From Candidatus Thalassospirochaeta sargassi (GTDB lineage Bacteria; Spirochaetota; Spirochaetia; UBA9216), in contig JAQQAL010000006.1 in the NCBI GenBank assembly GCA_028532855.1, positions 72,757 through 136,756 on the forward strand: DNA of 64,000 bases, in the 5' to 3' direction. The notes beneath the pieces were generated by a model. The model searched no databases. It was not told the origin of the DNA and saw only the letters and a program-made list of their open reading frames with translations. Below, in pieces: positions 1-64,000 of this stretch. Numbering within the stretch: the first letter of the stretch is position 1; every line of letters begins with the position of its first letter. The translations under genes and the position numbers were made by a program.

Positions 1-215
1 ACTATGCAGAAACCGGTGCTGTTATAATTAATATAAAAGTTGCAATTAGAAAATAATTTCTTTTTTTCATGAAGCCCCTTGATACCAAGATCAATTTACA
101 GGCACAATACATTGCGATATCAAGTCGAACCTTCTGCTGTCATTTTTTTAAGACACGGATCGTTAATTTTCATTTCCATATTCGATTTAATATATTATGA
201 TGTGTAATCATTTTT

Positions 216-221
216 AAGAGG
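216..221 (+). promoter_or_regulatory. Shine-Dalgarno-like AAGAGG 11 nt upstream of the ATG at 233
   Basis: The sequence aagagg lies at 216-221, and the first ORF starts at 233. Confidence 0.4.
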
Positions 222-232
222 AAATTCATTCT

Positions 233-1381
233 ATGGCTAAGTGGTATCAGGACACGATGTGGTGGATTCTAAAAAATACTAAGGGGAAGAAACTTGTTGA
301 AAGCTGCAATATTGAAGTAGTCTCTCACCAGGAGGAGCCGGAACCGCCGTTTATCCTGATGGGAAACCATGCTCATGCCCAGGATCCCTATATGATAGGC
401 CACTTTATGAACCATACAGTTAATTACATGGCTAATATAGACGGGGTTTCAGATATTCAGCGCCGTCTTTCAAATCTTGTAGGTGCATACGGCAAAAAGA
501 AGGGCGCCTCTGATTTTGCAGCCTTGAAGCAAACAATAAATCTGCTTAAAAACGGCAATGCTATAGGCATTTTCCCCGAAGGTGACCGAAGCTGGGATGG
601 ATCAACGGTTGATTTCATTCCCGGAACCGCATCAATTGCAAAAAGATATAAGGTTCCTATCCGCATAGCAAAAATGACGGGAGCATATCTTACAGAACCC
701 CGATGGGCTGATTACCCCAGGAGAGGCAGAGTACTGATAGATTTTAGAACCATAACCGTGGAAGAAATTGCCTTAATGAGCGCCACCGAACTTGAAAAAA
801 AGATCTGTTCAATGCTAAAACACAACGACATCAAGGATCCGCTTAACAATGAGATCGTGTTTACCGGTGAAAATCTTGCATCCGGGATTCAGAGGATAAT
901 CTGGTTCTGCCCCGAATGCGGCGCACAGGATAGCATTAACGGAAGTGGTGATAAGATCATATGTTCTGTATGCGGTAAAAACTGGCAGCTTGACGGCAAC
1001 CTGCGAATAAGTCCTACAGGCAGGGCCGGCGCAGACCTGAAAGACTGGATTGACATGCAGGCGGATGAGATGAAAAAAATATGTGAATCAGCCGGTGATG
1101 CTGTTTTGACCCGAACAGATGATATTACTCTTTCAGAGGTAATCGACCGGAAGATGACTACCCCCCGAAACGGAAACCTTGTTCTATACAGGGACCGAAT
1201 TGAATTTAGTTATGAAAACTCCGGGATGCTCGTTTTTGATAACATTCAGGTGGAGCACTATATTGACAATTTTAATAAAGCCTTTGAATTTGATTATGGC
1301 AAGAAAAGATACCGGGTGATATTCGATGGTAAAAATGCCTCTAAATGGATTTTTTTCCTGAACTATCTTAAAGCTATATAG
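233..1381 (+). CDS. PlsC-like lysophospholipid/glycerolipid acyltransferase with an embedded CxxC...CxxC zinc ribbon
   Basis: An HX4D motif (NHAHAQD) and an FPEGDRS motif are typical of the PlsC/LPLAT acyltransferase family. The pairs CPECG and CSVCG form a zinc-ribbon-like tetracysteine. Confidence 0.65.
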   Translation: MAKWYQDTMWWILKNTKGKKLVESCNIEVVSHQEEPEPPFILMGNHAHAQDPYMIGHFMNHTVNYMANIDGVSDIQRRLSNLVGAYGKKKGASDFAALKQTINLLKNGNAIGIFPEGDRSWDGSTVDFIPGTASIAKRYKVPIRIAKMTGAYLTEPRWADYPRRGRVLIDFRTITVEEIALMSATELEKKICSMLKHNDIKDPLNNEIVFTGENLASGIQRIIWFCPECGAQDSINGSGDKIICSVCGKNWQLDGNLRISPTGRAGADLKDWIDMQADEMKKICESAGDAVLTRTDDITLSEVIDRKMTTPRNGNLVLYRDRIEFSYENSGMLVFDNIQVEHYIDNFNKAFEFDYGKKRYRVIFDGKNASKWIFFLNYLKAI

Positions 1382-2357
1382 CAGAACCTTCCATATCTCC
1401 AGTGTACTCACTGTTAAGTTCATTCGCATCATCAAGGTGAAGCTCGAGTTTTTCTCCGAAATCTTTCCATTGATACCACTGCTCGGGGCTGTCTTTCAGC
1501 GTGTGATCTAGATTCGCCATGGTCTGAATACCAAGAGGGAGAGCTCCGGCTGAATCTGTATCTACCGTTTGAAGCCTCAGCGTATATCTTTTACTGCTTT
1601 CCCGATGCATCAATGCAGTAGCAACTGCCGCACCGGAGTGTTTTCTCATAATATCCAGGGTCTTGTCTCCTGAAAACGTCTGATTCATGAAATTAATTGG
1701 AATCTTTTTTGATGGTCGCCAGGCTTCAAACTCATCACATTCCGTGATCAGAATCCGTCCGTTTTTAAGAGCATCAACAGCTGCAAAAAAGACATTACCA
1801 TTATCCAGATCGACAAGCTGGAGATCCTTCATCTCCTCTGCCCGCTTTTCAAGCGTCCTTTTCAGTTTCTGGGTCTGAAAACGCAGAATCATTGTTACGG
1901 GATACCCACGGGAAGCGAGAGCCCCCGGAAGCCATTCAACCCCACCGTAATGTGCGGTTACAAGAATAATGCCCCGGTTCTGGGCGAGTAAGTTTCTGAA
2001 ATCTTCTTCACCCTTAACTCTGACCCACGAGACAAAGCGTTTTTTCAAAAGGCTGTAGTTTGAATAAGCAACGAACAGTTTCTCGTGGTAGTGGGTGAAT
2101 ATACCGTAAAAGACATCATTCACAAGCTTATTAAGGCTTGCCGTAGACAAACGGTTTTTATAAATATGCCTGACAGTTTTTTCTATAAGCTTTTTTTCCT
2201 TCTTTTTAAAACTATAGTAAATTTTACCAAGGAAAAGAAGGTAAGACTTCGATGTGTAATAAGGAAGGAATCTAAAGATTGCAACATTGATTCTTGCCTG
2301 TAAAAATTTGCTCAAATTAAGATTAAAACGTTTTTGCAGTTTCATTTCCTTAGACAT
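1374..2357 (-). CDS. LpxL/HtrB-family lipid A biosynthesis (Kdo2-lipid IVA) acyltransferase
   Basis: The length is 327 aa. The N-terminal layout and the TAHYGGVE (HX4E) catalytic motif resemble late lipid A acyltransferases. Its tail overlaps the upstream acyltransferase by 8 nt. Confidence 0.55.
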   Translation of the reverse strand: MSKEMKLQKRFNLNLSKFLQARINVAIFRFLPYYTSKSYLLFLGKIYYSFKKKEKKLIEKTVRHIYKNRLSTASLNKLVNDVFYGIFTHYHEKLFVAYSNYSLLKKRFVSWVRVKGEEDFRNLLAQNRGIILVTAHYGGVEWLPGALASRGYPVTMILRFQTQKLKRTLEKRAEEMKDLQLVDLDNGNVFFAAVDALKNGRILITECDEFEAWRPSKKIPINFMNQTFSGDKTLDIMRKHSGAAVATALMHRESSKRYTLRLQTVDTDSAGALPLGIQTMANLDHTLKDSPEQWYQWKDFGEKLELHLDDANELNSEYTGDMEGSAI

Positions 2358-2530
2358 TAATCCTACCTTTTATACGAAAGTAACAGTTGACATTCATCTG
2401 CGCTATTTTACTATGTATTTTGTTATCGATAAACAAAAAAATACATATAATATTGTAGAGTATATCTACAGGAATTTCTATATTTTATGAATGAAATATT
2501 AAAAATGAGTTAATTATAATCACTTTTAAC

Positions 2531-4051
2531 TCAGCTTGTTTTCTTATTTTCAGGCGGGAAAGGATTGATCTTGTCAAAGCGCTCACCGGATTCTGCCCAG
2601 TACATTCCGCCTGGACGGTAGACCCGTACTTCAAAATGCAGATGCGGTCCGGTTGATTTTCCAGTATTTCCAATCAATCCAAGCTTTTCCCCGGTATTAA
2701 CCCAATCCTGTGGATTTCTTAAAGGGGCTTCATGAAGATGTGCATAAAAGGTTGTCCATGATTCAGCATCAGGATAGAGTGTTTTAACCTCTTTCGTAAG
2801 CGCATGTTCTACTTCTATAGTCCAGCCGTATTGCTCTTCATCATGGGTTATTTCTTTCACCACCCCCTCATAAGAAGCTGTAACATCTCCAGCCGGCATC
2901 CCTTCACGGATAATCTCGCCGGCATATGAAATAAAATCAATATTTCCGACATTGATGATGTCAACCGCATAGTGGGGAGCTACACCTCCTGAGCCGAGAG
3001 GGTCCTGCCGCTTTTCCATGTATCCGTCGGTAATCCGAAAACCGCGTCCGTCGTTTTCCCTTCCTGTAATTGCAACAGGATAAACCATATTGCTAAATGC
3101 GGGAATGTACCGGCTCAAGGGAATAACCCTCTGTTCCTCAGTAGCGAGAAAAATACGTGCCTGATATTCTTCAGAGGGCAGCTGCGACATCTCATAGATA
3201 ATTTCACCGTATGATACCGCCTCCTGAATATTGGAGGCTATAAGCTTGTAAGCCTCTTTTCTGGCCGGCAGATACTTCGTCAGTTCCTCCGAAAGCCTCA
3301 TAACATTAGCATACGCGTTATGCCTGTTAAACTCAAAGTCAGTCTTCGAGCGCTCGAGATTTTCTTTCAGAACCTCCAGATCGCCCTCTGCTTCTACCAT
3401 AAAAGTATCAAGATTCTGCACCTGCCCCTGAATCTGCAGCAGATACTCGTCCATTGTGCTGCCGAGATCATGCTGTATCCGGTTAACCTGCAAAAAATAA
3501 GCTGCAACAAAGATAGCAAGAACTACAACTGCTGCAGTTAATACAGGAACAAAAACTGAGGGATGAAGAACGACTTCATGATAAAGAGCGCTAATAACCC
3601 TCCTGACCGGACCCTTAGGCTTTATAAATCCGGCATAGCTTGCATTGTAATCAACGCTAAGAACTTCTTCATTGAAATAAAGATTGGAATTATTTGTCTT
3701 TTCAAAGACAGTATCAATACCTGCATGAAGTTCGGCTAGTTCCTCCGGCAAATCAGCCAGAATAATCTGTTTGCCGTCCTTTTCAAGACTCAAAACCTGC
3801 CATTCATCATCTTTCTTGAACGTCCAGTTTCTGAATATCCGGTTTATTCCGTCGCTCGATGTCAGAACTTCCTGAATATGCAGATTCCGTTCGTTGACGC
3901 GAGTAACAACAATAAAAAACAGACCGTTTCGCCTTTTTGCTCTGAAATCAATCACGGGAGAAGAGTATGAGCGAGAGCTGCCGAGCCATTCTTGGGCTAC
4001 AATTGCTATGCGCTTGATAATATTACTGGTAAAATTAGATTTGTCTGCCAT
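2531..4051 (-). CDS. M23 family metallopeptidase (murein DD-endopeptidase, EnvC/NlpD-like) with an N-terminal TM segment and coiled coil
   Basis: The C-terminal GNTGKSTGPHLHFEVR is the M23 HxH signature. An HAVDI-like region lies upstream. The N-terminal half is long and coiled-coil-rich. Confidence 0.8.
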   Translation of the reverse strand: MADKSNFTSNIIKRIAIVAQEWLGSSRSYSSPVIDFRAKRRNGLFFIVVTRVNERNLHIQEVLTSSDGINRIFRNWTFKKDDEWQVLSLEKDGKQIILADLPEELAELHAGIDTVFEKTNNSNLYFNEEVLSVDYNASYAGFIKPKGPVRRVISALYHEVVLHPSVFVPVLTAAVVVLAIFVAAYFLQVNRIQHDLGSTMDEYLLQIQGQVQNLDTFMVEAEGDLEVLKENLERSKTDFEFNRHNAYANVMRLSEELTKYLPARKEAYKLIASNIQEAVSYGEIIYEMSQLPSEEYQARIFLATEEQRVIPLSRYIPAFSNMVYPVAITGRENDGRGFRITDGYMEKRQDPLGSGGVAPHYAVDIINVGNIDFISYAGEIIREGMPAGDVTASYEGVVKEITHDEEQYGWTIEVEHALTKEVKTLYPDAESWTTFYAHLHEAPLRNPQDWVNTGEKLGLIGNTGKSTGPHLHFEVRVYRPGGMYWAESGERFDKINPFPPENKKTS

Positions 4052-4707
4052 CTTCTATCTATATTATAATAATCCGTTATAGTGAAAATCCATCACAAGG
4101 CTGGTAAATACTGTGGTGATATAGAAATTAATATAATTTCTTATAATTTTCAAGGTAAAAACCGGCCGCTGAAGACATTTTATCGTACATTAACCGACAA
4201 TGAATACATAAAATGCCGGACAGTAATCGGGATCAAGGGCTTCCTGAGAAGCCGCCACAGTTCAAATATTATTATTAATTTATTCGGAAACAAAACAACC
4301 GGGCTTTATTTTACCCCTGACAATAGAATATTGAGTTCAGCATCAATAGATAAAACAATTAGACTATGAGAACTTGAAAACCGACTTCAACTCAAGGCAA
4401 TTCGCGAGTTTAGCGGCATTGGAAACGATGCAATTACTGTTGCTGATACACTCCGGTTTTATCCCGCCTGAAAAGAATTAATTACTGGAACCATACCTGG
4501 ACGAAGTATGGCATACAGAAAGTATAACTATTTTCTCGGTATCAACTGACGGGCACTTTCTTCGAATCGGATACGCATACACAGACTGGCAAGCCAACGG
4601 CAGAGAAAACGATCAGGCCGACTACTACGCTACAAAGCAGCTTATTAAAAACCAACGGCAATTGGACAGTATTTGATATCTGCAAACCCGAACAAGAAAT
4701 TCATCAG

Positions 4708-4797
4708 AGGCTTGTTTCCTATCGGCCCCAAGCCGGAGGCTTGTTTCCTATCGGCCCTCAAGCCGGAGGCTTGTGTCCTATCGGCCCCAAGCCTCTG
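4708..4797. repeat. Three tandem copies of a ~31-bp unit (gaggcttgtttcctatcggccccaagccg), each with a short palindrome caagcc-gga-ggcttg
   Basis: The direct repeats are visible at 4708-4738, 4739-4770 and 4771-4797. The third copy overlaps the last 6 codons and stop of the Fe-ADH gene. There are no spacers, so this is not CRISPR. Confidence 0.7.
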
Positions 4798-5917
4798 TAT
4801 AAATTGCAAACGCATCTTCCTGGGTAACTTCACGCGGATTATTTACAAGAAGCCTTGTCTGGTCCATCACTGAAACAGACATTGGTTTGATTGCACTTTC
4901 TGGTATATCAATTGCCTTAAGATTACGCGGAAGATTAACATCGACACAGAGCTGCTCAACTTCATTTATACAGTCCTGCCAATCAGCTCCCTTGCGACCT
5001 GTCATTATTTCAGCGATATGTCCGAACCGCTCTTTCATGGCTGATGCGTTAAATTTAATAATAACCGGCAGCATAAGGCTGTTAGCCATACCATGGGGGA
5101 CATGAAACATTCCCCCAAGCGGGTATGCAAAGGCATGAACGGCTGTAACCCCAGCATTCGCAAAGGCGATTCCGGCCATAAGGCTTCCAAGCAGCATGTT
5201 CTCACGGGCCGTTAGGTCAGAACCATTATTGTAGGCAGTACGAATGTTCTGTGAAATTAGCTCAATTGCCTTTACAGCCATTGCATCGCTATAGTCGTTA
5301 GCATTTGCCGATGTGTAGGCTTCAACACAATGGCAGAGTGCATCCATGCCGGTAGGAGCAGTAATATGCGGCGGAAGGCCTACTGTAAGCGAAGGGTCGA
5401 GAAACGCAAACTTTGGCATAATGAACGGTGTACCAAAGCCTTTCTTTGTTTCGTTTTCAAGATCCGATAGAATCGAAAGGTAGGTAACCTCAGATCCAGT
5501 ACCGGCAGTGGTGGGGACAGCAAGAATAGGAAGCCCCGGCTTGGGAAGTACCCCCACCCCAATGTAATCCTTTATACTGCCTTCATTGCCTACAAGTGCG
5601 GCTGCAACCTTAGCGGAATCTATTGATGAGCCTCCACCTAAACCAATAATTGCCTGAGCGCCGCTCAGTCGTGCCTTATCGGCGATGCTGTCAACAAGCT
5701 GCATAGAAGGATCGGGTTTGACCTCGTCAACAAGAAGAACCTCCTTGCCTGCATCTATAAGGACCTTTTCAATCTTATCGTAGATTCCAACCTTAATCAG
5801 TCCTTCGTCGGTAACCACCATCACTTTTTCTGCTCCGAGACTGTCGAGTGCAGCAGGGATTTCCGCTATTGAGTTTTCCCCGAGTTTAACCTGTGGTACA
5901 GGCCATATATTCATCAT
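4778..5917 (-). CDS. Iron-containing alcohol dehydrogenase, probably NAD-dependent 4-hydroxybutyrate dehydrogenase (4hbD/AbfH)
   Basis: The Fe-ADH glycine-rich motif GLGGGSSIDSAKVAA is present with conserved His residues. It sits immediately downstream of abfT/abfD/gabT in the same orientation. Confidence 0.75.
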   Translation of the reverse strand: MMNIWPVPQVKLGENSIAEIPAALDSLGAEKVMVVTDEGLIKVGIYDKIEKVLIDAGKEVLLVDEVKPDPSMQLVDSIADKARLSGAQAIIGLGGGSSIDSAKVAAALVGNEGSIKDYIGVGVLPKPGLPILAVPTTAGTGSEVTYLSILSDLENETKKGFGTPFIMPKFAFLDPSLTVGLPPHITAPTGMDALCHCVEAYTSANANDYSDAMAVKAIELISQNIRTAYNNGSDLTARENMLLGSLMAGIAFANAGVTAVHAFAYPLGGMFHVPHGMANSLMLPVIIKFNASAMKERFGHIAEIMTGRKGADWQDCINEVEQLCVDVNLPRNLKAIDIPESAIKPMSVSVMDQTRLLVNNPREVTQEDAFAIYTEAWGR

Positions 5918-6013
5918 ACCTTTATCTCCTTATAATAATTGTTACAGCACGCAGTCCCGAATAACCGAAACCTCCCACCGTTGTTCTCAATGACTCGTAT
6001 TTGTAGACTTTTT

Positions 6014-7294
6014 TCATAAAGATTTCCTGAGCTCTTCACGGAAATCCGGATGAGCAATATTTATCAATGCTTCAGCTCGTTCACTGTTACTTTTGCCCTT
6101 GAGATGAGCCACACCATATTCTGTTACAATGTAATCTACATCATGGCGCGAGGTGGTCACGCATGCGCCTTCTTTCAACCTTGCTGTGATACGGGATACA
6201 GCCCCCTTCTTTCCTGTCGACGGAAAAGCAATAATTGATTTTCCGCCCTTTGACGACATTGCTGCACGTACAAAATCAACCTGTCCACCGACTGCTGTAA
6301 ACTGTTTTCCGCCTATCATATCCGCGCAGACCTGACCGTAGAGGTCTACCTCAAGCGCCGAGTTAATCGAAATAAGGTTTTCCAGCCTGCCTGCAACAAG
6401 AATGTTGTTCGTATAATCTACCGGCTTCATCATCACTGCCGGGTTATCGTTTGCAAAATCGTACAGGCGTTTTGTTCCCATAAGAAATGTTGCTACAAAC
6501 TTTCCCGGGTTGAGGTTGTTGTACTTATTGGTAACAACCCCCTGTTCATAGAGATCAACTACTCCATCAGAAAACATTTCGGTGTGGATTCCGAGGTCCT
6601 TCTTTTCAGTCAGAAAATGCAGTACAGCATCGGGGATGGCACCTATTCCAAGCTGAAGGGTTGCCCGGTCTGGTATCAGCTCGGCAATGTACTGACCAAT
6701 CTTTCGCTCCACCTCGCCTATCTTCGGCAGGGGAATCTCAATAGGTTCATAATCAGTCTCTACTAGATAATCAACTTCACTGACATGAATGTAGGAGCCA
6801 TAGGTTTTTGGCATTTTAGAATTAACTTCCGCTACTACAACGCGGGCTGTTTCGGCTGCCTGCAGAGTATAGTCAACCGATATTCCATAACTCATAAAAC
6901 CGTGTTCATCCGGAGGAGACACCATTATGAAGGCAACATCCGAATCAATAGAACCGTCACGAAATCTTCCAGGAAGCTCTGAAAAAAAGCAGGGAATAAA
7001 ATCTCCACGGCCTTCATTTATGCAGCCGCGAGTCGCTCCGCCGGCAAAGACAGTGCTGTGCTTAAAACGGCCCTCCCACTCCGCATCACAGTACCAGCAG
7101 TCATGCAGAGGGACCATGTGGAACACCCTGACATTCTTAAGCCTCCCGGCCTGATTCTTCATTTCATTTGTAAGCTCAACAGGCACGCCGGAGCAATGCC
7201 CGAGAACCACCTGATCCCCGGATCTTACGCTTTTTTCAACGGCGCTTTTCAGATCTGTCTTTTTTTGTTTATACAGAGTCCTCCAGTCTTCCAT
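6014..7294 (-). CDS. abfT: 4-hydroxybutyrate CoA-transferase (acetyl-CoA hydrolase/transferase family)
   Basis: The length is 426 aa. The N-terminus (...SGDQVVLGHCSGVP...NVRVFHMV) closely resembles Clostridium aminobutyricum AbfT and Cat2-type CoA-transferases. Confidence 0.75.
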   Translation of the reverse strand: MEDWRTLYKQKKTDLKSAVEKSVRSGDQVVLGHCSGVPVELTNEMKNQAGRLKNVRVFHMVPLHDCWYCDAEWEGRFKHSTVFAGGATRGCINEGRGDFIPCFFSELPGRFRDGSIDSDVAFIMVSPPDEHGFMSYGISVDYTLQAAETARVVVAEVNSKMPKTYGSYIHVSEVDYLVETDYEPIEIPLPKIGEVERKIGQYIAELIPDRATLQLGIGAIPDAVLHFLTEKKDLGIHTEMFSDGVVDLYEQGVVTNKYNNLNPGKFVATFLMGTKRLYDFANDNPAVMMKPVDYTNNILVAGRLENLISINSALEVDLYGQVCADMIGGKQFTAVGGQVDFVRAAMSSKGGKSIIAFPSTGKKGAVSRITARLKEGACVTTSRHDVDYIVTEYGVAHLKGKSNSERAEALINIAHPDFREELRKSL

Positions 7295-7309
7295 CTATAA
7301 CTCCTGTTT

Positions 7310-8773
7310 TCAGCTCTTGATGTTGGCAAGGGCTTTTGCATATTCCTTCTTTCGCTGAACATCAGCCTGGCGGGCAATCATAATTCTCTGAGCCTGCGGA
7401 GAACCTGCGCCGTGCATTGATTCGGTTAAATAACCTACTGCAGCACGTCCCATTGTAAGGTTTTCGATCAAACGAAGAAGCTTCAGTCTGTCTTTGGTAT
7501 CTACACCTTCAGCCCCACCCAAAAACTTCTTAACAAGTTCAGCAGTCTCGGGGTTTTCAAGATCTTTCGCATGCGGTGCTGTAACCATAAGCCCACCGGC
7601 AATATCCTGAAGCAGACGTGCAATTTCATAGGGAAACCGGGTAACATTCTGCTTACAGACATTAGCAAGAAGCAGATCAATCAGGTAGTTTCCTGATTTT
7701 GTTTCCTTACCGAGCCAGCAGCATGCAACGGAGGAAGACCAGATAGTTTCATTAAGATGATTCATCTCTACAATCTTGTCTTTAATATGTGAAGCCCTTG
7801 CCGCACCGTTGTACTCGGCAATAAGCTGTGCGGCGCCAATAGCAACATCACCTACACCAGTCTTACATGCATAGCTTGAGCGGTGGTAACCTGCAAATCT
7901 TTCAACGAGCATTCCGGAGAAGTCCCATTCGCCGTCCATAAAAACCCTTTCTGTAGGTACAAAGACATTATCAAATACCATAAGAGCTTCCTGTCCGCCG
8001 AAGTTGGGGCTTCCTGCATCCATATTATCCCCGTCCGGATCCTCCATCAGCCTTGTGTCACATGACTGGCGACCATAAATATAGGTAATTCCAGGATCAT
8101 CGGATTCAACAATACAGGTTACCGCAAAGTCTTTATCTTCTTCAGTCATTGTTACGGTAGGCATAATCAGAGCATGATGCGAGTTTATACATCCAGTCTG
8201 GTGTGTCTTGGCCCCGCTTATAACAATGCCGTCAGGACGCCTTTCAACAACATGCACATATACATCAGGGTCCGGACACTGGTGAGGACGTTTACTTCGA
8301 TCACCCTTAGGGTCGGTCATGCAGCCGTCCACAACGAGGTCACCCTCTTCAACCTCAAGCATATATTTCTTAAAACGCTCGTGGTAGGATGTCCCATATT
8401 TTTCATCCATTTCATATGTTGTGGAAAATGTAGCATTGAATGCATCCATACCTACACAGCGCTGAAAGCATGTACCGCATTTCTGACCGAGAAGCCTCTG
8501 CATCCCAACCTTTTTATAGAGTTCTTCGGGGCTGCGATGGATGTGACAGAATCTGTTAATCCTGTTTCCCGTTAACGATGAAATCTCCGTAAGGTCGTCC
8601 CTGTAGTCTGATCCTTCTTCAGCAAGCTCATATGTAAGTGCGATAGAATTAATAGAAGCAGCGATAATCGGATGATCATAGGGGTTCTCAAGTTTTTCTC
8701 CCGCCATGTAAACATTCAGCGGACGTCTGTTCCTAAGGCTTTCACGGTATTCCTTACCTGTCATTAATGCCAT
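7310..8773 (-). CDS. abfD: 4-hydroxybutyryl-CoA dehydratase/vinylacetyl-CoA delta-isomerase
   Basis: There is strong resemblance to C. aminobutyricum AbfD, including MQRLLGQKCGTCFQRCVGMDAFNA, GGQEALMVFDNVF and the ESMHGAGSPQAQRIMIARQ tail. The start was moved to Met16 at 8773 because a perfect AAGAGGAG Shine-Dalgarno precedes it; the longest ORF runs to 8818. Confidence 0.8.
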   Translation of the reverse strand: MALMTGKEYRESLRNRRPLNVYMAGEKLENPYDHPIIAASINSIALTYELAEEGSDYRDDLTEISSLTGNRINRFCHIHRSPEELYKKVGMQRLLGQKCGTCFQRCVGMDAFNATFSTTYEMDEKYGTSYHERFKKYMLEVEEGDLVVDGCMTDPKGDRSKRPHQCPDPDVYVHVVERRPDGIVISGAKTHQTGCINSHHALIMPTVTMTEEDKDFAVTCIVESDDPGITYIYGRQSCDTRLMEDPDGDNMDAGSPNFGGQEALMVFDNVFVPTERVFMDGEWDFSGMLVERFAGYHRSSYACKTGVGDVAIGAAQLIAEYNGAARASHIKDKIVEMNHLNETIWSSSVACCWLGKETKSGNYLIDLLLANVCKQNVTRFPYEIARLLQDIAGGLMVTAPHAKDLENPETAELVKKFLGGAEGVDTKDRLKLLRLIENLTMGRAAVGYLTESMHGAGSPQAQRIMIARQADVQRKKEYAKALANIKS

Positions 8774-8807
8774 TTTTTTCTCCTCTTTTATCCAGGGGTA
8801 TATTCCC

Positions 8808-9080
8808 TTAAAAATCAATTTTCACAAGACTGATGTCATGCTCATCCAGATCATAAAAATAAGTCAGATGTCTGTGGATCAGATTGATAACTCCCGCCAC
8901 CTTCCGCAGCCCGTCAAATTCCGCAGGGCCGCCGTACCTGACAGCACTCTGAACAGCCGGGGTGTCGAGCATAATTCGCGTAAGCCCCAGGTCTGTCGTG
9001 GCTTTATTATCAAAGGTAACTACCTCAGCACTTCGATGCGGAAAAAGTTCGACAAGACCTTCCCATGCAAGCCTCTGCAC
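8808..9080 (-). CDS. Small hypothetical protein (90 aa) between gabT and abfD
   Basis: This is an ORF only, in the same orientation as the operon. No motif was recognised, and it may be non-coding spacer. Confidence 0.25.
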   Translation of the reverse strand: MQRLAWEGLVELFPHRSAEVVTFDNKATTDLGLTRIMLDTPAVQSAVRYGGPAEFDGLRKVAGVINLIHRHLTYFYDLDEHDISLVKIDF

Positions 9081-9128
9081 TGCTTTGCTTCACCAGCATA
9101 CTTTGTCATACATACAAAACCTGACAGT

Positions 9129-10391
9129 TTAACCCAGCACTTTTTTCAATGCATTCTCAAATCGTGTAAGACCATCATTCATCTCATCTTCACTTATTAC
9201 CAGAGGCGGTATCCATCTGATTATATTTCCATAGGTACCGCAGCCCAGCATAAGCATATTCTCCTCCCTGGCGGCGGCGATAACAGCCTTGGATGTTGCA
9301 GAATCGGGCTGACCGTCTTTGATAAATTCAGTTGCGACCATACATCCGCGCCCGCGAACATCGCCGATAACAGGGTATTCTGCCTGAAGCTGTTTCAGCC
9401 TGTTCATAAGCTGTCCACCGCGTGCAGCAGCGTTTTCATCCAGCTTCTCTTCTTTCATAACACGAACTGTTGCTGCAGCCGCAGCACATCCCATAGTATT
9501 TCCGCTGTAAGTTCCACCGTGAGTACCGGTACGCCATTTTTTCTGCAGCTGTTTTTTATACGCTATTCCTGAAATCGGCATTCCTGATCCCAGCCCCTTT
9601 GCCATCGTCATAATATCGGGCTTGATATCCTCATGCTGAACAGCAAAGAATTTTCCTGTTCTGCAGAAACCCGACTGTACCTCATCGGCAATCATCATGA
9701 TTCCGTATTCATCACATATCTCACGCACAGCCTGCAGAAAACCGGCCGGGGGAACCACATATCCGCCCTCCCCCAGCACAGGCTCAATGATTATTGCTGC
9801 AGTCTCATCGGGCTGACTCTGCCCCGAAAGAGTACGTTTGAGTTCCTTAATTGCAAAAGCCTTTGTTGTATCATCATCCCACCCATAATAAAACGAGTAG
9901 GGATAGGGCGAGACAAAAATACCGCCAGGAAGCGGCTGATAGCCTTCACGATAAACAGTTTTACTGGTGGTCATGGCCATTGTAAGATGAGAACGGCCGT
10001 GGAATGAACCATTGAAGACGATTACATTAGGCCGGCCTGTTGCATGCTTGGCCAGCTTAACGGCTGCCTCAACAGCTTCAGCACCGCTGCTGGCGAAGAA
10101 AAAGGTATCAAGGCCGTCTGGCATGACGGATTTGAGTTCGTTTACAAGATCGACTATGGGTTCATGGTATACGATATTAAACTGACCGAAAATCAGTTTT
10201 TCAGACTGTTTCTTTATTGCCTCGACAACCTTCGGGTGACAATGCCCCGTATTGGTAACACCGATTCCGCTTGTGAAATCGAGATACTTATCTCCGCTTT
10301 TTCCATAAAACCAACAGCCTTCGGCATGATCAACCATTATATCGGTTGCATGAGTCCATACCGAAGATATTCCGTTCATATCGCTGTTCAT
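9129..10391 (-). CDS. gabT: Class III PLP-dependent aminotransferase, probably 4-aminobutyrate aminotransferase
   Basis: The length is 420 aa. The class III aminotransferase layout is present (GxGxxxTGHCHP..., ...DEVQSGFCRTGKFFA..., and a PLP-lysine region TMAKGLGSG). It is the first gene of the GABA-fermentation operon. Confidence 0.75.
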   Translation of the reverse strand: MNSDMNGISSVWTHATDIMVDHAEGCWFYGKSGDKYLDFTSGIGVTNTGHCHPKVVEAIKKQSEKLIFGQFNIVYHEPIVDLVNELKSVMPDGLDTFFFASSGAEAVEAAVKLAKHATGRPNVIVFNGSFHGRSHLTMAMTTSKTVYREGYQPLPGGIFVSPYPYSFYYGWDDDTTKAFAIKELKRTLSGQSQPDETAAIIIEPVLGEGGYVVPPAGFLQAVREICDEYGIMMIADEVQSGFCRTGKFFAVQHEDIKPDIMTMAKGLGSGMPISGIAYKKQLQKKWRTGTHGGTYSGNTMGCAAAAATVRVMKEEKLDENAAARGGQLMNRLKQLQAEYPVIGDVRGRGCMVATEFIKDGQPDSATSKAVIAAAREENMLMLGCGTYGNIIRWIPPLVISEDEMNDGLTRFENALKKVLG

Positions 10392-10465
10392 TAATCTCTC
10401 CTGTTTAAATTCTACAAAGAGATTATAACGAAAGCCGGAAACACCGTTATGTTTTTTCTATATCA

Positions 10466-12922
10466 TTATTCTGATAAACAAAGAGCAGCCGCCTTATTTA
10501 CAGCCTCAACTCCATCTGCTGCATATTCAGTGTTAATCGATTCGGCCCATTCTCGGGTTACAACTGCCCCGCCGACCATTATTTTAGCCTTCAAGCCTTT
10601 GGATTCTGCAAGTTCAACAATCTCGGGCATTCTAATCATGGTGGTTGTCATAAGAGCCGAAAGACCTATAACGTCGGCATTGTTTGCAATTGCAGCGTCA
10701 ACAATGTCTTCCGCTTTAACATCCTTTCCAAGATCTACAACCTCAAAACCATAGTTGCGCAGCATCAGTACAACGATATTCTTACCAATATCATGTATAT
10801 CACCCTGAACGGTTGCAAAGACCAGGGTTCCTTTCTTCGTATCATCGCCGGAAGCCTTAAGTACTGGTTCAAGAACAGTAAAACCCTTTTCCATGGTCTC
10901 CGCACTTGCTATCAGCTGCGGCAGAAAGTATTTTTTCTGATCATATAGATCGCCTACCTTCATTATTGCTGGAATCATCTCATTCTGAAGTAATTTTGAG
11001 GGCAGATACCCGGCCTCTAGGGCACGTTGGCAGAGATCTTCTATATCTTCGCGTCTTCCTTCAATAATTGCGCCTGCGATAAGCTCTTCAAGACTCATTT
11101 CAGGATTAGTCGGGGCTGGGTCTGCCGTTTTTCCGGCATCAGCATCCTTCTTTTCATTAAACTTAGCAATATAGGCTGCAGAATCCATGTCCCTCCCGGT
11201 AAGCACATCTGAGGCGGATTTTGCATTCATCAGAAGTTCGTGCGAGGGGTTGGCGATAGCCCAGGACAAGCCTGCTCCGGCAGCCATTGAGAAAAAGGAT
11301 GAGTTTATCCATCCGCGTTCAGGCAGTCCGAAACTGACGTTTGACAAACCGAGAACCGTCCCGAAGCCGTTCGCAGCAGCCCAGCGTACAGTTTTAAGGG
11401 TCTCGGATGCAGCTTCCTGATTGCTTGAAACCGTCATCACAAGCCCGTCCACAATAAGCTCCTCAGGACCGTACCCGTATTCGGCCGCGGCCGCGGCTAT
11501 TTCCTTTATAAGTTCAATCCGGCGTTCAGCCTTGTCGGGCAGCTCGTTATCGGCAAGCGGTAGAACTACCAGCATTGCACCGTACCGTGCAGCAACCGGA
11601 AGCAGTCTGGCCAGCTTTTCTTTCTCAGCCGATATGGAGTTGATAAGCGCCCTCCCGGGGTAGTATCGGACTGCCGCTTCAACAGCCTCAGGATCGGAAG
11701 AATCTATAACCAGCGGTAGTGCCGCCGCCGGCACAACAGCCGAGATAATATCAAGCAGGGTCTGCTTCTCATCGACCCCGGGCATGCCTGCATTTACATC
11801 GAGCAGGTCTGCGCCTGCGGCAAGCTGATCGCGAGCGAGCTTTTTGACGTAACCCATATTGCCGGCTTTAAGCTCTTCCTGAAGACGGCGTTTACCGGTG
11901 GGGTTGATCCGCTCGCCTATTATTCGTATCGGGCTGTCGGGCAGCGTCTGAAGGAGCTCGGTTGCTGAACTCAGTAAGGATCCCGCAGGCCTGCTGCGTT
12001 TCACCGGCTTGAGAGTTTTCATTTTACCGGATAGTTCTGTAATGTGCTCAGGTCCGGTGCCGCAGCAGCCGCCCATGATGTTTACACCAGCCTCAACAAA
12101 AGATTCCGCGAAAGACCCGAACTCTTCAGCCTGCATCGGAAAAACAGTTTTGCCTTCACGGATTTCCGGCATTCCGGCATTCGGTTTAGCAACAATGGGG
12201 ATATCGACAACAGCACTAATGCGCTTTATAAGCTTCAGCATCTCAGCAGGTCCGGTAGAGCAGTTCATTCCGACTGCATCAGCGCCGAGACTCTGGAGTG
12301 TAACAGCCATGGCCTCGGGTGTTGTACCGTTCAGACTTCGGCCTGACTGGTCAAATGTCATTGAAACAATGGTGAACTTATCTGTAAGCTCCTTGACCGC
12401 AAGCAGAGCGGCCCGGCATTCCTGTATATCAATCTGGGTTTCAATTACAAAAAGGTCTACACCAGCTTCCAGCAGCCCGCTAACCTGTCGTTTAAAACCG
12501 GAAACAGCGTCGTCAAAGTCCAGATCTCCGAAAGGCATTATAAATCTGCCGGAAGGGCCTATATCACCCGCAATCAAGGGACGCCTTTTCCCCTCCGAGG
12601 CAAGCTTGTCTGCAGTCTCTACCGCATTGGCGGCTATAAGACGGTTTACTTCCTCAGTCCGCTCCGCAGCACCGAACTCATCCAGTTTCCACGGGGTTCC
12701 TCCGAAGGTGCATGTATATAGGATATCTGAACCTGATTCAGCATAGGCTCGATAGATATCAGCCGAAACTCCTGGGTTTTCAACAGACCACAGTTCTGGA
12801 CTAACCCCTGCGGGCAACCCCCGCTTCTGCATCTCAGTTCCTGTAGCACCGTCAAGCAGGACAGGACGTTCTGCAATCAGTGCTTTTATTTTATCATTCA
12901 TATTATTCATTATTATCTCCAT
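10466..12922 (-). CDS. metH: Cobalamin-dependent methionine synthase, short form (Hcy-binding, pterin-binding and B12-binding domains; no reactivation domain)
   Basis: An N-terminal homocysteine S-methyltransferase region (LLDGATGT...GGCCGT) is followed by a pterin-binding domain. The B12-binding motif DIHDIGKNIV (DxHxxG) and the C-terminal cap are present. The length is 818 aa, and the true start may be Met8 at 12901. Confidence 0.8.
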   Translation of the reverse strand: MEIIMNNMNDKIKALIAERPVLLDGATGTEMQKRGLPAGVSPELWSVENPGVSADIYRAYAESGSDILYTCTFGGTPWKLDEFGAAERTEEVNRLIAANAVETADKLASEGKRRPLIAGDIGPSGRFIMPFGDLDFDDAVSGFKRQVSGLLEAGVDLFVIETQIDIQECRAALLAVKELTDKFTIVSMTFDQSGRSLNGTTPEAMAVTLQSLGADAVGMNCSTGPAEMLKLIKRISAVVDIPIVAKPNAGMPEIREGKTVFPMQAEEFGSFAESFVEAGVNIMGGCCGTGPEHITELSGKMKTLKPVKRSRPAGSLLSSATELLQTLPDSPIRIIGERINPTGKRRLQEELKAGNMGYVKKLARDQLAAGADLLDVNAGMPGVDEKQTLLDIISAVVPAAALPLVIDSSDPEAVEAAVRYYPGRALINSISAEKEKLARLLPVAARYGAMLVVLPLADNELPDKAERRIELIKEIAAAAAEYGYGPEELIVDGLVMTVSSNQEAASETLKTVRWAAANGFGTVLGLSNVSFGLPERGWINSSFFSMAAGAGLSWAIANPSHELLMNAKSASDVLTGRDMDSAAYIAKFNEKKDADAGKTADPAPTNPEMSLEELIAGAIIEGRREDIEDLCQRALEAGYLPSKLLQNEMIPAIMKVGDLYDQKKYFLPQLIASAETMEKGFTVLEPVLKASGDDTKKGTLVFATVQGDIHDIGKNIVVLMLRNYGFEVVDLGKDVKAEDIVDAAIANNADVIGLSALMTTTMIRMPEIVELAESKGLKAKIMVGGAVVTREWAESINTEYAADGVEAVNKAAALCLSE

Positions 12923-13595
12923 TCGTTATTCCATAAATTGCAGTTACCGATTTTTCGGGCAGCAGCATCGATGATTCAGTTATACTTACACCAAGTCGTT
13001 CCATATCAAGCAAGGAATGAATATCATTCTGAAACCTGATATCAAAATCTCCGTAGCCGGCGGAAAATCTCCTGGTGCTTAATACGCGGCCTTCCCTTAC
13101 AAGCTCTTTTGAGTACAGGGATGCAATCCAGTCGAAACCGTCATCGACAATCTCTGATGCGGCGGCATCTATAACCACAGCGGATGTCATTTTTTTCTCA
13201 AGCTGAAGCTCTTTAATCTCATCTGTAACCCTGCTTCCCCCGGTAATTCCCATTATCAGAATCTCCCCCGACCCGCTTAGAAAATCATACAGCTTGTCAC
13301 TCAAAAATCTAACGTCTGTATCAACTACCTCAACAACTGCAGGAGCTTCAGCATCACTTTCTTTCAGTGATAACGCAGTCCTAAGGCATACGCCCCTGAG
13401 CTCAATCAGATCCGCAGCCTGCGCGATCAGACCGTCAACCTCAGCCAGCATCTCCCCGGAGATCTCGATACTGCGGCTGTTATAACCCAGCCTCTTGAGA
13501 ATTTTATGTCTTGGAACCCTGACCGGGATATAGTTAAAACCGCGAATCGGAAACATTCCTACAATATACCAGTAAAAAGAATGCGGCTCAATCAC
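12903..13595 (-). CDS. Stand-alone methionine synthase reactivation (AdoMet-binding) domain protein
   Basis: The length is 230 aa and it lies immediately upstream of the short metH, overlapping it. RRFSAGYGD resembles the RxSxGYPAC motif of the MetH activation domain. This arrangement is known from Thermotoga and clostridial split MetH. Confidence 0.5.
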   Translation of the reverse strand: MIEPHSFYWYIVGMFPIRGFNYIPVRVPRHKILKRLGYNSRSIEISGEMLAEVDGLIAQAADLIELRGVCLRTALSLKESDAEAPAVVEVVDTDVRFLSDKLYDFLSGSGEILIMGITGGSRVTDEIKELQLEKKMTSAVVIDAAASEIVDDGFDWIASLYSKELVREGRVLSTRRFSAGYGDFDIRFQNDIHSLLDMERLGVSITESSMLLPEKSVTAIYGITNGDNNE

Positions 13596-13720
13596 CGCAA
13601 TGACAGAACCAGGCTTTAGAGATACTTAAGAATATTCACCCACACTAAAGCCTTGAATAATCGTCTGCTTTTAGCTAACCTGAACTCATCCGAATCTTAC
13701 ATAGGAATCAGGAGAAAAAA

Positions 13721-15067
13721 ATGACGAGCTTTATTACTCTAATGCTGATATACACAGCAGCAGGAACCGGAATAGCAGTTTACGCCGGTCGCAGAAGAGG
13801 AAAAGATCAGGCTTCATATTTTATCGGCGGGCGCGGCATGAGCTGGCTGGTAAGCGCATTAACCTATGCTGCAACAACCTATTCATCCTTCATGATGGTA
13901 GGCCTTGTCGGGCTGTCGTATTCCACGGGTATCGGTGCAATGATATTTGAGATGACCTACCTCATTGCAACTATAATACTCCTGTCAATATACGGAAAAA
14001 AGATTTGGCAGATGAGCTGTGAAAAAGAGCTGGTTTCACCAATGGAACTTTTCTCTTTACAATTCGGAAAAGCGACAGGAACAGCCGGAGCCCTGATTTC
14101 AGCTGCTGCACTGATTCCATATACAGCAGCCCAGGTTATCGGACTTTCAATCATATTCCAAAACTTCGGCATAAGCTACGCAACGGGAGTAGCCATTGCG
14201 GCTGTATTGATTTGTGTCTGGTCGCTCATAGGCGGCCTTCGCGGGGTAGCCCTTACTGATGCAGTTCAGGGTTTGTTTATGATTGCCGTGGCAGTTGTTG
14301 CAGTTATCTGGGCCGGAAATAAATTCGGGGGCATTGAAACATCAACCTTCCCCAACAAGGTATGGACCCCCGTGTTCTTTATAAACATTACCCTGCCCTG
14401 GGCCTTCTTTGCACTTACAAATCCTCAGGTTGTTCAGCGGCTATTTATAATAAAGGACAAGGCCGGATTGAAAAAGATGATCATCCTGTTTGCCGCAGTC
14501 GGTACAGCTTATACAGTAATTACCTGCCTGCTTGGATTCAGCGCTAAATATGGAACAATGAATGGCGGCCTCAGTGAAATTACCGGCCGTGATAATGTTA
14601 TCCTCGGCCTGCTGGAAACTATGGGCAGAGGATTGGGCCTTGCAACCGCTTTAAGCATAGTATTCGCAAGCATCTCAACATCCAACTCAATTATCCTGAC
14701 CCTTTCATCAATGTTCACCAGGGATGTGGTACGCAAAACCGATAAAATCTGGTACGGCCGGGTCTTTATTGTTATAATCACTGCTTTCGTCGCGGTTTTT
14801 GCCGCAAGACGAACATCCTACATAGTTGAACTCTCTGTATCGACTTCACGTATCCTGATGTGCTTCCTGCCGCTGTTTTTCGACCTCTTCCATTTCAAAA
14901 AGGGAGGCAGAATTACCGGACCGCTGACAATTATCGGGGGAGCTGCGTCAGCAATCCTGTTCGGCCGTATTGGACTCCAGCTTAGCTCAGTCTGGACCCT
15001 TGCAGCAGCATTCGGTTTTTATTTTACAGGGGTGATTTTGGACAGTCGAAAGCTTAGTCGAAACTGA
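13721..15067 (+). CDS. Sodium:solute symporter family (SSF) transporter
   Basis: The length is 448 aa with about 12-13 predicted TM segments and an SSF-like glycine-rich N-terminus (YFIGGRGMSWLVSAL). Confidence 0.65.
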   Translation: MTSFITLMLIYTAAGTGIAVYAGRRRGKDQASYFIGGRGMSWLVSALTYAATTYSSFMMVGLVGLSYSTGIGAMIFEMTYLIATIILLSIYGKKIWQMSCEKELVSPMELFSLQFGKATGTAGALISAAALIPYTAAQVIGLSIIFQNFGISYATGVAIAAVLICVWSLIGGLRGVALTDAVQGLFMIAVAVVAVIWAGNKFGGIETSTFPNKVWTPVFFINITLPWAFFALTNPQVVQRLFIIKDKAGLKKMIILFAAVGTAYTVITCLLGFSAKYGTMNGGLSEITGRDNVILGLLETMGRGLGLATALSIVFASISTSNSIILTLSSMFTRDVVRKTDKIWYGRVFIVIITAFVAVFAARRTSYIVELSVSTSRILMCFLPLFFDLFHFKKGGRITGPLTIIGGAASAILFGRIGLQLSSVWTLAAAFGFYFTGVILDSRKLSRN

Positions 15068-16979
15068 TAATCTCACCGGGAGATTTGAGCTCATAACCGC
15101 CTAGTTTTTCAAGCTCGGCTGCAAATTCCGCCGACTGCAGGCAGGAAATGAAGGCCTGCAGAGACGGCACGTCAAGCATGTCTTTTCTGACGACAAAATC
15201 ATATTCTTCAGTTCCAACTGGAATAAAATCAAGCCCGTTTACCGAGGCCGCACTGTATACGCCTAGACCGGTATCGGCAGTTCCTGATTTAACTGCGGAG
15301 GCAACCGCCATATGGGTAGTCATCTCGCGAGTGTATCCGTTGATTGAATCAGGTGATATTCCCTTCCCACCTAGCATGTAATCAAGCAGAACCCTGGTTC
15401 CGGCACCACGCTGACGGTTGATATAGACAATTCCCTTTCCCTTGTCACACGGTAAATCCTCAACTGAAGTAATGTTTTTCGGGTTGCCGGGTTTTACAAT
15501 AAAGCCCTGGGTCCGGCCCACACCCTTTATCAGCGCAAAATCGGAAGCCTGGAAATATCGGCCGAAGAGATACTCATTATACTTTCCGTCCTCAGGGTTC
15601 AGCAGATGAACCGGAGCTATGTGGCATTCTCCCTTGCGAATAGCCATTACACCACCCATACTTCCCTGGTGTGTTGACGACAGTCCTGTATGACTTCCGG
15701 CCCTATGCATCAGTTCAGTTATTACATCGAGGAGCAGATCATGACTGCCGATACTGACTAGTCTGTTGTCAATTTCAGCCGAGGACCGTGTCAGCCTGAA
15801 CTCAACCTCTGCGCCGGCCTCCCAACCTTCACACTCCTGAGGGATTTCCAGGATACCGTCAGCCTGGACAAGACTCATTGTTATCCCTGCCCCGCGGTTC
15901 AGAGGGCTTATAACCATCCGACCTCCGACACTGCCGCATTTCACACGGACAAACTCACGGTGTTCGAGCGATGACGGTATTCTGCGAGTCAAAAAACCAG
16001 TCAGGAATTCCTCATCAGCTGCACCTATCCCCTGCATCAGTTCTATCAGAGGTTTAACCAACCTGTCAAAAATGACATAACCTGACACCGGGTAGCCGGG
16101 CAATCCTATAAGAGGCTTGTTCCCCGCCCGCCCGAAGATGGCGGGTTTACCGGGTTTGACTGCAACCCCGTGAAAGAGGAGCTCGCCAAAATGCCTGATA
16201 GTATCGGCGGAATAATCCTCAGTGCCTGCTGAAGAACCGGCGATGATTATAACCGCATCAGCCTGCTCTAGCGCTTTAGCAAATGCTTTCTTAATAAGTT
16301 CGGGATCATCTATTACAGGTTTCATCCGTAGGGGTTCAGCCCCGGCGTCCCGAACCATTGCCGCAAACATCCTTGAATTTGAATCAATTATCCCGCCATC
16401 GGTCATTTCTGACGGGTCTTCAATAATCTCTGTACCTGTGGGTATTATGGCAACAACAGGCCTTCTAAAGACCTCAATCTCAGTGATGCCGCCGGCCGTC
16501 ATTGCACCTATATCTACCGCCCTTATCCGCTGAAATGACGGGATTATCAGCTCGCCTGCGGCTATATCCTCACCTACATGGCGGACATGCTGCCATATTC
16601 TGGCCGGAGCTTTTATAACCACCCGTTCATCATCCGCTTCAAGCAGATCTTCCACCATTATTACGGCATTCCACGGTTCTGTTACAGGGTCTCCTGTATC
16701 AATCCATTTGAAACCGCTCCCCGCAGCAAGCTCAAGATGAGTCCTTTCATCTGCTGCCTCGGTGTCTGCTGAAATTACGGCAATCCCGTCCATCGCCGCA
16801 GCATTATGATTAGGCGATGAAAGAACAGCCTTTACCGATGCAGCTGAAACCCGCCCCAGAGCATCATAAACAGAGACGGTTTCAACACCTGTAAGTTCGG
16901 CTGAACGGAATTCAACCGCCAGCCGGGCCCCGGCCTCTTCGAATCTCAAATTATCCAGATAAACATTTCTTTTCTTCAT
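15054..16979 (-). CDS. MoeA-family molybdopterin molybdotransferase fused to a C-terminal periplasmic-binding-protein-like (PBP) domain
   Basis: A MoeA core spans the first ~400 aa (GELLFHGVAVKPGKP, LPGYPVSG). The C-terminal ~230 aa look like a type-2 PBP fold (GSHDLL...GTADTGLG). Confidence 0.65.
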   Translation of the reverse strand: MKKRNVYLDNLRFEEAGARLAVEFRSAELTGVETVSVYDALGRVSAASVKAVLSSPNHNAAAMDGIAVISADTEAADERTHLELAAGSGFKWIDTGDPVTEPWNAVIMVEDLLEADDERVVIKAPARIWQHVRHVGEDIAAGELIIPSFQRIRAVDIGAMTAGGITEIEVFRRPVVAIIPTGTEIIEDPSEMTDGGIIDSNSRMFAAMVRDAGAEPLRMKPVIDDPELIKKAFAKALEQADAVIIIAGSSAGTEDYSADTIRHFGELLFHGVAVKPGKPAIFGRAGNKPLIGLPGYPVSGYVIFDRLVKPLIELMQGIGAADEEFLTGFLTRRIPSSLEHREFVRVKCGSVGGRMVISPLNRGAGITMSLVQADGILEIPQECEGWEAGAEVEFRLTRSSAEIDNRLVSIGSHDLLLDVITELMHRAGSHTGLSSTHQGSMGGVMAIRKGECHIAPVHLLNPEDGKYNEYLFGRYFQASDFALIKGVGRTQGFIVKPGNPKNITSVEDLPCDKGKGIVYINRQRGAGTRVLLDYMLGGKGISPDSINGYTREMTTHMAVASAVKSGTADTGLGVYSAASVNGLDFIPVGTEEYDFVVRKDMLDVPSLQAFISCLQSAEFAAELEKLGGYELKSPGEIISFD

Positions 16980-18205
16980 AGCGGATAAACCCTCACTGCA
17001 GTTCCTTTGCTGTAACCCTCGGTATTAACCGGAATCCGAACCGAGCCTGAGGCTGACGCAAGCAGGCTTATCAGCCCGGATTCACCATGTACGGGAACAG
17101 CTTCATAGGCCTCTCCGTTCCGGCGCAGGTTCACCATCTGCCAGGCCTCACGACCGGGGGCTCCGTTCACATTCTCTGTTAAAAAAGCCTCTACCCAGCT
17201 TTCAATCGGCTGCTCAGAGCAGTTCATAAGCCTTACTAGATAGCTTCCTATTATACTGAAAACAAGCATTGCGGAAACAGGATGTCCGGGAAGGCCTATT
17301 ACCGGCTTGCCGCCGGAATTAGCAACAATAGTAGGCTTTCCGGGTTTAAAAGCAATTCCGTGACAGAGTATGCCTGGCTCGCCAAGGGAAGCGATAACCT
17401 GCTGCGAATAGTCCTTAACTCCGACGGATGAACCGCCGGACAGCATTACAATGTCACTTTCTTCCCGGCATTGCACAAGCGTCTCGCGCAGCAGCTGTGC
17501 ATCATCACCCACAACCTGGCGATGTACCACTCGGCAGCCTAGTTCCTCCGCAGCGGCGGCAATTGTGTATGTGTTTATGTCTCTAACCTGTCCAAGCCTG
17601 ATATCATCATCCGGGCCGGCAATCTCATCGCCTGTTGAAATAACCGACACAGCAAGTTTTCTGTATACCTCAACCCTCGTTAAACCGATTGACGTCAGCA
17701 CGCCAAGATCGGCAGCTGTAAGTTTCCGCCCTTTCTTCAGAATAAGTTCACCCTTTTTAATGTCGTCACCGACGGAGATTACATGTTCTCTGGCGGCAGC
17801 CGGCCTGTAGATAGCAACCTCATTATCGGTAAGCTTTTCAGTATATTCAATCATTACAACCGCATCAGCACCATCCGGCACCATACCCCCGGTAGGCACA
17901 TAGACTGCATCACCGGGACCTACTGCCGTATCCGCCGGATGCCCCATCTTTACCTCGTCCCGCAGCATTAAAAATGCAGGAAGACTGTCGGAAGCACCCG
18001 AAATATCAGCAGACCTTAGCGCGTATCCATCCATTGTAGAGCGTCGAAACGGGGGCACTAGTTCAGCTGAAGCAGTATCACAGGCAAGAAAACGTCCGGA
18101 GGCTACACTGACATCTATGGTCTCAGTATCAAGCCTGTATGAAGAAAAATTTTCCGCAAGTAAGGCTTTAAGATCTTCTATTGTAATAACATTAAGCAAT
18201 TCCAT
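16976..18205 (-). CDS. moeA: Molybdopterin molybdotransferase MoeA
   Basis: The length is 409 aa, with MoeA/gephyrin-E hallmarks (LSGGSSVGVKDY, FKPGKP, GLPGHPVSAMLVF). An ATGA overlap links it to the downstream MoeA-PBP gene. Confidence 0.8.
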   Translation of the reverse strand: MELLNVITIEDLKALLAENFSSYRLDTETIDVSVASGRFLACDTASAELVPPFRRSTMDGYALRSADISGASDSLPAFLMLRDEVKMGHPADTAVGPGDAVYVPTGGMVPDGADAVVMIEYTEKLTDNEVAIYRPAAAREHVISVGDDIKKGELILKKGRKLTAADLGVLTSIGLTRVEVYRKLAVSVISTGDEIAGPDDDIRLGQVRDINTYTIAAAAEELGCRVVHRQVVGDDAQLLRETLVQCREESDIVMLSGGSSVGVKDYSQQVIASLGEPGILCHGIAFKPGKPTIVANSGGKPVIGLPGHPVSAMLVFSIIGSYLVRLMNCSEQPIESWVEAFLTENVNGAPGREAWQMVNLRRNGEAYEAVPVHGESGLISLLASASGSVRIPVNTEGYSKGTAVRVYPL

Positions 18206-18339
18206 ACAGTTATAAAATCACAACATCAAATGAAAAACAAGGCTAATTCTAATCAAGATTTTTTTTTTACTTAACCTTTAAGCTAACATAGTTATGATAT
18301 AATTAGTAAAAAGAAACTATTACTGCGGGGTAATGCTAA

Positions 18340-20244
18340 TTGACTGATAACAGTGCCGGCATCAAAAAACTAAAATTTAAAATATCAGCAGCTGCTGTCA
18401 CGATTCCCTTCCTGCTCTTCACACTAAACCAGTTAATGCTGCAGATTTTCAATCTTGAATATCCTGATCTTGTTGTCAGACTCAGGTTTGCCGTTCAGCC
18501 TACAATTTATCTGCTTTACGGATCCGCAGCCGCAGTAATTATTATTGTAATAGACCGTCAGCTTAACAGTCTGTACCGGTTTTTAAACAACAAGCAAAAA
18601 AATGATAAAGCCAGAAAATCGTCATTGAAAATACCCTGGATCCTGATCATGGTAAATACCGGACTCTGGCTGTTTGCAATCACCCTATTCTACTTTCTTC
18701 AGGGTTTCAACACAAAAGGCGGCGTTCCATATTTCTGGAGTCTGGCCACAAACAGCATATCAGGCTGTATAAGCGCAACGCTTTCAGCCCTGGTAATAAA
18801 CCGGATATTAATCCCCGCAAAGATCAGCCTGAACATGACTGAGATCAAAAAGGGAGAACGGGATTTATTCGTCAGAATCAAGATACCGCTGATATTTATT
18901 ACCGGATTTATCTATGCAGGCCTGGTACTTGTCTATGCCGCAAGATTCTACACATTTACTGCTGCAGAAAACCTCCCTCAACTACCGATCAGTTTTACCG
19001 CGGCAATGCTGGTTACGGCAATAATAGGTCTTGTGCCGGCAATGCTGAATATGATATTTGCACTGTCTGAAGACAGAATTCAGCGCCGCTTTCTTCTGAA
19101 AAAGATGAACTTACTTACGAACGGCAGCGGAGGACTTGGTGCGAAGGTAACCCTCATCAACTTTGATGAGACCGGAGCTCTGGCTGCTGTGATAAACAGC
19201 TTTATTGACAAAATCCGCACCCTGATAATCAAAGCCGACGGCGCGGGGAATCAGATAGTTGATACCTCGAAGGATATCGAGAGCCTTCTGGAGGTTCTTT
19301 CTGATTCTACCGGTACAATGCTTGAAGCAATTAACTCTGTGGATAATGAGATGGGTGAACAGGAGGGTGAAATAAGCAGGGCAACCAGCGAGCTGCAGAA
19401 CTTCTTCAACATGCTCGATGAGCTTAACGATAATATCAATTCACAATCAAGCTCGGTAGAACAAACCTCTAAATCAGCCGAGTTTATTGCACAGACAATA
19501 AGGGAAAGCTCTTCAATTGTTTCATCGGTAGAAGAAAAGACAAATGCACTTGAAAACGTAACATCTGATGGCAGTGGACATATTGCTGAATTTATTGAAT
19601 CGATAAGGGCTGTAGAACAGTCTTCAACAAAAGTAGAAGAGATCCTCGAGCAAATGAATTTACTCAGCGACCAGATAGACATGCTCGCCATGAATGCAGC
19701 GATTGAAGCTGCACATGCGGGTGAAACAGGCAGGGGGTTTGCTGTTGTTGCGGAGGAAGTGCGTAGACTTTCGGAAAACAACGCAGAACAGTCAGGACAG
19801 ATCTCGGCGCAGATGACCGAGATGAGGTCCTCCATATCCGAAGGTAATAAGAAAACTCAGCTGGCTGATACTGCATTCAGCGAAATAAGCAAGAGCATGG
19901 AAAATGCGGCTGAACAGTTTAAGCTAATTACGAGAAATGCCCGTGAAGAAGAATCTGCGATTGAAGAAATGCTTATGACAGTAAGACAACTCGTGGGAAT
20001 CACCGAAAGCCTGAAGCATATTGCATCTGCACAGCGAAAACAGAACGAAAAAATAAAGACTGCCATTGAAACTGTGTTTAAAAGATTCGGAGGCATCAGG
20101 AATTCCATGAATGCCCACCGTGAAAATAGATACATTGTAAGCAACAGCCTGTTAAAACTGAAGTCAATAACGGATGCAAACCTGAATAAGGCTCAGGGGC
20201 TGAATGAAATTCTTAAACAATTTAAACTGGATGAAAACCGTTGA
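18340..20244 (+). CDS. Methyl-accepting chemotaxis protein
   Basis: A TM-rich N-terminal sensor region precedes the highly conserved MCP signalling domain (LAMNAAIEAAHAGETGRGFAVVAEEVRRLSE). The annotated start is TTG, and the true start is uncertain. Confidence 0.85.
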   Translation: MTDNSAGIKKLKFKISAAAVTIPFLLFTLNQLMLQIFNLEYPDLVVRLRFAVQPTIYLLYGSAAAVIIIVIDRQLNSLYRFLNNKQKNDKARKSSLKIPWILIMVNTGLWLFAITLFYFLQGFNTKGGVPYFWSLATNSISGCISATLSALVINRILIPAKISLNMTEIKKGERDLFVRIKIPLIFITGFIYAGLVLVYAARFYTFTAAENLPQLPISFTAAMLVTAIIGLVPAMLNMIFALSEDRIQRRFLLKKMNLLTNGSGGLGAKVTLINFDETGALAAVINSFIDKIRTLIIKADGAGNQIVDTSKDIESLLEVLSDSTGTMLEAINSVDNEMGEQEGEISRATSELQNFFNMLDELNDNINSQSSSVEQTSKSAEFIAQTIRESSSIVSSVEEKTNALENVTSDGSGHIAEFIESIRAVEQSSTKVEEILEQMNLLSDQIDMLAMNAAIEAAHAGETGRGFAVVAEEVRRLSENNAEQSGQISAQMTEMRSSISEGNKKTQLADTAFSEISKSMENAAEQFKLITRNAREEESAIEEMLMTVRQLVGITESLKHIASAQRKQNEKIKTAIETVFKRFGGIRNSMNAHRENRYIVSNSLLKLKSITDANLNKAQGLNEILKQFKLDENR

Positions 20245-20849
20245 ACGATGAAGAAATGAAATCGCTTTTTCACAATCTTAAAAATGATCTGGCGTCAATG
20301 ACCTCACTGCTTAATCTGCATAAATTATACAAAGACAGTATAGAACCGGAAGAACTGTTGAATAGGCTGTTTGAACGCCAAATCATCATTGCTACTGCAT
20401 ATGAAAAACTCTACCAGGAAGGCGATTACCCCTGGGTAGGGCTGATTAATTTTATCAATGAGCTGCTTTCCAGGGAAGGCAGGACCCTTACAAGCTACAG
20501 TCATAATGTGAACATCAGAAAAGAGATCCCCGACATCAGACTTCCTGTAAAACGCCTTACTCCGCTGGCGCAGATTCTTGTTGAACTGCTTTCTAATTCA
20601 TACCGGCATGCGTTTACGGCTGAGCAGGAATCTCCGACAATATTTTTCCGGATAACTGAGGAAGAAGACCGGCTGAAACTTGGATATGAGGATAACGGAA
20701 CAGGGCTGCCCGCCGAATTTAATCATAAAAAATCCAGGACCCTTGGAATGCAGTTTATCAACGCACTATCAAGACAGCTTGGAGGCAAACCTGAGTTCAA
20801 CAGCCCGGAAGGCGGCGGAATGAGTTTTTCACTGGATGTAAAAAAATAA
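20241..20849 (+). CDS. Sensor-less HisKA_2/HWE-type histidine kinase (dimerisation/H-box plus HATPase_c only)
   Basis: The H-box LFHNLKNDL resembles the HisKA_2 HRVKNNL motif. The N box ELLSNSYRHAF, the G1 box DNGTGLP and the G2 box LGMQFINALSRQLGG are present. A 4-nt overlap with the MCP stop suggests translational coupling. Confidence 0.6.
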   Translation: MNDEEMKSLFHNLKNDLASMTSLLNLHKLYKDSIEPEELLNRLFERQIIIATAYEKLYQEGDYPWVGLINFINELLSREGRTLTSYSHNVNIRKEIPDIRLPVKRLTPLAQILVELLSNSYRHAFTAEQESPTIFFRITEEEDRLKLGYEDNGTGLPAEFNHKKSRTLGMQFINALSRQLGGKPEFNSPEGGGMSFSLDVKK

Positions 20850-20854
20850 GGAAC

Positions 20855-20928
20855 TGATCGCGGCGGGATTCGAACCCACGGCCTCTTCCTCCGGAGGGAA
20901 GCGCTCTATCCAGCTGAGCTACGCGACC
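20855..20928 (-). tRNA. tRNA-Arg (anticodon CCG)
   Basis: Reverse-complementing 20855-20928 gives GGTCGCGTAGCTCAGCTGGATAGAGCGCTTCCCTCCGGAGGAAGAGGCCGTGGGTTCGAATCCCGCCGCGATCA. It folds into a cloverleaf with a 7-bp acceptor stem, a D arm, an anticodon stem CTTCC/GGAAG with loop CTCCGGA (anticodon CCG), and a T arm GTGGG-TTCGAAT-CCCGC. No CCA is encoded. Confidence 0.85.
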
Positions 20929-21040
20929 GATTTTAATACTGATAAACCATACCTCCGCGCAACTGAACTGTCAAGCTCCGTTCTGTTAAATTATTGAAGT
21001 CATAATTGGAAATTATCTGCATTCTGCCGATACTGAGAAT

Positions 21041-21601
21041 ATGAAAATTAAATATAATGCACCCTTAACATTAACCTTTGCGATCATAGCATCACTGCTT
21101 GTACTAGTAGACCAGATAAGCGGAACTCATCTTATTCCAACCTATTTCATGGTTCCGGGTAAGGGAATGTTCAACACTGGAAACTGGGTAGACTGGATGA
21201 CGCTTGTGACCCATACCCTGGGACATTCAAGCTGGAATCACCTTCTGAGCAATATGGCGCTGCTTCTTATGCTGGGTCCCATACTCGAAGAAAAATACGG
21301 ATCATTGTCGCTGTTTCTGATGATATTCATTACAGCACTGGCTACAGGCCTGTTGAACGCCTTCCTTTTCCCGACGGCCCTGCTGGGAGCTAGCGGGATA
21401 GTATTCATGATGATCCTGCTTACCTCCTTCACTAACAACCGTAACGGGGAAATACCACTCAGCTTTATCCTGATTTTGATACTTTATCTCGCTGCTGAAA
21501 TTATTAATGCATTCAGTTACGATGATATTTCTCAATTCGCTCATATAATGGGAGGAGTCTGCGGCAGCCTCTTCGGTTTCCTGAGGCCCCGAAAGCGCTG
21601 A
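21041..21601 (+). CDS. Rhomboid family intramembrane serine protease
   Basis: The GASG catalytic serine motif (GASGIVFMMILL), the HxxxN motif (HLLSNMALL) and a TM6 His are present. The protein has six TM segments in 186 aa. Confidence 0.7.
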   Translation: MKIKYNAPLTLTFAIIASLLVLVDQISGTHLIPTYFMVPGKGMFNTGNWVDWMTLVTHTLGHSSWNHLLSNMALLLMLGPILEEKYGSLSLFLMIFITALATGLLNAFLFPTALLGASGIVFMMILLTSFTNNRNGEIPLSFILILILYLAAEIINAFSYDDISQFAHIMGGVCGSLFGFLRPRKR

Positions 21602-21633
21602 ACATTGATTTCCTTCCGTTTTTCTGATAATCT

Positions 21634-22707
21634 GTGCCCATGATAGAGAAACTCGACGAAATTGAAGAACGATATAAAGAACTTGAAACTCAGATTTCTG
21701 ATCCCGACATTATGAAGGATATAAAAAAATATAAGGAAATTGCCCAGGAACATGCGCACCTGTCTGAAACCGTAGAGGAAATCAGACAGTACAAACGTAT
21801 TTTTTCTGAAATTGAGGACGCAAGGTCGATGCTCGACAGTGAAACTGATGCCGAAATGAAAGAAATGGCACAGGAAGAGCTGAAAGGTCTCGAGAGCAGC
21901 CTTGAAAACAGTGAAGCTAACCTTAAGACTCTTCTTATTCCGAAAGATCCGCTCGACAGCAAGAATATCATCATGGAGATCAGAGCAGGAACAGGCGGTG
22001 ATGAAGCCGCCCTATTTGCAGCCGATTTGTTCCGCATGTATTCGAGACTCGCCGAGCACCGGAAATGGAAGGTTGAGATTATGTCGAGCAACGAGATAAA
22101 TCTTGGTGGATTCAAGGAGATTGCATTCTCTGTCAGCGGTAAAAGCGTTTACGGCGATTTAAAATATGAAAGCGGTGTTCATCGCGTTCAGCGTGTGCCC
22201 TCCACAGAATCGGGCGGCCGTGTACACACCTCAGCTGTTACCGTAGCGGTCCTGCCGGAAGCCGAAGATACAGATATTGAAATAAAGCAGGAAGATCTGA
22301 AGGTTGATGTTTACCGATCATCCGGTCCCGGCGGACAGAGTGTTAATACAACAGACTCAGCCGTGCGTATTACACATTTACCTACCGGAGTCGTTGTTAC
22401 CTGTCAGGACGAAAAATCCCAAATCAAGAACAAGGCAAAGGCTATGAGAGTTCTTAAGGCTAGATTATTTGAGGCTGAAGAAGCACGCAAAGCAAAAGAG
22501 CGCTCGGATGCAAGAAAGAGCCAGGTCGGTTCAGGCGACCGCTCCGAACGAATCAGAACATATAATTTCCCTCAGAACAGGCTGACTGATCACAGAATCA
22601 ACCTCACCCTCTATAAACTCGACGGAATAATCGAGGGTGCCATGGATGAGGTAATCGAATCGCTTAAACTCAGCGACAGGGAAGAAGCGCTTAAAGCTAA
22701 CGCTTAA
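21634..22707 (+). CDS. prfA: Peptide chain release factor 1
   Basis: The GGQ motif ([22 protein letters not shown]) and an RF1-type PxT motif (PST) are present. Synteny with prmC supports the call. Confidence 0.9.
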
Positions 22708-22712
22708 AAGAA

Positions 22713-23594
22713 ATGACCTACAGAGAGGCACTGAGTGCCGCCGCAGATAAACTCAAAAACTCCGACGTAATGTTCTGCGACACGCCGATGCTCGACGCAC
22801 AGGTTCTTCTGTCCCATGCATCAGGAATGAGCCGGGAAAAGTTGTTTGCATCCTATCCTGACAAACTTGAAGAGGCTGTGTACAGAGATTTCAGCAGAAT
22901 GATCGATAAACGCATGTCTGGATTTCCTGTCTCATACATTAGAAATATAAAAGAATTCTATGGTCGGGATTTTTATGTTGATGAAAGTGTTCTGGTTCCA
23001 CGCCCTGATACCGAGCTGATAATCGACAAGGCTGTGGAACTACTTGACAGTGAGGCTTCAGCATCGGCTAACAGGGATAAACCCTGCAGGGTTTTAGACC
23101 TATGTACAGGCAGCGGATGTATTGCTGTAACAATGAAGCTTGAGCGGCCTGAACTCGATGTCCGGGCATCGGACATATCTACTGAAGCACTGAATACAGC
23201 AAGAAAAAACGCAAAGGCACTTACAGCAGATGTAAACTTCATTGAAAGCAATCTCTTTGACAATATCGAAGATAGTTTTGATATTATTGTTACAAACCCG
23301 CCTTACCTAACAGGGGAAGAATCGGAAAAAATGATTAAAGCAGGCTGGCCGGAACCCATGCTGGCCCTCTACGGTGGCGATGATGGGCTTGATCTTATTC
23401 GTATAATAATCAAATCCTCACTGGATTATCTTGATAATAATAGTTATCTTTTAATTGAAGCCGGACCACATCAGGCCGAACCTATTACAGTTATGCTGGA
23501 GCAAGCGGGGTTTGTCGATATCGGAATAACCGTTGATATGGCCGGCAGAAACAGAGTAACAAGCGGCAGGAAAAGTGGATCACACAATAAATAA
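22713..23594 (+). CDS. prmC: Release-factor glutamine N5-methyltransferase PrmC/HemK
   Basis: The NPPY motif (IIVTNPPY) and a SAM-binding fold (VLDLCTGSGCIA) are present. It lies directly downstream of prfA. Confidence 0.85.
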   Translation: MTYREALSAAADKLKNSDVMFCDTPMLDAQVLLSHASGMSREKLFASYPDKLEEAVYRDFSRMIDKRMSGFPVSYIRNIKEFYGRDFYVDESVLVPRPDTELIIDKAVELLDSEASASANRDKPCRVLDLCTGSGCIAVTMKLERPELDVRASDISTEALNTARKNAKALTADVNFIESNLFDNIEDSFDIIVTNPPYLTGEESEKMIKAGWPEPMLALYGGDDGLDLIRIIIKSSLDYLDNNSYLLIEAGPHQAEPITVMLEQAGFVDIGITVDMAGRNRVTSGRKSGSHNK

Positions 23595-25593
23595 ATTCGA
23601 AAATAAACTAAGCAAATTCAGACCGACTGAGAAGGCCAAGATCCTCAAGGCGGTTGAGTGGGCTCAACTCAAACACGGGGATCAAAAACGTGCAAGTGGT
23701 GAACCCTTTTTCATCCACCCCTTGAAGGTTGCTGAGTTCCTGGTAGATCTTGGAATGGATCATGAAACTGTAATTGCCGCCCTTCTGCATGATGTTCTTG
23801 AAGATACAGGAACCTCCGAAAGTGAGATGAAGAAGGAATTCGGTCGTAATGTAGTAGGTCTGGTTGACGGCGTTACAAAAATATCAATCGTTAAGGCAAA
23901 AAGCAAAAGCATTCAGGAAACAGAAACAATGAGAAAGATGCTGATTGCAATGACAAAAGACATCAGGGTAATCATCATCAAACTTGCCGACAAACTTCAT
24001 AACATGCAGACTCTCCAGTATCTTCCGGCTGAAAAAAGAAAGAGAATAGCCAACGAATGTCTTGAAATATACGCACCCCTTGCCGGGAGGCTCGGTATAT
24101 CAGGGCTGAAAACTGATCTCGAAGATCTTGCGATAAAACATCTTAAACCGGAAGTATACAAGCAGCTTAGCAGTACGATCCACCTTGTTCAGCATGAAAA
24201 CCTCAACTATCTGAAAAAGGTTGAACGAACAATACTGAGGGCTTCCATGGAACAGGATGTCCAGATTGAGGTAAGCACCAGAGCTAAACACATCTACTCG
24301 GTATACCGAAAGATGAAAAAGCGCAAAAAATCCGTTGAAGAGATTAATGACCTGTTGGGAATACGTATTCTATGCAATACCCCGAACGAATGCTACACAA
24401 TTCTGGGGATAGTACACCGCCTCTGGCCACCGATTGAAAACCGCTTCAAAGACTACATAGCAATGCCGAAGGCCAACCAGTATCAGAGCCTGCATACAAC
24501 TGTCATGTGTTTTGACGGCAGACGGCTCGAGGTTCAGATTCGTACCTACGCAATGCATTATACAGCTGAATACGGTGTTGCCGCTCACTGGATATACAAA
24601 GACAACAAAAACAATGATAAAATGAAGCAGGAAGATCTGGCGATAATTAACAAGCTTAAACGCTGGAATGAACAGCATGTACCACAGGTTGAGTTCTGGG
24701 AAGATATCAAAAGCGAGCTTTTAAGAGATTCCATCTATGTATTCACACCGAAGGGGCATATTGTAGAACTTGCAAAGGATGCTACACCGATTGACTTTGC
24801 CTACCATATTCATACCGAGGTAGGCAACAGATGCATAGGCGCAAAGGCGGACGGATCAATTATTACGCTCAGCACCCCCCTGCGCAACACCCAGGTTGTT
24901 GAGGTAATGACGTCTAACCGGGGAAAACCAAACGTAAATTGGCTTCGTTTTGCTAAAACCTCAAAAGCAAAGAATAAGATCAGACAGTGGCTGAACAAGC
25001 ATAACGAAGATCTGATAATTGAGAAAAATATCATTGCCAAAAGTAAACCGGCAGCACCAGAACCTGTGGTATCATCAAAAGAGATTGCAAAGACGGAAAC
25101 TTCAGACGGCAGTGACGCTGGGGAGATCATAAAGAGAGTCATAGACTCGGCAAAGGTGCGTTTTAAAATTGGCGACGAAAACAATATGATGATAAGCATC
25201 GCCAACTGCTGCCATCCACAGACCGGTGACGACATAATAGGTTATGTTTCACGCGGACGTGGTATTATTGTACACAAACGAAATTGTCCAAACCTTAGGA
25301 ATATCAAGGAGTTCGAAGAGCGCAGCGTCGAAGTCGAGTGGGAAGCCGTATCTCCGACAGCTACGAGACGGTTCGAAGTTACATCGAAGCTGACTAATGA
25401 TCTCTTTTCAGAAATTGAAGGGTCTATCCGGAAATACGGGGGACACCTGATAGAAGGCAAGCTTGAAGAAAACGACAAGGGAAATCTGAAGGGAGCTTTT
25501 ACCATGGAGATGAACCGAAACGGAGACTATAGGCAGATTCTCAAAAGCATCAGAACAATACCCTCCGTACTGAATATAAGACCCCTTTCATAA
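23575..25593 (+). CDS. rel: Bifunctional (p)ppGpp synthetase/hydrolase (RelA/SpoT family)
   Basis: It contains an HD hydrolase motif (HPLKVAEFLVDLGMDHETVIAALLHDVLEDT), a RelA/SpoT synthetase domain (LLGIRILC...YQSLHTTV) and TGS and ACT regions. The start codon is GTG. Confidence 0.85.
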   Translation: MDHTINKFENKLSKFRPTEKAKILKAVEWAQLKHGDQKRASGEPFFIHPLKVAEFLVDLGMDHETVIAALLHDVLEDTGTSESEMKKEFGRNVVGLVDGVTKISIVKAKSKSIQETETMRKMLIAMTKDIRVIIIKLADKLHNMQTLQYLPAEKRKRIANECLEIYAPLAGRLGISGLKTDLEDLAIKHLKPEVYKQLSSTIHLVQHENLNYLKKVERTILRASMEQDVQIEVSTRAKHIYSVYRKMKKRKKSVEEINDLLGIRILCNTPNECYTILGIVHRLWPPIENRFKDYIAMPKANQYQSLHTTVMCFDGRRLEVQIRTYAMHYTAEYGVAAHWIYKDNKNNDKMKQEDLAIINKLKRWNEQHVPQVEFWEDIKSELLRDSIYVFTPKGHIVELAKDATPIDFAYHIHTEVGNRCIGAKADGSIITLSTPLRNTQVVEVMTSNRGKPNVNWLRFAKTSKAKNKIRQWLNKHNEDLIIEKNIIAKSKPAAPEPVVSSKEIAKTETSDGSDAGEIIKRVIDSAKVRFKIGDENNMMISIANCCHPQTGDDIIGYVSRGRGIIVHKRNCPNLRNIKEFEERSVEVEWEAVSPTATRRFEVTSKLTNDLFSEIEGSIRKYGGHLIEGKLEENDKGNLKGAFTMEMNRNGDYRQILKSIRTIPSVLNIRPLS

Positions 25594-25602
25594 GGAAAAA
25601 TA

Positions 25603-26349
25603 ATGAAAGACCTTTCAAACATCCGAATAGTTCTAGAGAATCCGCAGTCAGGCAAGAATGTAGGCTCAGTCTGCCGGGCCATGAAAAACATGGGTCTCAG
25701 CCGCCTCTATATCGCAGGAACCACAGAGGTTGATATGAAAAAAGCCTCTGTTACGGCAATCCACGCATCGGATCTTCTGGAAAACGCGGTTATCTGCGGT
25801 TCTGTTGAAGAAGCCCTTGAGGGAACGGTTATTTCTGCCGCCACTTCAAGACGCCGGGGCAAAAAACGCAAATATTTCAGTCTGCTGCCTGAAAATTTCG
25901 CCAAAACTGTACTGGAACAATGTGTTGACGACAATTCCGATAACAGCGCCGGCGAGATTGCAATTGTTTTCGGCAATGAGGTTTCAGGTTTGAATGATCA
26001 CGACATGAGCCTCTGCAATACGGCAGTACGTATACCGACCTCGGATAAATTCCCCTCACTGAATCTATCCCATGCTGTACAAATAATCACCTATGAGATT
26101 TACCGTGAGGCACAGCGGGCTGACAAACACCACGGCTACCGCCCTATCAACCGCGAAGAGATAGACAGTCTGACCGAAGGTATTGCAGAAAACCTGAGAG
26201 ACATCGGCTTCTTCAAGCAGGTTGACGACAGCGATATGAGAACCTTTTTCCGCGATATCATTGCACGCGCAGGATTGTCGGCCGGAGAAGCAAACCGCCT
26301 CGGCAGTATTTTTACAAAGATCAGAGGGCTTGCGTCCCGACGGAACTAA
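25603..26349 (+). CDS. SpoU/TrmH-family RNA 2'-O-methyltransferase, TrmJ-like
   Basis: The N-terminal IRIVLENPQSGKNVGSVCRAMKNMGL and the IVFGNEVSGL motif resemble TrmJ. The length is 248 aa. Confidence 0.6.
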   Translation: MKDLSNIRIVLENPQSGKNVGSVCRAMKNMGLSRLYIAGTTEVDMKKASVTAIHASDLLENAVICGSVEEALEGTVISAATSRRRGKKRKYFSLLPENFAKTVLEQCVDDNSDNSAGEIAIVFGNEVSGLNDHDMSLCNTAVRIPTSDKFPSLNLSHAVQIITYEIYREAQRADKHHGYRPINREEIDSLTEGIAENLRDIGFFKQVDDSDMRTFFRDIIARAGLSAGEANRLGSIFTKIRGLASRRN

Positions 26350-26405
26350 GAAAACCAGCAGGAATAAAGACAACATCACCTAAATAATCTGCTATAATTC
26401 AGCAC

Positions 26406-27530
26406 ATGAATATAATTTCCTACAGTGCCGCCATGCTGTTTTTCCTTATCATGGAAACGGCTCGGGCGATCCGCATAAAGAAACCAAGCATCACACTGAT
26501 TCTTTTCCCGGCTTTCTTTGTTCTATCCCTCTTATGGAAATCCACAGGTTTTCTGACCGGAGGTATTTTAATACTCATCATGGCCTCCGATCGTCTGGTG
26601 AAGGGGGGCATAGCGCTCGCGGGAAAATTCGGAGTTTCGCCTTTTTTTATCGGAATCTTCATTATCGGCCTTGGAACCAGTTCGCCGGAACTTTTTGTAA
26701 ACCTGCTCTCAGCCCTACGGGGCGACACAGCCCTTGCTATGGGAAACATTCTGGGCTCAAACATCTCTAACATGGGAATTGTAATAGGCGCTGCGGGGCT
26801 TATTGCAGGAACAATGAAGCTTGAGGCTTCTTTAATAAAAAAAGAAATACCCATCATGCTTGCAGCCTCCATTCTGCTTTTACTTCTGGTGCTGGATTTC
26901 CCGCCCTTCTCTAATGAAGCGGACAGCAGCAACATGGTGCTCACTCTGCAGGACGGCCTGCTTCTCTTCCTATGCCTGATAATGTACCTGCTTTACACCA
27001 TCAACAGCATGAACAAGCCGGACTCAAAGCCTGAACTGCGAGCCTCCGCCATACCTGACGCACCTACACTGCCGATTGAACCCCACTCTGCTGTTGATTC
27101 AACATTCAACATCCTGACGGGGATTGCGGGTCTTTACTTCGGGGGCGAGTTTATTATTTCATCATCAGTGAGTATTGCCGAAGCCCTGGGGGCAGGTACA
27201 ATGACCCTGGGAATTATAGTCGGCCTGGGCACCTCACTGCCTGAGCTGGCGACTGGTATAAACTGTGCGCTTAAAAATGAAACCGACCTCGTGGTGGGGA
27301 ATGTCCTAGGCTCAAATATCTTCAATATTCTTTTGATCCTCGGCCTTACATCAATTATCAGACCTGTCTTTCTGACTCCTGATGTTCTGGTTCATTTCGG
27401 TTTTCTGATAGGCATCAGCATAATATTCTTTATCAGTCTGGGTTCCGAGCGCAAACTTAACCGCATTGAAGCGGCATTACTACTGGCTGCGGGGTTAGGC
27501 TACCTGGGGTTTTCGATTGTAACGGGGTAA
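26406..27530 (+). CDS. Sodium/calcium exchanger family (CaCA, YrbG-like) membrane protein
   Basis: Two alpha-repeat motifs (GTSSPELFV and GTSLPELAT) and about 10 TM segments are present. Confidence 0.75.
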   Translation: MNIISYSAAMLFFLIMETARAIRIKKPSITLILFPAFFVLSLLWKSTGFLTGGILILIMASDRLVKGGIALAGKFGVSPFFIGIFIIGLGTSSPELFVNLLSALRGDTALAMGNILGSNISNMGIVIGAAGLIAGTMKLEASLIKKEIPIMLAASILLLLLVLDFPPFSNEADSSNMVLTLQDGLLLFLCLIMYLLYTINSMNKPDSKPELRASAIPDAPTLPIEPHSAVDSTFNILTGIAGLYFGGEFIISSSVSIAEALGAGTMTLGIIVGLGTSLPELATGINCALKNETDLVVGNVLGSNIFNILLILGLTSIIRPVFLTPDVLVHFGFLIGISIIFFISLGSERKLNRIEAALLLAAGLGYLGFSIVTG

Positions 27531-27532
27531 TT

Positions 27533-28117
27533 TTAAAGCCCTAAAACCTCATAAACATGGGCGTCGAAACGGCTGCGGTCTATATCGCCGTTGAGATAAA
27601 GTGATATAAGTTTCTGAATCTGCCCCGGGAATGAGCGCCAGTACCGGTCTTTCCATCCGGGAACCTCGGTTTCCATTTGAATCTGCTCAGCTGGACTCAT
27701 AGCGCCTTCACTGTATTCTACAAACTGCTGCACCATCTGGATTATCATACCGGCAGGCAGACTGTCCCCGCTTCGTTCATGCTTCTCAGCCTGCCTACCC
27801 CTCCCGCCGGCTGATTCAGGCATAAAATCGGCGAGCAGTTCCTGCACCTGTGCCTCACTCAGTTCCGGGGCATTTTCGCGAATGATGTTCGCGGCGAAAT
27901 CGGCCGCCATCCTGCTGACCATCTGTTTTGAGCCCTCAAGCTGTTCGTTGATGCTGTCGGTTGACTGCGCGGCAAGTTTAGCAGGATTAAGACCAAGCAC
28001 AGGGGCGCTTCGGTGATCATTTATACGCTTTTCCAATGCCTGACTGATAACCTCAAGGTCGTCAGGGTCAGCAATATTGAGAATATACTCAACTATTCCG
28101 TAAAGTCTCTTATCCAT
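27533..28117 (-). CDS. Acidic hypothetical cytoplasmic protein (~194 aa)
   Basis: This is an ORF co-oriented with the MFS gene and directly downstream of it. The start was moved to the ATG at 28117 to avoid an 88-nt overlap. No motif was recognised. Confidence 0.4.
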   Translation of the reverse strand: MDKRLYGIVEYILNIADPDDLEVISQALEKRINDHRSAPVLGLNPAKLAAQSTDSINEQLEGSKQMVSRMAADFAANIIRENAPELSEAQVQELLADFMPESAGGRGRQAEKHERSGDSLPAGMIIQMVQQFVEYSEGAMSPAEQIQMETEVPGWKDRYWRSFPGQIQKLISLYLNGDIDRSRFDAHVYEVLGL

Positions 28118-29363
28118 TCTTCCGCTTCTCCACAGTATACAGTACCGCCAAACCGCCTGACGCTGCAAGCGCAAAAAGCGCACAAAGCGGCCAGACAAGC
28201 CTTAACGAATTATTTTCAATGAATTTCCCCATCAGGAATGGAGAAATGGCATGTCCTGCGCCGATAATAATCGGTACAATAGAATTTACCCGCCCACGGT
28301 GAGACATAGGCGTATGATTGGCAATGTAGACATTAATGTTAGTTGCACCGAGAATCTCCCCGACCGTCCAGATAGAGGCAGTGCTCAGGATGATGTAGAA
28401 GTTATAGCCGAAGTATATTCCACCAAAACCCACGGCATAAAGTAAAGCTGCAATCATAGTTGCCAGAATGGGTTTCATGTTCTTGGTAAGTCCTATTATC
28501 AGGGTTGTGCCTAAGATGACTATCAGAGCGTTAAAGGTCATAGTTGTACCGTACAACACCGCCCCCTCAGGACCGAAGATATCATTGAGAAACAACGGCA
28601 AAGAGAAGGTCATCTGCGCATATACAAAATTCATAAGCATTACAAGCAGAATGAAGAAAACAAGTCCGGGGCGCGCCGCAAGCACCCTGAAGACCGACCC
28701 CTTCTCTGCTTTTTCGAGTTCGGGTGAGCCGCCGCCATCTTCAATGCTTTCATTCAACCTCTGTACAGAAGGTTTAGTCTCTGTTACAAACAGAATCACC
28801 AGGATAAGTGAAATAAGGGTTGTAGCAGCATCGCCGCTGAACAGCCAATAGGGCCTGCTGTTATACATGAGCCCAGCGAGCAGAGGACCCAGTGCAAAGC
28901 CCAGATTATGACCAAGATAAAGAAGAGAAAACGCGGCCTTTCTGTTCTCAGGTTTACTAAGGTCAGTAATCATGGCTGTTGTAGTTGGATGAACTACTCC
29001 CATGAAGAATTCGGCGGCAATTATAAAATAGGGGATCAGCTGTTTATCAGTTATCAGTGCACAGGTAAGAAAACTCAGGGCAGCAAGAAATTGCGCACCT
29101 ATAAGGATACGCTTTCTTCCGAAGGTGTCGGCTATCTTACCGCCGATAAGAGACCCCGGTACAAAACTGATACTAACCATCATAAGAAGCATACCGGCCT
29201 CGGCTGCCGAATTACCGAGTTTATCGGTTAAAAATAAAGTAAGGAATGGGTAAACGAAACTTCCAATGCTGTTTATTATCCTTGCTAGAAAAAGAACGTA
29301 GATACTTCTTTTCAATCCACGATAGATTCTGAACGATGATTTCAACGACTCAGCTATTTTCAT
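28110..29363 (-). CDS. MFS transporter
   Basis: The length is 417 aa with 12 TM segments and MFS-like loop motifs (GKIADTFGRKR). A 4-nt overlap links it to the upstream AKR gene. Confidence 0.7.
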   Translation of the reverse strand: MKIAESLKSSFRIYRGLKRSIYVLFLARIINSIGSFVYPFLTLFLTDKLGNSAAEAGMLLMMVSISFVPGSLIGGKIADTFGRKRILIGAQFLAALSFLTCALITDKQLIPYFIIAAEFFMGVVHPTTTAMITDLSKPENRKAAFSLLYLGHNLGFALGPLLAGLMYNSRPYWLFSGDAATTLISLILVILFVTETKPSVQRLNESIEDGGGSPELEKAEKGSVFRVLAARPGLVFFILLVMLMNFVYAQMTFSLPLFLNDIFGPEGAVLYGTTMTFNALIVILGTTLIIGLTKNMKPILATMIAALLYAVGFGGIYFGYNFYIILSTASIWTVGEILGATNINVYIANHTPMSHRGRVNSIVPIIIGAGHAISPFLMGKFIENNSLRLVWPLCALFALAASGGLAVLYTVEKRKNG

Positions 29364-30451
29364 TTACCCCTAGCATTCTGCCTAATCAGCTCAAAACGTT
29401 GAAGAATTGGAAGATGCTGTGTACACACTTCCTCACATTGGCGGCAGCCAGTACACCTGTCAAGCTCATTAATCTTAAGAGCCCAGTGCCATTTAAGCCT
29501 TTCGGCAACCTTGAAACTGCCGTCCAGCAGAACATGATTGAATGATTCCATAAATGCCCATACCGGAATGTTTACAGGACAGACATTGCAGTAGCCGCAG
29601 GTTGTACACATGGACTGAAAATCATCCTGAATACTCTGCTTGAGCCTCTCCGATTCTGCAGCTGTGTAGGGCTTAAAGCTCTCCACAGCTGCAACAGCCT
29701 CATCAATCTGCTGCTTATTGCTGAAACCTACCAGGGCTGAAGTTATCCCCTTATTTGAAAGCAGAAAATGCAGGGCAGCATCTACCATGCTCTGCTCTTC
29801 ATTCATCCTGATAAATGAAAAGGCTTCAGGATTATTAACAATCGTGCCACCTCCTAAAGGATTCATTATTACTGCACCCATATTTTTTTCAATTGCAGCT
29901 TTTAATCCGGCCTCCCTGAACGGGAAATTGGTTGCACAATAACCCAGGGTAACACCTTCAAATTCCTCATGCTCAAACAGGTCCCTTATCTCATTTCCAC
30001 TCATATGAGTTGAAATTGAGATATGTTTTGCAAGACCTTCTTCCTTCACCTTTCGAAATTCATCTATAACCCCGGCCGCCTTTCGGGCGGCAAAATCTTC
30101 GGGTGTAAGAACACACCAAACATGAAGAAAATCGATTGAGTCAACCTTCATCCGCTTTAATGAATGCTCGACATCAATCCTCACGCTTTCACGATCCTTC
30201 GCCATAGATTTCGTCGAATAGTAAAAATTCTTTCCAGTTCTAACAAGCTCACTTCGTGCGTGTCCGAAAATCTCTTCTGACTTCCCTTTAAAATAGAAGG
30301 TAGCGGTATCAAAATAGTTGATACCCTTGTTAAGAGCATGCACCAGCATCTCAGCTGAGCGGTCGAAATCGTCGGGGCGTTCAAAACGCATTCCCCCGAA
30401 ACCTACTGCTGATATTTTTTTCCCGGTCTTCCCGTATTCCCTGTATATCAA
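29360..30451 (-). CDS. Aldo/keto reductase fused to a C-terminal 4Fe-4S ferredoxin-like domain
   Basis: An AKR N-terminus (KISAVGFGGMRF) is followed by two Cys clusters, CTTCGYCNVCP and CTGCRQCEEVC. Confidence 0.7.
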   Translation of the reverse strand: MIYREYGKTGKKISAVGFGGMRFERPDDFDRSAEMLVHALNKGINYFDTATFYFKGKSEEIFGHARSELVRTGKNFYYSTKSMAKDRESVRIDVEHSLKRMKVDSIDFLHVWCVLTPEDFAARKAAGVIDEFRKVKEEGLAKHISISTHMSGNEIRDLFEHEEFEGVTLGYCATNFPFREAGLKAAIEKNMGAVIMNPLGGGTIVNNPEAFSFIRMNEEQSMVDAALHFLLSNKGITSALVGFSNKQQIDEAVAAVESFKPYTAAESERLKQSIQDDFQSMCTTCGYCNVCPVNIPVWAFMESFNHVLLDGSFKVAERLKWHWALKINELDRCTGCRQCEEVCTQHLPILQRFELIRQNARGK

Positions 30452-30566
30452 TTTTTAGCTCCAGAATATATCAATAGTAATTGAAAAGTCTAAATATCGA
30501 TTTTGACTTTTTCTAAACATTTGCTGCTGAACGTTTGACAAAGTCAAATTCCTGGATGTATAAAAG

Positions 30567-30585
30567 GTGCTTTCAGCACTTTTTA
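30567..30585. terminator. Short hairpin (gtgct-ttc-agcac) flanked by T-runs at the ychF stop
   Basis: The sequence is aaaaggtgctttcagcactttttata. On the minus strand it reads aaaagtgctgaaagcacctttta, directly after the ychF stop codon. Confidence 0.3.
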
Positions 30586-31689
30586 TACATTAAATTTGAA
30601 ATGCATAATATCGCCATCCTGTACGACGTATGTCTTACCTTCCTGCCGCAGCTTTCCGGCCTTCCTTATTGCAGCTTCCGACCCCAGCTCGAAGAGATCA
30701 TCACAATGATAAACCTCAGCCTTAATGAAGCCCTTTTGAAAATCAGTATGAATTACACCTGCAGCCTCAGGCGCCAAGGCTCCATCATTAAAAGTCCATG
30801 CACGATTTTCATCAGTACCGGCCGTAAAGTATGTTCGCAACCCAAGTGATGCATAGGCTTTATGAATGAGTTTGGACAGTCCCGATTCTTCAAGCCCGGC
30901 TTCTTCAAGAAACTCCTGCTTTTCTTCATCGGTTTCAAGTGCGGCAATATCCGCCTCAAGAGCACCGCAGATTACAACAGTTTCAGCTCCATCAGCATCA
31001 GCTATCTCCCGGACTTTATCAACATAGGTATTACCGCCAAGACCATTCTCATCAACATTACATACAAACATCTGCTTCTTCATTGTGATAAGTTGCAGCT
31101 CCTGAACGCCTTCAAGCTGATCGTCAGTAAACTCAAGCGCACGGGCCGGTATTCCCTGCCCAAGTGATTCCTTAAGCATTTCAAGCACCGGGATCATAGT
31201 CTTTGCGTTCTTTGAAATATCCTTGTCGGGAGACCGCAGCTGTTTGGCAGATTTTTCAATCCTTTTCTCTACAGTGGACAAATCAGCAAGCGCAAGCTCG
31301 ATGTTAATGGTCTCGATATCTGAAGCTGGATCGATCTGTCCGCTGACATGGGTAATATCCTCATTGTCAAAGCAGCGTACTACATGGACAATCATGCCGA
31401 CCTGTCTGATGTGTGATAAAAACTGATTACCCAGCCCCTCACCCTGTGAAGCCCCCTTGACCAGGCCCGCTATATCGACAAACTCGACTATTGCGGGAAT
31501 TTCCTTGGCGGGAACGATAATTTCTGAAATTTTCTTTAGCCTTTTGTCCGGTACATTCACAATGCCGACATTCGGGTCGATTGTACAGAACGGGTAATTC
31601 GCAGCCTCGGCCGGCGCGGATGTAAGAGCAGAAAAAATTGTAGACTTTCCAACATTCGGAAGTCCTACTATTCCGCAGTTTAAACCCAT
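30583..31689 (-). CDS. ychF: Ribosome-binding ATPase YchF (Obg-family GTPase)
   Basis: The N-terminal MGLNCGIVGLPNVGKSTIFSALT, a TGS domain and a length of 368 aa all match YchF. Confidence 0.9.
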   Translation of the reverse strand: MGLNCGIVGLPNVGKSTIFSALTSAPAEAANYPFCTIDPNVGIVNVPDKRLKKISEIIVPAKEIPAIVEFVDIAGLVKGASQGEGLGNQFLSHIRQVGMIVHVVRCFDNEDITHVSGQIDPASDIETINIELALADLSTVEKRIEKSAKQLRSPDKDISKNAKTMIPVLEMLKESLGQGIPARALEFTDDQLEGVQELQLITMKKQMFVCNVDENGLGGNTYVDKVREIADADGAETVVICGALEADIAALETDEEKQEFLEEAGLEESGLSKLIHKAYASLGLRTYFTAGTDENRAWTFNDGALAPEAAGVIHTDFQKGFIKAEVYHCDDLFELGSEAAIRKAGKLRQEGKTYVVQDGDIMHFKFNV

Positions 31690-31716
31690 ATATTCCTCCG
31701 GTTTAACGATAAATCG

Positions 31717-32160
31717 TCAAAGATAAATTATAATTGATATTGCAATACCCAGAAGAGCTCCGAAAAAAACCTGAGGCATGGTGTGACCAAGCAGGGTTCG
31801 GAGTTTTTGGGGTTGAAAACCGTCGCGAAATGTATCGGACAGCTCCTGGATAAGCTCATTCAGAATCTCGGCATGCCTGCCGGCAGCCCGTCTGATCCCC
31901 ATTGCGTCATACATTACAACAAAGGCAAGTACTACGGCGATTGTGAATTCAGCACTGCCGAATCCGCGTTCTATTCCTACGGATGTCGCAAGAGCAGTAA
32001 CAGATGCAGAATGCGATGACGGCATTCCGCCCGTCCCCTTAAAGCGCTTTCGATCGAATTTACCTAATGATATCCAATCGGTAATAACTTTCAGAACCTG
32101 GGCGAGAACCAAAGCAATGACTACTGACCAAAGAATTCTGTTTCCGATAATTTCCTGCAA
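31717..32160 (-). CDS. Divergent PAP2-family membrane protein (YuiD/DUF212-like)
   Basis: The length is 147 aa, with GMPSSHSA and GRHAE motifs characteristic of the divergent PAP2 acid-phosphatase-like family. Confidence 0.6.
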   Translation of the reverse strand: MQEIIGNRILWSVVIALVLAQVLKVITDWISLGKFDRKRFKGTGGMPSSHSASVTALATSVGIERGFGSAEFTIAVVLAFVVMYDAMGIRRAAGRHAEILNELIQELSDTFRDGFQPQKLRTLLGHTMPQVFFGALLGIAISIIIYL

Positions 32161-32227
32161 ATTCTTCTCCGTATTTTAGTCTGTAGATTATAAAGCTTAT
32201 ATTATCTTCTGAATAGAGGTTACACAC

Positions 32228-32419
32228 TCAATCTTTTATTCTAGGTGATTTCTCAAATGAGGGACAATGTTTACCGGTGGCCCTGAAAACCGCAACTGAA
32301 GGCAGTTCCCGTCCTTTTACACCGAACATTGTGCACCCCATTGGGAATTTTCTGTCCCAGGTAACCTTGTAAAATTTGCATTTTAAACAGTTTGGTGCTC
32401 TATCCGGATACTCAGTCAT
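32228..32419 (-). CDS. Small Cys-rich protein (63 aa), possibly a TRASH/zf-FCS-like metal-binding ribbon
   Basis: The motif CLKCKF...GCTMFG...HCPSF is present. The protein is small, so coding status is uncertain. Confidence 0.3.
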   Translation of the reverse strand: MTEYPDRAPNCLKCKFYKVTWDRKFPMGCTMFGVKGRELPSVAVFRATGKHCPSFEKSPRIKD

Positions 32420-32560
32420 ATAATGAATATATAACAGGATTTACAGGTACTTCAAGCGTCGGAGCATTTGCCTGATAATTGATGCATAGATGTTTTCCAT
32501 AACAATCAGGGGACAGAAAAGAGGAAATAATGTTGTGGTCTAACAGGATTAATTTAAACC

Positions 32561-33316
32561 TTGGGCTGCAGGACTCTGCCATGTTATATTGTTTGCATGA
32601 AAAATGATCGATATATACGACAGATGCTGCTCGAAGATGATTTCGGTTTCAGCCAGGAGAGACTTGGCCGCGCAACGGTTTTCATTGCCGGGGCGGGGGG
32701 ACTCGGAAGTCCTGCAGCCTATTATCTTGCGGCAGCCGGGGTAGGCAGAATCATCATCTGCGATAATGACGAGGTTGAAACATCAAACCTGAACAGACAG
32801 ATACTCCATTCGACAAACCGCATCGGTCAGCGCAAAACCGAATCAGCTGCTGAAACCCTGCGCGCGTTTAACCCTGAAATAACAATAAAACCGAAGGATG
32901 CGCTGATAAGCGGCGACCCGGCCGGGCTTATAGAAGATGCCGACCTGATAATAGACTGCCTCGACAACATTGAGGCGAGATACGTCATCAACGATTATTC
33001 AATCAGAAACGGTGTCCCCATTGTTCACGGTGGAATAAACGGTTATGCCGGCCAGATAAGCTTTATAGCACCACCGGAGACTGCATGCATAAGATGCATT
33101 TTTCCACAGGATTACGGCAGCGAAGACCCCATTCCGGTGATAGGCGCGACGGCTGGACTGATTGGTTCACTTCAGGCTATTGAAGCAGTGAAATATCTGA
33201 CCTGTAGCGGAGCACTGCTGAAAAACCAGCTCTACATCATCGACTCATTTTCTAATGAATCTGAAAAACTACAGCTTGAGAAAAACCCCGATTGCCCCGC
33301 CTGTGGAAGAAGGTAA
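32561..33316 (+). CDS. ThiF/MoeB/HesA-family E1-like adenylyltransferase with a C-terminal CxxC...CxxC zinc site
   Basis: The nucleotide-binding motif GAGGLGSPAAYYLAAAGVGRIIICDND is present. The zinc-site pairs are CIRC and CPAC. The length is 251 aa. Confidence 0.8.
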   Translation: MGCRTLPCYIVCMKNDRYIRQMLLEDDFGFSQERLGRATVFIAGAGGLGSPAAYYLAAAGVGRIIICDNDEVETSNLNRQILHSTNRIGQRKTESAAETLRAFNPEITIKPKDALISGDPAGLIEDADLIIDCLDNIEARYVINDYSIRNGVPIVHGGINGYAGQISFIAPPETACIRCIFPQDYGSEDPIPVIGATAGLIGSLQAIEAVKYLTCSGALLKNQLYIIDSFSNESEKLQLEKNPDCPACGRR

Positions 33317-33439
33317 GAGAACAAGCTATGGCAGCATCAGCCTCCAATACCCCTTCTACGGTATACTTTTTGTAAGTATGTCTTAATAAACATCCTACTT
33401 GACGTATCAGCATGTACCTATTATTTTACAGGGACAGCC

Positions 33440-34348
33440 ATGATAAACAATCATTCAAGGAGTAAAAACATGACATTTACAGGACCAATATACAGACCGC
33501 CATGGGAAGCAGATAGCTTGTTACTTCAGGTTACAGTCGGATGTGCTCATAACAAATGTAACTTCTGCACAATGTACAGGGACACTCCCTTTTCAATAGA
33601 TCCATTTGAACAGATTGAAAATGATATAATTGAAGCAAGAAAACAATACAGAAAAGTTAATAGAATATTTCTTGTAAATGGTGACGCCTTCGTTTTGAGC
33701 GCCAGGCGCCTCAAGCCTATTGCAGAAAAAATTATTGAATATTTCCCGGAAGTCGAAGTCATTACAATGTACTCATCTATCAATAACATAAAGAATAAAA
33801 CAGATGAAGAGCTGGTGGAGCTGAGAAAGCTTCGTGTAAATGAGTTGTGGGTTGGCGTAGAAACTGCCCACGGTGAAGCTCTTAAATATTTGAATAAGGG
33901 CTCAACCATCGAGGACACACGCAGCCAGCTTAAGAGGCTGAATAAGGCAGGCATGGATTTCTTTTACGGTTTCATGTACGGTGCTGCTGGCAAAGGCAGG
34001 GGAATTGAGACGGCAATTGAGAATGCAAAACTTATTAATGCTACAAATCCCGTTGGAATAGCACCTACAACACTGGGAGCCAATGAAGGAACACCTCTGA
34101 AGAAAGATGTGGAAAAAGGGATATTCGAACTGGCAACAGAGCGGGAAATATATGAAGAGATGATAAAAACCATTGAGCTTATTGATACGGATGATTTGAT
34201 TTATTATGGTGCGCACGCAATTAATACTATCCCCTTCAACTGTATTCTTCCGCGAGATAAGAAAATAGCACTAAACAGTATTGAGGGACGTATTGCTGAA
34301 TTGTCGAATGATTTTCTGGACAGTGTCCCCGTCAGACACTCGATATAA
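33440..34348 (+). CDS. Radical SAM-like protein with an atypical CX4CX2C cluster motif
   Basis: VTVGCAHNKCNFCTMY gives C-4-C-2-C spacing rather than the canonical CX3CX2C. A GGE-like FLVNGDAF motif follows. The length is 302 aa. Confidence 0.55.
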   Translation: MINNHSRSKNMTFTGPIYRPPWEADSLLLQVTVGCAHNKCNFCTMYRDTPFSIDPFEQIENDIIEARKQYRKVNRIFLVNGDAFVLSARRLKPIAEKIIEYFPEVEVITMYSSINNIKNKTDEELVELRKLRVNELWVGVETAHGEALKYLNKGSTIEDTRSQLKRLNKAGMDFFYGFMYGAAGKGRGIETAIENAKLINATNPVGIAPTTLGANEGTPLKKDVEKGIFELATEREIYEEMIKTIELIDTDDLIYYGAHAINTIPFNCILPRDKKIALNSIEGRIAELSNDFLDSVPVRHSI

Positions 34349-34356
34349 TAGAGAAA

Positions 34357-34383
34357 AGGAGCAGCATCCGAAAATCTGCTCCT
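34357..34383. terminator. Hairpin between the convergent radical-SAM and M16 genes, likely terminating the minus-strand M16 transcript
   Basis: An 8-bp stem (aggagcag ... ctgctcct) encloses an 11-nt loop. The minus-strand read continues into a T-rich stretch (ttttctctatt). Confidence 0.4.
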
Positions 34384-34419
34384 TAACCCTATTTACCATA
34401 TGAAGGCTATTGCCTGTAT

Positions 34420-37266
34420 CTACTCCTCCGGCATCAGCACAACAGTGATATATTCCCCGGTATTGTAGTATCTGCCTACACTTTCAATTACGGACTCGCG
34501 GCTTATTTGTTCGTTGAACTTATCAGGGGGCAACAGGTCCTCGGGGTCATCACCGAATCCGAATGCGTCTTCGAGGTGGGCCAGCCAGAACGAATTTTCT
34601 TCAATCGACTGTTCATAGCCCAGCCGGTACTGCTGCTCCTGAATAGTAATGTATTTATCTTCAAGCTCTCCGCCGGCAACTTTGTTGATTATTTCAAAAA
34701 TGCCGGCCGACAGTTCGTCTGCGCGATCGGGGTCACAGCCGAACTCGATGCTCATGGTGACCGACGGATAAGGTTCACGCTCCACGACGGGATTCACCGA
34801 GATGTGATAGGTTCCGCCGGCATCCTCGCGGAGACTTTCCCTGAAAAGGGTTTCCATAACTGATGCACTTGTTTCAATCTGCAGTTCGATATCCGGCGAC
34901 CAGGCTTCAAGCTCCGTGGTAAATATTATCCGCACACGGCCCTGCTCTTCTATCCCCCTATATACAGTTTCGCTTACAATCCCCTCCGGCGGGCGCACCC
35001 CGCGGTCAAACGGTTGTTCAGGCCCGCTTCCTGACGGAAGACCGGCAATCCAGACCGTGCAAGCCGCCTCAAGCTCTTGCTTATCTATATTTCCTGTAAA
35101 AACAAATATAAAATCGTCGGCTCCGCTGAATCGTTCTCTGAACACAGAATCGGAGACGTCGGCAACAATCCCATCCAGCCGCTCTGAATCCAGCGGTTTA
35201 CTTCTGTAGTCATCCTGGCTGAGGATTGCCCTGACCCTGTCATAGTATACATTCATTGGATCAGCATTTCGATTCTCAATAAGGCTTTCAAGCCTTACCT
35301 TCATATTGTCGCAGGCATCCGGGCTGAAAACAGGCTCGGTATAATACAGGTACAGCAGCTGCATGAAAACCTCCAGCTCGTCCGGCGAGAAACTCCCGCT
35401 CATGCCTTCCCATGCCCTCCCGATATACGGGGACAGGCTGACGCTCAACCCGGAGAGTTTTTTCCCCAGCTGTATGGAGTTAAAGGCGCCGAGCCCGCTC
35501 AGCGACTGAAGAAGCGGTGCATAGAGTCCTGCAATGTACTCTTCGTCCGAATGAAGCGACAGACCGCCGCGGCTGAACGCTGAAAAGAGGACCTCATCAT
35601 CCTTGAAGTCGGTCTGTTTCAGAATCACATCTGCCCCGTTCGACAGATGCCATAACTCGGTATCAATTGATTCATAGTACCTTTTCTCCACAACTGCCCC
35701 GGCAACAGGGGGGGTATCAACAAGATCACGGTCAAGGGAGTCGTCAAAATAGGGCTCAAGGCTCATAGAAGACCCTGATTCAACAACAGCTTTCACCTGC
35801 CCGCTGTCAGGAACCTCGGCACCCTCAGGATATATCAGAGTTATTGTCCTGCCTGATTCAGGCATCAAGTCAACAGCATAGGAATTAACATCTTCAAGAC
35901 TGATTTCTGGAATAAAGCGGTTGTAAAGCTCGTATTCAGCAACAACCCCCGGGACAAAGACATCCTTGAGAAAATTATCTATGAGTTCATCAGCTAATCC
36001 AGACGAAGGAATATTATCCCGTTCAAGGTAATACTCCTCTACAGAATTGAGGAAATCCGCCTTCTTGCGATCCAGCTCAGCCTGCGTAAAGCCCCATCGA
36101 CCGGCACGTTCAAGCTCGGCAACCATTGCGGTAAGGGCTTCCTGCACCCCGTCGGCATCGGCGGAAGCATAGCAGCTGATATTTCCAGCCGGCCGGACTA
36201 TATCTCCAGCCCCCCCGCCGGCTCCGATAAACGGAGGCTCAGGCTTCCGGGCAATCTCACTAAGCCTCGAGTTGAACATAGACCAGGTAAGAGATTCAAC
36301 CAGGCTGCGTCTGTAATCACCCTCAGTCCTCAGCCTGGGGGGCTCTGTTTTTGCTGAGAGCTCCACTGTAGCATATGCAAGCTCGGGGTCAGAAATCATG
36401 CAGACCTCGGTTTCTCCAGCTGTTTCAACTGGATGTTCGGGACGATATTCAGGATTTTCAGGACCTTCGTATGAAAAATGTTTTTCAATCAGAGCCTTTG
36501 TTTTTTCCGGCTCAATATCACCGACCACAATAACCGCCATCAAATCCGGCCTGTACCATGTATTGTAAAAATCCCTGAGCCTCTGGGGAGGCGCGTTCAT
36601 AAAAACCTCAGGCTTTCCGATGGGCAGGCGCTCGGCATAAGCAGATCCTTTAAAAATCACCGGAATCATCTTATCAAGGATACGCCCCGATACCCCGCGC
36701 CCGAGTCTCCATTCTTCCTGGATAACCCCTCGCTCCTTCTCCACTTCTTCATCTTCATAGCTTACAAGATGAGCCCAGTCCTCAAGCACCTGGAAGGCGG
36801 TGGCTACTGTATCATCGTCAGCGGTTGGTATCTCAAGAGTGTAGACAGTTTCGTCAAAACCGGTATATGCATTAATATCCGGCCCGAAAGACATTCCTAT
36901 CAGCTCCAGATAATCAATCAACTCAGACTTCTCAAAATTCTCTGTACCATTGAAAGCCATATGTTCACAAAAATGGGCCAACCCCTGTTGATCATCCATT
37001 TCAAGAATAGAGCCCGCGTTTACAACCAGCCGCAGAGAGGCTCTCTGTTCAGGTTCCTGATTGCTTCGAATATACCACCTCAGACCGTTTTCGAGGGTTC
37101 CGCTTTCTACCAGCGGGTCAAGGGGTATAAATTCATCGTTGGTCAGGGTGTCCGCATCCTGTGCTGGATCTGCCGAATCATCGACGGTGCCGCAGGAACT
37201 GAGAAACAGAAACACTGCCAAAAGAACCGTTAAGGTTGCATATTTTAAAAAGCCTGATTTTTGCAT
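34420..37266 (-). CDS. M16 (pitrilysin/insulinase) family zinc peptidase, tandem two-unit form, predicted lipoprotein
   Basis: The inverted zinc motif HFCEHMAFNGT (HxxEH) is present, and the protein is about 950 aa. The start was set at Met19 (37266), which is preceded by a GGAGGAAG Shine-Dalgarno. A signal peptide with lipobox LSSC follows. Confidence 0.8.
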   Translation of the reverse strand: MQKSGFLKYATLTVLLAVFLFLSSCGTVDDSADPAQDADTLTNDEFIPLDPLVESGTLENGLRWYIRSNQEPEQRASLRLVVNAGSILEMDDQQGLAHFCEHMAFNGTENFEKSELIDYLELIGMSFGPDINAYTGFDETVYTLEIPTADDDTVATAFQVLEDWAHLVSYEDEEVEKERGVIQEEWRLGRGVSGRILDKMIPVIFKGSAYAERLPIGKPEVFMNAPPQRLRDFYNTWYRPDLMAVIVVGDIEPEKTKALIEKHFSYEGPENPEYRPEHPVETAGETEVCMISDPELAYATVELSAKTEPPRLRTEGDYRRSLVESLTWSMFNSRLSEIARKPEPPFIGAGGGAGDIVRPAGNISCYASADADGVQEALTAMVAELERAGRWGFTQAELDRKKADFLNSVEEYYLERDNIPSSGLADELIDNFLKDVFVPGVVAEYELYNRFIPEISLEDVNSYAVDLMPESGRTITLIYPEGAEVPDSGQVKAVVESGSSMSLEPYFDDSLDRDLVDTPPVAGAVVEKRYYESIDTELWHLSNGADVILKQTDFKDDEVLFSAFSRGGLSLHSDEEYIAGLYAPLLQSLSGLGAFNSIQLGKKLSGLSVSLSPYIGRAWEGMSGSFSPDELEVFMQLLYLYYTEPVFSPDACDNMKVRLESLIENRNADPMNVYYDRVRAILSQDDYRSKPLDSERLDGIVADVSDSVFRERFSGADDFIFVFTGNIDKQELEAACTVWIAGLPSGSGPEQPFDRGVRPPEGIVSETVYRGIEEQGRVRIIFTTELEAWSPDIELQIETSASVMETLFRESLREDAGGTYHISVNPVVEREPYPSVTMSIEFGCDPDRADELSAGIFEIINKVAGGELEDKYITIQEQQYRLGYEQSIEENSFWLAHLEDAFGFGDDPEDLLPPDKFNEQISRESVIESVGRYYNTGEYITVVLMPEE

Positions 37267-39438
37267 GACTTCCTCCATCATTATTGCTATAATACTATTG
37301 TGTTTCCTGAGATCGATCAACTGAATGATGAAATTTGGCGGAGCGGGGTCAATGATCCGCCAGTCGGGCTTAAAAAAGCGAAAACAGCCCTATCTCTCTC
37401 AATTAAGAATGACTATACTACCGGACAAGCCGATAGTCTGCTTAATATTGGGCGGTGCCAGATCTATATAGCCGAAATGCAGTCATCTAAAGAAAATCTA
37501 AATAAAGCCCTTGAGATCTACCGAAAACAGCAGAATGAGCGTTCGGACAGGGGTGAGATGCGGGCCCTTAATGCACTGGGTGTTGTATCTTTCGAGCTTC
37601 AGGAATATGAGAACGCGCTTAATTATTACTTCATGGCTCTTACAGAAGCTGAACTTAACACGGAAGAAGAAGTGCGAATACTTGCACTGAATAACATCGG
37701 AGAAATACACAGATTTCTGAACAATAGCGAAGAAGCCCTGAGTTATTTCCATAAGGCACTCCAACTTTCAGAAAACCTGGAAGCTCCGCGCAGTATAGGC
37801 CAGACGGAAACCAATCTCGGCGAGATTTATCTGACACTGAACGATCTTACCGAAGCCGAAGGTTATTTTACCGACACCTTCAGAATTGCAGAAAAGAACA
37901 ATTACCTTCAAATGAAGGCCGATGCCCTCCTGGGGCTTGGTAAGGTGAGGGCAAGGCAGCAAAAACCGGAAGCCGGAGAAAATATCCGGATGGCATTCGA
38001 GGTATTCCGGAATCTGGATGATATTTTCAGTTGTGCTGAATGCAACTACCAGCTTGGCGCATTGGAGATGAGCAACGACAATTACAGCGAAGCGGAGAAC
38101 CTGATAAATAAGGCGAAAAACACCGCCGTACAACTCAGCCAAATCAAGCTGTTAAGCCGATGTGAACTAAGCCTTTCAGAAATATACAAGCATAGGAAAG
38201 ACTATAAAAAAGCCCTCGAATGCTTCGAAGCCCATCATAAACTTCTAGGTAAACTTGCTAACGAAGGCCTGCGAAACCGTCTTAAAAAAATCACAATCCT
38301 GTATGAAACCGAGCAGACCGAAACGGAAAAAGAAGCATACAGGATGCAGTCCCTGAACCTTGAAAAATCCAACAGGGAAATACAGTTTATCAACGAAAGT
38401 GGTAAACAGATTACCGCATCACTTGATCTTGAAGAAATCATCTACAGCACATTTTTCAGACTCTCCAAGATTGTTGAAATCAGCAGTTTCGGGGTCGCCC
38501 TGTTTAACAGGGAATCCAACGAGATTCTTTTTACCAACATCATGGAAAGAGGAGAAAAACTCGAACCATTCTCAATCTCTGCAGATAGCAAAACCAGCCT
38601 TGCAGCAAGATGTATCAGATCAAACCAGCCGATTCTAATCAATAAAAGAGAAGATGCTCGGCAGTATATTGAAAACTGGAGTCAGGGGACCGGTGTTCCG
38701 GTAGAATCGGCAATCTTCATGCCGATGGAGCAGCGAGGCAGGATGATAGGCTGTCTGACAATACAAAATACGGCTAAAAACATTTACGGACAAAGCGAAC
38801 TCGATACAATTGGTGCTGTATCAACCTTCCTTGCAATTGCCCTGGACAATTCACAAGCCCATGCCGAAGTTAATAAGCTGAATGAAATAATAACAAATGA
38901 AAAACAGGGGCTTGAGGTTGCCTACCGTAAGATTGCTCATATGGCTAACCACGATACGCTTACCGACCTGCCTAACAGGCATCTGCTTCATGAACTTCTC
39001 GATAAAGGGATTAGCATGGCTAAGCGCAGCGTAAGCCGCCTTGCTGTTTTATACCTTGATCTGGATGATTTCAAACCGGTTAACGACACTCTTGGCCATG
39101 AAAGCGGAGACGAAGTGCTCAAAATGGTCGCCGGCAGACTGCGTAAGGCCCTTCGAACCTCTGATACAGTCGCAAGAATAGGCGGAGATGAATTTGTAGC
39201 TGTACTTTACAACATCGTGGATGAAAACGGCGCGCTTGCAGCTGCAAATAAGATCATTAACACCTTAGGAAAAAACATCAGGGTTAAAGACCGGGATTTC
39301 AAAATAGGAGCAAGCATTGGAATTGCTGTATATCCGGATCACGGCGAGACAATTGCCGATCTTCTGCTTAAAGCCGACAAGGCCATGTACAAGGCCAAAA
39401 GAGCGGGTCGAAACCGGGCTTATATCTATAAAGGCTGA
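37261..39438 (+). CDS. TPR - GAF - GGDEF diguanylate cyclase
   Basis: N-terminal TPR-like repeats and a central GAF-like region precede a C-terminal GGDEF domain with an intact RIGGDEFVAV motif and an I-site-like RxxD. The start is uncertain; the longest ORF begins with TTG at 37261, and the first in-frame ATG is at 37477. Confidence 0.75.
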   Translation: MHDFLHHYCYNTIVFPEIDQLNDEIWRSGVNDPPVGLKKAKTALSLSIKNDYTTGQADSLLNIGRCQIYIAEMQSSKENLNKALEIYRKQQNERSDRGEMRALNALGVVSFELQEYENALNYYFMALTEAELNTEEEVRILALNNIGEIHRFLNNSEEALSYFHKALQLSENLEAPRSIGQTETNLGEIYLTLNDLTEAEGYFTDTFRIAEKNNYLQMKADALLGLGKVRARQQKPEAGENIRMAFEVFRNLDDIFSCAECNYQLGALEMSNDNYSEAENLINKAKNTAVQLSQIKLLSRCELSLSEIYKHRKDYKKALECFEAHHKLLGKLANEGLRNRLKKITILYETEQTETEKEAYRMQSLNLEKSNREIQFINESGKQITASLDLEEIIYSTFFRLSKIVEISSFGVALFNRESNEILFTNIMERGEKLEPFSISADSKTSLAARCIRSNQPILINKREDARQYIENWSQGTGVPVESAIFMPMEQRGRMIGCLTIQNTAKNIYGQSELDTIGAVSTFLAIALDNSQAHAEVNKLNEIITNEKQGLEVAYRKIAHMANHDTLTDLPNRHLLHELLDKGISMAKRSVSRLAVLYLDLDDFKPVNDTLGHESGDEVLKMVAGRLRKALRTSDTVARIGGDEFVAVLYNIVDENGALAAANKIINTLGKNIRVKDRDFKIGASIGIAVYPDHGETIADLLLKADKAMYKAKRAGRNRAYIYKG

Positions 39439-39445
39439 TTAAAAA

Positions 39446-39466
39446 GCCGCCGGGGTCTCCGGCGGC
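39446..39466. terminator. Bidirectional intrinsic terminator between the GGDEF gene (+) and ettA (-)
   Basis: The hairpin gccgccgg-ggtct-ccggcggc has an 8-bp GC stem. On the minus strand it is followed by ttttt, and on the plus strand it is preceded by an A-tract. Confidence 0.6.
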
Positions 39467-39487
39467 TGAATATTATTAATAATAAAA

Positions 39488-41170
39488 TTATCTTGTAAGA
39501 TGTCTGTACTTGATTCTATGGGGTTGATCCGCATCAATGCCGAAGCGTTTCTTTCTGTTCTCCTCGTATTCGGAATAATTCCCCTCAAAATAAAATACCT
39601 GACTGTCGCCCTCAAAGGCAATAATGTGCGTAGCAATTCTGTCGAGAAACCATCTGTCATGACTGATAATTACTGCACAACCGGCATATCCGCTGATTGC
39701 CTCTTCAAGCGCCCTGATAGTATTAACATCAAGATCATTCGTAGGCTCATCAAGCAGAAGCACATTCGAGCCCTCTTTAAGCATCAGCGCAAGCTGTACA
39801 CGGTTTCGCTCACCGCCTGAAAGAACCCCGATCTTTTTCTGCTGATCAGCGCCGGTGAAATTAAACTGTGCACAATATGCACGTGAGTTAACCTCCCGGT
39901 TTCCAACCTTAATCGTATCCTGTCCGTCAGAAATCTGCTGCCATATGGTTTTATCCGGATCAAGAATCTCGCGCATCTGATCGACATGGGCAAGCTGAAC
40001 AGTCTGTCCAACCTTCAGGACACCCTTATCAGGTTTCTCGGAGCCTGTAATCATTTTGAAAAGTGTAGTTTTACCAGCACCGTTCGGACCGATAATACCT
40101 ATAATTGCTCCCGGAGGCATGGAAAAACTCATGTCCTCAATAAGGATTCTATCATCAAAAGATTTACTGATATTTTCAGCCTCTACTACAACATCACCAA
40201 GGCGCGGCCCTGGTGGAATAAAGATCTGCAGCTTTGATTCCCTGTCGGAGGTGCTCTGGTTGAGCAGCTGCTCATAGGAATTAATCCTCGCCTTCGATTT
40301 TGCGTGCCGGCCCTTGGGACTCATATGAATCCAGTCAAGCTCACGCTGCAGGGTTCTCTGACGGTCGCTCTCCTGTTTTTCTTCCTGCGCGAGACGCTGC
40401 TGCTTCTGCTCAAGCCATGATGAATAATTGCCCTTCCAGGGAATACCCTGGCCGCGGTCGAGCTCGAGAATCCAGCCGGCGACATTATCAAGAAAGTATC
40501 TGTCGTGAGTAACAGCAATAACTGTACCCTCGTATTTCTGCAGATGCTGTTCGAGCCAGCCGACGGTTTCAGCATCAAGATGGTTTGTAGGCTCATCAAG
40601 CAGCAGGATATCAGGCTTCTGCAGAAGAAGTCTGCAGAGTGCGACCCTGCGCTTTTCTCCACCTGAAAGAATCCCCACCTTCTGATCCTCCGGAGGACAT
40701 CGCAGCGCGTCCATGGCCATCTCAAGCCTGGAATCAATCTCCCAGGCACCAAGGGTGTCAAGCTTATCCTGAACAACCCCCTGTCGGTCAAGAAGCTTGG
40801 TCATCTCATCATCTTCCATAGGCTCGGCGAACTTTTCGTTAATCTGATCATATTCCGCAAGCAGATCCATAACCTCCTGAACGCCTTCCTGAACAATTTC
40901 CTTTACAGTCTTTTCAGGATCAAGTTCCGGTTCCTGTTCAAGAAAACCAATGGAATGTCCTTCAGTCAGGACTGTTTCTCCGTTAAAATCCTTGTCCACA
41001 CCTGCAAGAAGCCTCAACAGGGTTGATTTACCTGAACCGTTGAGTCCGAGAACACCTATTTTTGCTCCGTAGAAATATGAAAGGTATATATCCTTTAAAA
41101 TTACTTTCTGATTGATCGTCTTGCTGACACCTACCATCGAATAAATTATCTTTTCAGCTTCGTTTGCCAT
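39488..41170 (-). CDS. ettA: Energy-dependent translational throttle protein EttA (ABC-F ATPase)
   Basis: The length is 560 aa with two ABC cassettes (GLNGSGKST...LSGGEKRRVALCRLL and GPNGAGKTT...LSGGERNRVQLALML). The linker architecture matches ABC-F EttA. Confidence 0.85.
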   Translation of the reverse strand: MANEAEKIIYSMVGVSKTINQKVILKDIYLSYFYGAKIGVLGLNGSGKSTLLRLLAGVDKDFNGETVLTEGHSIGFLEQEPELDPEKTVKEIVQEGVQEVMDLLAEYDQINEKFAEPMEDDEMTKLLDRQGVVQDKLDTLGAWEIDSRLEMAMDALRCPPEDQKVGILSGGEKRRVALCRLLLQKPDILLLDEPTNHLDAETVGWLEQHLQKYEGTVIAVTHDRYFLDNVAGWILELDRGQGIPWKGNYSSWLEQKQQRLAQEEKQESDRQRTLQRELDWIHMSPKGRHAKSKARINSYEQLLNQSTSDRESKLQIFIPPGPRLGDVVVEAENISKSFDDRILIEDMSFSMPPGAIIGIIGPNGAGKTTLFKMITGSEKPDKGVLKVGQTVQLAHVDQMREILDPDKTIWQQISDGQDTIKVGNREVNSRAYCAQFNFTGADQQKKIGVLSGGERNRVQLALMLKEGSNVLLLDEPTNDLDVNTIRALEEAISGYAGCAVIISHDRWFLDRIATHIIAFEGDSQVFYFEGNYSEYEENRKKRFGIDADQPHRIKYRHLTR

Positions 41171-41254
41171 TCATTAACTCCTTTCATTAACATACTTACA
41201 ATAAGACTGATTTGCAAGCTATCCGCCGATATGTTTTAATGCTATATTGGTTAT

Positions 41255-41746
41255 ATGAAAATTACAAACGAGACAACAGTTACAATCAACTATAAAGTAA
41301 GTGAACAGAACGGAGAAGTTCTTGAGCAGACTGAATTCGGTAAACCCATTACCTACCTGCAGGGACTGGAAATGATGCTTCCGGCAGTCGAGGAAGCCAT
41401 GGAAGGCCGGATACCCGGAGACAGCGTTAAAATTGAATTAAAAGCCGAAGAAGCATTCGGCGAACGACATGACGATCTGCTTACTGATATTCCCAAGGCT
41501 GATTTTGAGGATGCATCAGAATTGAGCATAGGACAGGATATCATAGTCGGAAACGGTGAAGAAGAGGTTATAATGACCATTGTCAACATCGGTGATGAAG
41601 CAGTAACCCTGGACGGCAACCACCCCTTCGCCGGGAAAGACATTGTCTTTGAACTGGATGTTCTTGACGTCCATAAAACAACGGATGAAGATCTGAAGGC
41701 TTTCGAACACCATCACGTTCATGATGAGAACTGCAATCACGAATAA
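41255..41746 (+). CDS. slyD: FKBP-type peptidyl-prolyl isomerase SlyD with a His/Cys-rich metal-binding tail
   Basis: An FKBP domain, an IF-insert region and the C-terminal tail HHHVHDENCNHE are present. Confidence 0.8.
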   Translation: MKITNETTVTINYKVSEQNGEVLEQTEFGKPITYLQGLEMMLPAVEEAMEGRIPGDSVKIELKAEEAFGERHDDLLTDIPKADFEDASELSIGQDIIVGNGEEEVIMTIVNIGDEAVTLDGNHPFAGKDIVFELDVLDVHKTTDEDLKAFEHHHVHDENCNHE

Positions 41747-42174
41747 TGAAAGAGAAAGCGGACCAGTTAATACTGCTCTTTACGAGTCTTATTGAAGATC
41801 TCTACAGTGACGAAAAATCCGCCTCCGTCAACACTCCGCTTTGTTCGCTCAGCAGTAACGATCTCAAAGTATTGCTGGCCCTCGACGGAAAGGATCACCC
41901 GAGTATAAAAGAAATTTCAGAAGAAAAATCCCTGCCGATGAGCACCCTGACCGGTATTTTCAATAAACTCGTCGACAGGGGACTCGTTGAACGCTATCGC
42001 TGTAGATCCGACCGCAGGATTGTCCGGGTCGGGCTGAGTGCCGCCGGACAGGAGGCTGTCTCACTCAAGAAACAGCATTCAGAGGATTTTGCCCTGAAAA
42101 TCCTGTCTCCCCTGAGCGGAGAAGAGCAAAACCAGCTTCTTGAACTCCTGAAAAAAATAACTGATCGCAACTGA
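41746..42174 (+). CDS. MarR family transcriptional regulator
   Basis: The winged helix motif is present (...STLTGIFNKLVDRGLVERYRCRSDRRIVRVGLSAAG...). An ATGA overlap links it to the slyD stop. Confidence 0.75.
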   Translation: MKEKADQLILLFTSLIEDLYSDEKSASVNTPLCSLSSNDLKVLLALDGKDHPSIKEISEEKSLPMSTLTGIFNKLVDRGLVERYRCRSDRRIVRVGLSAAGQEAVSLKKQHSEDFALKILSPLSGEEQNQLLELLKKITDRN

Positions 42175-42256
42175 CCCTCTATTTGCAATTAACTTGCCGT
42201 TTCATTTTTAGGGTATTATATTACGAGTATCGAAATATTCGTAAAAGGAAGTAATT

Positions 42257-44653
42257 ATGACTACCGAAATTGCAGCAGAAAGAATCCCCGTTTTACCCCT
42301 TGAAAACTCAATACTACTGCACGAGGGTCGGGCCGAAATAAAGATTAATCCGCCAACAGCCGGTATCATCAAGGGCTGGGTCGATAGGGGCCACCAGAAT
42401 GTTCTTGCTACCGGACTCAAGGATGAAAATAAACTCCACAACCTTACTGAAGAGGATCTGTATAAAACCGGTGTTCTAATACAGATAATATCAACTCACA
42501 GCGACGGAGAGGGAGTACTTCTTAAGGCAGATGTTGTAGAAAGAGCTGAGATTTCAAAGTTCTATTTTGAAAAAAATGAGGTTCTGGCAGAATACAGAAC
42601 AGCACCTGATATAATGGATATATCTCAAACAGAGTACGATGAACTTCTTTCATATCTGAAGAGCCTTATTCACGAGATAGCTGAACAGTTCAGGGGCTCT
42701 AAGCCCATGCTTCTCCTCGTTGACAGGCAGGATTCCATTACAAAACTGATTGGTTTCTCCGCTCCATATATGAATACAAGCCGACAGGAGAAACAGGATC
42801 TGCTTGAGATTCGCTCGGTCCACGAACGCGGGATAAAATTTCTAGATTACATGCTTAAGCAGAAGGAATCTATGAAACTTCAGATAGAAATGGCTAATAA
42901 ATTCGCCGAAAGTACAAACAAACAGTACAGGCAGGCCATGCTTCGTCAGCAGATGAAAGAGATTCAGAAAGAGCTTGATGAAGATAACCCCGGTAAAAAA
43001 GAGAAAAAAGACTATCGTCAGATGATAAATGAGGCCGATATGCCGGACTATGCCCGCGAAGCAGCCCTTGAAGAGGTTGATAAACTTGAAGCACAGGGCC
43101 CTAACGGACATGAAGAGGGAATGATCAAAACCTATCTTGATCTGATCCTTGCCCTGCCATGGAACCAGAAAAGCAACGGAAAAATTGATCTGAAAAAGGC
43201 TCGAGAGATCCTTAACAGGGATCATTTCGGTCTCGACAAGGTGAAAGACCGTATAGTCCAGCATCTTGCAGTAATGAAACTTACCGAAAAAAAGAGAGGG
43301 ACAATCCTTCTTTTCGAAGGTCCTCCGGGGACCGGAAAGACCAGCCTTGGAAAAAGTATAGCCGAAGCCCTGGGCCGTAAATATGTCAGGGTCAGCCTTG
43401 GAGGTATCCGTGATGAAGCAGAAATCCGGGGTCATAGACGCACCTACATAGGAGCACTTCCCGGGCGCATCATCTCCGAGATGAAAAAGGCAGGAGAACG
43501 CGATCCGGTATTTGTTCTTGATGAGGTAGACAAACTGATGACGGCCTATAACGGTGATCCCGCCAGTGCCCTGTTAGAAGTGCTGGACCCGGAGCAGAAC
43601 GACAGCTTCTCGGACCGTTATCTCGATATACCCTTTGATTTATCCGAGGTGTTTTTTATTGCCACAGCAAATTCGGTAAGTTCAATTCCGGCACCGCTGC
43701 TTGACAGAATGGAGGTTATATCCATATCAAGCTATACAAACACTGAAAAATATCATATCGGATTTGAACATCTGATCCCATCTGTTCTTGATGAACACGG
43801 GCTTGATTCCCAGCGTCTGGTTATAACTGATGACGCGCTTAGAGCTGTGATAGAAAACTACACCCGGGAGGCCGGAGTCCGCGGACTTAAAAAACAGCTG
43901 GCCAAAATTGCACGGGTATCATCTGAGAAGATAGTAAACGGTGATACTGAGCTTCCAATTACAGTAGAAGAGGAAAATCTTGAGGATATCCTCGGCCGCA
44001 GGACGGTAAGGCTTGAAGACGCTTTAAAAGACAACTTCCCAGGTGTCGTAACAGGCCTTGCCTGGACTCCCGTAGGCGGAGATATTCTGTTTATTGAGAG
44101 CACCTTCATGCCAGGAAAGGGTGAACTTGTACTGACCGGACAGCTGGGCGATGTTATGAAGGAATCTGCGAGGATAAGCCTGAGCCTCATTCGCTCCAGG
44201 CTGGCTCATCAGATAACCCATTTTGACTTCGCGGCAAATGATATTCACATCCATGTGCCGGCCGGCAGCACACCCAAGGACGGCCCCTCGGCAGGCATTA
44301 CGCTGTTTACCTCGCTTGCGTCACTGATAACCGGGCAATCTGTCGATACAGGTACTGCAATGACCGGGGAAATTACGCTCCGGGGTACTGTGCTGCCTGT
44401 CGGAGGCATAAAGGAAAAGGTTCTTGCCGCACACCGGGCGGGCATTAAAAGGATAATCATGTCGACTGAAAACAGGGAAGATCTGAAAGAGATTCCTGCT
44501 GAAGCCGCAGACAGCATTGAGTTCATGTTTGTTGAAAGGGTTGAAGAGGTTATTGATCTGGCCCTGGGCATTACCCTGCCGGAGCAGACAGTGCTGAATA
44601 TCGGTAATCAACCGCTTGCAGGCGAACAATCGTTAAAACGTGAGAGCCAATAG
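42257..44653 (+). CDS. lon: ATP-dependent Lon protease (LonA)
   Basis: An N-terminal LON domain is followed by the Walker A motif GPPGTGKTSLGKSIA and a protease domain with the catalytic Ser motif PKDGPSAGIT and the catalytic Lys region. Confidence 0.9.
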   Translation: MTTEIAAERIPVLPLENSILLHEGRAEIKINPPTAGIIKGWVDRGHQNVLATGLKDENKLHNLTEEDLYKTGVLIQIISTHSDGEGVLLKADVVERAEISKFYFEKNEVLAEYRTAPDIMDISQTEYDELLSYLKSLIHEIAEQFRGSKPMLLLVDRQDSITKLIGFSAPYMNTSRQEKQDLLEIRSVHERGIKFLDYMLKQKESMKLQIEMANKFAESTNKQYRQAMLRQQMKEIQKELDEDNPGKKEKKDYRQMINEADMPDYAREAALEEVDKLEAQGPNGHEEGMIKTYLDLILALPWNQKSNGKIDLKKAREILNRDHFGLDKVKDRIVQHLAVMKLTEKKRGTILLFEGPPGTGKTSLGKSIAEALGRKYVRVSLGGIRDEAEIRGHRRTYIGALPGRIISEMKKAGERDPVFVLDEVDKLMTAYNGDPASALLEVLDPEQNDSFSDRYLDIPFDLSEVFFIATANSVSSIPAPLLDRMEVISISSYTNTEKYHIGFEHLIPSVLDEHGLDSQRLVITDDALRAVIENYTREAGVRGLKKQLAKIARVSSEKIVNGDTELPITVEEENLEDILGRRTVRLEDALKDNFPGVVTGLAWTPVGGDILFIESTFMPGKGELVLTGQLGDVMKESARISLSLIRSRLAHQITHFDFAANDIHIHVPAGSTPKDGPSAGITLFTSLASLITGQSVDTGTAMTGEITLRGTVLPVGGIKEKVLAAHRAGIKRIIMSTENREDLKEIPAEAADSIEFMFVERVEEVIDLALGITLPEQTVLNIGNQPLAGEQSLKRESQ

Positions 44654-44685
44654 AATTTCTTGCTGGGAACTGGTAGATTATAGTT

Positions 44686-45315
44686 ATGCGAAAATTTTTC
44701 ACAGCAGTACTTTTAATTTTGCTTGTTCCTGCAGCCGTTCTTTCAGCCCACCCTCATATGTTCATAGACATGAAGCTTTCTCCCGTCTTCAGTGAAGACG
44801 GTTTTGAGGGTGTGAACGTAGACTGGCTTTTTGATATGGTCTTTACCGGTTCCGTTCTAATGGATAACGGAATCGGTTGGACCGACTCATTAAACAATGA
44901 AGAGATAGAAATAATCAAGGACACCTCATTCGTAAACCTCATCAATTATAACTATTTCACCTACTTCAACGTCGGAGGTAAAATGAGCCGGGCAGAAACC
45001 TACCGGGATTTTACTGCCTATATGTCGGAAAATAGACTCGGATACAGGTTCTTTCTGCCCTATGAAGGCCGCAGGGCTGATTCAGACATTATCAGGATAG
45101 CAGTCTATGATGAAACTTTCTTCTGTGACATCGCATTTACCGACAGTAATCCGGTAGAACTGAGTACTCCGGGTAATATAAAAGTAGAATGGCAGCTATC
45201 GGAAGTTCTTGATGCGCCCATATTTTACGACAACACAGCCCAGATGGTGTCCCGCGACGGCGAGGAATACTCGGGCCAGGCATTCCCTGTAGAGCTTGTG
45301 CTCACCAGGAACTGA
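44686..45315 (+). CDS. DUF1007-family periplasmic protein (partner of NicO-type nickel/cobalt transporters)
   Basis: A signal peptide is followed by HPHMF. The gene overlaps the downstream NicO-like gene by 20 nt. The family assignment is by recollection of the DUF1007/NicO pairing. Confidence 0.5.
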   Translation: MRKFFTAVLLILLVPAAVLSAHPHMFIDMKLSPVFSEDGFEGVNVDWLFDMVFTGSVLMDNGIGWTDSLNNEEIEIIKDTSFVNLINYNYFTYFNVGGKMSRAETYRDFTAYMSENRLGYRFFLPYEGRRADSDIIRIAVYDETFFCDIAFTDSNPVELSTPGNIKVEWQLSEVLDAPIFYDNTAQMVSRDGEEYSGQAFPVELVLTRN

Positions 45316-46246
45316 CGTAATGCAGAGACTGGCCGGGCTTCGACTCCTTCTCCTCTTCTTATTAATATTACTGCCGCTTTGGGAACTGTCGGCACAGCAG
45401 AACCCCTTTCTGTCTGGGGGAGACTCAGAACAGGGCGCAGAACAGAGTGGTACAGCATATACAAAAACAAGCCCGTTTTTTAATTCAGCCATAATGACTA
45501 ATCTGCGCAAATTACAGAAAAGTATTCAGAGCGAAATATCCGGCTACATCCGCGAGTATCAATCAGAACGAAAACTTTCGACACTGTTTCAGTTTCTTTT
45601 ATTTTCCTACCTCTATGGACTGCTTCATGTACTAGGGCCAGGACATAGAAAAATCTTTCTTTTCACCTACTTCATATCCCGGCCGACACGGTGGAGGCAG
45701 GGTATGCTCGCGGGCTTTATGACGGCGGTGCTGCATGCCCTTTCCGCCCTGGCACTTATCGGCGGGCTGTACCTTATTACGACAAGGGCGCTGCTTACCA
45801 GGTTTAATGATATAAGCCCGATACTCGAGAGGGTCAGCTATGTGGCAATAGTAGTCATCGGTATCTATCTGCTTATTTCACACATTGTGTCCGCCGCCCG
45901 GGGGACAGGCCATACAGGGCATAGCCACGGTAAAGACAGAGGCAGTCCTGATACAATTATGTTTGTTCTTGCCTCAGGTCTAATCCCATGCCCCGGAGCC
46001 GCAACCATTATGATTTTTTCACTTGCCGTCCAGGCTCCGCTTGTAGGGGTATACGCAGTACTTGCCATGTCTCTTGGTATGGCCAGCCTGCTGATATTTA
46101 TTCCACCAGCAGCAATAATCTTTAAAACCAGGTTTGAGCCTCTTATCTCCGGATGGAATCCGAAACTCGGCGAACGCATTCATACCATAATTTCAATCGC
46201 CGGGGCTTCTGTACTGATATTATTCGGCCTGCTGTTTATAATCTGA
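45296..46246 (+). CDS. NicO/RcnA-like nickel/cobalt transporter
   Basis: Multi-TM segments, a His-rich loop GTGHTGHSHGKDRG and a GPGH motif are present. The length is 316 aa. Confidence 0.55.
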   Translation: MCSPGTDVMQRLAGLRLLLLFLLILLPLWELSAQQNPFLSGGDSEQGAEQSGTAYTKTSPFFNSAIMTNLRKLQKSIQSEISGYIREYQSERKLSTLFQFLLFSYLYGLLHVLGPGHRKIFLFTYFISRPTRWRQGMLAGFMTAVLHALSALALIGGLYLITTRALLTRFNDISPILERVSYVAIVVIGIYLLISHIVSAARGTGHTGHSHGKDRGSPDTIMFVLASGLIPCPGAATIMIFSLAVQAPLVGVYAVLAMSLGMASLLIFIPPAAIIFKTRFEPLISGWNPKLGERIHTIISIAGASVLILFGLLFII

Positions 46247-46288
46247 GCCTGCTTGCATAAGCAGCTAAAGACGGTGTAATCTTAAACC

Positions 46289-46855
46289 GTGAAAGCATTA
46301 ATAGTAGTAGATATTCAGAACGACTTCTGTCCCGGAGGCTCCCTTGCTGTAAATGACGGCGACGCAGTTGTTCCTTATGTAAACAGACTTATCAAATCAT
46401 TTTCAGATTCAGGCAGCCGGGTTATCTATACACGCGACTGGCATCCGGCCAACCACAGCTCCTTTGCTGATTTCGGAGGAATCTGGCCCGCCCATTGTGT
46501 AGCTGGAACAGACGGAGCGGCCTTCCACCCTGATTTGATTGAAGCACCAGGATCAATAATCATATCCAAAGCAGACAAGACTGAATCAGACGCATATTCG
46601 GGTTTTGAAGGAACAGAGCTTGATAAAGAACTTAAAATGCTCGGCATAGACAACCTTGTAGTCGCAGGCCTTGCAACAGACTATTGTGTAAAAAACACTG
46701 TTCTTGACGCCCTGAGTAAGGGCTATGAGACCGTTGTAGCCGAAGACTGCATTAGAGCAGTTGATGTTCAAACCGGAGACGGCGAGCGTGCTATTCTCGA
46801 AATGACAAAAGCCGGAGCAGTATTTAGAACCAGCAACAGCCTGATTGCCCGATGA
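46289..46855 (+). CDS. pncA: Nicotinamidase/pyrazinamidase (isochorismatase family)
   Basis: ALIVVDIQNDFCPGGSLAV matches the N-terminal motif typical of PncA. The length is 188 aa. Confidence 0.75.
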   Translation: MKALIVVDIQNDFCPGGSLAVNDGDAVVPYVNRLIKSFSDSGSRVIYTRDWHPANHSSFADFGGIWPAHCVAGTDGAAFHPDLIEAPGSIIISKADKTESDAYSGFEGTELDKELKMLGIDNLVVAGLATDYCVKNTVLDALSKGYETVVAEDCIRAVDVQTGDGERAILEMTKAGAVFRTSNSLIAR

Positions 46856-47736
46856 CTGGACAGCTGCTTGCCGTTCTGACGGCCTTCTGCTGGGCCCAGA
46901 ACTCAGTATTTTACAGTTTTGCGGGCAAGCGGGTTACCTCACCCACTGTTACACATATAAGACTATGGATAGCCTTCCCGGCTGTAACTATAGTTCATAA
47001 AATATTCCTCGGCAGTTTTATGCCGGTAACCAGTATCACGCAGACCTCAATTCTGCTTGCTGTCTCCGGCTTTGTTGGCTTTTTCGTTGCCGACATCCTT
47101 ATTTTTTACGGTCTGGTTTCAATCGGGCCGGGCCGGACTCTGCTTATCCTGACTCTTTCACCCATTTTATCTGCTGCAGCATCATTTTTTATCCTCGGAG
47201 AGACCCTCGGCCCCCTGCAGATTGCGGGAATGCTTATTACAATCGGTGGGATACTTGTAGTTATCTACAATGAAAACAGAATTGAAAAAATCAGCACAGA
47301 TGTGCTGAAGGGGATAATTATCGCTGTCTTAGGCGCCGTTGCCCAGGCTGCCGCAATGGTACTGTCAAAAGCGGGAATTGCCGACGGCATACACCCTATA
47401 TCAGCCAATGTTGTCCGAATAGCCTTCGGTTTCGGCGGGCTGATTATCTACAGTCTCTTTCGTGGCGAGTTTGTCAGCGACTTCAAGAAGATGAAGGATA
47501 TGAAGGCCCTCTCGCTTATTGCTGTTGCAGCCCTGATAGGGCCTGTGCTCGGAATCATTATGACCCTCTACGCCCTTCAGCTTGCACCCGTAGGTATTGT
47601 AACTACCCTTACCCAGATTAGCCCTGTAATACTTCTGCCGGTTGAAGCAATATTCCTAGGACGAAAAATCACCGGATGGATTCTTACAGGAACATTCACC
47701 GCCGTTGCCGGTGCTGTTCTACTGTTTATGTTTTAG
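46852..47736 (+). CDS. EamA/DMT-family transporter (two EamA repeats)
   Basis: The length is 294 aa with 10 TM segments and duplicated EamA-like halves. Confidence 0.65.
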   Translation: MTGQLLAVLTAFCWAQNSVFYSFAGKRVTSPTVTHIRLWIAFPAVTIVHKIFLGSFMPVTSITQTSILLAVSGFVGFFVADILIFYGLVSIGPGRTLLILTLSPILSAAASFFILGETLGPLQIAGMLITIGGILVVIYNENRIEKISTDVLKGIIIAVLGAVAQAAAMVLSKAGIADGIHPISANVVRIAFGFGGLIIYSLFRGEFVSDFKKMKDMKALSLIAVAALIGPVLGIIMTLYALQLAPVGIVTTLTQISPVILLPVEAIFLGRKITGWILTGTFTAVAGAVLLFMF

Positions 47737-47766
47737 CTTTTACAAATAATCTGATAAAATAACAGC

Positions 47767-50097
47767 ATGAAGGAAACACCCGGCTTCATACTCACCGCGC
47801 ATTGCCTCGATATTAACGGAAGATGCGAGCTCCATTATTACTGCTGTGCCCCCGACGGACCATGTAAAATTATCGTCAGTCCGCATAAACCTGTTTTTTT
47901 CATCAACCGTGAAACCCCGGCATCACTCACCTCAGGCATAGAACGCCGCCCCCTCGACATGGTTGGTTTTGCGGGAAGCAGCGTAGACGCTCTGTACTTT
48001 AACAGCCTGAATCGATATTTCGATACAAGAAGGAACTTAAGAGAAGGTGGAGTGAAAACCTATGAATCCGACGTCCGTGCCGAAGACAGGTTTCTGATGG
48101 AAAGGTTTATCAGCGGCGGGGTAAGAATACAGGGTGAGCCACGTAATGAAAATGGTCTTAAAGTCTTTCGAAACCCCGCAATCAGTCCATATGACTACCG
48201 TCCGGCTTTAAGCATGCTCTCAATCGATATTGAAACAGGCACAGACGGCAGTATGTACTCTGCAGCATTTCATTTTACACCGGCCGCAGAGCATTCCCGT
48301 CAGGGAGAACAGAAACTCGTGCTGATGAGAGGCTCCCCGGGGGCGGATGCTCAAGAGACTCCTGCCTGGCTCAGCTACTGCCCCGACGAACGCAGCCTGC
48401 TCACTGATTTCATCCGCAGGGTAAAGGTCTTTGATGCAGATCTTCTGATTGGCTGGCATGTAATCGGATTTGATCTGAGCTTCATTCAGGGCCGTGCGGA
48501 AGTTCTGAATATCCCAGTGAACATTGGCCGCGGGCGCAGACGAATGAGGCTGAATGAAAAACGTAACGGCATGTTTGCGGCGGAGATTGAAGGGAGAATT
48601 GTTATAGACGGGCCACAGACACTCCGGACAGCCTTCTATAAGTTCGACAACTACCGCCTTGAAACAGTTGCCTCGCAGCTTCTCGGGCGTGGAAAGGATA
48701 TAAGACCCGATCTGGATAAGGTAGCCGAAATTGAACGCCGCTTTACCGAAGACAAAGAGGCACTGGCCCGTTACAATCTGGAGGATTCGGTACTTGTAAC
48801 CGAAATTTTTCAGCACACAGCAATAATTGACCAGCTTATAACCCGAAGCCTGATTACCGGCCTTCCAGTCGACAAGGTTCATATGTCGGTTGCTGCCTTT
48901 GATCATTTCATGCTTCCCCGCTTCCATCGCAGGGGTATTGTTGCGCCTGAAACTATAGATATTACAGCAGGAGAACATGCCGCCGGAGGACATGTTTTCA
49001 CCTCACCCGCCGGCCTCTACCCTCATGTTGTAGTCCTCGATTTTAAGAGCCTGTATCCGACAATAATGAGGACATTCTTCATCGATCCCTACTCAAGAAT
49101 GAAATCCGACATTGATACGGTTCTCACACCGGAGGGAATATCCTTCTCCCGCACCGAAAATATTCTTCCTGAATTCCTTGCTGAACTGATGAGCAAGCGA
49201 GCGCGGGCCAGGGCGGACGATGACAGCCAGCTGGCCCAGGCTGTGAAGATTCTTCTGAACAGCTTCTATGGAGTGATGGGAACAACCGGCTGCAGATTCT
49301 ATCATCCGGACCTGCCCACTGCAATAACCGGCACCGGACAGTGGATACTCAAAAACTCAGCAGCCTTTCTTAGGGAAAAGGGATACAGCGTAATATACGG
49401 CGACACCGATTCGGTCTTTGTATGCCTGAAAGAAAAAGAACAGCAGAAGGCTGCAGCGGCCGGTAATAAACTGGCCGAAATGGTCAATGAGTACTTAGCA
49501 GGCAGGCTGAAGAACGAGTTCGGGGTTGAGTCAAAACTGGAAATTGAGTTTGAAAAGCATTATGTAAAATTCTTCCTGCCGCCCATGCGCTATACAACCG
49601 ACGGTGCAAGAAAAAAATATGCAGGACTTCTTGAAAACGGAGAAATTGAGTTCAAGGGGCTTGAGACGGTTCGATCCGACTGGACCGAACTAGCCCGGAA
49701 CTTTCAACAGGAGCTGTTCAGGCGCTTTTTCTCTGGAGAGGATCTGAAACTCTGGATCAGAAATTTCATCGAGGAACTGAAAAACGGTCAATACAATGAA
49801 TCGCTGGTTTATCGGCGCAGACTGAAAAGAGCAGCGGAAGCATATACGAAGACAAGTCCGCCCCATGTTAAAGCGGCCAGACGTCTTGATCCTGACGGTT
49901 CAAAAAAGATCTCTGAGGTCAGCTACATAATAACTGCGGAAGGGCCTGAACCTGTGGAGCTTGCAGAGGCTCCGCCAGACTACAGGCACTACATTGAAAA
50001 ACAGATACGGCCAATTGCCGACGGCGTATTATTCGCAGTCGGGGACGACTTTGACTCTATTATAGACGGACGACAGTTGAACCTGTTTGAAGGATAA
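47767..50097 (+). CDS. polB: Family B DNA polymerase (DNA polymerase II-like) with 3'-5' exonuclease domain
   Basis: The Exo I motif (LSIDIETG), Pol motif A (DFKSLYPTIM), motif B (KILLNSFYGVMG) and motif C (YGDTDSVFV) are present. The length of 776 aa is comparable to E. coli Pol II. Confidence 0.8.
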   Translation: MKETPGFILTAHCLDINGRCELHYYCCAPDGPCKIIVSPHKPVFFINRETPASLTSGIERRPLDMVGFAGSSVDALYFNSLNRYFDTRRNLREGGVKTYESDVRAEDRFLMERFISGGVRIQGEPRNENGLKVFRNPAISPYDYRPALSMLSIDIETGTDGSMYSAAFHFTPAAEHSRQGEQKLVLMRGSPGADAQETPAWLSYCPDERSLLTDFIRRVKVFDADLLIGWHVIGFDLSFIQGRAEVLNIPVNIGRGRRRMRLNEKRNGMFAAEIEGRIVIDGPQTLRTAFYKFDNYRLETVASQLLGRGKDIRPDLDKVAEIERRFTEDKEALARYNLEDSVLVTEIFQHTAIIDQLITRSLITGLPVDKVHMSVAAFDHFMLPRFHRRGIVAPETIDITAGEHAAGGHVFTSPAGLYPHVVVLDFKSLYPTIMRTFFIDPYSRMKSDIDTVLTPEGISFSRTENILPEFLAELMSKRARARADDDSQLAQAVKILLNSFYGVMGTTGCRFYHPDLPTAITGTGQWILKNSAAFLREKGYSVIYGDTDSVFVCLKEKEQQKAAAAGNKLAEMVNEYLAGRLKNEFGVESKLEIEFEKHYVKFFLPPMRYTTDGARKKYAGLLENGEIEFKGLETVRSDWTELARNFQQELFRRFFSGEDLKLWIRNFIEELKNGQYNESLVYRRRLKRAAEAYTKTSPPHVKAARRLDPDGSKKISEVSYIITAEGPEPVELAEAPPDYRHYIEKQIRPIADGVLFAVGDDFDSIIDGRQLNLFEG

Positions 50098-50234
50098 AAC
50101 CTGTCGATTCAGCGGCCTTAATACAATTATTATTGGAATAAAAGCCATTTCCTACTGGCCCATCGTTTCACCGAAGGTAAGGATTCGGAAGCCGGAAGAA
50201 GCTGCTGCTGATTACTCGGCAGCAGCCGATTGCA

Positions 50235-52145
50235 TTATAGCAGTTTACTTAACACATCAAGATTGGCCTTTTTATGTGCCGCCTCATCAGAATACATCAG
50301 CTCAATTCTATCCTTATAAAAATCTCTTACCTTATGGCGTACGAGTTTCATTGTCGAATTGATCAGCTGATCTGCTTCAGAGAATTCCTCTTCAATAATT
50401 GCGAATGTTGAGGGTATCCACTGCAGGGGTATATCAGCGCCCTTGTCCTTAAAAGCATAGAATGATGATTCCAGTTCAGCAAGAAGTTCCCCGGCTGACG
50501 TAATACCCTTCTCTTCAGCTCTGGCTTTGAGCAGACTTGTGTTGATGGTAATCAGAGCCGTTGTGGTCTTTGACTGCTCATTATAGGCCATTATCTGATT
50601 CACAAGTTCGGAATTATTGATTACAGCTTCCTCAATGGCTTCGGGTGAGTATTTTTCTCCGTCGGCAGCTATCAGTAGAGCCTTTTCACGACCTACAACA
50701 CCTAGAAATCCGTCCGGATCCTTATATCCCAGGTCACCAGTCCATAGCCAGCCGTCTTTAATGGTATTGGCTGTCTCTTCCGGGTTCTTAAAATAGCCCT
50801 TCATAACGCTGTCGCCCTTGATAACAATCTCACCGACTTCCATCGGGGCTGCTTCAGTATCAGCATCCTTCATTATCCTGCACTCAATAGAGGGCATGAT
50901 AACACCGGATGAGCCGAACTTATGTTTTTCAGGGCCGTTGGCACAGATAATTGGCGAAGCTTCAGTCAGACCGTAGCCCTGATATACAGGAGCGCCTATG
51001 GCATTAAAAAACTCCTGCTGACTAATCTCAAGCAGAGCGCCGCCGCCGATACAGAAATTCAGATTATTACCGAAAATTTCCCTGAGTTTAGGGAATATCA
51101 GTGCAGAGGCAAGCTTATACGGAAACCAGGCCGCAAGCCTTACACCGAGTGAGGGTTTATTAAACCCGTCGCCGTGATACCGGATACCTGCAGCCACTCC
51201 GCGGGTAAATATGCCATTGAGAAAAGCGCCCTTGGCACGAACACCCGCCTGCATCTTTTTCATGAAATTCCCGGTCAGAGCCGGAACCGTCAGCAGAAAA
51301 TACGGATTACGTTCAACAAGGTTGACTGGAATATTCCTAAGTGCATTCATTCCGCTGCCTACTGAGTCCACAAAACTCATGGAAAGCCCCTTGATAAGGC
51401 TTGTATATAAACCGACAGTATGCGCAAAACTGTGATCCAGAGGAAGTATAATGAGCGACTCTGAACCATTGGGAAGAAAGACCGTATCTACCGCGTCATG
51501 AGAATTGGTATAGTAGTTCTTATGCGTCAGCATAATACCTTTGGGGTTTCCTGTTGTTCCTGACGTATAAGATATGGTGACGACATCATCCTCATTAATC
51601 GCTTCAATCCTGCCGTCAAGTTCAGGTTTAACCTCATCTAGACTCTGAACACCCTCGGCAACCAGATCTTCAAAACGAACAATATCAGAACCCCATGAAA
51701 AACCTGCATCTGAAGCAGCCTTTTTCATCTTCTCTTCGTTATCTAGAAGTACAATAATCAAAGGCTTTTTCTCAACAGCCCCCCATATACCCGCCAGTTT
51801 CGGAAAAACGTTCTCAGAAACTATGACAGCCTTTACTTCTGAATGATTAAGCCTGAAAGGGATCTCTTCGGGAAGAAGTTTAATGGACAGGGGAACCGAG
51901 ATACAGCCTGCCATAAGCAGCCCGAATTCGGAAGTTATCCAGCCATTGCGGCCTTCGGAAATAATTGCAATTGTATCGTCTTTGATAAACCCTCTTTTAA
52001 CGAGTGCCGCACCGAAATTATATGATTCAGCCCATGCTGTATCAAAACTCAGCGATTTCCACTCTCCGCCAATCTTCTGACTGAGGTAGGGATTTCCCTC
52101 ATATTTTTTCGCAGCCTCTTTGAACATATTGATGACTGTTCTCAA
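50235..52145 (-). CDS. Long-chain fatty-acid--CoA ligase (AMP-binding enzyme family)
   Basis: The AMP-binding motif YTSGTTGNPKG and further adenylation motifs (YGLTE, GWLWTGD) are present. The length is 636 aa. Confidence 0.8.
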   Translation of the reverse strand: MRTVINMFKEAAKKYEGNPYLSQKIGGEWKSLSFDTAWAESYNFGAALVKRGFIKDDTIAIISEGRNGWITSEFGLLMAGCISVPLSIKLLPEEIPFRLNHSEVKAVIVSENVFPKLAGIWGAVEKKPLIIVLLDNEEKMKKAASDAGFSWGSDIVRFEDLVAEGVQSLDEVKPELDGRIEAINEDDVVTISYTSGTTGNPKGIMLTHKNYYTNSHDAVDTVFLPNGSESLIILPLDHSFAHTVGLYTSLIKGLSMSFVDSVGSGMNALRNIPVNLVERNPYFLLTVPALTGNFMKKMQAGVRAKGAFLNGIFTRGVAAGIRYHGDGFNKPSLGVRLAAWFPYKLASALIFPKLREIFGNNLNFCIGGGALLEISQQEFFNAIGAPVYQGYGLTEASPIICANGPEKHKFGSSGVIMPSIECRIMKDADTEAAPMEVGEIVIKGDSVMKGYFKNPEETANTIKDGWLWTGDLGYKDPDGFLGVVGREKALLIAADGEKYSPEAIEEAVINNSELVNQIMAYNEQSKTTTALITINTSLLKARAEEKGITSAGELLAELESSFYAFKDKGADIPLQWIPSTFAIIEEEFSEADQLINSTMKLVRHKVRDFYKDRIELMYSDEAAHKKANLDVLSKLL

Positions 52146-52227
52146 TGTTGACCTCCGGAAATGTTAAAATTTTGTCAGATTCAACAGAGTAACATATATA
52201 GAGTAAAAATCATATCATGTTTTTCGG

Positions 52228-53139
52228 TTAAACAGGCTCTTTGCCGTCCGACGGCTTAAGCTTCAGCTTCCCTGCAGCAAGTCCAAGGGCTATGAGAAGT
52301 ATACCTATAAGTTTCTCAACAGCAACCGGATTACCATTGTAGAGATCAAGAATAATGCCTCCGGCAAGCTCACCCGAGAAAATCCCAAGTACAACAAGAA
52401 GAGCTGGAGCCCTGCACAGCATGAAGGCAATTACTCCCGTGGTAAAAACACCGATCAGTCCGCCGCCTGAAACCACGTACCACGGCAGATTTGTAATGAT
52501 ATTCATTGCTCCGGCTATCAGTCCTCCATCGAAGGAAGGAACCCCTATACGGGCAAAAAACATCGGAATAATCACAATCAGAGCCGAGACATAGTTGAAT
52601 AGAACCGTTTTTGCTGTGCCGTAGTATGAGGAATTAGAAGCGTTCATCGACTGCTGCACCATTAGAATTATTCCGGGCGTCCATGAAAACAAAATCCATA
52701 AAATCGAGGCGCCAGCCTTCAGACCGATTATAGCCGAAGCCGGAATCAGCAGGGCCGGCGATAGAATACGCTGGAAAAGCGGTGAACGTTCACGGCCCTC
52801 ACTGTAAAAACTTTCGGCAATTGACGCGGCAAGCGTCTGTCCCGCAAGTGAACCGCTTAAAGAAAAGAGAATCCCCCCCTTAACGAAGGTGACGCTTGCA
52901 AAGTAAACAAGCAGGGCGCCGAGCATTCCGGCCGCAAGAAAATATACGGGCGGCCTTTTATCGGAGTCGCCGGCAAGACGTCCGCGTTCCGCAAGCATAA
53001 AAACGAGGGTTCCTGCCAGACCGCTGATATGTATCACCAGCAGGGCCAGAGTTCCTCCTGCGGCATTTTGCAGAACACCGTTGAACTGAATCATCAGGGA
53101 AATCAGAAAACCGGCTATTATTGATAAAATAAGGAACAT
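52228..53139 (-). CDS. DMT-superfamily membrane protein, tandem DUF606 (YdcZ-like)
   Basis: Two ~150-aa halves each resemble YdcZ (AGFLISLMIQFNGVL...). The protein has about 10 TM segments. Confidence 0.45.
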   Translation of the reverse strand: MFLILSIIAGFLISLMIQFNGVLQNAAGGTLALLVIHISGLAGTLVFMLAERGRLAGDSDKRPPVYFLAAGMLGALLVYFASVTFVKGGILFSLSGSLAGQTLAASIAESFYSEGRERSPLFQRILSPALLIPASAIIGLKAGASILWILFSWTPGIILMVQQSMNASNSSYYGTAKTVLFNYVSALIVIIPMFFARIGVPSFDGGLIAGAMNIITNLPWYVVSGGGLIGVFTTGVIAFMLCRAPALLVVLGIFSGELAGGIILDLYNGNPVAVEKLIGILLIALGLAAGKLKLKPSDGKEPV

Positions 53140-53197
53140 CCGTCCTCCTTGTTTAAGTCTAAAAGGTAGACTATATTATTAACCAGAGGTAGGACTT

Positions 53198-53878
53198 ATG
53201 TCCCAAACAGATCTAAATAATGTTAAAATCAGGGATTTTTTCCTGAAATCCCCGGATTCAAAGAGACACAGCTGGCAAAAGGGTGAATTCCTATGCATGG
53301 AAGGTGATGATCTGAACCTTATGCATTATCTCGAAACGGGAAGATTCAGAATTTTCAGAACCCTGGAAAACGGAAGGGAGATGCTCTACAGGATATATCT
53401 GCCGGGATCCGTTATCGGAGATATCGAAGTTTTCAGCGGCATCAATGCAGCATCCTGCTCGGTTCAGTGTATAGAAAATGCTGAAACCCTTTCCATGCCA
53501 ATGAAACTGCTTCAGGAGAATCCAGCCGGTTCCGGAGAATTACTGTACATCCTCGGAAGGGGGATTGCGCGGAAACTCCATGAAAACTCGGTTTCAGAGG
53601 CGGTCAACACAATCTACCCTCTTGAGGTAAGGCTTGCACACTACTTTCTGAGCTTTGAGGACCCCGAATTGCAGGCAGGGACCCTCGGGCAGCTGGCCGG
53701 ATGGATGGGATGCTCCTATCGCCACCTCACCCGCAGTCTGGCCGGTCTCAGACGGAAATCAGCTATCCGTTCTTCATCTTCAGGCTGGGAACCAGATGAC
53801 AAAAAAATGCTTGAAACAATTGCTGCCCCTCTGCTCCACGAGAAACGCGGACGGGTTCTGTTTGAACCAGGAGAATAA
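53198..53878 (+). CDS. Crp/Fnr family transcriptional regulator
   Basis: A cNMP-binding beta-barrel (GEFLCMEGDD...RIYLPGSVIGDIE) and a C-terminal HTH (LAGWMGCSYRHLTRSLAGL) are present. Confidence 0.75.
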   Translation: MSQTDLNNVKIRDFFLKSPDSKRHSWQKGEFLCMEGDDLNLMHYLETGRFRIFRTLENGREMLYRIYLPGSVIGDIEVFSGINAASCSVQCIENAETLSMPMKLLQENPAGSGELLYILGRGIARKLHENSVSEAVNTIYPLEVRLAHYFLSFEDPELQAGTLGQLAGWMGCSYRHLTRSLAGLRRKSAIRSSSSGWEPDDKKMLETIAAPLLHEKRGRVLFEPGE

Positions 53879-53916
53879 TCCTTGCCTGTTTATAGCTTAG
53901 TAACTATATTACAAAC

Positions 53917-54498
53917 ATGAAAAACAATCAGAACAGCAGAATTTTCGGTATTGTTGAAACCGCAGGAATAATTGACAAGGCCGTTTATTCGATGATGAAG
54001 TACCAGAGGGAACTAAAACTAATCGATAAGAAATTTGAAAGCCACATCATGCTGGCGGTTTCAGAAGTCAACGGCTGCCGGATATGCACCTATGTACATA
54101 CCCAGCACGCTCTCACCTCCGGGACATCCGAAGAGGAACTGTCACACCTGCTGGACGGCAATATAGACGGTGCCGACCCTGAAGAAGCAGCAGCCCTGCT
54201 GTTTGCACAGCATTATGCCGACACCTCCGGCAGCTATGATCCTGCTGCATTCGAAAGACTGATTGAAACATACGGAAAAGACAAGGCTTCTGGAATCCTT
54301 GCGACTATCAGGCTGATTATGTTTGGAAATTCATTGGGGATAAATCAAGGCTTTTTTACAGACCGCTTCAAAGGGAAGCGAAACCCGGACAGCCGCCTGT
54401 GGAACGAAATCTTAGTGATGCTCTGCCCGCTCGTACTGATTCCGGCTGCAGCAATCAGAAATCTTTTCAGGCGTAAAACACAACTACAGGTTCAGTGA
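53917..54498 (+). CDS. Carboxymuconolactone decarboxylase/AhpD-like family protein
   Basis: NGCRICTYVHTQHA matches the CMD-family NGCxYCxxxH motif. Confidence 0.6.
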   Translation: MKNNQNSRIFGIVETAGIIDKAVYSMMKYQRELKLIDKKFESHIMLAVSEVNGCRICTYVHTQHALTSGTSEEELSHLLDGNIDGADPEEAAALLFAQHYADTSGSYDPAAFERLIETYGKDKASGILATIRLIMFGNSLGINQGFFTDRFKGKRNPDSRLWNEILVMLCPLVLIPAAAIRNLFRRKTQLQVQ

Positions 54499-55220
54499 AC
54501 ACTCATCATCGCACGAAAACGCTCATACGGGGTACTGTGCGGCATGCCGAGTGAAGCCCGGTATGTATCAAGCGAGGGGTCATCCCATCGTATAAATGGA
54601 TTAACCCGAAGCTCCTGAGCAATTGTCGTTGAGAGTAGTTCTCTGACATATGACGCTTTGTACTGGTTCAGGTATGGATTATCCGGATCTATCCTCTGTA
54701 TAACGCCGGTTGTGTAATCGAAAATATCGTGGCCGGCATAAATCCTTGTTTCGGGAGGAAAGCGCAGCACCTTCTGAAGCGATTCAAAATAAAGCTCATA
54801 ATCCTTAGTATAACAGTTACCGACAGTTCCGTTAAAAAGAGTATCACCTGTTAGAAGGCTTCCGTTTCCTTGCGATTCTGCATTGTCATCATTGAAGTAA
54901 AAAACAATGGATTCTTCAGAATGTCCCGGTGCCGGAAATGCTTCAAGCTGTTCGCTGCCTATCTTCAGCACCTTGATGCTGCACATAATATCCGGGGTAA
55001 TGTTTACAGCATCAGTTCGAGTAAGCAGATCCTCATTTCCGTGAATATGGTCCCGATGCTCATGGGTGTTTGTTACATATTTCACTTCAAGCCCTTCGGC
55101 TTCAGCGAACGCTGTTATTTCATCCGGCGCTACACCGTCCACCGCAACTGCCTCCCGGCCTGACCAAAGCAGGTATCCCAGGTTACCCTCATTCCCATAT
55201 CTGAACTGTTTAATCTTCAT
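54492..55220 (-). CDS. MBL-fold metallo-hydrolase, glyoxalase II (GloB)-like
   Basis: THEHRDHIHGN (the HxHxDH motif), GHSEES and a C-terminal NPFIRWDD (cf. the GloB NPFLR motif) are present. The start is placed at the ATG at 55220 by homology with GloB N-termini; the longest ORF extends to 55337 without recognisable similarity. Confidence 0.7.
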   Translation of the reverse strand: MKIKQFRYGNEGNLGYLLWSGREAVAVDGVAPDEITAFAEAEGLEVKYVTNTHEHRDHIHGNEDLLTRTDAVNITPDIMCSIKVLKIGSEQLEAFPAPGHSEESIVFYFNDDNAESQGNGSLLTGDTLFNGTVGNCYTKDYELYFESLQKVLRFPPETRIYAGHDIFDYTTGVIQRIDPDNPYLNQYKASYVRELLSTTIAQELRVNPFIRWDDPSLDTYRASLGMPHSTPYERFRAMMSVH

Positions 55221-56118
55221 GTCTACCAAGCATACAGCTGAATGAGTCTGCAGTCCAGCGGCGGTATACACAGTTATAACAGTTTTCTGCACCGTCGCCG
55301 ACATGCTCTTCAGGAACATCGAATCTGAATTTTTCACATGCGGGTTTTATCGCCCTCTCTTCACCGAAGTTTCGCATTTCATTCTTCACAAGAGTAGACC
55401 AGAAATCGTGTTCCGGCTTCTGACGAACTAAGAGAACAGGGAAACCTTCATGAAGTACTGGCTTTGCCTTCCAACTGATAAAGACCTCTTCATGCCGGGC
55501 GAGCGAATCCATTTCCAGCGTACATACATCCGATATCAGCTCATGTGTAAGAAGACTGTTTACAGTAAAACGTCGACCCTGCTCAAAACAGCCGATGCCG
55601 CCCTTAACCTCACCGTCGTTTCCGTGAAGACGTAGACCTATCCCTGCAAGTGCTCCGATAACACCCTCTCCGTTTCCTCCGAACTCATTAAGAAAAATAC
55701 CAGCTTCATCGGCAAGTGCATAGGCGGCATCCTTTGTAAGAACTTCAACCTTCGCCCTGTAGCCGAACTCAATAATCCGGTGCTGAAGCGGAATATCTGC
55801 ATCAAGCTTTTTTATATCGGCTATACACATACCCGGATCCGAACCTTCAGCCGACTCGGCTGCCAGGTAACGGGACAGTTCAATCCTTAGATCTGTGAAA
55901 TACTTTTCATCAATCGACGCCCCAAAGCACATTGAAGAATTATGCGAGGTATAGCGGACATCCTCGTGCAGAACAAGCTGATGACGTGATATTAAGCCGC
56001 AGCCACCCCAACCGCTGCGCTTAATGATATCAGTCATTTCAGCGGCAATGGAGCCGGTTCCACGGGATTCAAGATTATCGGTATCGTCTATGCAGATCAG
56101 AAGATTCATGATCAACAA
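55210..56118 (-). CDS. Hypothetical protein with an N-terminal IDDTD motif (possible TiaS-kinase-domain-like/DUF protein) and a C-terminal Cys cluster
   Basis: The N-terminal LLICIDDTDNLESRGTG recalls the GIDDTD start of the archaeal TiaS kinase domain (from memory). The C-terminus has CYNC...C. It is co-oriented with and abuts the MBL gene. Confidence 0.45.
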   Translation of the reverse strand: MLIMNLLICIDDTDNLESRGTGSIAAEMTDIIKRSGWGGCGLISRHQLVLHEDVRYTSHNSSMCFGASIDEKYFTDLRIELSRYLAAESAEGSDPGMCIADIKKLDADIPLQHRIIEFGYRAKVEVLTKDAAYALADEAGIFLNEFGGNGEGVIGALAGIGLRLHGNDGEVKGGIGCFEQGRRFTVNSLLTHELISDVCTLEMDSLARHEEVFISWKAKPVLHEGFPVLLVRQKPEHDFWSTLVKNEMRNFGEERAIKPACEKFRFDVPEEHVGDGAENCYNCVYRRWTADSFSCMLGRHED

Positions 56119-56342
56119 CTCCTTTTCACAATGGAAGGCATATCCTTTTCCGCAAATACCCTGTCGCCCTGCTGCTCATAGACAGTACTTCCATAGAACC
56201 TCAGGAACGCTGTTGTTTCTGATATTAGGGAATATTTTAGCATGAATTTTTATCTATGGTCGATTGTAAATTCTCTCATTCATACCTTTACCTCAATCCA
56301 ATGCTGAATTAAACTTAAACTATATACAATTCGGGGGAAAAG

Positions 56343-58172
56343 ATGAACGCGAAACGATATCTAACAGAACTCATTGCAATTCTTCTAATTGCTTCAGTAA
56401 CTCTGTTTTATTCCTGCAGCAGAGAAGAGTACACTCTGGAAGAAATTGAGGAAATAAAAACCGATGAAGAAAATACCTTGTTATCTAAAACCGTTAGTAA
56501 ACCGGGCGGTGTACCATTTGAGGTCGGCAAGGTGGGCGGCGAATGGACAAGTTCAGTAACAGCTGATCCGAAAACATTTAACCTCATTGTAGCGCATACC
56601 GATGCTGAGTCCATGGCTATAATAGGCAGTCTCTATGCCTATCTCGCCGATTATGACCCCTATGAACGAGAGTGGAAACCGGACCTTGCATCATTCAAGA
56701 TAGCGGCCGATGAAGCAGCAGGAACTCTCGATGTAATTTTCACAATCCGCGACGATGCCTTCTGGACAACCTACGGTAGCGATGAAAAAATCAAGGTTAC
56801 CTCCGATGACGTAGTTTTCTGGTACAACGAGGTATGGGGAAATCCTGAAACGAACTCATCAGGCTACAACGGCCAGTTTATTCAGATGGAAGACGGTACA
56901 TCTGCTCATATTGACATAGAAAAGATAGACGACCGCAGGTTCAGTTTTCATTTCCCAAGAATCATAGCAAATCCGATTCTTACCTGTAATATGTATTTCG
57001 GCCCGAAACATCAGTATGCACCGGCATATGAAGAGGGCGGAACTGACGCCATGATGGACTTATTCACAGTTGACACAGATGTATCGCAGCTTGCATGCAT
57101 CGGTGAATACTACCTGATTGAATATACCCCCGGGGTACGCCTTGTTTATGCCCGAAACCCGTATTTTTACAAAAAGGATGCTGCCGGAATCAGCCTCCCC
57201 TACAGGGAAAAATCAATTGCCCAGATAGTCCCTGATCAGAACACCGAGTTCCTCCTTTTTAAAAACGGAGAAAAAGACAGCTATACGGTAAGACCGGAAG
57301 ATCTAGAAGATCTGCTGTCGATTGAAGAACCGGACTACACCGTATATAACGGCGGGGCAAGCCTTAGATCATCCTTTGTTTCTTTTAACCAGAACCCGAA
57401 GGCCCTTGATGATAAATATCATCAGTGGTTCAGCAAAAAGGAATTCAGGCAGGCTATGAGCCGCCTGCTTAACCGCGAAAGAATTATCAAGCAGGTTTAC
57501 AGGGGGCTTGCCGAACCTGCTCTAGGTTTCTTTGCGACAGCAAACCCCTATTACAACGACAGCCTGAAGAATGAATATACCTATGATCCGCATAAGGCTG
57601 CTGAACTAATGAATTCCATAGGAATCACCCCCGATGAAAACGGACTTATGACCGATGAGAATGGGAATCATATTGAGTTTGATCTTGTTCTTGGTGCAGA
57701 CAGCACGGTTGGCGTCGATATTGCAAATATAATTTCAGATGAATGTGCGAAGGCCGGAATAACAGTCAATGTAAAACCTCTTGATTTTCAGAAGGTCGTC
57801 GATATGCTGATGAGCACCCATGACTGGCATTCTGTAATGATTTCACTCGGTACAAACTACTGGCCTACACAGGGAAGCAACGTCTGGCCGTCCGACGGCA
57901 ACCTTCATCTCTGGCACCCCAACCAGGAAAGTCCGGCAACCGATTGGGAAGCGCGGGTAGATTACCTCTATAATGAGGGTTCATTCACTGTCGACAGGGC
58001 AAAGGCTGAGGTCATATGGGATGAATACCAGGGCATTATCCTTGAACAGCTTCCGGTTTTATACCTTGTTCACCCGCTCTCTTTCACTGCAGTGCGAGAT
58101 AAATGGGGGAATGTCTACTACGACACCCTGGGCGGACTGGATACCAACTACCTCTTCCTGAAAGAGGAATAG
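56343..58172 (+). CDS. ABC transporter substrate-binding protein, family 5 (peptide/nickel, OppA/DppA-like), probable lipoprotein
   Basis: The length is 609 aa. A signal peptide ends in a Cys (LFYSCS). The family-5 SBP layout and its position ahead of the two permeases and two ATPases support the call. Confidence 0.75.
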   Translation: MNAKRYLTELIAILLIASVTLFYSCSREEYTLEEIEEIKTDEENTLLSKTVSKPGGVPFEVGKVGGEWTSSVTADPKTFNLIVAHTDAESMAIIGSLYAYLADYDPYEREWKPDLASFKIAADEAAGTLDVIFTIRDDAFWTTYGSDEKIKVTSDDVVFWYNEVWGNPETNSSGYNGQFIQMEDGTSAHIDIEKIDDRRFSFHFPRIIANPILTCNMYFGPKHQYAPAYEEGGTDAMMDLFTVDTDVSQLACIGEYYLIEYTPGVRLVYARNPYFYKKDAAGISLPYREKSIAQIVPDQNTEFLLFKNGEKDSYTVRPEDLEDLLSIEEPDYTVYNGGASLRSSFVSFNQNPKALDDKYHQWFSKKEFRQAMSRLLNRERIIKQVYRGLAEPALGFFATANPYYNDSLKNEYTYDPHKAAELMNSIGITPDENGLMTDENGNHIEFDLVLGADSTVGVDIANIISDECAKAGITVNVKPLDFQKVVDMLMSTHDWHSVMISLGTNYWPTQGSNVWPSDGNLHLWHPNQESPATDWEARVDYLYNEGSFTVDRAKAEVIWDEYQGIILEQLPVLYLVHPLSFTAVRDKWGNVYYDTLGGLDTNYLFLKEE

Positions 58173-58176
58173 CCGG

Positions 58177-59253
58177 GTGTGCACACTTAGATTTTTAAGC
58201 CGTGCCGCGGAGGGGGTTTTCAATCTTAAGAATAAAAACCCTCTGGCAAGCTTTATCCTGATACGTTTCATCTCAATGGTGATAATCCTGTTTATTCTCG
58301 GTTTCGCGGTCTTCGGTCTTATGTCGCTTGCGCCCGGAGACATTGTTGATCAGTATGCCCAGAAACAGCTGTTTGCAATGACTGAAGGTGCTGATCAGGG
58401 TGATGAGACAATGACTGAACAACAGCTTGCCGAGATAAAAAGACAGCTCGGCCTTGATCTTCCGTTTTACAGGCAATACCTCAGGTGGCTTCATCAGGTT
58501 TTTGTCGAGCATGACCTGGGGACCTCAATGATTAGCCGTGCGCCTATCCTGTTTTTGATTCGCAGCAGGCTTATTAACTCAATCATCCTGAACCTTATTT
58601 CACTGGTTTTTCTTACAGGAATTTCATTCGCCCTGGGAATCTATTTTTCATCAAAGGTCGGCACCAGAACAGATCTTGCGGCAACCTTCATTGCGCTCTT
58701 TCTACATGCTTTTCCGGGACTGCTGCTGCTTATTCTGCTTCAGCTATTTGCTGCGCTTACCAACCTGTTTCCGGTAACCGCCTACCCGGACTTCCCATAC
58801 GCCGAAGCGCCCACGAGGTTTGTATTCAGCTACCTGCATCACATCATCCTGCCGCTTATCGGAGCATTCCTGGGCGGCATAGGCGGTACAATGAGAATGA
58901 TAAGAGCCACTATGCTTGACCAACTTGGTCAGCCCTATATAACAGCACTTCGATCGCGCGGGGTTTCAGAACGGAGGGTTTATTTAAACCATGCCTTTCG
59001 CAACACGCTTAACCCCTATATTACAAGCAGTGCGAATCTGCTGGCAAGCCTTTTTTCAGGCTCGCTGATCCTGGAGATAATATTCTCCTACCCAGGTATA
59101 GGCCGCCTGATGTATGAGGCCGTCAGGCAGGAAGATATAAACCTGGTTCTGGCAAACATCATGTTCATCTCATTTCTGGTTCTAACGGGAATGCTTGTTG
59201 CCGATATTCTTCTGGCGCTTGTTGATCCGCGAATAAGGTACTCAGCCGAATGA
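58177..59253 (+). CDS. ABC transporter permease (OppB/DppB-like)
   Basis: Six TM segments and an EAA-like loop are present. It lies downstream of the SBP. Confidence 0.75.
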   Translation: MCTLRFLSRAAEGVFNLKNKNPLASFILIRFISMVIILFILGFAVFGLMSLAPGDIVDQYAQKQLFAMTEGADQGDETMTEQQLAEIKRQLGLDLPFYRQYLRWLHQVFVEHDLGTSMISRAPILFLIRSRLINSIILNLISLVFLTGISFALGIYFSSKVGTRTDLAATFIALFLHAFPGLLLLILLQLFAALTNLFPVTAYPDFPYAEAPTRFVFSYLHHIILPLIGAFLGGIGGTMRMIRATMLDQLGQPYITALRSRGVSERRVYLNHAFRNTLNPYITSSANLLASLFSGSLILEIIFSYPGIGRLMYEAVRQEDINLVLANIMFISFLVLTGMLVADILLALVDPRIRYSAE

Positions 59254-60326
59254 AAAACTTCTTTTATGCACTGCGCAGACGCCCCGTCGCAATGGCGTCC
59301 TTCATCATTCTTATTATGCTGTATCTGGCTATGGGTCTTGCAGAATTTGTCGCACCCTACAGCCCTGCCGCGAGCTTCCCGGATTACAGCTTCCACCCGC
59401 CGAACACCGGCTGGTACAGCAGTGAACTCGGATTCGGCCCCCAGATACAGGGTTATGCAGTTATTAATGAGGTCACCTGGAAATACGCAAGACTGAAGGG
59501 CGAACACAACCGGATTAGCCTGTTCGAGAAGGGAGAACCCTACAAGCTTTGGGGATTAATTCCTGCCGAGCGTCATCTCTTCGGGGTAGGACCTGATTCG
59601 AAATACCCCCTTTACCTCATGGGCAGCGACAATCTTGGTCGCGATCTGTTTTCCAGAATAATCTACGGCAGCAGAATATCCCTGTCAATCGGCTTTATAG
59701 GAATCTTCATTTCAATGACGCTGGCAATCCTGTTCGGAGGCCTGGCCGGATTCTACGGCGGCTTCGTCGACTGGCTGATCATGAGGGTCTCGGAGTTTTT
59801 TATCCTGATTCCCGGTTTATATCTGATACTGTTTATGCGCTCAATTCTGTCGCGAAACATGGATTCGGGGCAGTCCTATATGATAATTACTGTAATTCTG
59901 TCGTTTGTCGGCTGGCCGGGCAGTGCAAGACTTATCCGCGGAATGGTGCACAGCATCAAACGTGAAGACTTTATTCAGAACGCGATTCTTGAGGGCATAC
60001 CCGCAGTGAGCATTATCTATAAGCAGATTATCCCTCAGATGTCGTCGATTATAATCGTCAGCATAGCACTGGGAATTCCAGGGTTCATCCTCGGTGAGAC
60101 AGCCCTATCCTATCTAGGATTGGGTATTATTGATCCGGCTGTCAGCTGGGGCTCACTGATTAACCGCGATATCTCGACAATAAATAATCTGCGCAATTAC
60201 CCCTGGGTGTTGACCCCGGGGCTATTCCTGCTGGTAACAACCCTTGCCTTCAACTTCATAGGTGATCTGCTGCGCGATGTATTTGATCCCTACTTTAAGG
60301 ACAGACTCAATGCTGGAAGTAAATAA
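59250..60326 (+). CDS. ABC transporter permease (OppC/DppC-like)
   Basis: An N-terminal extension, six TM segments and an ATGA overlap with the previous permease are present. Confidence 0.75.
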   Translation: MKNFFYALRRRPVAMASFIILIMLYLAMGLAEFVAPYSPAASFPDYSFHPPNTGWYSSELGFGPQIQGYAVINEVTWKYARLKGEHNRISLFEKGEPYKLWGLIPAERHLFGVGPDSKYPLYLMGSDNLGRDLFSRIIYGSRISLSIGFIGIFISMTLAILFGGLAGFYGGFVDWLIMRVSEFFILIPGLYLILFMRSILSRNMDSGQSYMIITVILSFVGWPGSARLIRGMVHSIKREDFIQNAILEGIPAVSIIYKQIIPQMSSIIIVSIALGIPGFILGETALSYLGLGIIDPAVSWGSLINRDISTINNLRNYPWVLTPGLFLLVTTLAFNFIGDLLRDVFDPYFKDRLNAGSK

Positions 60327-61287
60327 TCTGAAAGTAGATTTTAATACCCCGCGCGGCCGGCTGCAGGCTGTCAGGGGAGTATCGCTCAGCCTTGCAAAAG
60401 GTGATTTTCTGGGAATTGTAGGTGAAAGCGGCAGTGGAAAAAGTGTTACAGCATCTTCAATAATGAAACTCCTTCCGGCAAACGCTGTCATGAGCGGCAG
60501 CATAATATTAAGCGGTGAAAACCCGCTGGAAATGACGCCTGCCGAACTTAGAGCATTCAGGGGCCGGCGGATTGCGATGATCTTTCAGGAACCGGGCCGC
60601 TCGTTTGATCCGATCTACAATATGAGTAAAACCTTTCTGGAAACCTTTAGAACCCTCAGCCCGGGTATAACCGAGGAAGAATCCGACGCGCGCGCTGTTA
60701 AACTCCTTGAAGAAGTTAATCTGTCAAAGCCGGCAGAGAGACTGGGGAATTTTCCGCATCAGTTCTCAGGAGGCCAGCTGCAGAGGATAATGATTGCCCT
60801 GGCTCTGGCGTCGAACCCGGAACTGCTAATTGCTGATGAACCTACAACAGCCCTCGACGTCACCATTCAGTCAGAGATTGTCGACCTGCTGATGAACCTG
60901 CGAAAAACGCGCGGAATGGCGATAATATTCATCACCCATGATATAGAACTTGTATCTAACATCGCCGACAGGATAATAGTGATGTACAGCGGCCTCGTCA
61001 TGGAAGAGAGCTCGGCTGCTGATATTATGAAAAATCCGATGCACCCATATACTGCCGGGCTTCTGGGCTCACTGCCGACATTCGGGGATCATTACAGCCG
61101 TCGAAAACTCGTTTCAATTCCGGGAGGAATTCCGGATCCTGTTTATCCCGAACCGGGCTGTCCCTTTGAACCGAGATGTCCGTTTGCACGCCCGGAATGC
61201 CGTAACAGAATCCCCGGACTCGATCGCAAGGATGGTAGATACCGATGCGTAATAGACGGAGCAAAGGAGCCGGGCAGGAATGGATAA
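60310..61287 (+). CDS. ABC transporter ATP-binding protein (OppD/DppD-like) with C-terminal oligopeptide-type Cys motif
   Basis: Walker A (GESGSGKS), the signature LSGGQLQRIMIA, Walker B (LLIADEPT) and a C-terminal CPFEPRCPFARPEC are present. The start is set at the ATG at 60310, which follows an AAGGA Shine-Dalgarno. Confidence 0.8.
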   Translation: MLEVNNLKVDFNTPRGRLQAVRGVSLSLAKGDFLGIVGESGSGKSVTASSIMKLLPANAVMSGSIILSGENPLEMTPAELRAFRGRRIAMIFQEPGRSFDPIYNMSKTFLETFRTLSPGITEEESDARAVKLLEEVNLSKPAERLGNFPHQFSGGQLQRIMIALALASNPELLIADEPTTALDVTIQSEIVDLLMNLRKTRGMAIIFITHDIELVSNIADRIIVMYSGLVMEESSAADIMKNPMHPYTAGLLGSLPTFGDHYSRRKLVSIPGGIPDPVYPEPGCPFEPRCPFARPECRNRIPGLDRKDGRYRCVIDGAKEPGRNG

Positions 61288-62266
61288 CATACTTACTTAT
61301 ACTGATGTACATAAACGCTTCAATCTCGAATCAGGACTCTTCTCATCATTTGGAAGATTTGTCTACGCCGCCAACGGAATATCTTTCAAGATAAAACGCG
61401 GAACAACCTACGGTCTTGTAGGGGAATCAGGATGTGGCAAAACGACAACAGCCAGGCTCGGGGTCGGGATGTATCACCATGATGCCGGAAAAATTGTATA
61501 CCGCGGTTCGGATGGCAGCAGTTTCGATTCAGAAAGAATGGAAAAGGCCCAGCTGAAAAAACTCCGGCAGAAAATGAAATACATATTCCAGGATCCGGCA
61601 AAATCACTGAATCCGCGGATGAATATATACCGGATTCTTACATCCGGCTACAGGCATGCGGAATCATGGCCGGGCGAGTCTGAAGCCAGGCGCGAAGCCG
61701 AACAGATAATGCTGGATGTAGGGCTCTCCCCGGGCGACCTTAGTCGAAGACCGACTGATTTTTCCGGCGGGCAGAGACAGCGCATTTCAATTGCCAGGGC
61801 ACTGATTATGAAGCCTGAGTTTATCATCTGTGATGAGGTAGTCTCTGCCCTGGATGTTTCAATCCAGAGTCAGATTCTAAACCTGCTTATGGATATCCGG
61901 GGAAAATACGGTCTTTCAATTCTATTTATAGCCCATGACCTGACTGTTACAAGCTGGTTTTGCGACAGAATCGGGGTGATGTACAGGGGCAGGATTGTTG
62001 AAGAAGCCGCTGCGCAGGATATAGCAGCTGACAGGTTTCATCCCTACACGAGACTGCTGTATGACAGCATTCCATCGAGGATGATGATTCACCGTGATCG
62101 CAAATCAGGAACGGCGGCAGAATTCGATTCTGGCAGGCCGCTGACCGGCTGCCCGTTTGAGCATCGCTGTCCATACAGCGTCCCCCGCTGTACCGAGGAA
62201 GTCCCGGAACTTGAGAAAGTCGGCGACGGCCACCTCAGCGCCTGTTTCAGAAATGGAGAGATTTAG
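61280..62266 (+). CDS. ABC transporter ATP-binding protein (OppF/DppF-like)
   Basis: Walker A (GESGCGKTT), the signature FSGGQRQRISIA, Walker B (FIICDEVVS) and a C-terminal GCPFEHRCPYSVPRC are present. Confidence 0.8.
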   Translation: MDNILTYTDVHKRFNLESGLFSSFGRFVYAANGISFKIKRGTTYGLVGESGCGKTTTARLGVGMYHHDAGKIVYRGSDGSSFDSERMEKAQLKKLRQKMKYIFQDPAKSLNPRMNIYRILTSGYRHAESWPGESEARREAEQIMLDVGLSPGDLSRRPTDFSGGQRQRISIARALIMKPEFIICDEVVSALDVSIQSQILNLLMDIRGKYGLSILFIAHDLTVTSWFCDRIGVMYRGRIVEEAAAQDIAADRFHPYTRLLYDSIPSRMMIHRDRKSGTAAEFDSGRPLTGCPFEHRCPYSVPRCTEEVPELEKVGDGHLSACFRNGEI

Positions 62267-62270
62267 GGCG

Positions 62271-62792
62271 TCAGATTATTCTGACTCTCTCATCAAAACT
62301 CATCTTCTCGCACCTGGGATGCTTTTCAAGGGGCCTGCCTATTGGAATAATAATTCTTACAACGCGGTCATGCCCGAGCCCGCACATCCTGCTGATATCC
62401 GCAGCCCTGTTATCAGTCCGCAGCCAGCCATCCACCCAGACACTGGCGTAACCAAGATCGGCAGCTGCCAGTAAAATATAGGCTACCGCTGCAGCGCAGT
62501 CTTCAATCTCAAAATCGTAATCAAGAAAAATCTTCTCCGGCGCGCAGCTCACGTGTGCGGCTATGAATGCCGGTGCGGTAGACATTGCAGTGCTTCCTCC
62601 GGGCATAGCATTTATTTTAGATACAGTTTCTGGATCTCTTATTATTATAAAGCCTGTCGTCTGCGCGTTTTTTCCCGAAGGAGCATCAAGCCCAGCCTGA
62701 ACGATCTTTCGCAGGTCTTCATCCGACGGCGTTGACGGATCCAGCTTTTTCCGGTAACTGTATCTACTCTTTACTGTTTCAAAAAATTCCAT
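62271..62792 (-). CDS. Nitroreductase family protein
   Basis: VKSRYSYRK (the nitroreductase N-terminal motif) and a C-terminal FMN-binding region are present. The length is 173 aa. Confidence 0.7.
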   Translation of the reverse strand: MEFFETVKSRYSYRKKLDPSTPSDEDLRKIVQAGLDAPSGKNAQTTGFIIIRDPETVSKINAMPGGSTAMSTAPAFIAAHVSCAPEKIFLDYDFEIEDCAAAVAYILLAAADLGYASVWVDGWLRTDNRAADISRMCGLGHDRVVRIIIPIGRPLEKHPRCEKMSFDERVRII

Positions 62793-62907
62793 ATAAGCCT
62801 CCTGTTCACTTAATATATCATAATTGTAAAATGCTGATAGACAGATTTTAGTTATTACTTGTTGTTGAAAATTGATTCTGAGCAGATCTATTAAAAATAC
62901 CAGATCT

Positions 62908-64000
62908 TCATGCCTGATATTTTATCTGATTCTTACCTGCCTTTTTCGCTTCATACAATTTAACATCCGCGGATTTGTATAATTCAGTTAAGGAGTCTTC
63001 CATAGAGGGAACACGACAGATAAATCCACATGATACAGTTAACACATTGGAAAAACCGCTGCATATATTTTTAATATTCAAGCTCATAACGGTTGTTCGA
63101 ATTTTATCCGCATATGCAATAGCGCTTTCAGGTTCAAGACCTGTCGTTATAATAGCAAATTCCTCCCCCCCAATGCGAAATGCATAATCTTCAGGGCGTC
63201 TGCATGAATCATTGAGGGTATTACCAATAATTTTTAAGACTTTGTCTCCTTCAGGATGGCCGTATTTATCGTTATAGGTTTTGAAAGAATCTACGTCGAA
63301 CATGAACAGATTAAAGATCACCCTTTCCCGTCTTGATCGTAAATATTCCTTCTCAAATATCGTGTTAAAATACCGCCTGTTGTACAATCCAGTTAATTCA
63401 TCGGTTACAGCTAATGATTCAAGTTTATTATTCAGGATAATAAGTTTACTCTCTGCTTTGAGCCGTGCCCGATGTTCATGAATTAAATATATCGCATTCA
63501 GTGAAAGCTCTTCATACATCATTAATAGTGTATTAATAAAAGCATTATAATAACAGCTCATTTCCTTATTGGCAAAATTTTCAGCATCTTTTTCACTTGC
63601 ACCGGTTTTTAAAGCTTCAACCATGAGAGACATTCTCTTATCACTGTCTATTATGTGAAATGCCAGCCATTTTATCAGAAAATGAATCAAACTTCCGACT
63701 TCTTCGATAGTGTCACTATTATTGCTTTGATTTTGTATTTCCTTAACTTTCGGCAAAAAAGAATCATGCTGGTTCTTGTGTTCAGTTAGTATAGAAGAAT
63801 CTCTAAAAAACTGCCTCCAGTATTTTTCTTCATCACTAAAATGATATTCTGCATATTCAAAAAGTTGTGTGATGGTTTCTTCTATTTTGATTCTACTGTC
63901 ATCTATCAGTAATTTTCCGAGTTCATTCAGCAAGCCTACCAATCTTTTATGCTGATTATCTATCTTCTCATTTCTGATCTCAAAATTTTTAGACCATGGA
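62908..64000 (-). CDS. Hemerythrin-like domain - GGDEF diguanylate cyclase (5' end beyond the window)
   Basis: The ORF stays open to the window edge. Upstream codons translate as ...WSKNFEIRNEKIDNQHKRLVGLLNEL, the bacteriohemerythrin HHE signature IDxQHKxL. The C-terminal GGDEF domain carries RIGGEEFAII. Confidence 0.65.
   Translation of the reverse strand, partial: PWSKNFEIRNEKIDNQHKRLVGLLNELGKLLIDDSRIKIEETITQLFEYAEYHFSDEEKYWRQFFRDSSILTEHKNQHDSFLPKVKEIQNQSNNSDTIEEVGSLIHFLIKWLAFHIIDSDKRMSLMVEALKTGASEKDAENFANKEMSCYYNAFINTLLMMYEELSLNAIYLIHEHRARLKAESKLIILNNKLESLAVTDELTGLYNRRYFNTIFEKEYLRSRRERVIFNLFMFDVDSFKTYNDKYGHPEGDKVLKIIGNTLNDSCRRPEDYAFRIGGEEFAIITTGLEPESAIAYADKIRTTVMSLNIKNICSGFSNVLTVSCGFICRVPSMEDSLTELYKSADVKLYEAKKAGKNQIKYQA

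Follow-up and report, generated by a model that had tools for sequence, protein, structure and literature searches.

The stretch of DNA analysed here (the window, 64 kb) comes from the MAG of Ca. Thalassospirochaeta sargassi, the taxon shared by the window proteins MDC7225416, MDC7225417 and MDC7225420, and carries on its minus strand, at 4778-10391, four co-oriented genes for a class-III aminotransferase, AbfD, AbfT and an alcohol dehydrogenase (ADH) of the Fe type. The four ORFs lie exactly where the first-pass annotation had placed them, a Pfam search supports the family of each product, and all are intact and full length, with every catalytic residue checked in place. Over window positions 5213-9898 an independent assembly (Logan contig L091) matches at 100% identity and has the same reduced structure, described below.

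The abfD gene (7310-8773, minus strand) encodes 4-hydroxybutyryl-CoA dehydratase/vinylacetyl-CoA delta-isomerase, an assignment well backed by homology and conserved residues. The ORF as listed (7310-8818, from a TTG at 8818) is over-extended; the true start is the ATG at 8773, six bases 3' of GAGGAG, which gives a 487-residue protein beginning MALMTGKEY, in agreement with its closest relative, to which it is 96% identical. It scores 643 bits against C. aminobutyricum AbfD (1U8V, 60.8% identity), bearing out a similarity previously called very strong by eye, and 615 bits against 6VJR. The ligands of the [4Fe-4S] cluster (C102, C106, H297 and C303) and the catalytic residues (T193, E262, Y301 and E451), as listed in bioRxiv 10.1101/2020.02.05.935528, are all conserved, four of four in each set, and are the same as in the C. 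aminobutyricum enzyme. Its Pfam domains are HpaB_N (317 bits) and HpaB (236 bits), but identity as an HpaB-type monooxygenase, which the first-pass annotation had itself raised, is rejected, as HpaB monooxygenases score about 120 bits or less, TIGR02309 gives 143 bits (cut-off 480), and the Fe-S ligands that monooxygenases lack are complete. The assignment of abfT (6014-7294, minus strand, 426 aa) as a 4-hydroxybutyrate CoA-transferase gene is likewise well backed by homology and residues and stands as first made. The product has AcetylCoA_hydro and AcetylCoA_hyd_C domains and matches two chains deposited as 4-hydroxybutyrate CoA-transferase, 3EH7 (466 bits) and 3GK7 (452 bits); the GGQVDF motif is present, and E239 aligns with E238 of 3GK7, the catalytic glutamate.

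The intergenic region 5' of the unit (10392-10465, minus strand), read directly, likely holds its promoter and ribosome-binding site, TATAAT lying about 35 nt before the aminotransferase ATG with AGGAGA as the predicted ribosome-binding site; a terminator-like hairpin lies past the metH stop (10505-10487). At the 3' end of the unit, three tandem 29-bp units (4707-4793; TRF period 29, 3.0 copies, 94% matches), an array occurring once in the window, begin within the last five ADH codons and form a long nested hairpin (RNA fold -49 kcal/mol, z = -2.8) that may act as a terminator or stabiliser. This array is absent 3' of ADH in the related loci L002, L003 and L005. On the plus strand, at 13721-15067, a sodium:solute symporter family transporter (Pfam SSF, with all NCBIfam scores under cut-off) is a possible, weakly linked importer of the unit's substrate; in L005 and L006 its orthologue is the divergent neighbour of the aminotransferase gene, and in L002 it lies nearby.

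The aminotransferase and the alcohol dehydrogenase

The first gene of the unit (9129-10391, minus strand, 420 aa) encodes a putative GABA:2-oxoglutarate aminotransferase of class III (omega), which shares 100% identity with MDC7225420.1 from Ca. Thalassospirochaeta sargassi. It matches Pfam Aminotran_3 with 421 bits, its best solved relatives are the 4-aminobutyrate aminotransferases PuuE and GabT (344-304 bits), and the motifs FHGR133, E203/E208, D236-E-V-Q239, K265 and R392 are found. Its GABA specificity would follow from pathway logic, and the amino donor could be another omega-amine. All its scores against NCBIfam models, GabT equivalogs included, fall under the cut-off, and its relatives at 61-64% identity lie not beside abfD but in other omega-amine or aldehyde clusters, with genes for aldehyde:ferredoxin oxidoreductase, aldehyde dehydrogenase, a saccharopine-dehydrogenase-like protein and a permease. 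Both observations favour an explanation that we regard as unlikely, in which the unit serves general 4-hydroxybutyrate or succinic semialdehyde metabolism, the aminotransferase acts on a different amine (putrescine, beta-alanine or 5-aminovalerate, for instance) or is assimilatory, and GABA is not a growth substrate; so does the occurrence of the ADH clade in abfD/abfT clusters without an aminotransferase, as in L085 (GntR, abfD, abfT, crt, ADH, hbd, thl) and L083 (Aldedh, abfD, ACAD, ADH). Against this, the aminotransferase gene opens the unit in all five spirochaete loci covering it (L002, L003, L005, L006 and the window), six deltaproteobacterial-type loci link abfD-abfT-ADH with a class-III aminotransferase that is unrelated (37-40% identity), and the best solved relatives of the window enzyme are GABA aminotransferases. 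Moreover, since the AbfD substrate is a C4 compound, an aminotransferase feeding the route must yield succinic semialdehyde, i.e. deaminate GABA.

The last gene (4778-5917, minus strand, 379 aa) encodes an Fe-type NAD-dependent ADH with Fe-ADH and ADH_Fe_C domains, which domains, residues and context suggest to be a 4-hydroxybutyrate dehydrogenase (succinic semialdehyde reductase). The metal ligands D192, H196, H261 and H275 are present, as are the GGGS motif and Asp37. Homologues bear generic names only, no close relative is characterised, and among solved structures methanol, propanediol and lactaldehyde enzymes come closest. The lactaldehyde/1,3-propanediol reductase equivalog is nonetheless rejected, the ADH scoring 291 bits against a lactaldehyde reductase cut-off of 523 and having Tyr265 in place of the His of FucO, DhaT and Mdh. 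This unusual replacement is found in 115/115 members of the ADH clade with a readable motif, members from unrelated contigs adjoin abfD or abfT in all three look-ups starting from the ADH, and the clade recurs in abfD-anchored loci of other phyla. The equivalent Tyr of the 4HB-specific Cvir-Hbd2 is Y256 (PMC13495136), which like Y265 lies four residues past the third metal ligand; the two enzymes share the His3Asp metal site and a nearby Asn (N270 there, N279 here), and the carboxylate-binding residue of the C. viride ADH is R348 (PMC13495136). Overall similarity is however low, with 153 bits to Cvir-Hbd2 (residues 69-371) against 258 bits to methanol dehydrogenase, and the NAD-specificity position is Asp37 here but Asn34 in the clostridial subfamily. 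Judged by these alignments, the ADH is a member of a separate clade, not an orthologue of the clostridial 4-hydroxybutyrate dehydrogenases. Its first-pass designation as 4-hydroxybutyrate dehydrogenase keeps the support of a clade repeatedly linked to abfD/abfT and distinct from the reductase equivalog. Placement outside the clostridial subfamily leaves the description of the whole locus as of C. aminobutyricum type unsupported.

Relation to a longer spirochaete operon

Orthologous aminotransferase, abfD, abfT and ADH genes occur in the same order in related Spirochaetia MAG loci, with 80-96% amino-acid identity, and metH, the SSF transporter and an M23 peptidase gene are flanking genes common to these and the window. 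In L002 and L003 the operon has eight genes, ordered aminotransferase, GntR/FCD regulator, abfD, abfT, crt, thl, hbd and ADH (with an IS110 transposase between abfD and abfT in L002); in L004, L005 and L006 the longer operon is without a thiolase hit, while the L001 and L010 contigs, which have the regulator, stop before the downstream genes. The regulator gene is present in 6/6 related spirochaete loci covering the region and full length in five (L001, L002, L003, L005 and L010); in L006, whose assembly is also broken inside abfD and abfT, it is seen as two tblastn pieces.

Unlike these relatives, with their intact 219-aa regulator and crt-(thl)-hbd genes, the window has mere remnants of the regulator and of thl and hbd. 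The 355 bp gap between the aminotransferase gene and abfD holds a GntR/FCD regulator pseudogene (8808-9089, minus strand), in which tblastn queries from L002, L003 and L005 (intact 219-aa regulators with GntR and FCD domains) match just two pieces, residues 47-111 and 189-219. The N-terminal 46 residues, comprising most of the GntR DNA-binding domain of intact homologues, and 77 internal residues are gone, a stop codon lies directly 5' of the remnant, and a Pfam search of it gives no hit. In the 96 bp separating abfT from the ADH gene lies a 31-codon chimeric ORF (5922-6017, minus strand), called also in L091, which alignment to the relatives' thl and hbd identifies as a deletion scar. Its 5' half aligns with the beginning of thl in L002 and L003 (MKKVYKYESLRTTVGGFG vs MKEVYIVDALRTAVGNFG; 11/18 residues agree where L002 and L003 do not differ) and its 3' half with the last hbd codons and the ADH ribosome-binding site. 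Among the related spirochaete loci only the window combines a truncated regulator with absent downstream genes, and the locus is, on this comparison, a lineage-specific deletion derivative of the longer spirochaete operon, from which crt-thl-hbd were deleted. As such a derivative, and one that stops at crotonyl-CoA, it is not the complete operon it was first taken for.

The proposed route and known systems

We consider it probable that the unit encodes the upper half of a known pathway, 4-aminobutyrate (GABA) fermentation, in a marine spirochaete MAG, as a reduced copy of the longer operon. The aminotransferase would transfer the GABA amino group to a 2-oxo acid to yield succinic semialdehyde, which the Fe-ADH, as gene context and active-site signature suggest, would reduce with NADH to 4-hydroxybutyrate; AbfT and then AbfD, a FAD/[4Fe-4S] radical dehydratase, both with strong sequence support, would convert this via its CoA thioester, 4-hydroxybutyryl-CoA, to crotonyl-CoA. 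The four enzymes make a coherent route, as first proposed. In the relatives the full eight-gene operon would carry GABA through to acetyl-CoA. The 64 kb window lacks genes for bcd, etf, crt, hbd, thl and glutamate dehydrogenase, but a second locus of the same MAG, placed in the same organism by binning, has a TetR-bcd-etfB-etfA-hbd-crt cluster containing the Hbd protein MDC7225297.1. Crotonyl-CoA is presumably processed by this separate cluster, and the genes for butyryl-CoA formation and for oxidation towards acetyl-CoA would then stand apart from those for GABA. Neither a thiolase nor a glutamate dehydrogenase gene was located, which counts against the GABA route. Lacking its in-operon regulator, the unit would probably be expressed constitutively or be otherwise controlled.

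With its regulator and three genes lost, the locus could be on its way out. That the four remaining genes have been unused since this loss, and are intact only because the deletions are recent, seems to us distinctly improbable: it would fit a truncation and gene loss found in the window alone and the lack of a private-substitution excess in the regulator remnant (4/93 vs 0-6 in relatives), but the thiolase remnant has diverged while AbfD is still 96% identical to its closest relative, all four ORFs are full length with the checked catalytic residues kept, and the reduced operon retains its ribosome-binding sites. The redundant hbd-crt pair with bcd-etf elsewhere in the MAG would, furthermore, have made the deletion tolerable. 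The dN/dS values of 0.016-0.049 against relatives (five gene pairs with estimable dS) favour continued constraint, but they are silent on the time since the deletions, because no relative is close enough to escape saturation at synonymous sites. The four reaction types are all in principle reversible, and the enzymes might, for biosynthesis or as a redox sink, turn crotonyl-CoA into GABA by way of 4-hydroxybutyryl-CoA, 4-hydroxybutyrate and succinic semialdehyde; we hold this very improbable, as the gene linkage in relatives, with crt-thl-hbd and an amino-acid-type symporter, is consistent with catabolism, and we know of no characterised organism that makes GABA by the reversed route. The chance of the AbfD-like protein being a flavin monooxygenase of the HpaB type, and of the ADH being a generic reductase of lactaldehyde or 1,3-propanediol, is negligible, the Pfam domain names and the best solved ADH relatives that favour it being outweighed by the scores, Fe-S ligands and Tyr265 given above.

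The GABA route proposed here follows the same order of reactions to crotonyl-CoA as that of C. aminobutyricum, with closely similar AbfD and an AbfT (3GK7/3QDQ) sharing the catalytic glutamate, but it differs in its diderm spirochaete host, in an ADH from another Fe-ADH subfamily and in having no crotonyl-CoA dismutation genes at this locus. The C. viride clusters group the same three or four types of gene and encode 4-aminobutyrate transaminase, Fe-ADH 4-hydroxybutyrate dehydrogenase (Cvir-Hbd1/2/3, PDB 30SM) and 4-hydroxybutyryl-CoA dehydratase (PMC13495136), and six MAG loci of Deltaproteobacteria, Desulfomonilia and Syntrophaceae (L027, L036, L037, L050, L056 and L077) have all four types in another order. 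In the 4-aminobutyrate/succinate pathway of Vital et al. 2014 (PMC3994512), exemplified by Porphyromonas and Fusobacteria, an AbfH-type step, 4Hbt/AbfT and AbfD likewise supply crotonyl-CoA to Bcd-Etf, although entry there is through a CoA-acylating succinate-semialdehyde dehydrogenase, here through the aminotransferase, and Bcd-Etf is here at a separate locus. In that survey the 4-aminobutyrate and glutarate pathways are confined to Firmicutes, Fusobacteria, Spirochaetaceae and Bacteroidetes; a pathway so catalogued outside Firmicutes is not the notable module in a diderm host that the first-pass annotation, partly supported as a whole, had seen. The GABA route was already known outside clostridia, spirochaetes included, and on this reading of a known fermentation route the window locus, having lost its regulator and three downstream genes, is therefore ordinary in kind, a trimmed copy.

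Gene layout and host of the putative 4-aminobutyrate unit

The unit at 4778-10391 comprises four co-oriented genes on the minus strand, encoding a class-III aminotransferase (9129-10391, 420 aa), the HpaB-fold protein AbfD (7310-8773, 487 aa, beginning MALMTGKEY), AbfT of the acetyl-CoA hydrolase/transferase family (6014-7294, 426 aa) and an iron-type alcohol dehydrogenase (ADH; 4778-5917, 379 aa), and both the ORF list and Pfam confirm the orientation and the families named in the first-pass annotation. The genes are separated by spacers of 355, 15 and 96 bp (aminotransferase/abfD, abfD/abfT and abfT/ADH, respectively). The abfD start at 8818 given by the mechanical ORF list is over-extended, as the ATG at 8773 lies six bases after GAGGAG and is also the start in the closest relative. 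No convincing internal terminator was found inside the unit, and scans for promoters and terminators returned sites no more numerous than in shuffled sequence. We consider it probable that the locus is a module converting 4-aminobutyrate (GABA) to crotonyl-CoA. The operon had been called complete, which holds in that the genes from GABA to crotonyl-CoA are all in one unit, but not for the dismutation genes and glutamate dehydrogenase, which are missing from it.

Three of the window proteins are identical to MDC7225416, MDC7225417 and MDC7225420 on a 156,359-bp contig of the Spirochaetales MAG that UniRef lists as Candidatus Thalassospirochaeta sargassi, a taxon proposed from seaweed metagenomes (cited in PMC12236494), and the AbfD relatives at 88-96% identity are all in Spirochaetia MAGs. 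The host is therefore a spirochaete, and its description as non-clostridial and diderm was right. To call the pathway notable in such a host was an overstatement, as the passages of Vital et al. (PMC3994512) drawn on here place the 4-aminobutyrate and glutarate pathways outside the Firmicutes too, restricting them to Firmicutes, Fusobacteria, Spirochaetaceae and Bacteroidetes; Treponemaceae are there credited with glutarate, so the GABA share in spirochaetes is ambiguous.

A perfect inverted repeat, ATAACG-N14-CGTTAT, is found ahead of the aminotransferase gene (10392-10440), where it overlaps the TATAAT (-10) box. No equivalent was seen by eye in the related spirochaete loci L002, L003 and L005, and its reading as a conserved GntR operator was set aside. 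Immediately upstream, the unit is flanked by a split methionine synthase, its first part (10466-12922, 818 aa) carrying the homocysteine, pterin and B12 domains and its second (12903-13595) being a separate 230-aa gene with a weak match to the activation domain; these genes are missing from this position in L005 and L006, where an SSF transporter gene abuts the aminotransferase gene. Elsewhere in the window are two MoeA-type genes (15054-18205), one fused to a periplasmic-binding-protein-like domain, and a 776-aa family-B DNA polymerase with exonuclease and polymerase domains (47767-50097). On the minus strand, a molybdenum/tungsten cofactor riboswitch (56103-56224; Rfam RF01055, 38.5 bits, gathering score 36) precedes an ORF of 302 aa (55210-56118) that matches no Pfam family.

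Dehydratase, CoA-transferase and aminotransferase

The assignment of AbfD is strong. It scores 643 bits against the C. aminobutyricum enzyme (1U8V; 60.8% identity across 480 aligned residues) and 615 bits against that of Nitrosopumilus (6VJR), but at most 120 bits against HpaB-type and chlorophenol monooxygenases, and the NCBIfam HpaB equivalog models score it far under their cut-offs, so that the grouping with HpaB monooxygenases contemplated in the first-pass annotation can be set aside. In 1U8V the [4Fe-4S] cluster is held by C99, C103, H292 and C299, and T190, E257, Y296 and E455 are reported to be important for dehydration (bioRxiv 10.1101/2020.02.05.935528). In the alignment all four ligands (C102, C106, H297 and C303) and all four catalytic residues (T193, E262, Y301 and E451) are kept, and the protein is predicted to act as a 4-hydroxybutyryl-CoA dehydratase / vinylacetyl-CoA isomerase.

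AbfT is likewise well placed. It shows the two-domain acetyl-CoA hydrolase/transferase fold (Pfam PF02550 and PF13336), and its best matches are 3EH7 (466 bits), 3GK7 (452) and 3D3U (423), the first two being chains deposited as 4-hydroxybutyrate CoA-transferase, with other family members at 84 bits or less. Its E239 aligns to E238 of 3GK7, the C. aminobutyricum CoA-transferase, in which E238 is the catalytic glutamate, and the GGQVDF motif begins at residue 336. The name given at first sight thus stands.

For the aminotransferase, described as GabT-like, the evidence is divided. The best solved relatives are the 4-aminobutyrate aminotransferases PuuE and GabT (344-304 bits), and K265 (the PLP lysine), R133, E203/E208, D236, Q239 and R392 of this class-III fold protein lie in motifs aligned to PuuE, but every equivalog cut-off is missed (TIGR00700, 406 against 507), and the top model, PRK08117 (518 against a cut-off of 574), has only a generic name. 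GabT-type Lys/Arg/Glu/Asp/Gln motifs are found in other subgroup-II aminotransferases too. Relatives at 61-64% identity adjoin genes for aldehyde:ferredoxin oxidoreductase, aldehyde dehydrogenase, a saccharopine-dehydrogenase-like protein and an amino-acid permease, not abfD, and the most fitting label for the clade is omega-amine aminotransferases. Three of the loci carrying such relatives (L087, L088 and L089, at about 900-9300 in each) share a recurrent cluster with a second class-III aminotransferase, the saccharopine-dehydrogenase-like gene and aldehyde:ferredoxin oxidoreductase, with the permease also in L088 and L089 and aldehyde dehydrogenases in L087; this cluster may represent a so far undescribed module for the catabolism of omega-amines or diamines.

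GABA is the putative amino donor, on grounds of pathway logic and gene linkage. AbfD needs a C4 substrate, so the aminotransferase feeding it must yield succinic semialdehyde, and the linkage of an aminotransferase gene to the unit is constant: it is first in the unit in every spirochaete locus covering that gene, and six deltaproteobacterial-type loci have an unrelated class-III aminotransferase (37-40% identity) joined to abfD-abfT-ADH.

A distinct iron-type alcohol dehydrogenase

By plain similarity the ADH is the weakest link of the unit. Its best solved relatives are methanol dehydrogenase (258 bits), 1,3-propanediol oxidoreductase (233) and FucO (211), with the 4-hydroxybutyrate (4HB) dehydrogenase Cvir-Hbd2 of C. 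viride (30SM) ranking 23rd at 153 bits; it falls under all NCBIfam cut-offs, including that of the Cupriavidus-type 4HB dehydrogenase model NF058672 (263 bits, cut-off 500), and all 120 of its homologues among the matches listed bear generic names only. It is thus not an orthologue of clostridial AbfH/4HbD, and the label ‘C. aminobutyricum type’ was too strong. Nor does overall similarity place it in the clostridial subfamily (cd14860; C. kluyveri 4HbD and Cvir-Hbd1/2/3), which has Asn at the Rossmann-fold cofactor-specificity position (N34 in Cvir-Hbd2, PMC13495136); in the window protein this residue is Asp37 (VVTDEG), as is usual for the NAD type.

The active site tells more. Cvir-Hbd2 and the window ADH have in common a Tyr four residues past the third metal ligand (Y256 and Y265, respectively) and an Asn four residues past the fourth (N270 and N279), the window motif reading H261-AFA-Y265...H275-GMA-N279, with the signature HAFAYPLGG. 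At the position of Tyr265, FucO, DhaT and the methanol dehydrogenases (Mdh) have His. In a 2026 study of C. viride the 4HB-specific Cvir-Hbd2 has Tyr256 here, its exchange (Y256A) lowers kcat/Km about 50-fold, and the 5-hydroxyvalerate dehydrogenase of the same organism retains the usual His (PMC13495136). The Tyr is kept in 115 of 115 clade members with a readable motif, down to 51% identity. The replacement of His by Tyr265, together with a score of 291 against the cut-off of 523 on the lactaldehyde reductase model, argues against the generic reductase that the first-pass annotation had considered as an alternative.

Gene context was viewed from the ADH side in three clade members, picked solely for their long contigs, and all three contexts are of 4-hydroxybutyrate type. 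One (L085) has the order GntR, abfD, abfT, crt, ADH, hbd and thl, and a second (L083) aldehyde dehydrogenase, abfD, acyl-CoA dehydrogenase and ADH. In the third, on an unrelated metagenome scaffold (L081, 8001-17137), agmatine deiminase, CN-hydrolase and PLP decarboxylase come after the ADH and an AbfT-like transferase, with a class-III aminotransferase farther off, an arrangement suggesting that polyamine breakdown is linked to the 4-hydroxybutyrate route. Viewed from AbfD, the same ADH type stands beside abfD-abfT in MAGs labelled Gammaproteobacteria, Gastranaerophilales, Deltaproteobacteria and Desulfomonilia. Active-site signature and gene context are two independent observations that point to 4HB as the probable substrate. 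The assignment as 4-hydroxybutyrate dehydrogenase is consistent with both, though the protein lies outside the clostridial subfamily and below every cut-off.

We rate as evenly balanced the further proposal that this ADH represents a third lineage of NAD-dependent 4HB dehydrogenases (succinic semialdehyde reductases), apart from cd14860 and Cupriavidus Gbd, which would have acquired Tyr for His independently and have homologues wherever abfD/abfT occur. Homologues sharing the motif are found in MAGs labelled Spirochaetales, Deltaproteobacteria and Planctomycetes and on unbinned metagenome contigs, named in the database only as ‘iron-containing alcohol dehydrogenase’. This well populated HAFAYPLGG clade, with its diagnostic motif, is a good candidate for annotation as 4-hydroxybutyrate dehydrogenase and the most useful by-product of the analysis.

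Reduction of the locus and the proposed fate of crotonyl-CoA

In related spirochaetes the operon is larger. Between aminotransferase and abfD they encode a 219-aa GntR/FCD regulator, full length in L001, L002, L003, L005 and L010 and in two pieces in L006. Only residues 47-111 and 189-219 remain in the window, in a single frame with a stop codon just upstream, and the lost N-terminal 46 residues include most of the GntR DNA-binding domain (about residues 8-69 in intact proteins). The 90-aa ORF at 8808-9080 was considered as a small gene in its own right, like the NifU-like gene inside the Porphyromonas cluster, and rejected, being a fragment of the GntR/FCD regulator.

The stretch from abfT to ADH contains crotonase, thiolase and 3-hydroxybutyryl-CoA dehydrogenase (Hbd) in L002 and L003, crotonase and Hbd with no thiolase match in L004 and L005, and crotonase followed by the contig end in L006. 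The 96-bp spacer that precedes the ADH in the window forms a 31-codon ORF. The 5' half of this ORF corresponds to the beginning of the thiolase gene (MKKVYKYESLRTTVGGFG against MKEVYIVDALRTAVGNFG), and its 3' end matches the last hbd codons and the ADH ribosome-binding site; the alternative of a crotonase 5' remnant was rejected, as the alignment gives the thiolase 5' end. Homologues of crt, thl and hbd are absent throughout the 64-kb window, as are genes for Bcd-Etf and glutamate dehydrogenase. In the independent Logan assembly of run SRR22388478, window 5213-9898 recurs at 100% identity as a contig of 4,686 bp with the same 90-aa and 31-aa ORFs. The absence of crt, thl and hbd from the window and this identical contig argue that the reduced structure is not an assembly artefact. 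As judged from these comparisons, the window locus is a reduced copy in which the regulator and three genes were lost in a lineage-specific way.

The four remaining ORFs are full length with intact active sites. Their dN/dS against relatives is 0.016-0.049 (five gene pairs with estimable dS). Synonymous sites have reached saturation even in the comparison with the closest relative, so these values integrate over the entire history rather than the period after the deletions. The thiolase stub is strongly diverged, and a relative-rate count gives no excess of private substitutions in the regulator remnant. An IS110-family transposase lies between abfD and abfT in L002 (11917-13029; complete spirochaete chromosome OY776510.1), and the locus evidently tends to be rearranged within this spirochaete group.

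At 4707-4793 a 29-bp unit (GAGGCTTGTTTCCTATCGGCCCCAAGCCG on the plus strand) is repeated three times in tandem, starting inside the last five ADH codons (EAWGR*). The array, absent from the relatives and with no other copy in the window, folds as a single long nested hairpin (-49 kcal/mol, z = -2.8). The ADH and M23 peptidase genes are separated by a spacer of 726 bp (4052-4777), where L003 and L005 have about 180-280 bp; it holds nothing but short, unconvincing ORFs and may be what is left of a lost gene.

With the Hbd of L002 as query, a protein of 67% identity, MDC7225297.1, was retrieved from a different contig (120,296 bp) assigned to the same Candidatus taxon. An identical protein is encoded on a Logan contig of the same run, within a cluster of TetR, acyl-CoA dehydrogenase, EtfB, EtfA, Hbd and crotonase genes, the classical butyryl-CoA-forming module. 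Neither a thiolase nor a glutamate dehydrogenase gene was located. The truncated GABA locus would still feed fermentation through this separate bcd-etfBA-hbd-crt cluster, with the upper and lower pathways split over two loci. The loss of crt-thl-hbd and the regulator probably occurred because the cluster elsewhere had made the lost genes redundant.

The window unit has the same reaction sequence as C. aminobutyricum, the textbook case, from which it differs in three respects: the non-orthologous iron-type ADH, the division over two loci, and the loss of the regulator and three genes. In C. viride the clusters combine transaminase, iron-type ADH and dehydratase, in one case also with CoA-transferase, thiolase and permease (PMC13495136). 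The pathway itself is already known, and our finding changes nothing about it. The locus offers a small worked example of operon reduction, in which an in-operon regulator and three beta-oxidation-type genes have been lost. In a seaweed-associated spirochaete MAG, four genes that carried generic annotations are given a specific predicted function, and the organism is predicted to be able to ferment GABA, a prediction that is clearer for its relatives with the eight-gene operon.

Follow-up and report, generated by a model that had tools for sequence, protein, structure and literature searches.

On balance, we read the chemoreceptor gene and the histidine kinase gene that follows it in the marine spirochaete 'Candidatus Thalassospirochaeta sargassi' as encoding an ordinary chemoreceptor (MCP) co-transcribed with an orphan minimal kinase, an arrangement that would provide shared regulation and not a signalling wire. 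We analysed a 64-kb stretch of the MAG of this organism (the window), for which the original prediction had proposed that the pair forms an alternative output from a chemoreceptor to a two-component system. Nothing beyond the adjacency of the two genes backs such an output, and several results oppose an obligate link between them. Because relatives that have lost or moved the MCP gene keep the kinase, a shared transcript is probably a better account of the pair than a new signalling route.

A minimal kinase behind a chemoreceptor gene

The MCP gene (18340..20244, plus strand) has a TTG start and encodes a protein of 634 aa that exactly matches NCBI MDC7225426.1 and carries an MCPsignal domain (Pfam, E 6e-28). 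The next gene (20241..20849, plus strand) encodes a minimal soluble HisKA_2-type histidine kinase of 202 aa (MDC7225427.1), and the boundaries of both reading frames are identical in the NCBI annotation. As originally described, the MCP stop overlaps the kinase start: with the TGA at 20242-20244 and the TTG at 20241-20243, the genes share four nucleotides (TTGA, 20241..20244, plus strand). The TTG start is supported by its alignment with the ATG of orthologues that open 'MNDEE...'. At five orthologous junctions that we aligned, the kinase ATG lies 8-12 nt past the MCP stop, with a recognisable Shine-Dalgarno sequence in three or four of them. By comparison, the TTGA overlap is specific to this genome, in which the MCP has lost its original stop and gained four residues (DENR). 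The translational coupling that had been proposed corresponds to this overlap, and the five orthologous junctions have spacers instead. A promoter and terminator scan of 18100-21100 returned counts not above those of shuffled sequence, and no internal kinase promoter or terminator can be claimed in this interval.

A tRNA-Arg(CCG) gene (20855..20928, minus strand; ARAGORN) lies 5 nt beyond the end of the kinase gene and is convergent with it. The original prediction had placed this tRNA directly downstream of the pair, which is correct as to position, but the gene is not part of the pair. It was rejected as a system component because it is on the opposite strand and remains with the rhomboid gene despite insertions; all 11 relatives scanned have the same gene next to rhomboid, on the same strand. 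It is a synteny landmark outside the MCP-kinase pair, and the earlier remark that it serves a rare codon has no bearing on the two proteins.

Judged by profile, motifs and predicted fold, the 202-aa protein is a genuine histidine kinase. A Pfam search with the product of 20241-20849 gave HisKA_2 (PF07568; COG3920; E 8e-8, 32.7 bits against a curated cut-off of 22.3) and HATPase_c (PF02518; E 1.6e-9, 38.6 bits against a curated cut-off of 26.4). The protein consists of these two domains alone, as had been expected: Pfam detects no sensor, receiver, P1 (Hpt) or CheW/P5-like docking domain, and 202 aa leave no room for further domains. The DHp (HisKA_2) helical hairpin spans aa 11-77 (20271..20471, plus strand), with AF2 helices at 3-29 and 36-60. 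Its presumed phospho-acceptor is His11 (20271-20273, plus strand) in the H-box SLFHNLKNDL, of which the originally reported FHNLKNDL (residues 10-17 of the protein) is a part; this His is conserved wherever sequence covers the site. With this His 11 residues into the protein, both an input helix and a sensor are absent. The residue after the His is Asp or Asn in the kinase family, whereas generic HisKA_2 kinases have Arg. The HATPase_c catalytic ATP-binding domain (aa 108-200; 20562..20840, plus strand) is intact in 14 of 14 lineages and displays an N-box (ELLSNSYRHAF), a G1 box with D151, G153 and G155 (DNGTG) and a G2 box (TLGMQF). The H, N, G1 and G2 motifs are conserved in all 14 lineages of known context, and E115, N119, H123, D151, G153, G155 and G169 are invariant in the family.

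Consistent with these assignments, the AF2 model of the kinase (pLDDT 88.2, pTM 0.86) shows a DHp hairpin followed by an alpha/beta CA fold. The best Foldseek matches to the model are the kinase domain of EL346 (4r39; E 1e-13, TM 0.70) and the Brucella LOV-HK (5epv), while CheA P3-P4 matches it only in the generic GHKL fold. The best NCBIfam match is PhyK, well under its cut-off. The family comprises about 22 clusters of uniform length (about 200 aa) at 43-66% identity, and this uniformity, together with the invariant catalytic residues, points to purifying selection despite the divergence. So far the family occurs only in Spirochaetales MAGs or metagenome contigs, always beside tRNA-Arg-rhomboid-prfA. 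When metagenomes were scanned with the kinase profile, only two new close loci were obtained (L018 and L019), and the remaining 32 encode multi-domain HisKA_2 kinases of the generic kind; sensor-less HisKA_2 kinases of about 200 aa occur in other phyla too.

A chemoreceptor with a membrane-embedded sensor

The MCP is not sensor-less, since it has a conserved N-terminal module of six transmembrane (TM) helices. In the AF2 model of the protein (pLDDT 84.5), this membrane-embedded sensor module occupies aa 17-245 (18388..19074, plus strand), as delimited by AF2 helices, hydropathy and the positive-inside rule. The six helices (5-36, 54-84, 88-120, 131-156, 176-209 and 219-260) are modelled with pLDDT >90. 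Hydropathy and the positive-inside rule predict an N-in topology with periplasmic loops of at most 16 aa, and no Pfam model matches the module. It is followed by a HAMP-like connector (aa 246-300; 19075..19239, plus strand), a conserved block with the pattern 'GDL..KV.L.NFDE.G..A..IN.FI' that is modelled as helix-loop-helix and has no Pfam HAMP match. The cytoplasmic signalling hairpin (aa 277-626; 19168..20217, plus strand) is built from AF2 helices 277-459 and 461-626, which turn at G461; the tip sequence is IEAAHAGETGRGFAVVAEEVRRL.

The tip region aligns without gaps with residues 297-486 of E. coli Tsr. Eight of nine MCP orthologues conserve an E-Q pair where Tsr has E303/E304, but the match to the flanking consensus is only partial. 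The tip carries a His at the position of Tsr R388, which we considered as a mark of an altered signalling partner; this was rejected, since 70 of 73 members of the entire six-TM MCP family share the His. By exhaustive HMMER searching this family has 134 clusters, almost all of 620-650 aa. The tip His and a C-terminal Phe are family-wide, and no feature is confined to the kinase-linked clade. None of five sampled MCP relatives at other loci has the kinase beside it, and one of them lies near cheD (L052). From the Tsr-like tip, the E-Q pair and the lack of any MCP feature specific to kinase-linked lineages, we infer that the MCP most likely works in the conventional manner, joining CheW/CheA arrays and adapting by methylation.

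Linkage of the two genes among relatives

The linkage of the two genes was followed in 14 lineages with readable context, all of them MAGs or metagenome contigs and all sampled starting from the kinase. The conservation of the pair, on which the original prediction had in part depended, holds for most relatives: the MCP is directly upstream of the kinase in eight lineages, and in 12 the two genes share a strand and are no more than 10 kb apart. A methyltransferase gene stands between them in two lineages. In two others (L001 and L013) an insertion or rearrangement of 7-8 kb (about 7.5-7.7 kb) parts them, and the remaining two (L007/L008 and L011) have lost the MCP and retain an intact kinase. 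The deletion in L007/L008 left a 27-aa remnant within a 71-aa ORF, while that in L011 is clean and the kinase there is monocistronic with an AGGAG Shine-Dalgarno sequence. The two losses are probably independent, as suggested by an NJ tree that carries no support values. With the kinase retained both without an MCP gene and after separation from it, the pair does not show strict co-inheritance. In the MCP-less clade, kinase identity is 54-62% at 90-93% rhomboid identity, against 49-60% at 91% for MCP-linked pairs; because the two match, kinase divergence appears unchanged after MCP loss.

As a neutral control for linkage we used the adjacency of the kinase and rhomboid genes, which are presumably unrelated. 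Direct MCP-kinase adjacency is broken in six of 14 lineages and kinase-rhomboid adjacency in three of 12. The MCP-kinase linkage breaks about as often as the control and is no sturdier than neutral synteny. The upstream flank of the MCP has itself been swapped several times and consists of moeA, of an RND efflux system with an HTH-B12 regulator, or of an SSF transporter.

Other genes appear at the locus in some lineages. A class-I methyltransferase, not CheR-like by Pfam, is encoded between MCP and kinase in L012, L013 and L055; a role for it as a dedicated third component is unsupported, since the window lacks it and its place in L009 is between rhomboid and prfA. One lineage (L003) has a signalling island of its own directly downstream of the kinase, which includes a single-domain receiver of 113 aa. 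The first gene of the MCP-kinase operon in some relatives encodes a CarH-like regulator whose DNA-binding domain is of the XRE type.

A probable shared transcript, its alternatives and known systems

We propose that MCP and kinase are encoded by a two-gene transcription unit. Lacking a sensor, the DHp and catalytic core would be expected to autophosphorylate constitutively, so that kinase output would be set by the amount of protein made and possibly also by a partner acting in trans and encoded elsewhere. In this genome the amount would be set by transcription of the MCP gene, probably with termination-reinitiation at the TTGA overlap. Many HWE/HisKA2 kinases are soluble, and their diverse outputs often have no DNA-binding domain (PMC10359499). 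As is usual for such kinases, the phosphate would pass to a putative unlinked response regulator, probably a single-domain one. No che genes, CheA and CheW included, were found in the 64-kb window, and phmmer searches of it with CheY, Spo0F and a consensus receiver yielded no receiver domain or response regulator, so that nothing in the window assigns either protein to another pathway.

Some evidence runs counter to a shared transcript without signalling. The two genes stay next to each other, or nearly so, on one strand in 12 of 14 lineages, down to a kinase identity of about 43%, even though the flank upstream of the MCP was exchanged several times. Close spacing such as theirs, by overlap or with a spacer of 8-12 nt, is typical of genes whose products are made together. 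Because the kinase has no input domain, it would need some partner if it is regulated at all, and a relocated or paralogous MCP could serve it in the MCP-less lineages. These points would suit a different arrangement, in which the six-TM MCP is the sensor for a kinase docked on its cytoplasmic bundle, and the conformation of the receptor switches autophosphorylation, bypassing or paralleling CheA. The direct, co-directional linkage in eight of 14 lineages and the absence of che genes and response regulators nearby also favour it, and EL346, a monomeric HWE/HisKA2 kinase, packs its sensor against its DHp-like domain within one polypeptide (PMC10359499).

We nevertheless consider a receptor of this kind unlikely. 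Two MCP deletions, probably independent, and two separations have left the kinase intact, its linkage to the MCP holds no better than neutral synteny, and nothing in the MCP is particular to the kinase-linked clade. Among the 120 kinase relatives listed, no fusion to an MCP signalling domain (PF00015) occurs. The kinase also has no CheW/P5-like domain with which to dock, while the spirochaete CheWS anchors itself through a CheW domain (PMC10653840). The literature searched holds no precedent for an MCP-to-HisKA_2 or non-CheA chemoreceptor output. An MCP that did control a non-CheA kinase would violate the rule that the signalling domains of chemoreceptors work via CheA-class kinases alone, and would be a new input route for sensor-less kinases. 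The evidence points in the opposite direction, to a lineage-restricted operon neighbourhood in which natural deletions show the kinase kept without the receptor gene. Slightly less likely again is an elaborated form of the same idea, in which the MCP gates the kinase directly, perhaps with the DHp hairpin docked on the receptor bundle, and combines CheA-dependent taxis with a CheA-independent two-component output; in relatives a CarH-like, B12- and light-responsive XRE repressor would preside over the module, and MCP-less lineages would use a paralogous six-TM MCP.

The kinase might instead feed motility or chemotaxis sideways, by phosphorylating a single-domain receiver, CheY-like or other, and thereby biasing swimming or adaptation in cells that express this receptor, without touching the MCP. 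Co-expression with a chemoreceptor would suit this, as would the common lack of DNA-binding domains in HWE/HisKA2 outputs (PMC10359499) and the 113-aa receiver downstream of the kinase in L003. However, the locus has no conserved receiver gene, the L003 island is unique, the window holds no che genes, and the kinase persists where the MCP has been lost; we therefore rate this reading as improbable. That the small ORF encodes an anti-sigma-type Ser/Thr GHKL kinase, an outcome for which the original prediction had allowed, or is a decaying remnant of a longer sensor kinase is highly improbable, and both readings were rejected as largely refuted: the missing sensor domain, weak matches to HATPase_c_2 (E 0.014, below cut-off) and RsbW (E 0.028) and the bare NCBI name 'ATP-binding protein' are outweighed by a HisKA_2 match above its curated cut-off, an H-box His conserved wherever covered, a predicted DHp hairpin and CA domain with histidine kinases as the best fold matches, and purifying selection across about 22 clusters of uniform length with invariant catalytic residues.

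We conclude that co-transcription of an ordinary receptor with an orphan kinase is the preferred reading of the locus. Apart from this, the analysis defines a family of minimal HisKA_2 kinases that is narrow and set apart by its H-box; it offers a compact candidate for a kinase core that naturally has no sensor. The analysis also recognises a large family of chemoreceptors, so far uncharacterised, whose six-TM sensor is embedded in the membrane and has no domain model. The CarH-like regulator at the head of the MCP-kinase operon offers a lead in relatives.

Among known systems, the kinase most resembles EL346, LovK, the Brucella LOV-HK and PhyK, with which it shares the core of DHp (HisKA_2) and HATPase_c (4r39/4r3a, 5epv). 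It is soluble like them, and its window holds no adjoining gene for a cognate regulator. In contrast to these alphaproteobacterial kinases, it is spirochaetal, its gene follows that of an MCP, it lacks LOV, PAS and any other sensor domain, its His is 11 residues from the N-terminus, and its H-box reads F-H-[D/N]-L-K-N-D where theirs reads H-H-R-V-K-N-N. A spirochaete precedent for a non-canonical protein attached functionally to chemoreceptor arrays is the Treponema denticola CheWS, an array-anchored accessory sensor that docks by a CheW domain and senses SAM by a CheR-like domain (PMC10653840); the 202-aa kinase differs from it in having no CheW-like domain.

The MCP resembles the receptors of the E. 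coli Tsr and T. maritima TM1143 arrays in its MCPsignal domain and long helical hairpin, and Tsr also in its gapless tip alignment (297-486) and in the E-Q pair at the homologous methylation-site position. It departs from these canonical arrays in its six-TM embedded sensor with almost no periplasmic exposure and in hairpin arms longer than those of Tsr; the His that replaces Tsr R388 is a family-wide trait of six-TM MCPs. The kinase differs from CheA, the partner of such receptors, in having no P1, P2 or P5 domain.

In the H-NOX/HnoK and NosP/NahK systems, a sensor-lacking kinase is encoded beside a separate ligand-binding protein that is small and soluble, and such pairs recur in different phyla. 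The likeness to the locus described here is that a kinase gene without a relevant sensor adjoins a separate sensor gene. Here, however, the partner would be a full chemoreceptor with a standard output of its own, and the pairing belongs to one locus in one spirochaete clade, where it has been lost repeatedly while the kinase was kept.

Gene layout of the pair

The MCP gene (18340-20244, plus strand, 634 aa) and the kinase gene (20241-20849, plus strand, 202 aa) both begin with TTG and share the four bases TTGA, so that the MCP stop does overlap the start of a 202-aa ORF, as originally described for 18340-20928. The kinase start is supported by homology because its TTG aligns with the ATG of orthologues opening 'MNDEE...'. 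NCBI entries from a Spirochaetales MAG have the same boundaries (MDC7225426.1, 'methyl-accepting chemotaxis protein'; MDC7225427.1, 'ATP-binding protein'). ARAGORN places tRNA-Arg(CCG), the sole tRNA in the whole window, at 20855-20928; it does follow the kinase gene directly, 5 nt past the stop, but on the minus strand and convergent with it. No further MCP, histidine kinase, CheW or receiver domain was found in the 64-kb window.

Upstream of the MCP gene and divergent from it are two tandem MoeA-family genes (15054-18205, minus strand) with products of 409 and 641 aa; orthologues of the 641-aa protein have a C-terminal PBP_like/phosphonate-binding-type domain. The MoeA pair, a MetH-like B12-dependent methyltransferase and an SSF transporter form a block in place of the RND efflux and HTH-B12 block that occupies the equivalent position in other lineages. 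In five relatives, the MCP-kinase operon is headed by a regulator of ~300 aa with XRE-type HTH_3, B12-binding_2 and B12-binding domains, absent from the window and divergent from the RND efflux operon in at least four (L002:5155-6069, L001:7030-7938, L003:3479-4384, L006:5113-6015 and L010:~7132-8028; all such loci are MAGs or metagenome contigs, and coordinates are within the locus). All five regulators carry GxxW, EH, GxxH and GxxxP, the light-response signature of CarH-type cobalamin photoreceptors (PMC11796333), and their PDB sequence matches include the cobalamin-binding proteins 8j2w/8j2y and CarH 5c8d. This regulator is a possible analogue of CarH whose DNA-binding domain differs.

A minimal kinase and a six-TM chemoreceptor

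As predicted, the 202-aa product consists of HisKA_2 (32.7 bits, against a cut-off of 22.3) and HATPase_c (38.6 bits, against 26.4), and Pfam shows no other credible domain; its best NCBIfam match, over residues 3-197, is the HWE/HisKA_2 kinase PhyK, far under that model's cut-off. A first search returned 16 close relatives (182-207 aa, 51-66% identity) and one distant 228-aa protein, and a profile search added five family members. A sharp score gap separates this family (≥234 bits) from generic PAS-, GAF-, REC- or HAMP-linked HisKA_2 kinases (≤178 bits). Conserved within it are His11, the presumed phospho-acceptor, N-box E115, N119 and H123, G1 D151, G153 and G155, and G2 G169; the H, N, G1 and G2 motifs are intact in all 14 lineages with readable context. 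In the AF2 model (pLDDT 88.2, pTM 0.86), a DHp hairpin of two helices leads into an alpha/beta CA domain; the PDB structures that match it best are of the HWE/HisKA_2 proteins EL346 (kinase domain, 4r39; E 1e-13, TM 0.70) and Brucella LOV-HK (kinase domain, 5epv). The possibility raised at the outset, that the protein is an anti-sigma-type GHKL, was therefore rejected on domain scores, conserved motifs and predicted fold; HATPase_c_2 and RsbW matches were marginal.

The presumed phospho-acceptor His stands just 11 residues from the N-terminus, and the kinase thus has no input helix. The family H-box reads F-H-[D/N]-L-K-N-D-[L/F] (window 20262-20297, aa 8-19), whereas generic HisKA_2 kinases have H-H-R-V-K-N-N (HHRVKNNL); throughout the family, Asp or Asn replaces the Arg after the His. 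An acidic residue directly after the phospho-acceptor His is also the rule in canonical HisKA kinases. Sensor-less HisKA_2 kinases of ~200 aa also occur outside the clade, for example a 194-aa Maridesulfovibrio protein. We conclude from sequence and predicted structure that the protein is a real, minimal histidine kinase, which adds a new member to the HisKA_2 family.

The MCP (MCPsignal, E 6e-28) belongs to a large, uncharacterised six-TM chemoreceptor family, of which it is a conventional member. Its N-terminal 245 residues contain six long TM helices (AF2 pLDDT above 90), with a predicted N-in topology and periplasmic loops of ≤16 aa, and for the six-TM module (window 18388-19074, aa 17-245) Pfam lacks a model and the PDB offers no informative fold match. 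With residues 1-306 as query, exhaustive HMMER searching yielded 134 clusters (50% identity level), almost all 620-650 aa long, so the module is essentially always joined to an MCP output. Its best-conserved parts are loop 3 (GGxPYxWSL), loop 4 (LxPxKxxLxMxxIRxGExDxF) and TM3. Past a HAMP-like connector, the cytoplasmic part is predicted by AF2 to form one long hairpin (helices 277-459 and 461-626) that aligns without gaps, tip included, with residues 297-486 of the E. coli chemoreceptor Tsr. An E-Q pair homologous in position to a Tsr methylation site is kept in 8 of 9 orthologues. The one oddity of the tip is a His in place of the trimer-contact Arg388 of Tsr, seen in 70 of 73 scorable members of the six-TM family; being family-wide, this tip His is unconnected with the kinase.

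Conservation and breakage of the pair in relatives

Gene context was read for 14 distinct kinase lineages, in a sampling seeded from the kinase, which kinase-less MCP orthologues at the same locus would escape. The MCP lies directly upstream of the kinase in eight of them (the window, L002, L003, L005, L006, L009, L010 and L019), and the pair is to that extent conserved. At five aligned junctions, the kinase ATG is 8-12 nt past the MCP stop, with a recognisable Shine-Dalgarno in three or four. The TTGA overlap and TTG start are peculiar to the window genome, where the MCP stop codon was lost and four residues were gained.

Elsewhere the two genes are separated. In three divergent lineages, L012, L013 and L055, a 200-aa class-I SAM methyltransferase (Methyltransf_11/25, not CheR-like; L012:9340-9942, L013:9343-9942, L055:7360-7962) lies between MCP and kinase, its start overlapping the MCP stop in L012; this gene, absent from the window, is found in L009 between rhomboid and prfA instead (~12212-12808). 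L013 has the L012 arrangement with a type I restriction-modification island (2326-9235; hsdM, hsdS, YhcG-type PDDEXK nuclease, hsdR) inserted after the MCP and before the methyltransferase and kinase genes, an island missing in its close relative L012 (kinase 93% identical). In L001, the MCP is 7.5 kb upstream of the kinase, with the RND efflux operon and HTH-B12 regulator in between.

The kinase is always beside tRNA-Arg(CCG)-rhomboid-prfA-prmC-relA, and we used its adjacency to rhomboid, a presumably unrelated gene, as a neutral control. This adjacency is broken in 3 of 12 lineages: L001 (7.1 kb), L003 (6.1 kb) and L009 (0.95 kb). The break frequency is comparable with that of MCP-kinase adjacency, and conservation of the pair is thus within the phylogenetic inertia expected in a shallow clade; PrfA is 82-92% identical across this fairly shallow group.

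The tRNA 3' end faces the kinase, and the large insertions separating kinase and rhomboid in L001 (8612-15570) and L003 (6962-12885) are on that side, as expected of a tRNA-targeted integration hotspot; no integrase is among the Pfam matches listed for them. In L009, extra sequence (10618-11567) lies between tRNA and rhomboid instead. A signalling island directly downstream of the kinase, seen in L003 only (7032-12881), encodes a PAS histidine kinase (364 aa), a single-domain receiver (113 aa), a 173-aa protein without family match, a second kinase (284 aa), a receiver-containing protein (301 aa) and a FapA-domain protein (652 aa). Across the kinase-family loci, no candidate partner other than this 113-aa receiver was seen close by.

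In other relatives the MCP has been deleted. L007 and L008, from two metagenomes, retain an identical 27-aa remnant within a 71-aa ORF upstream of the kinase (L007:7796-8011, L008:3004-3219); it matches MCP residues ~147-175 (blastp E 4e-10) and covers only conserved cytoplasmic loop 4. In L011, the MCP is gone without trace, and the kinase, 170 nt from a divergent moeA, has its own AGGAG Shine-Dalgarno. In a kinase NJ tree without support values, L007 groups with L019, which has the MCP, and L011 branches apart; the deletions therefore look independent. Kinase identity is 54-62% in the MCP-less clade (rhomboid 90-93%) and 49-60% for MCP-linked pairs (rhomboid 91%), a comparison that gives no sign of relaxed constraint on the kinase after MCP loss.

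Shared transcript versus shared signal

The best reading, which we hold with moderate confidence, is that the MCP and kinase genes share a transcript and not a signalling wire. The MCP would act via CheW/CheA, like its many relatives, while the kinase, a free DHp-CA core, should autophosphorylate constitutively, going by the general behaviour of isolated kinase cores. Kinase output would be set by expression; in the window genome, the TTG start, weak Shine-Dalgarno and TTGA overlap point to translation at a low level and coupled to termination. Further control may come from an unlinked partner acting in trans, and the regulator that receives the phosphate would be unlinked too. Proteins of the HWE/HisKA2 type are often soluble and tend to signal to outputs of which many lack DNA-binding domains (PMC10359499).

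The original prediction was of direct control of the kinase by the MCP, a chemoreceptor-to-two-component output as an alternative to CheA. Gene order is the one observation that speaks for this, and we consider direct control unlikely. The kinase is kept after natural MCP deletions, MCP-kinase adjacency is broken about as often as the neutral one, and none of the 120 kinase relatives listed is fused to an MCP signalling domain. Five relatives of the window MCP at other loci also lack a downstream kinase: P0019 and P0020, whose N-terminal modules are 48-50% identical to its own, and P0021, P0024 and P0033 (33-38% identity); one of the five is near cheD. In the literature searched, no MCP is reported to signal to a HisKA_2 kinase. 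The observation of the pair was correct and careful; its more exciting interpretation is weakened by the natural deletion 'experiments' in relatives.

A side-input of the kinase into motility via a CheY-like receiver is improbable, and what probability remains belongs to partners or functions beyond these readings. That the 202-aa protein is not a kinase is essentially excluded. Comparison with a known array component likewise counts against direct control by the MCP: Pfam detects no CheW/P5-like domain in the 202-aa kinase, whereas CheWS, the one documented spirochaete array-attached accessory protein, docks via its CheW domain (PMC10653840).
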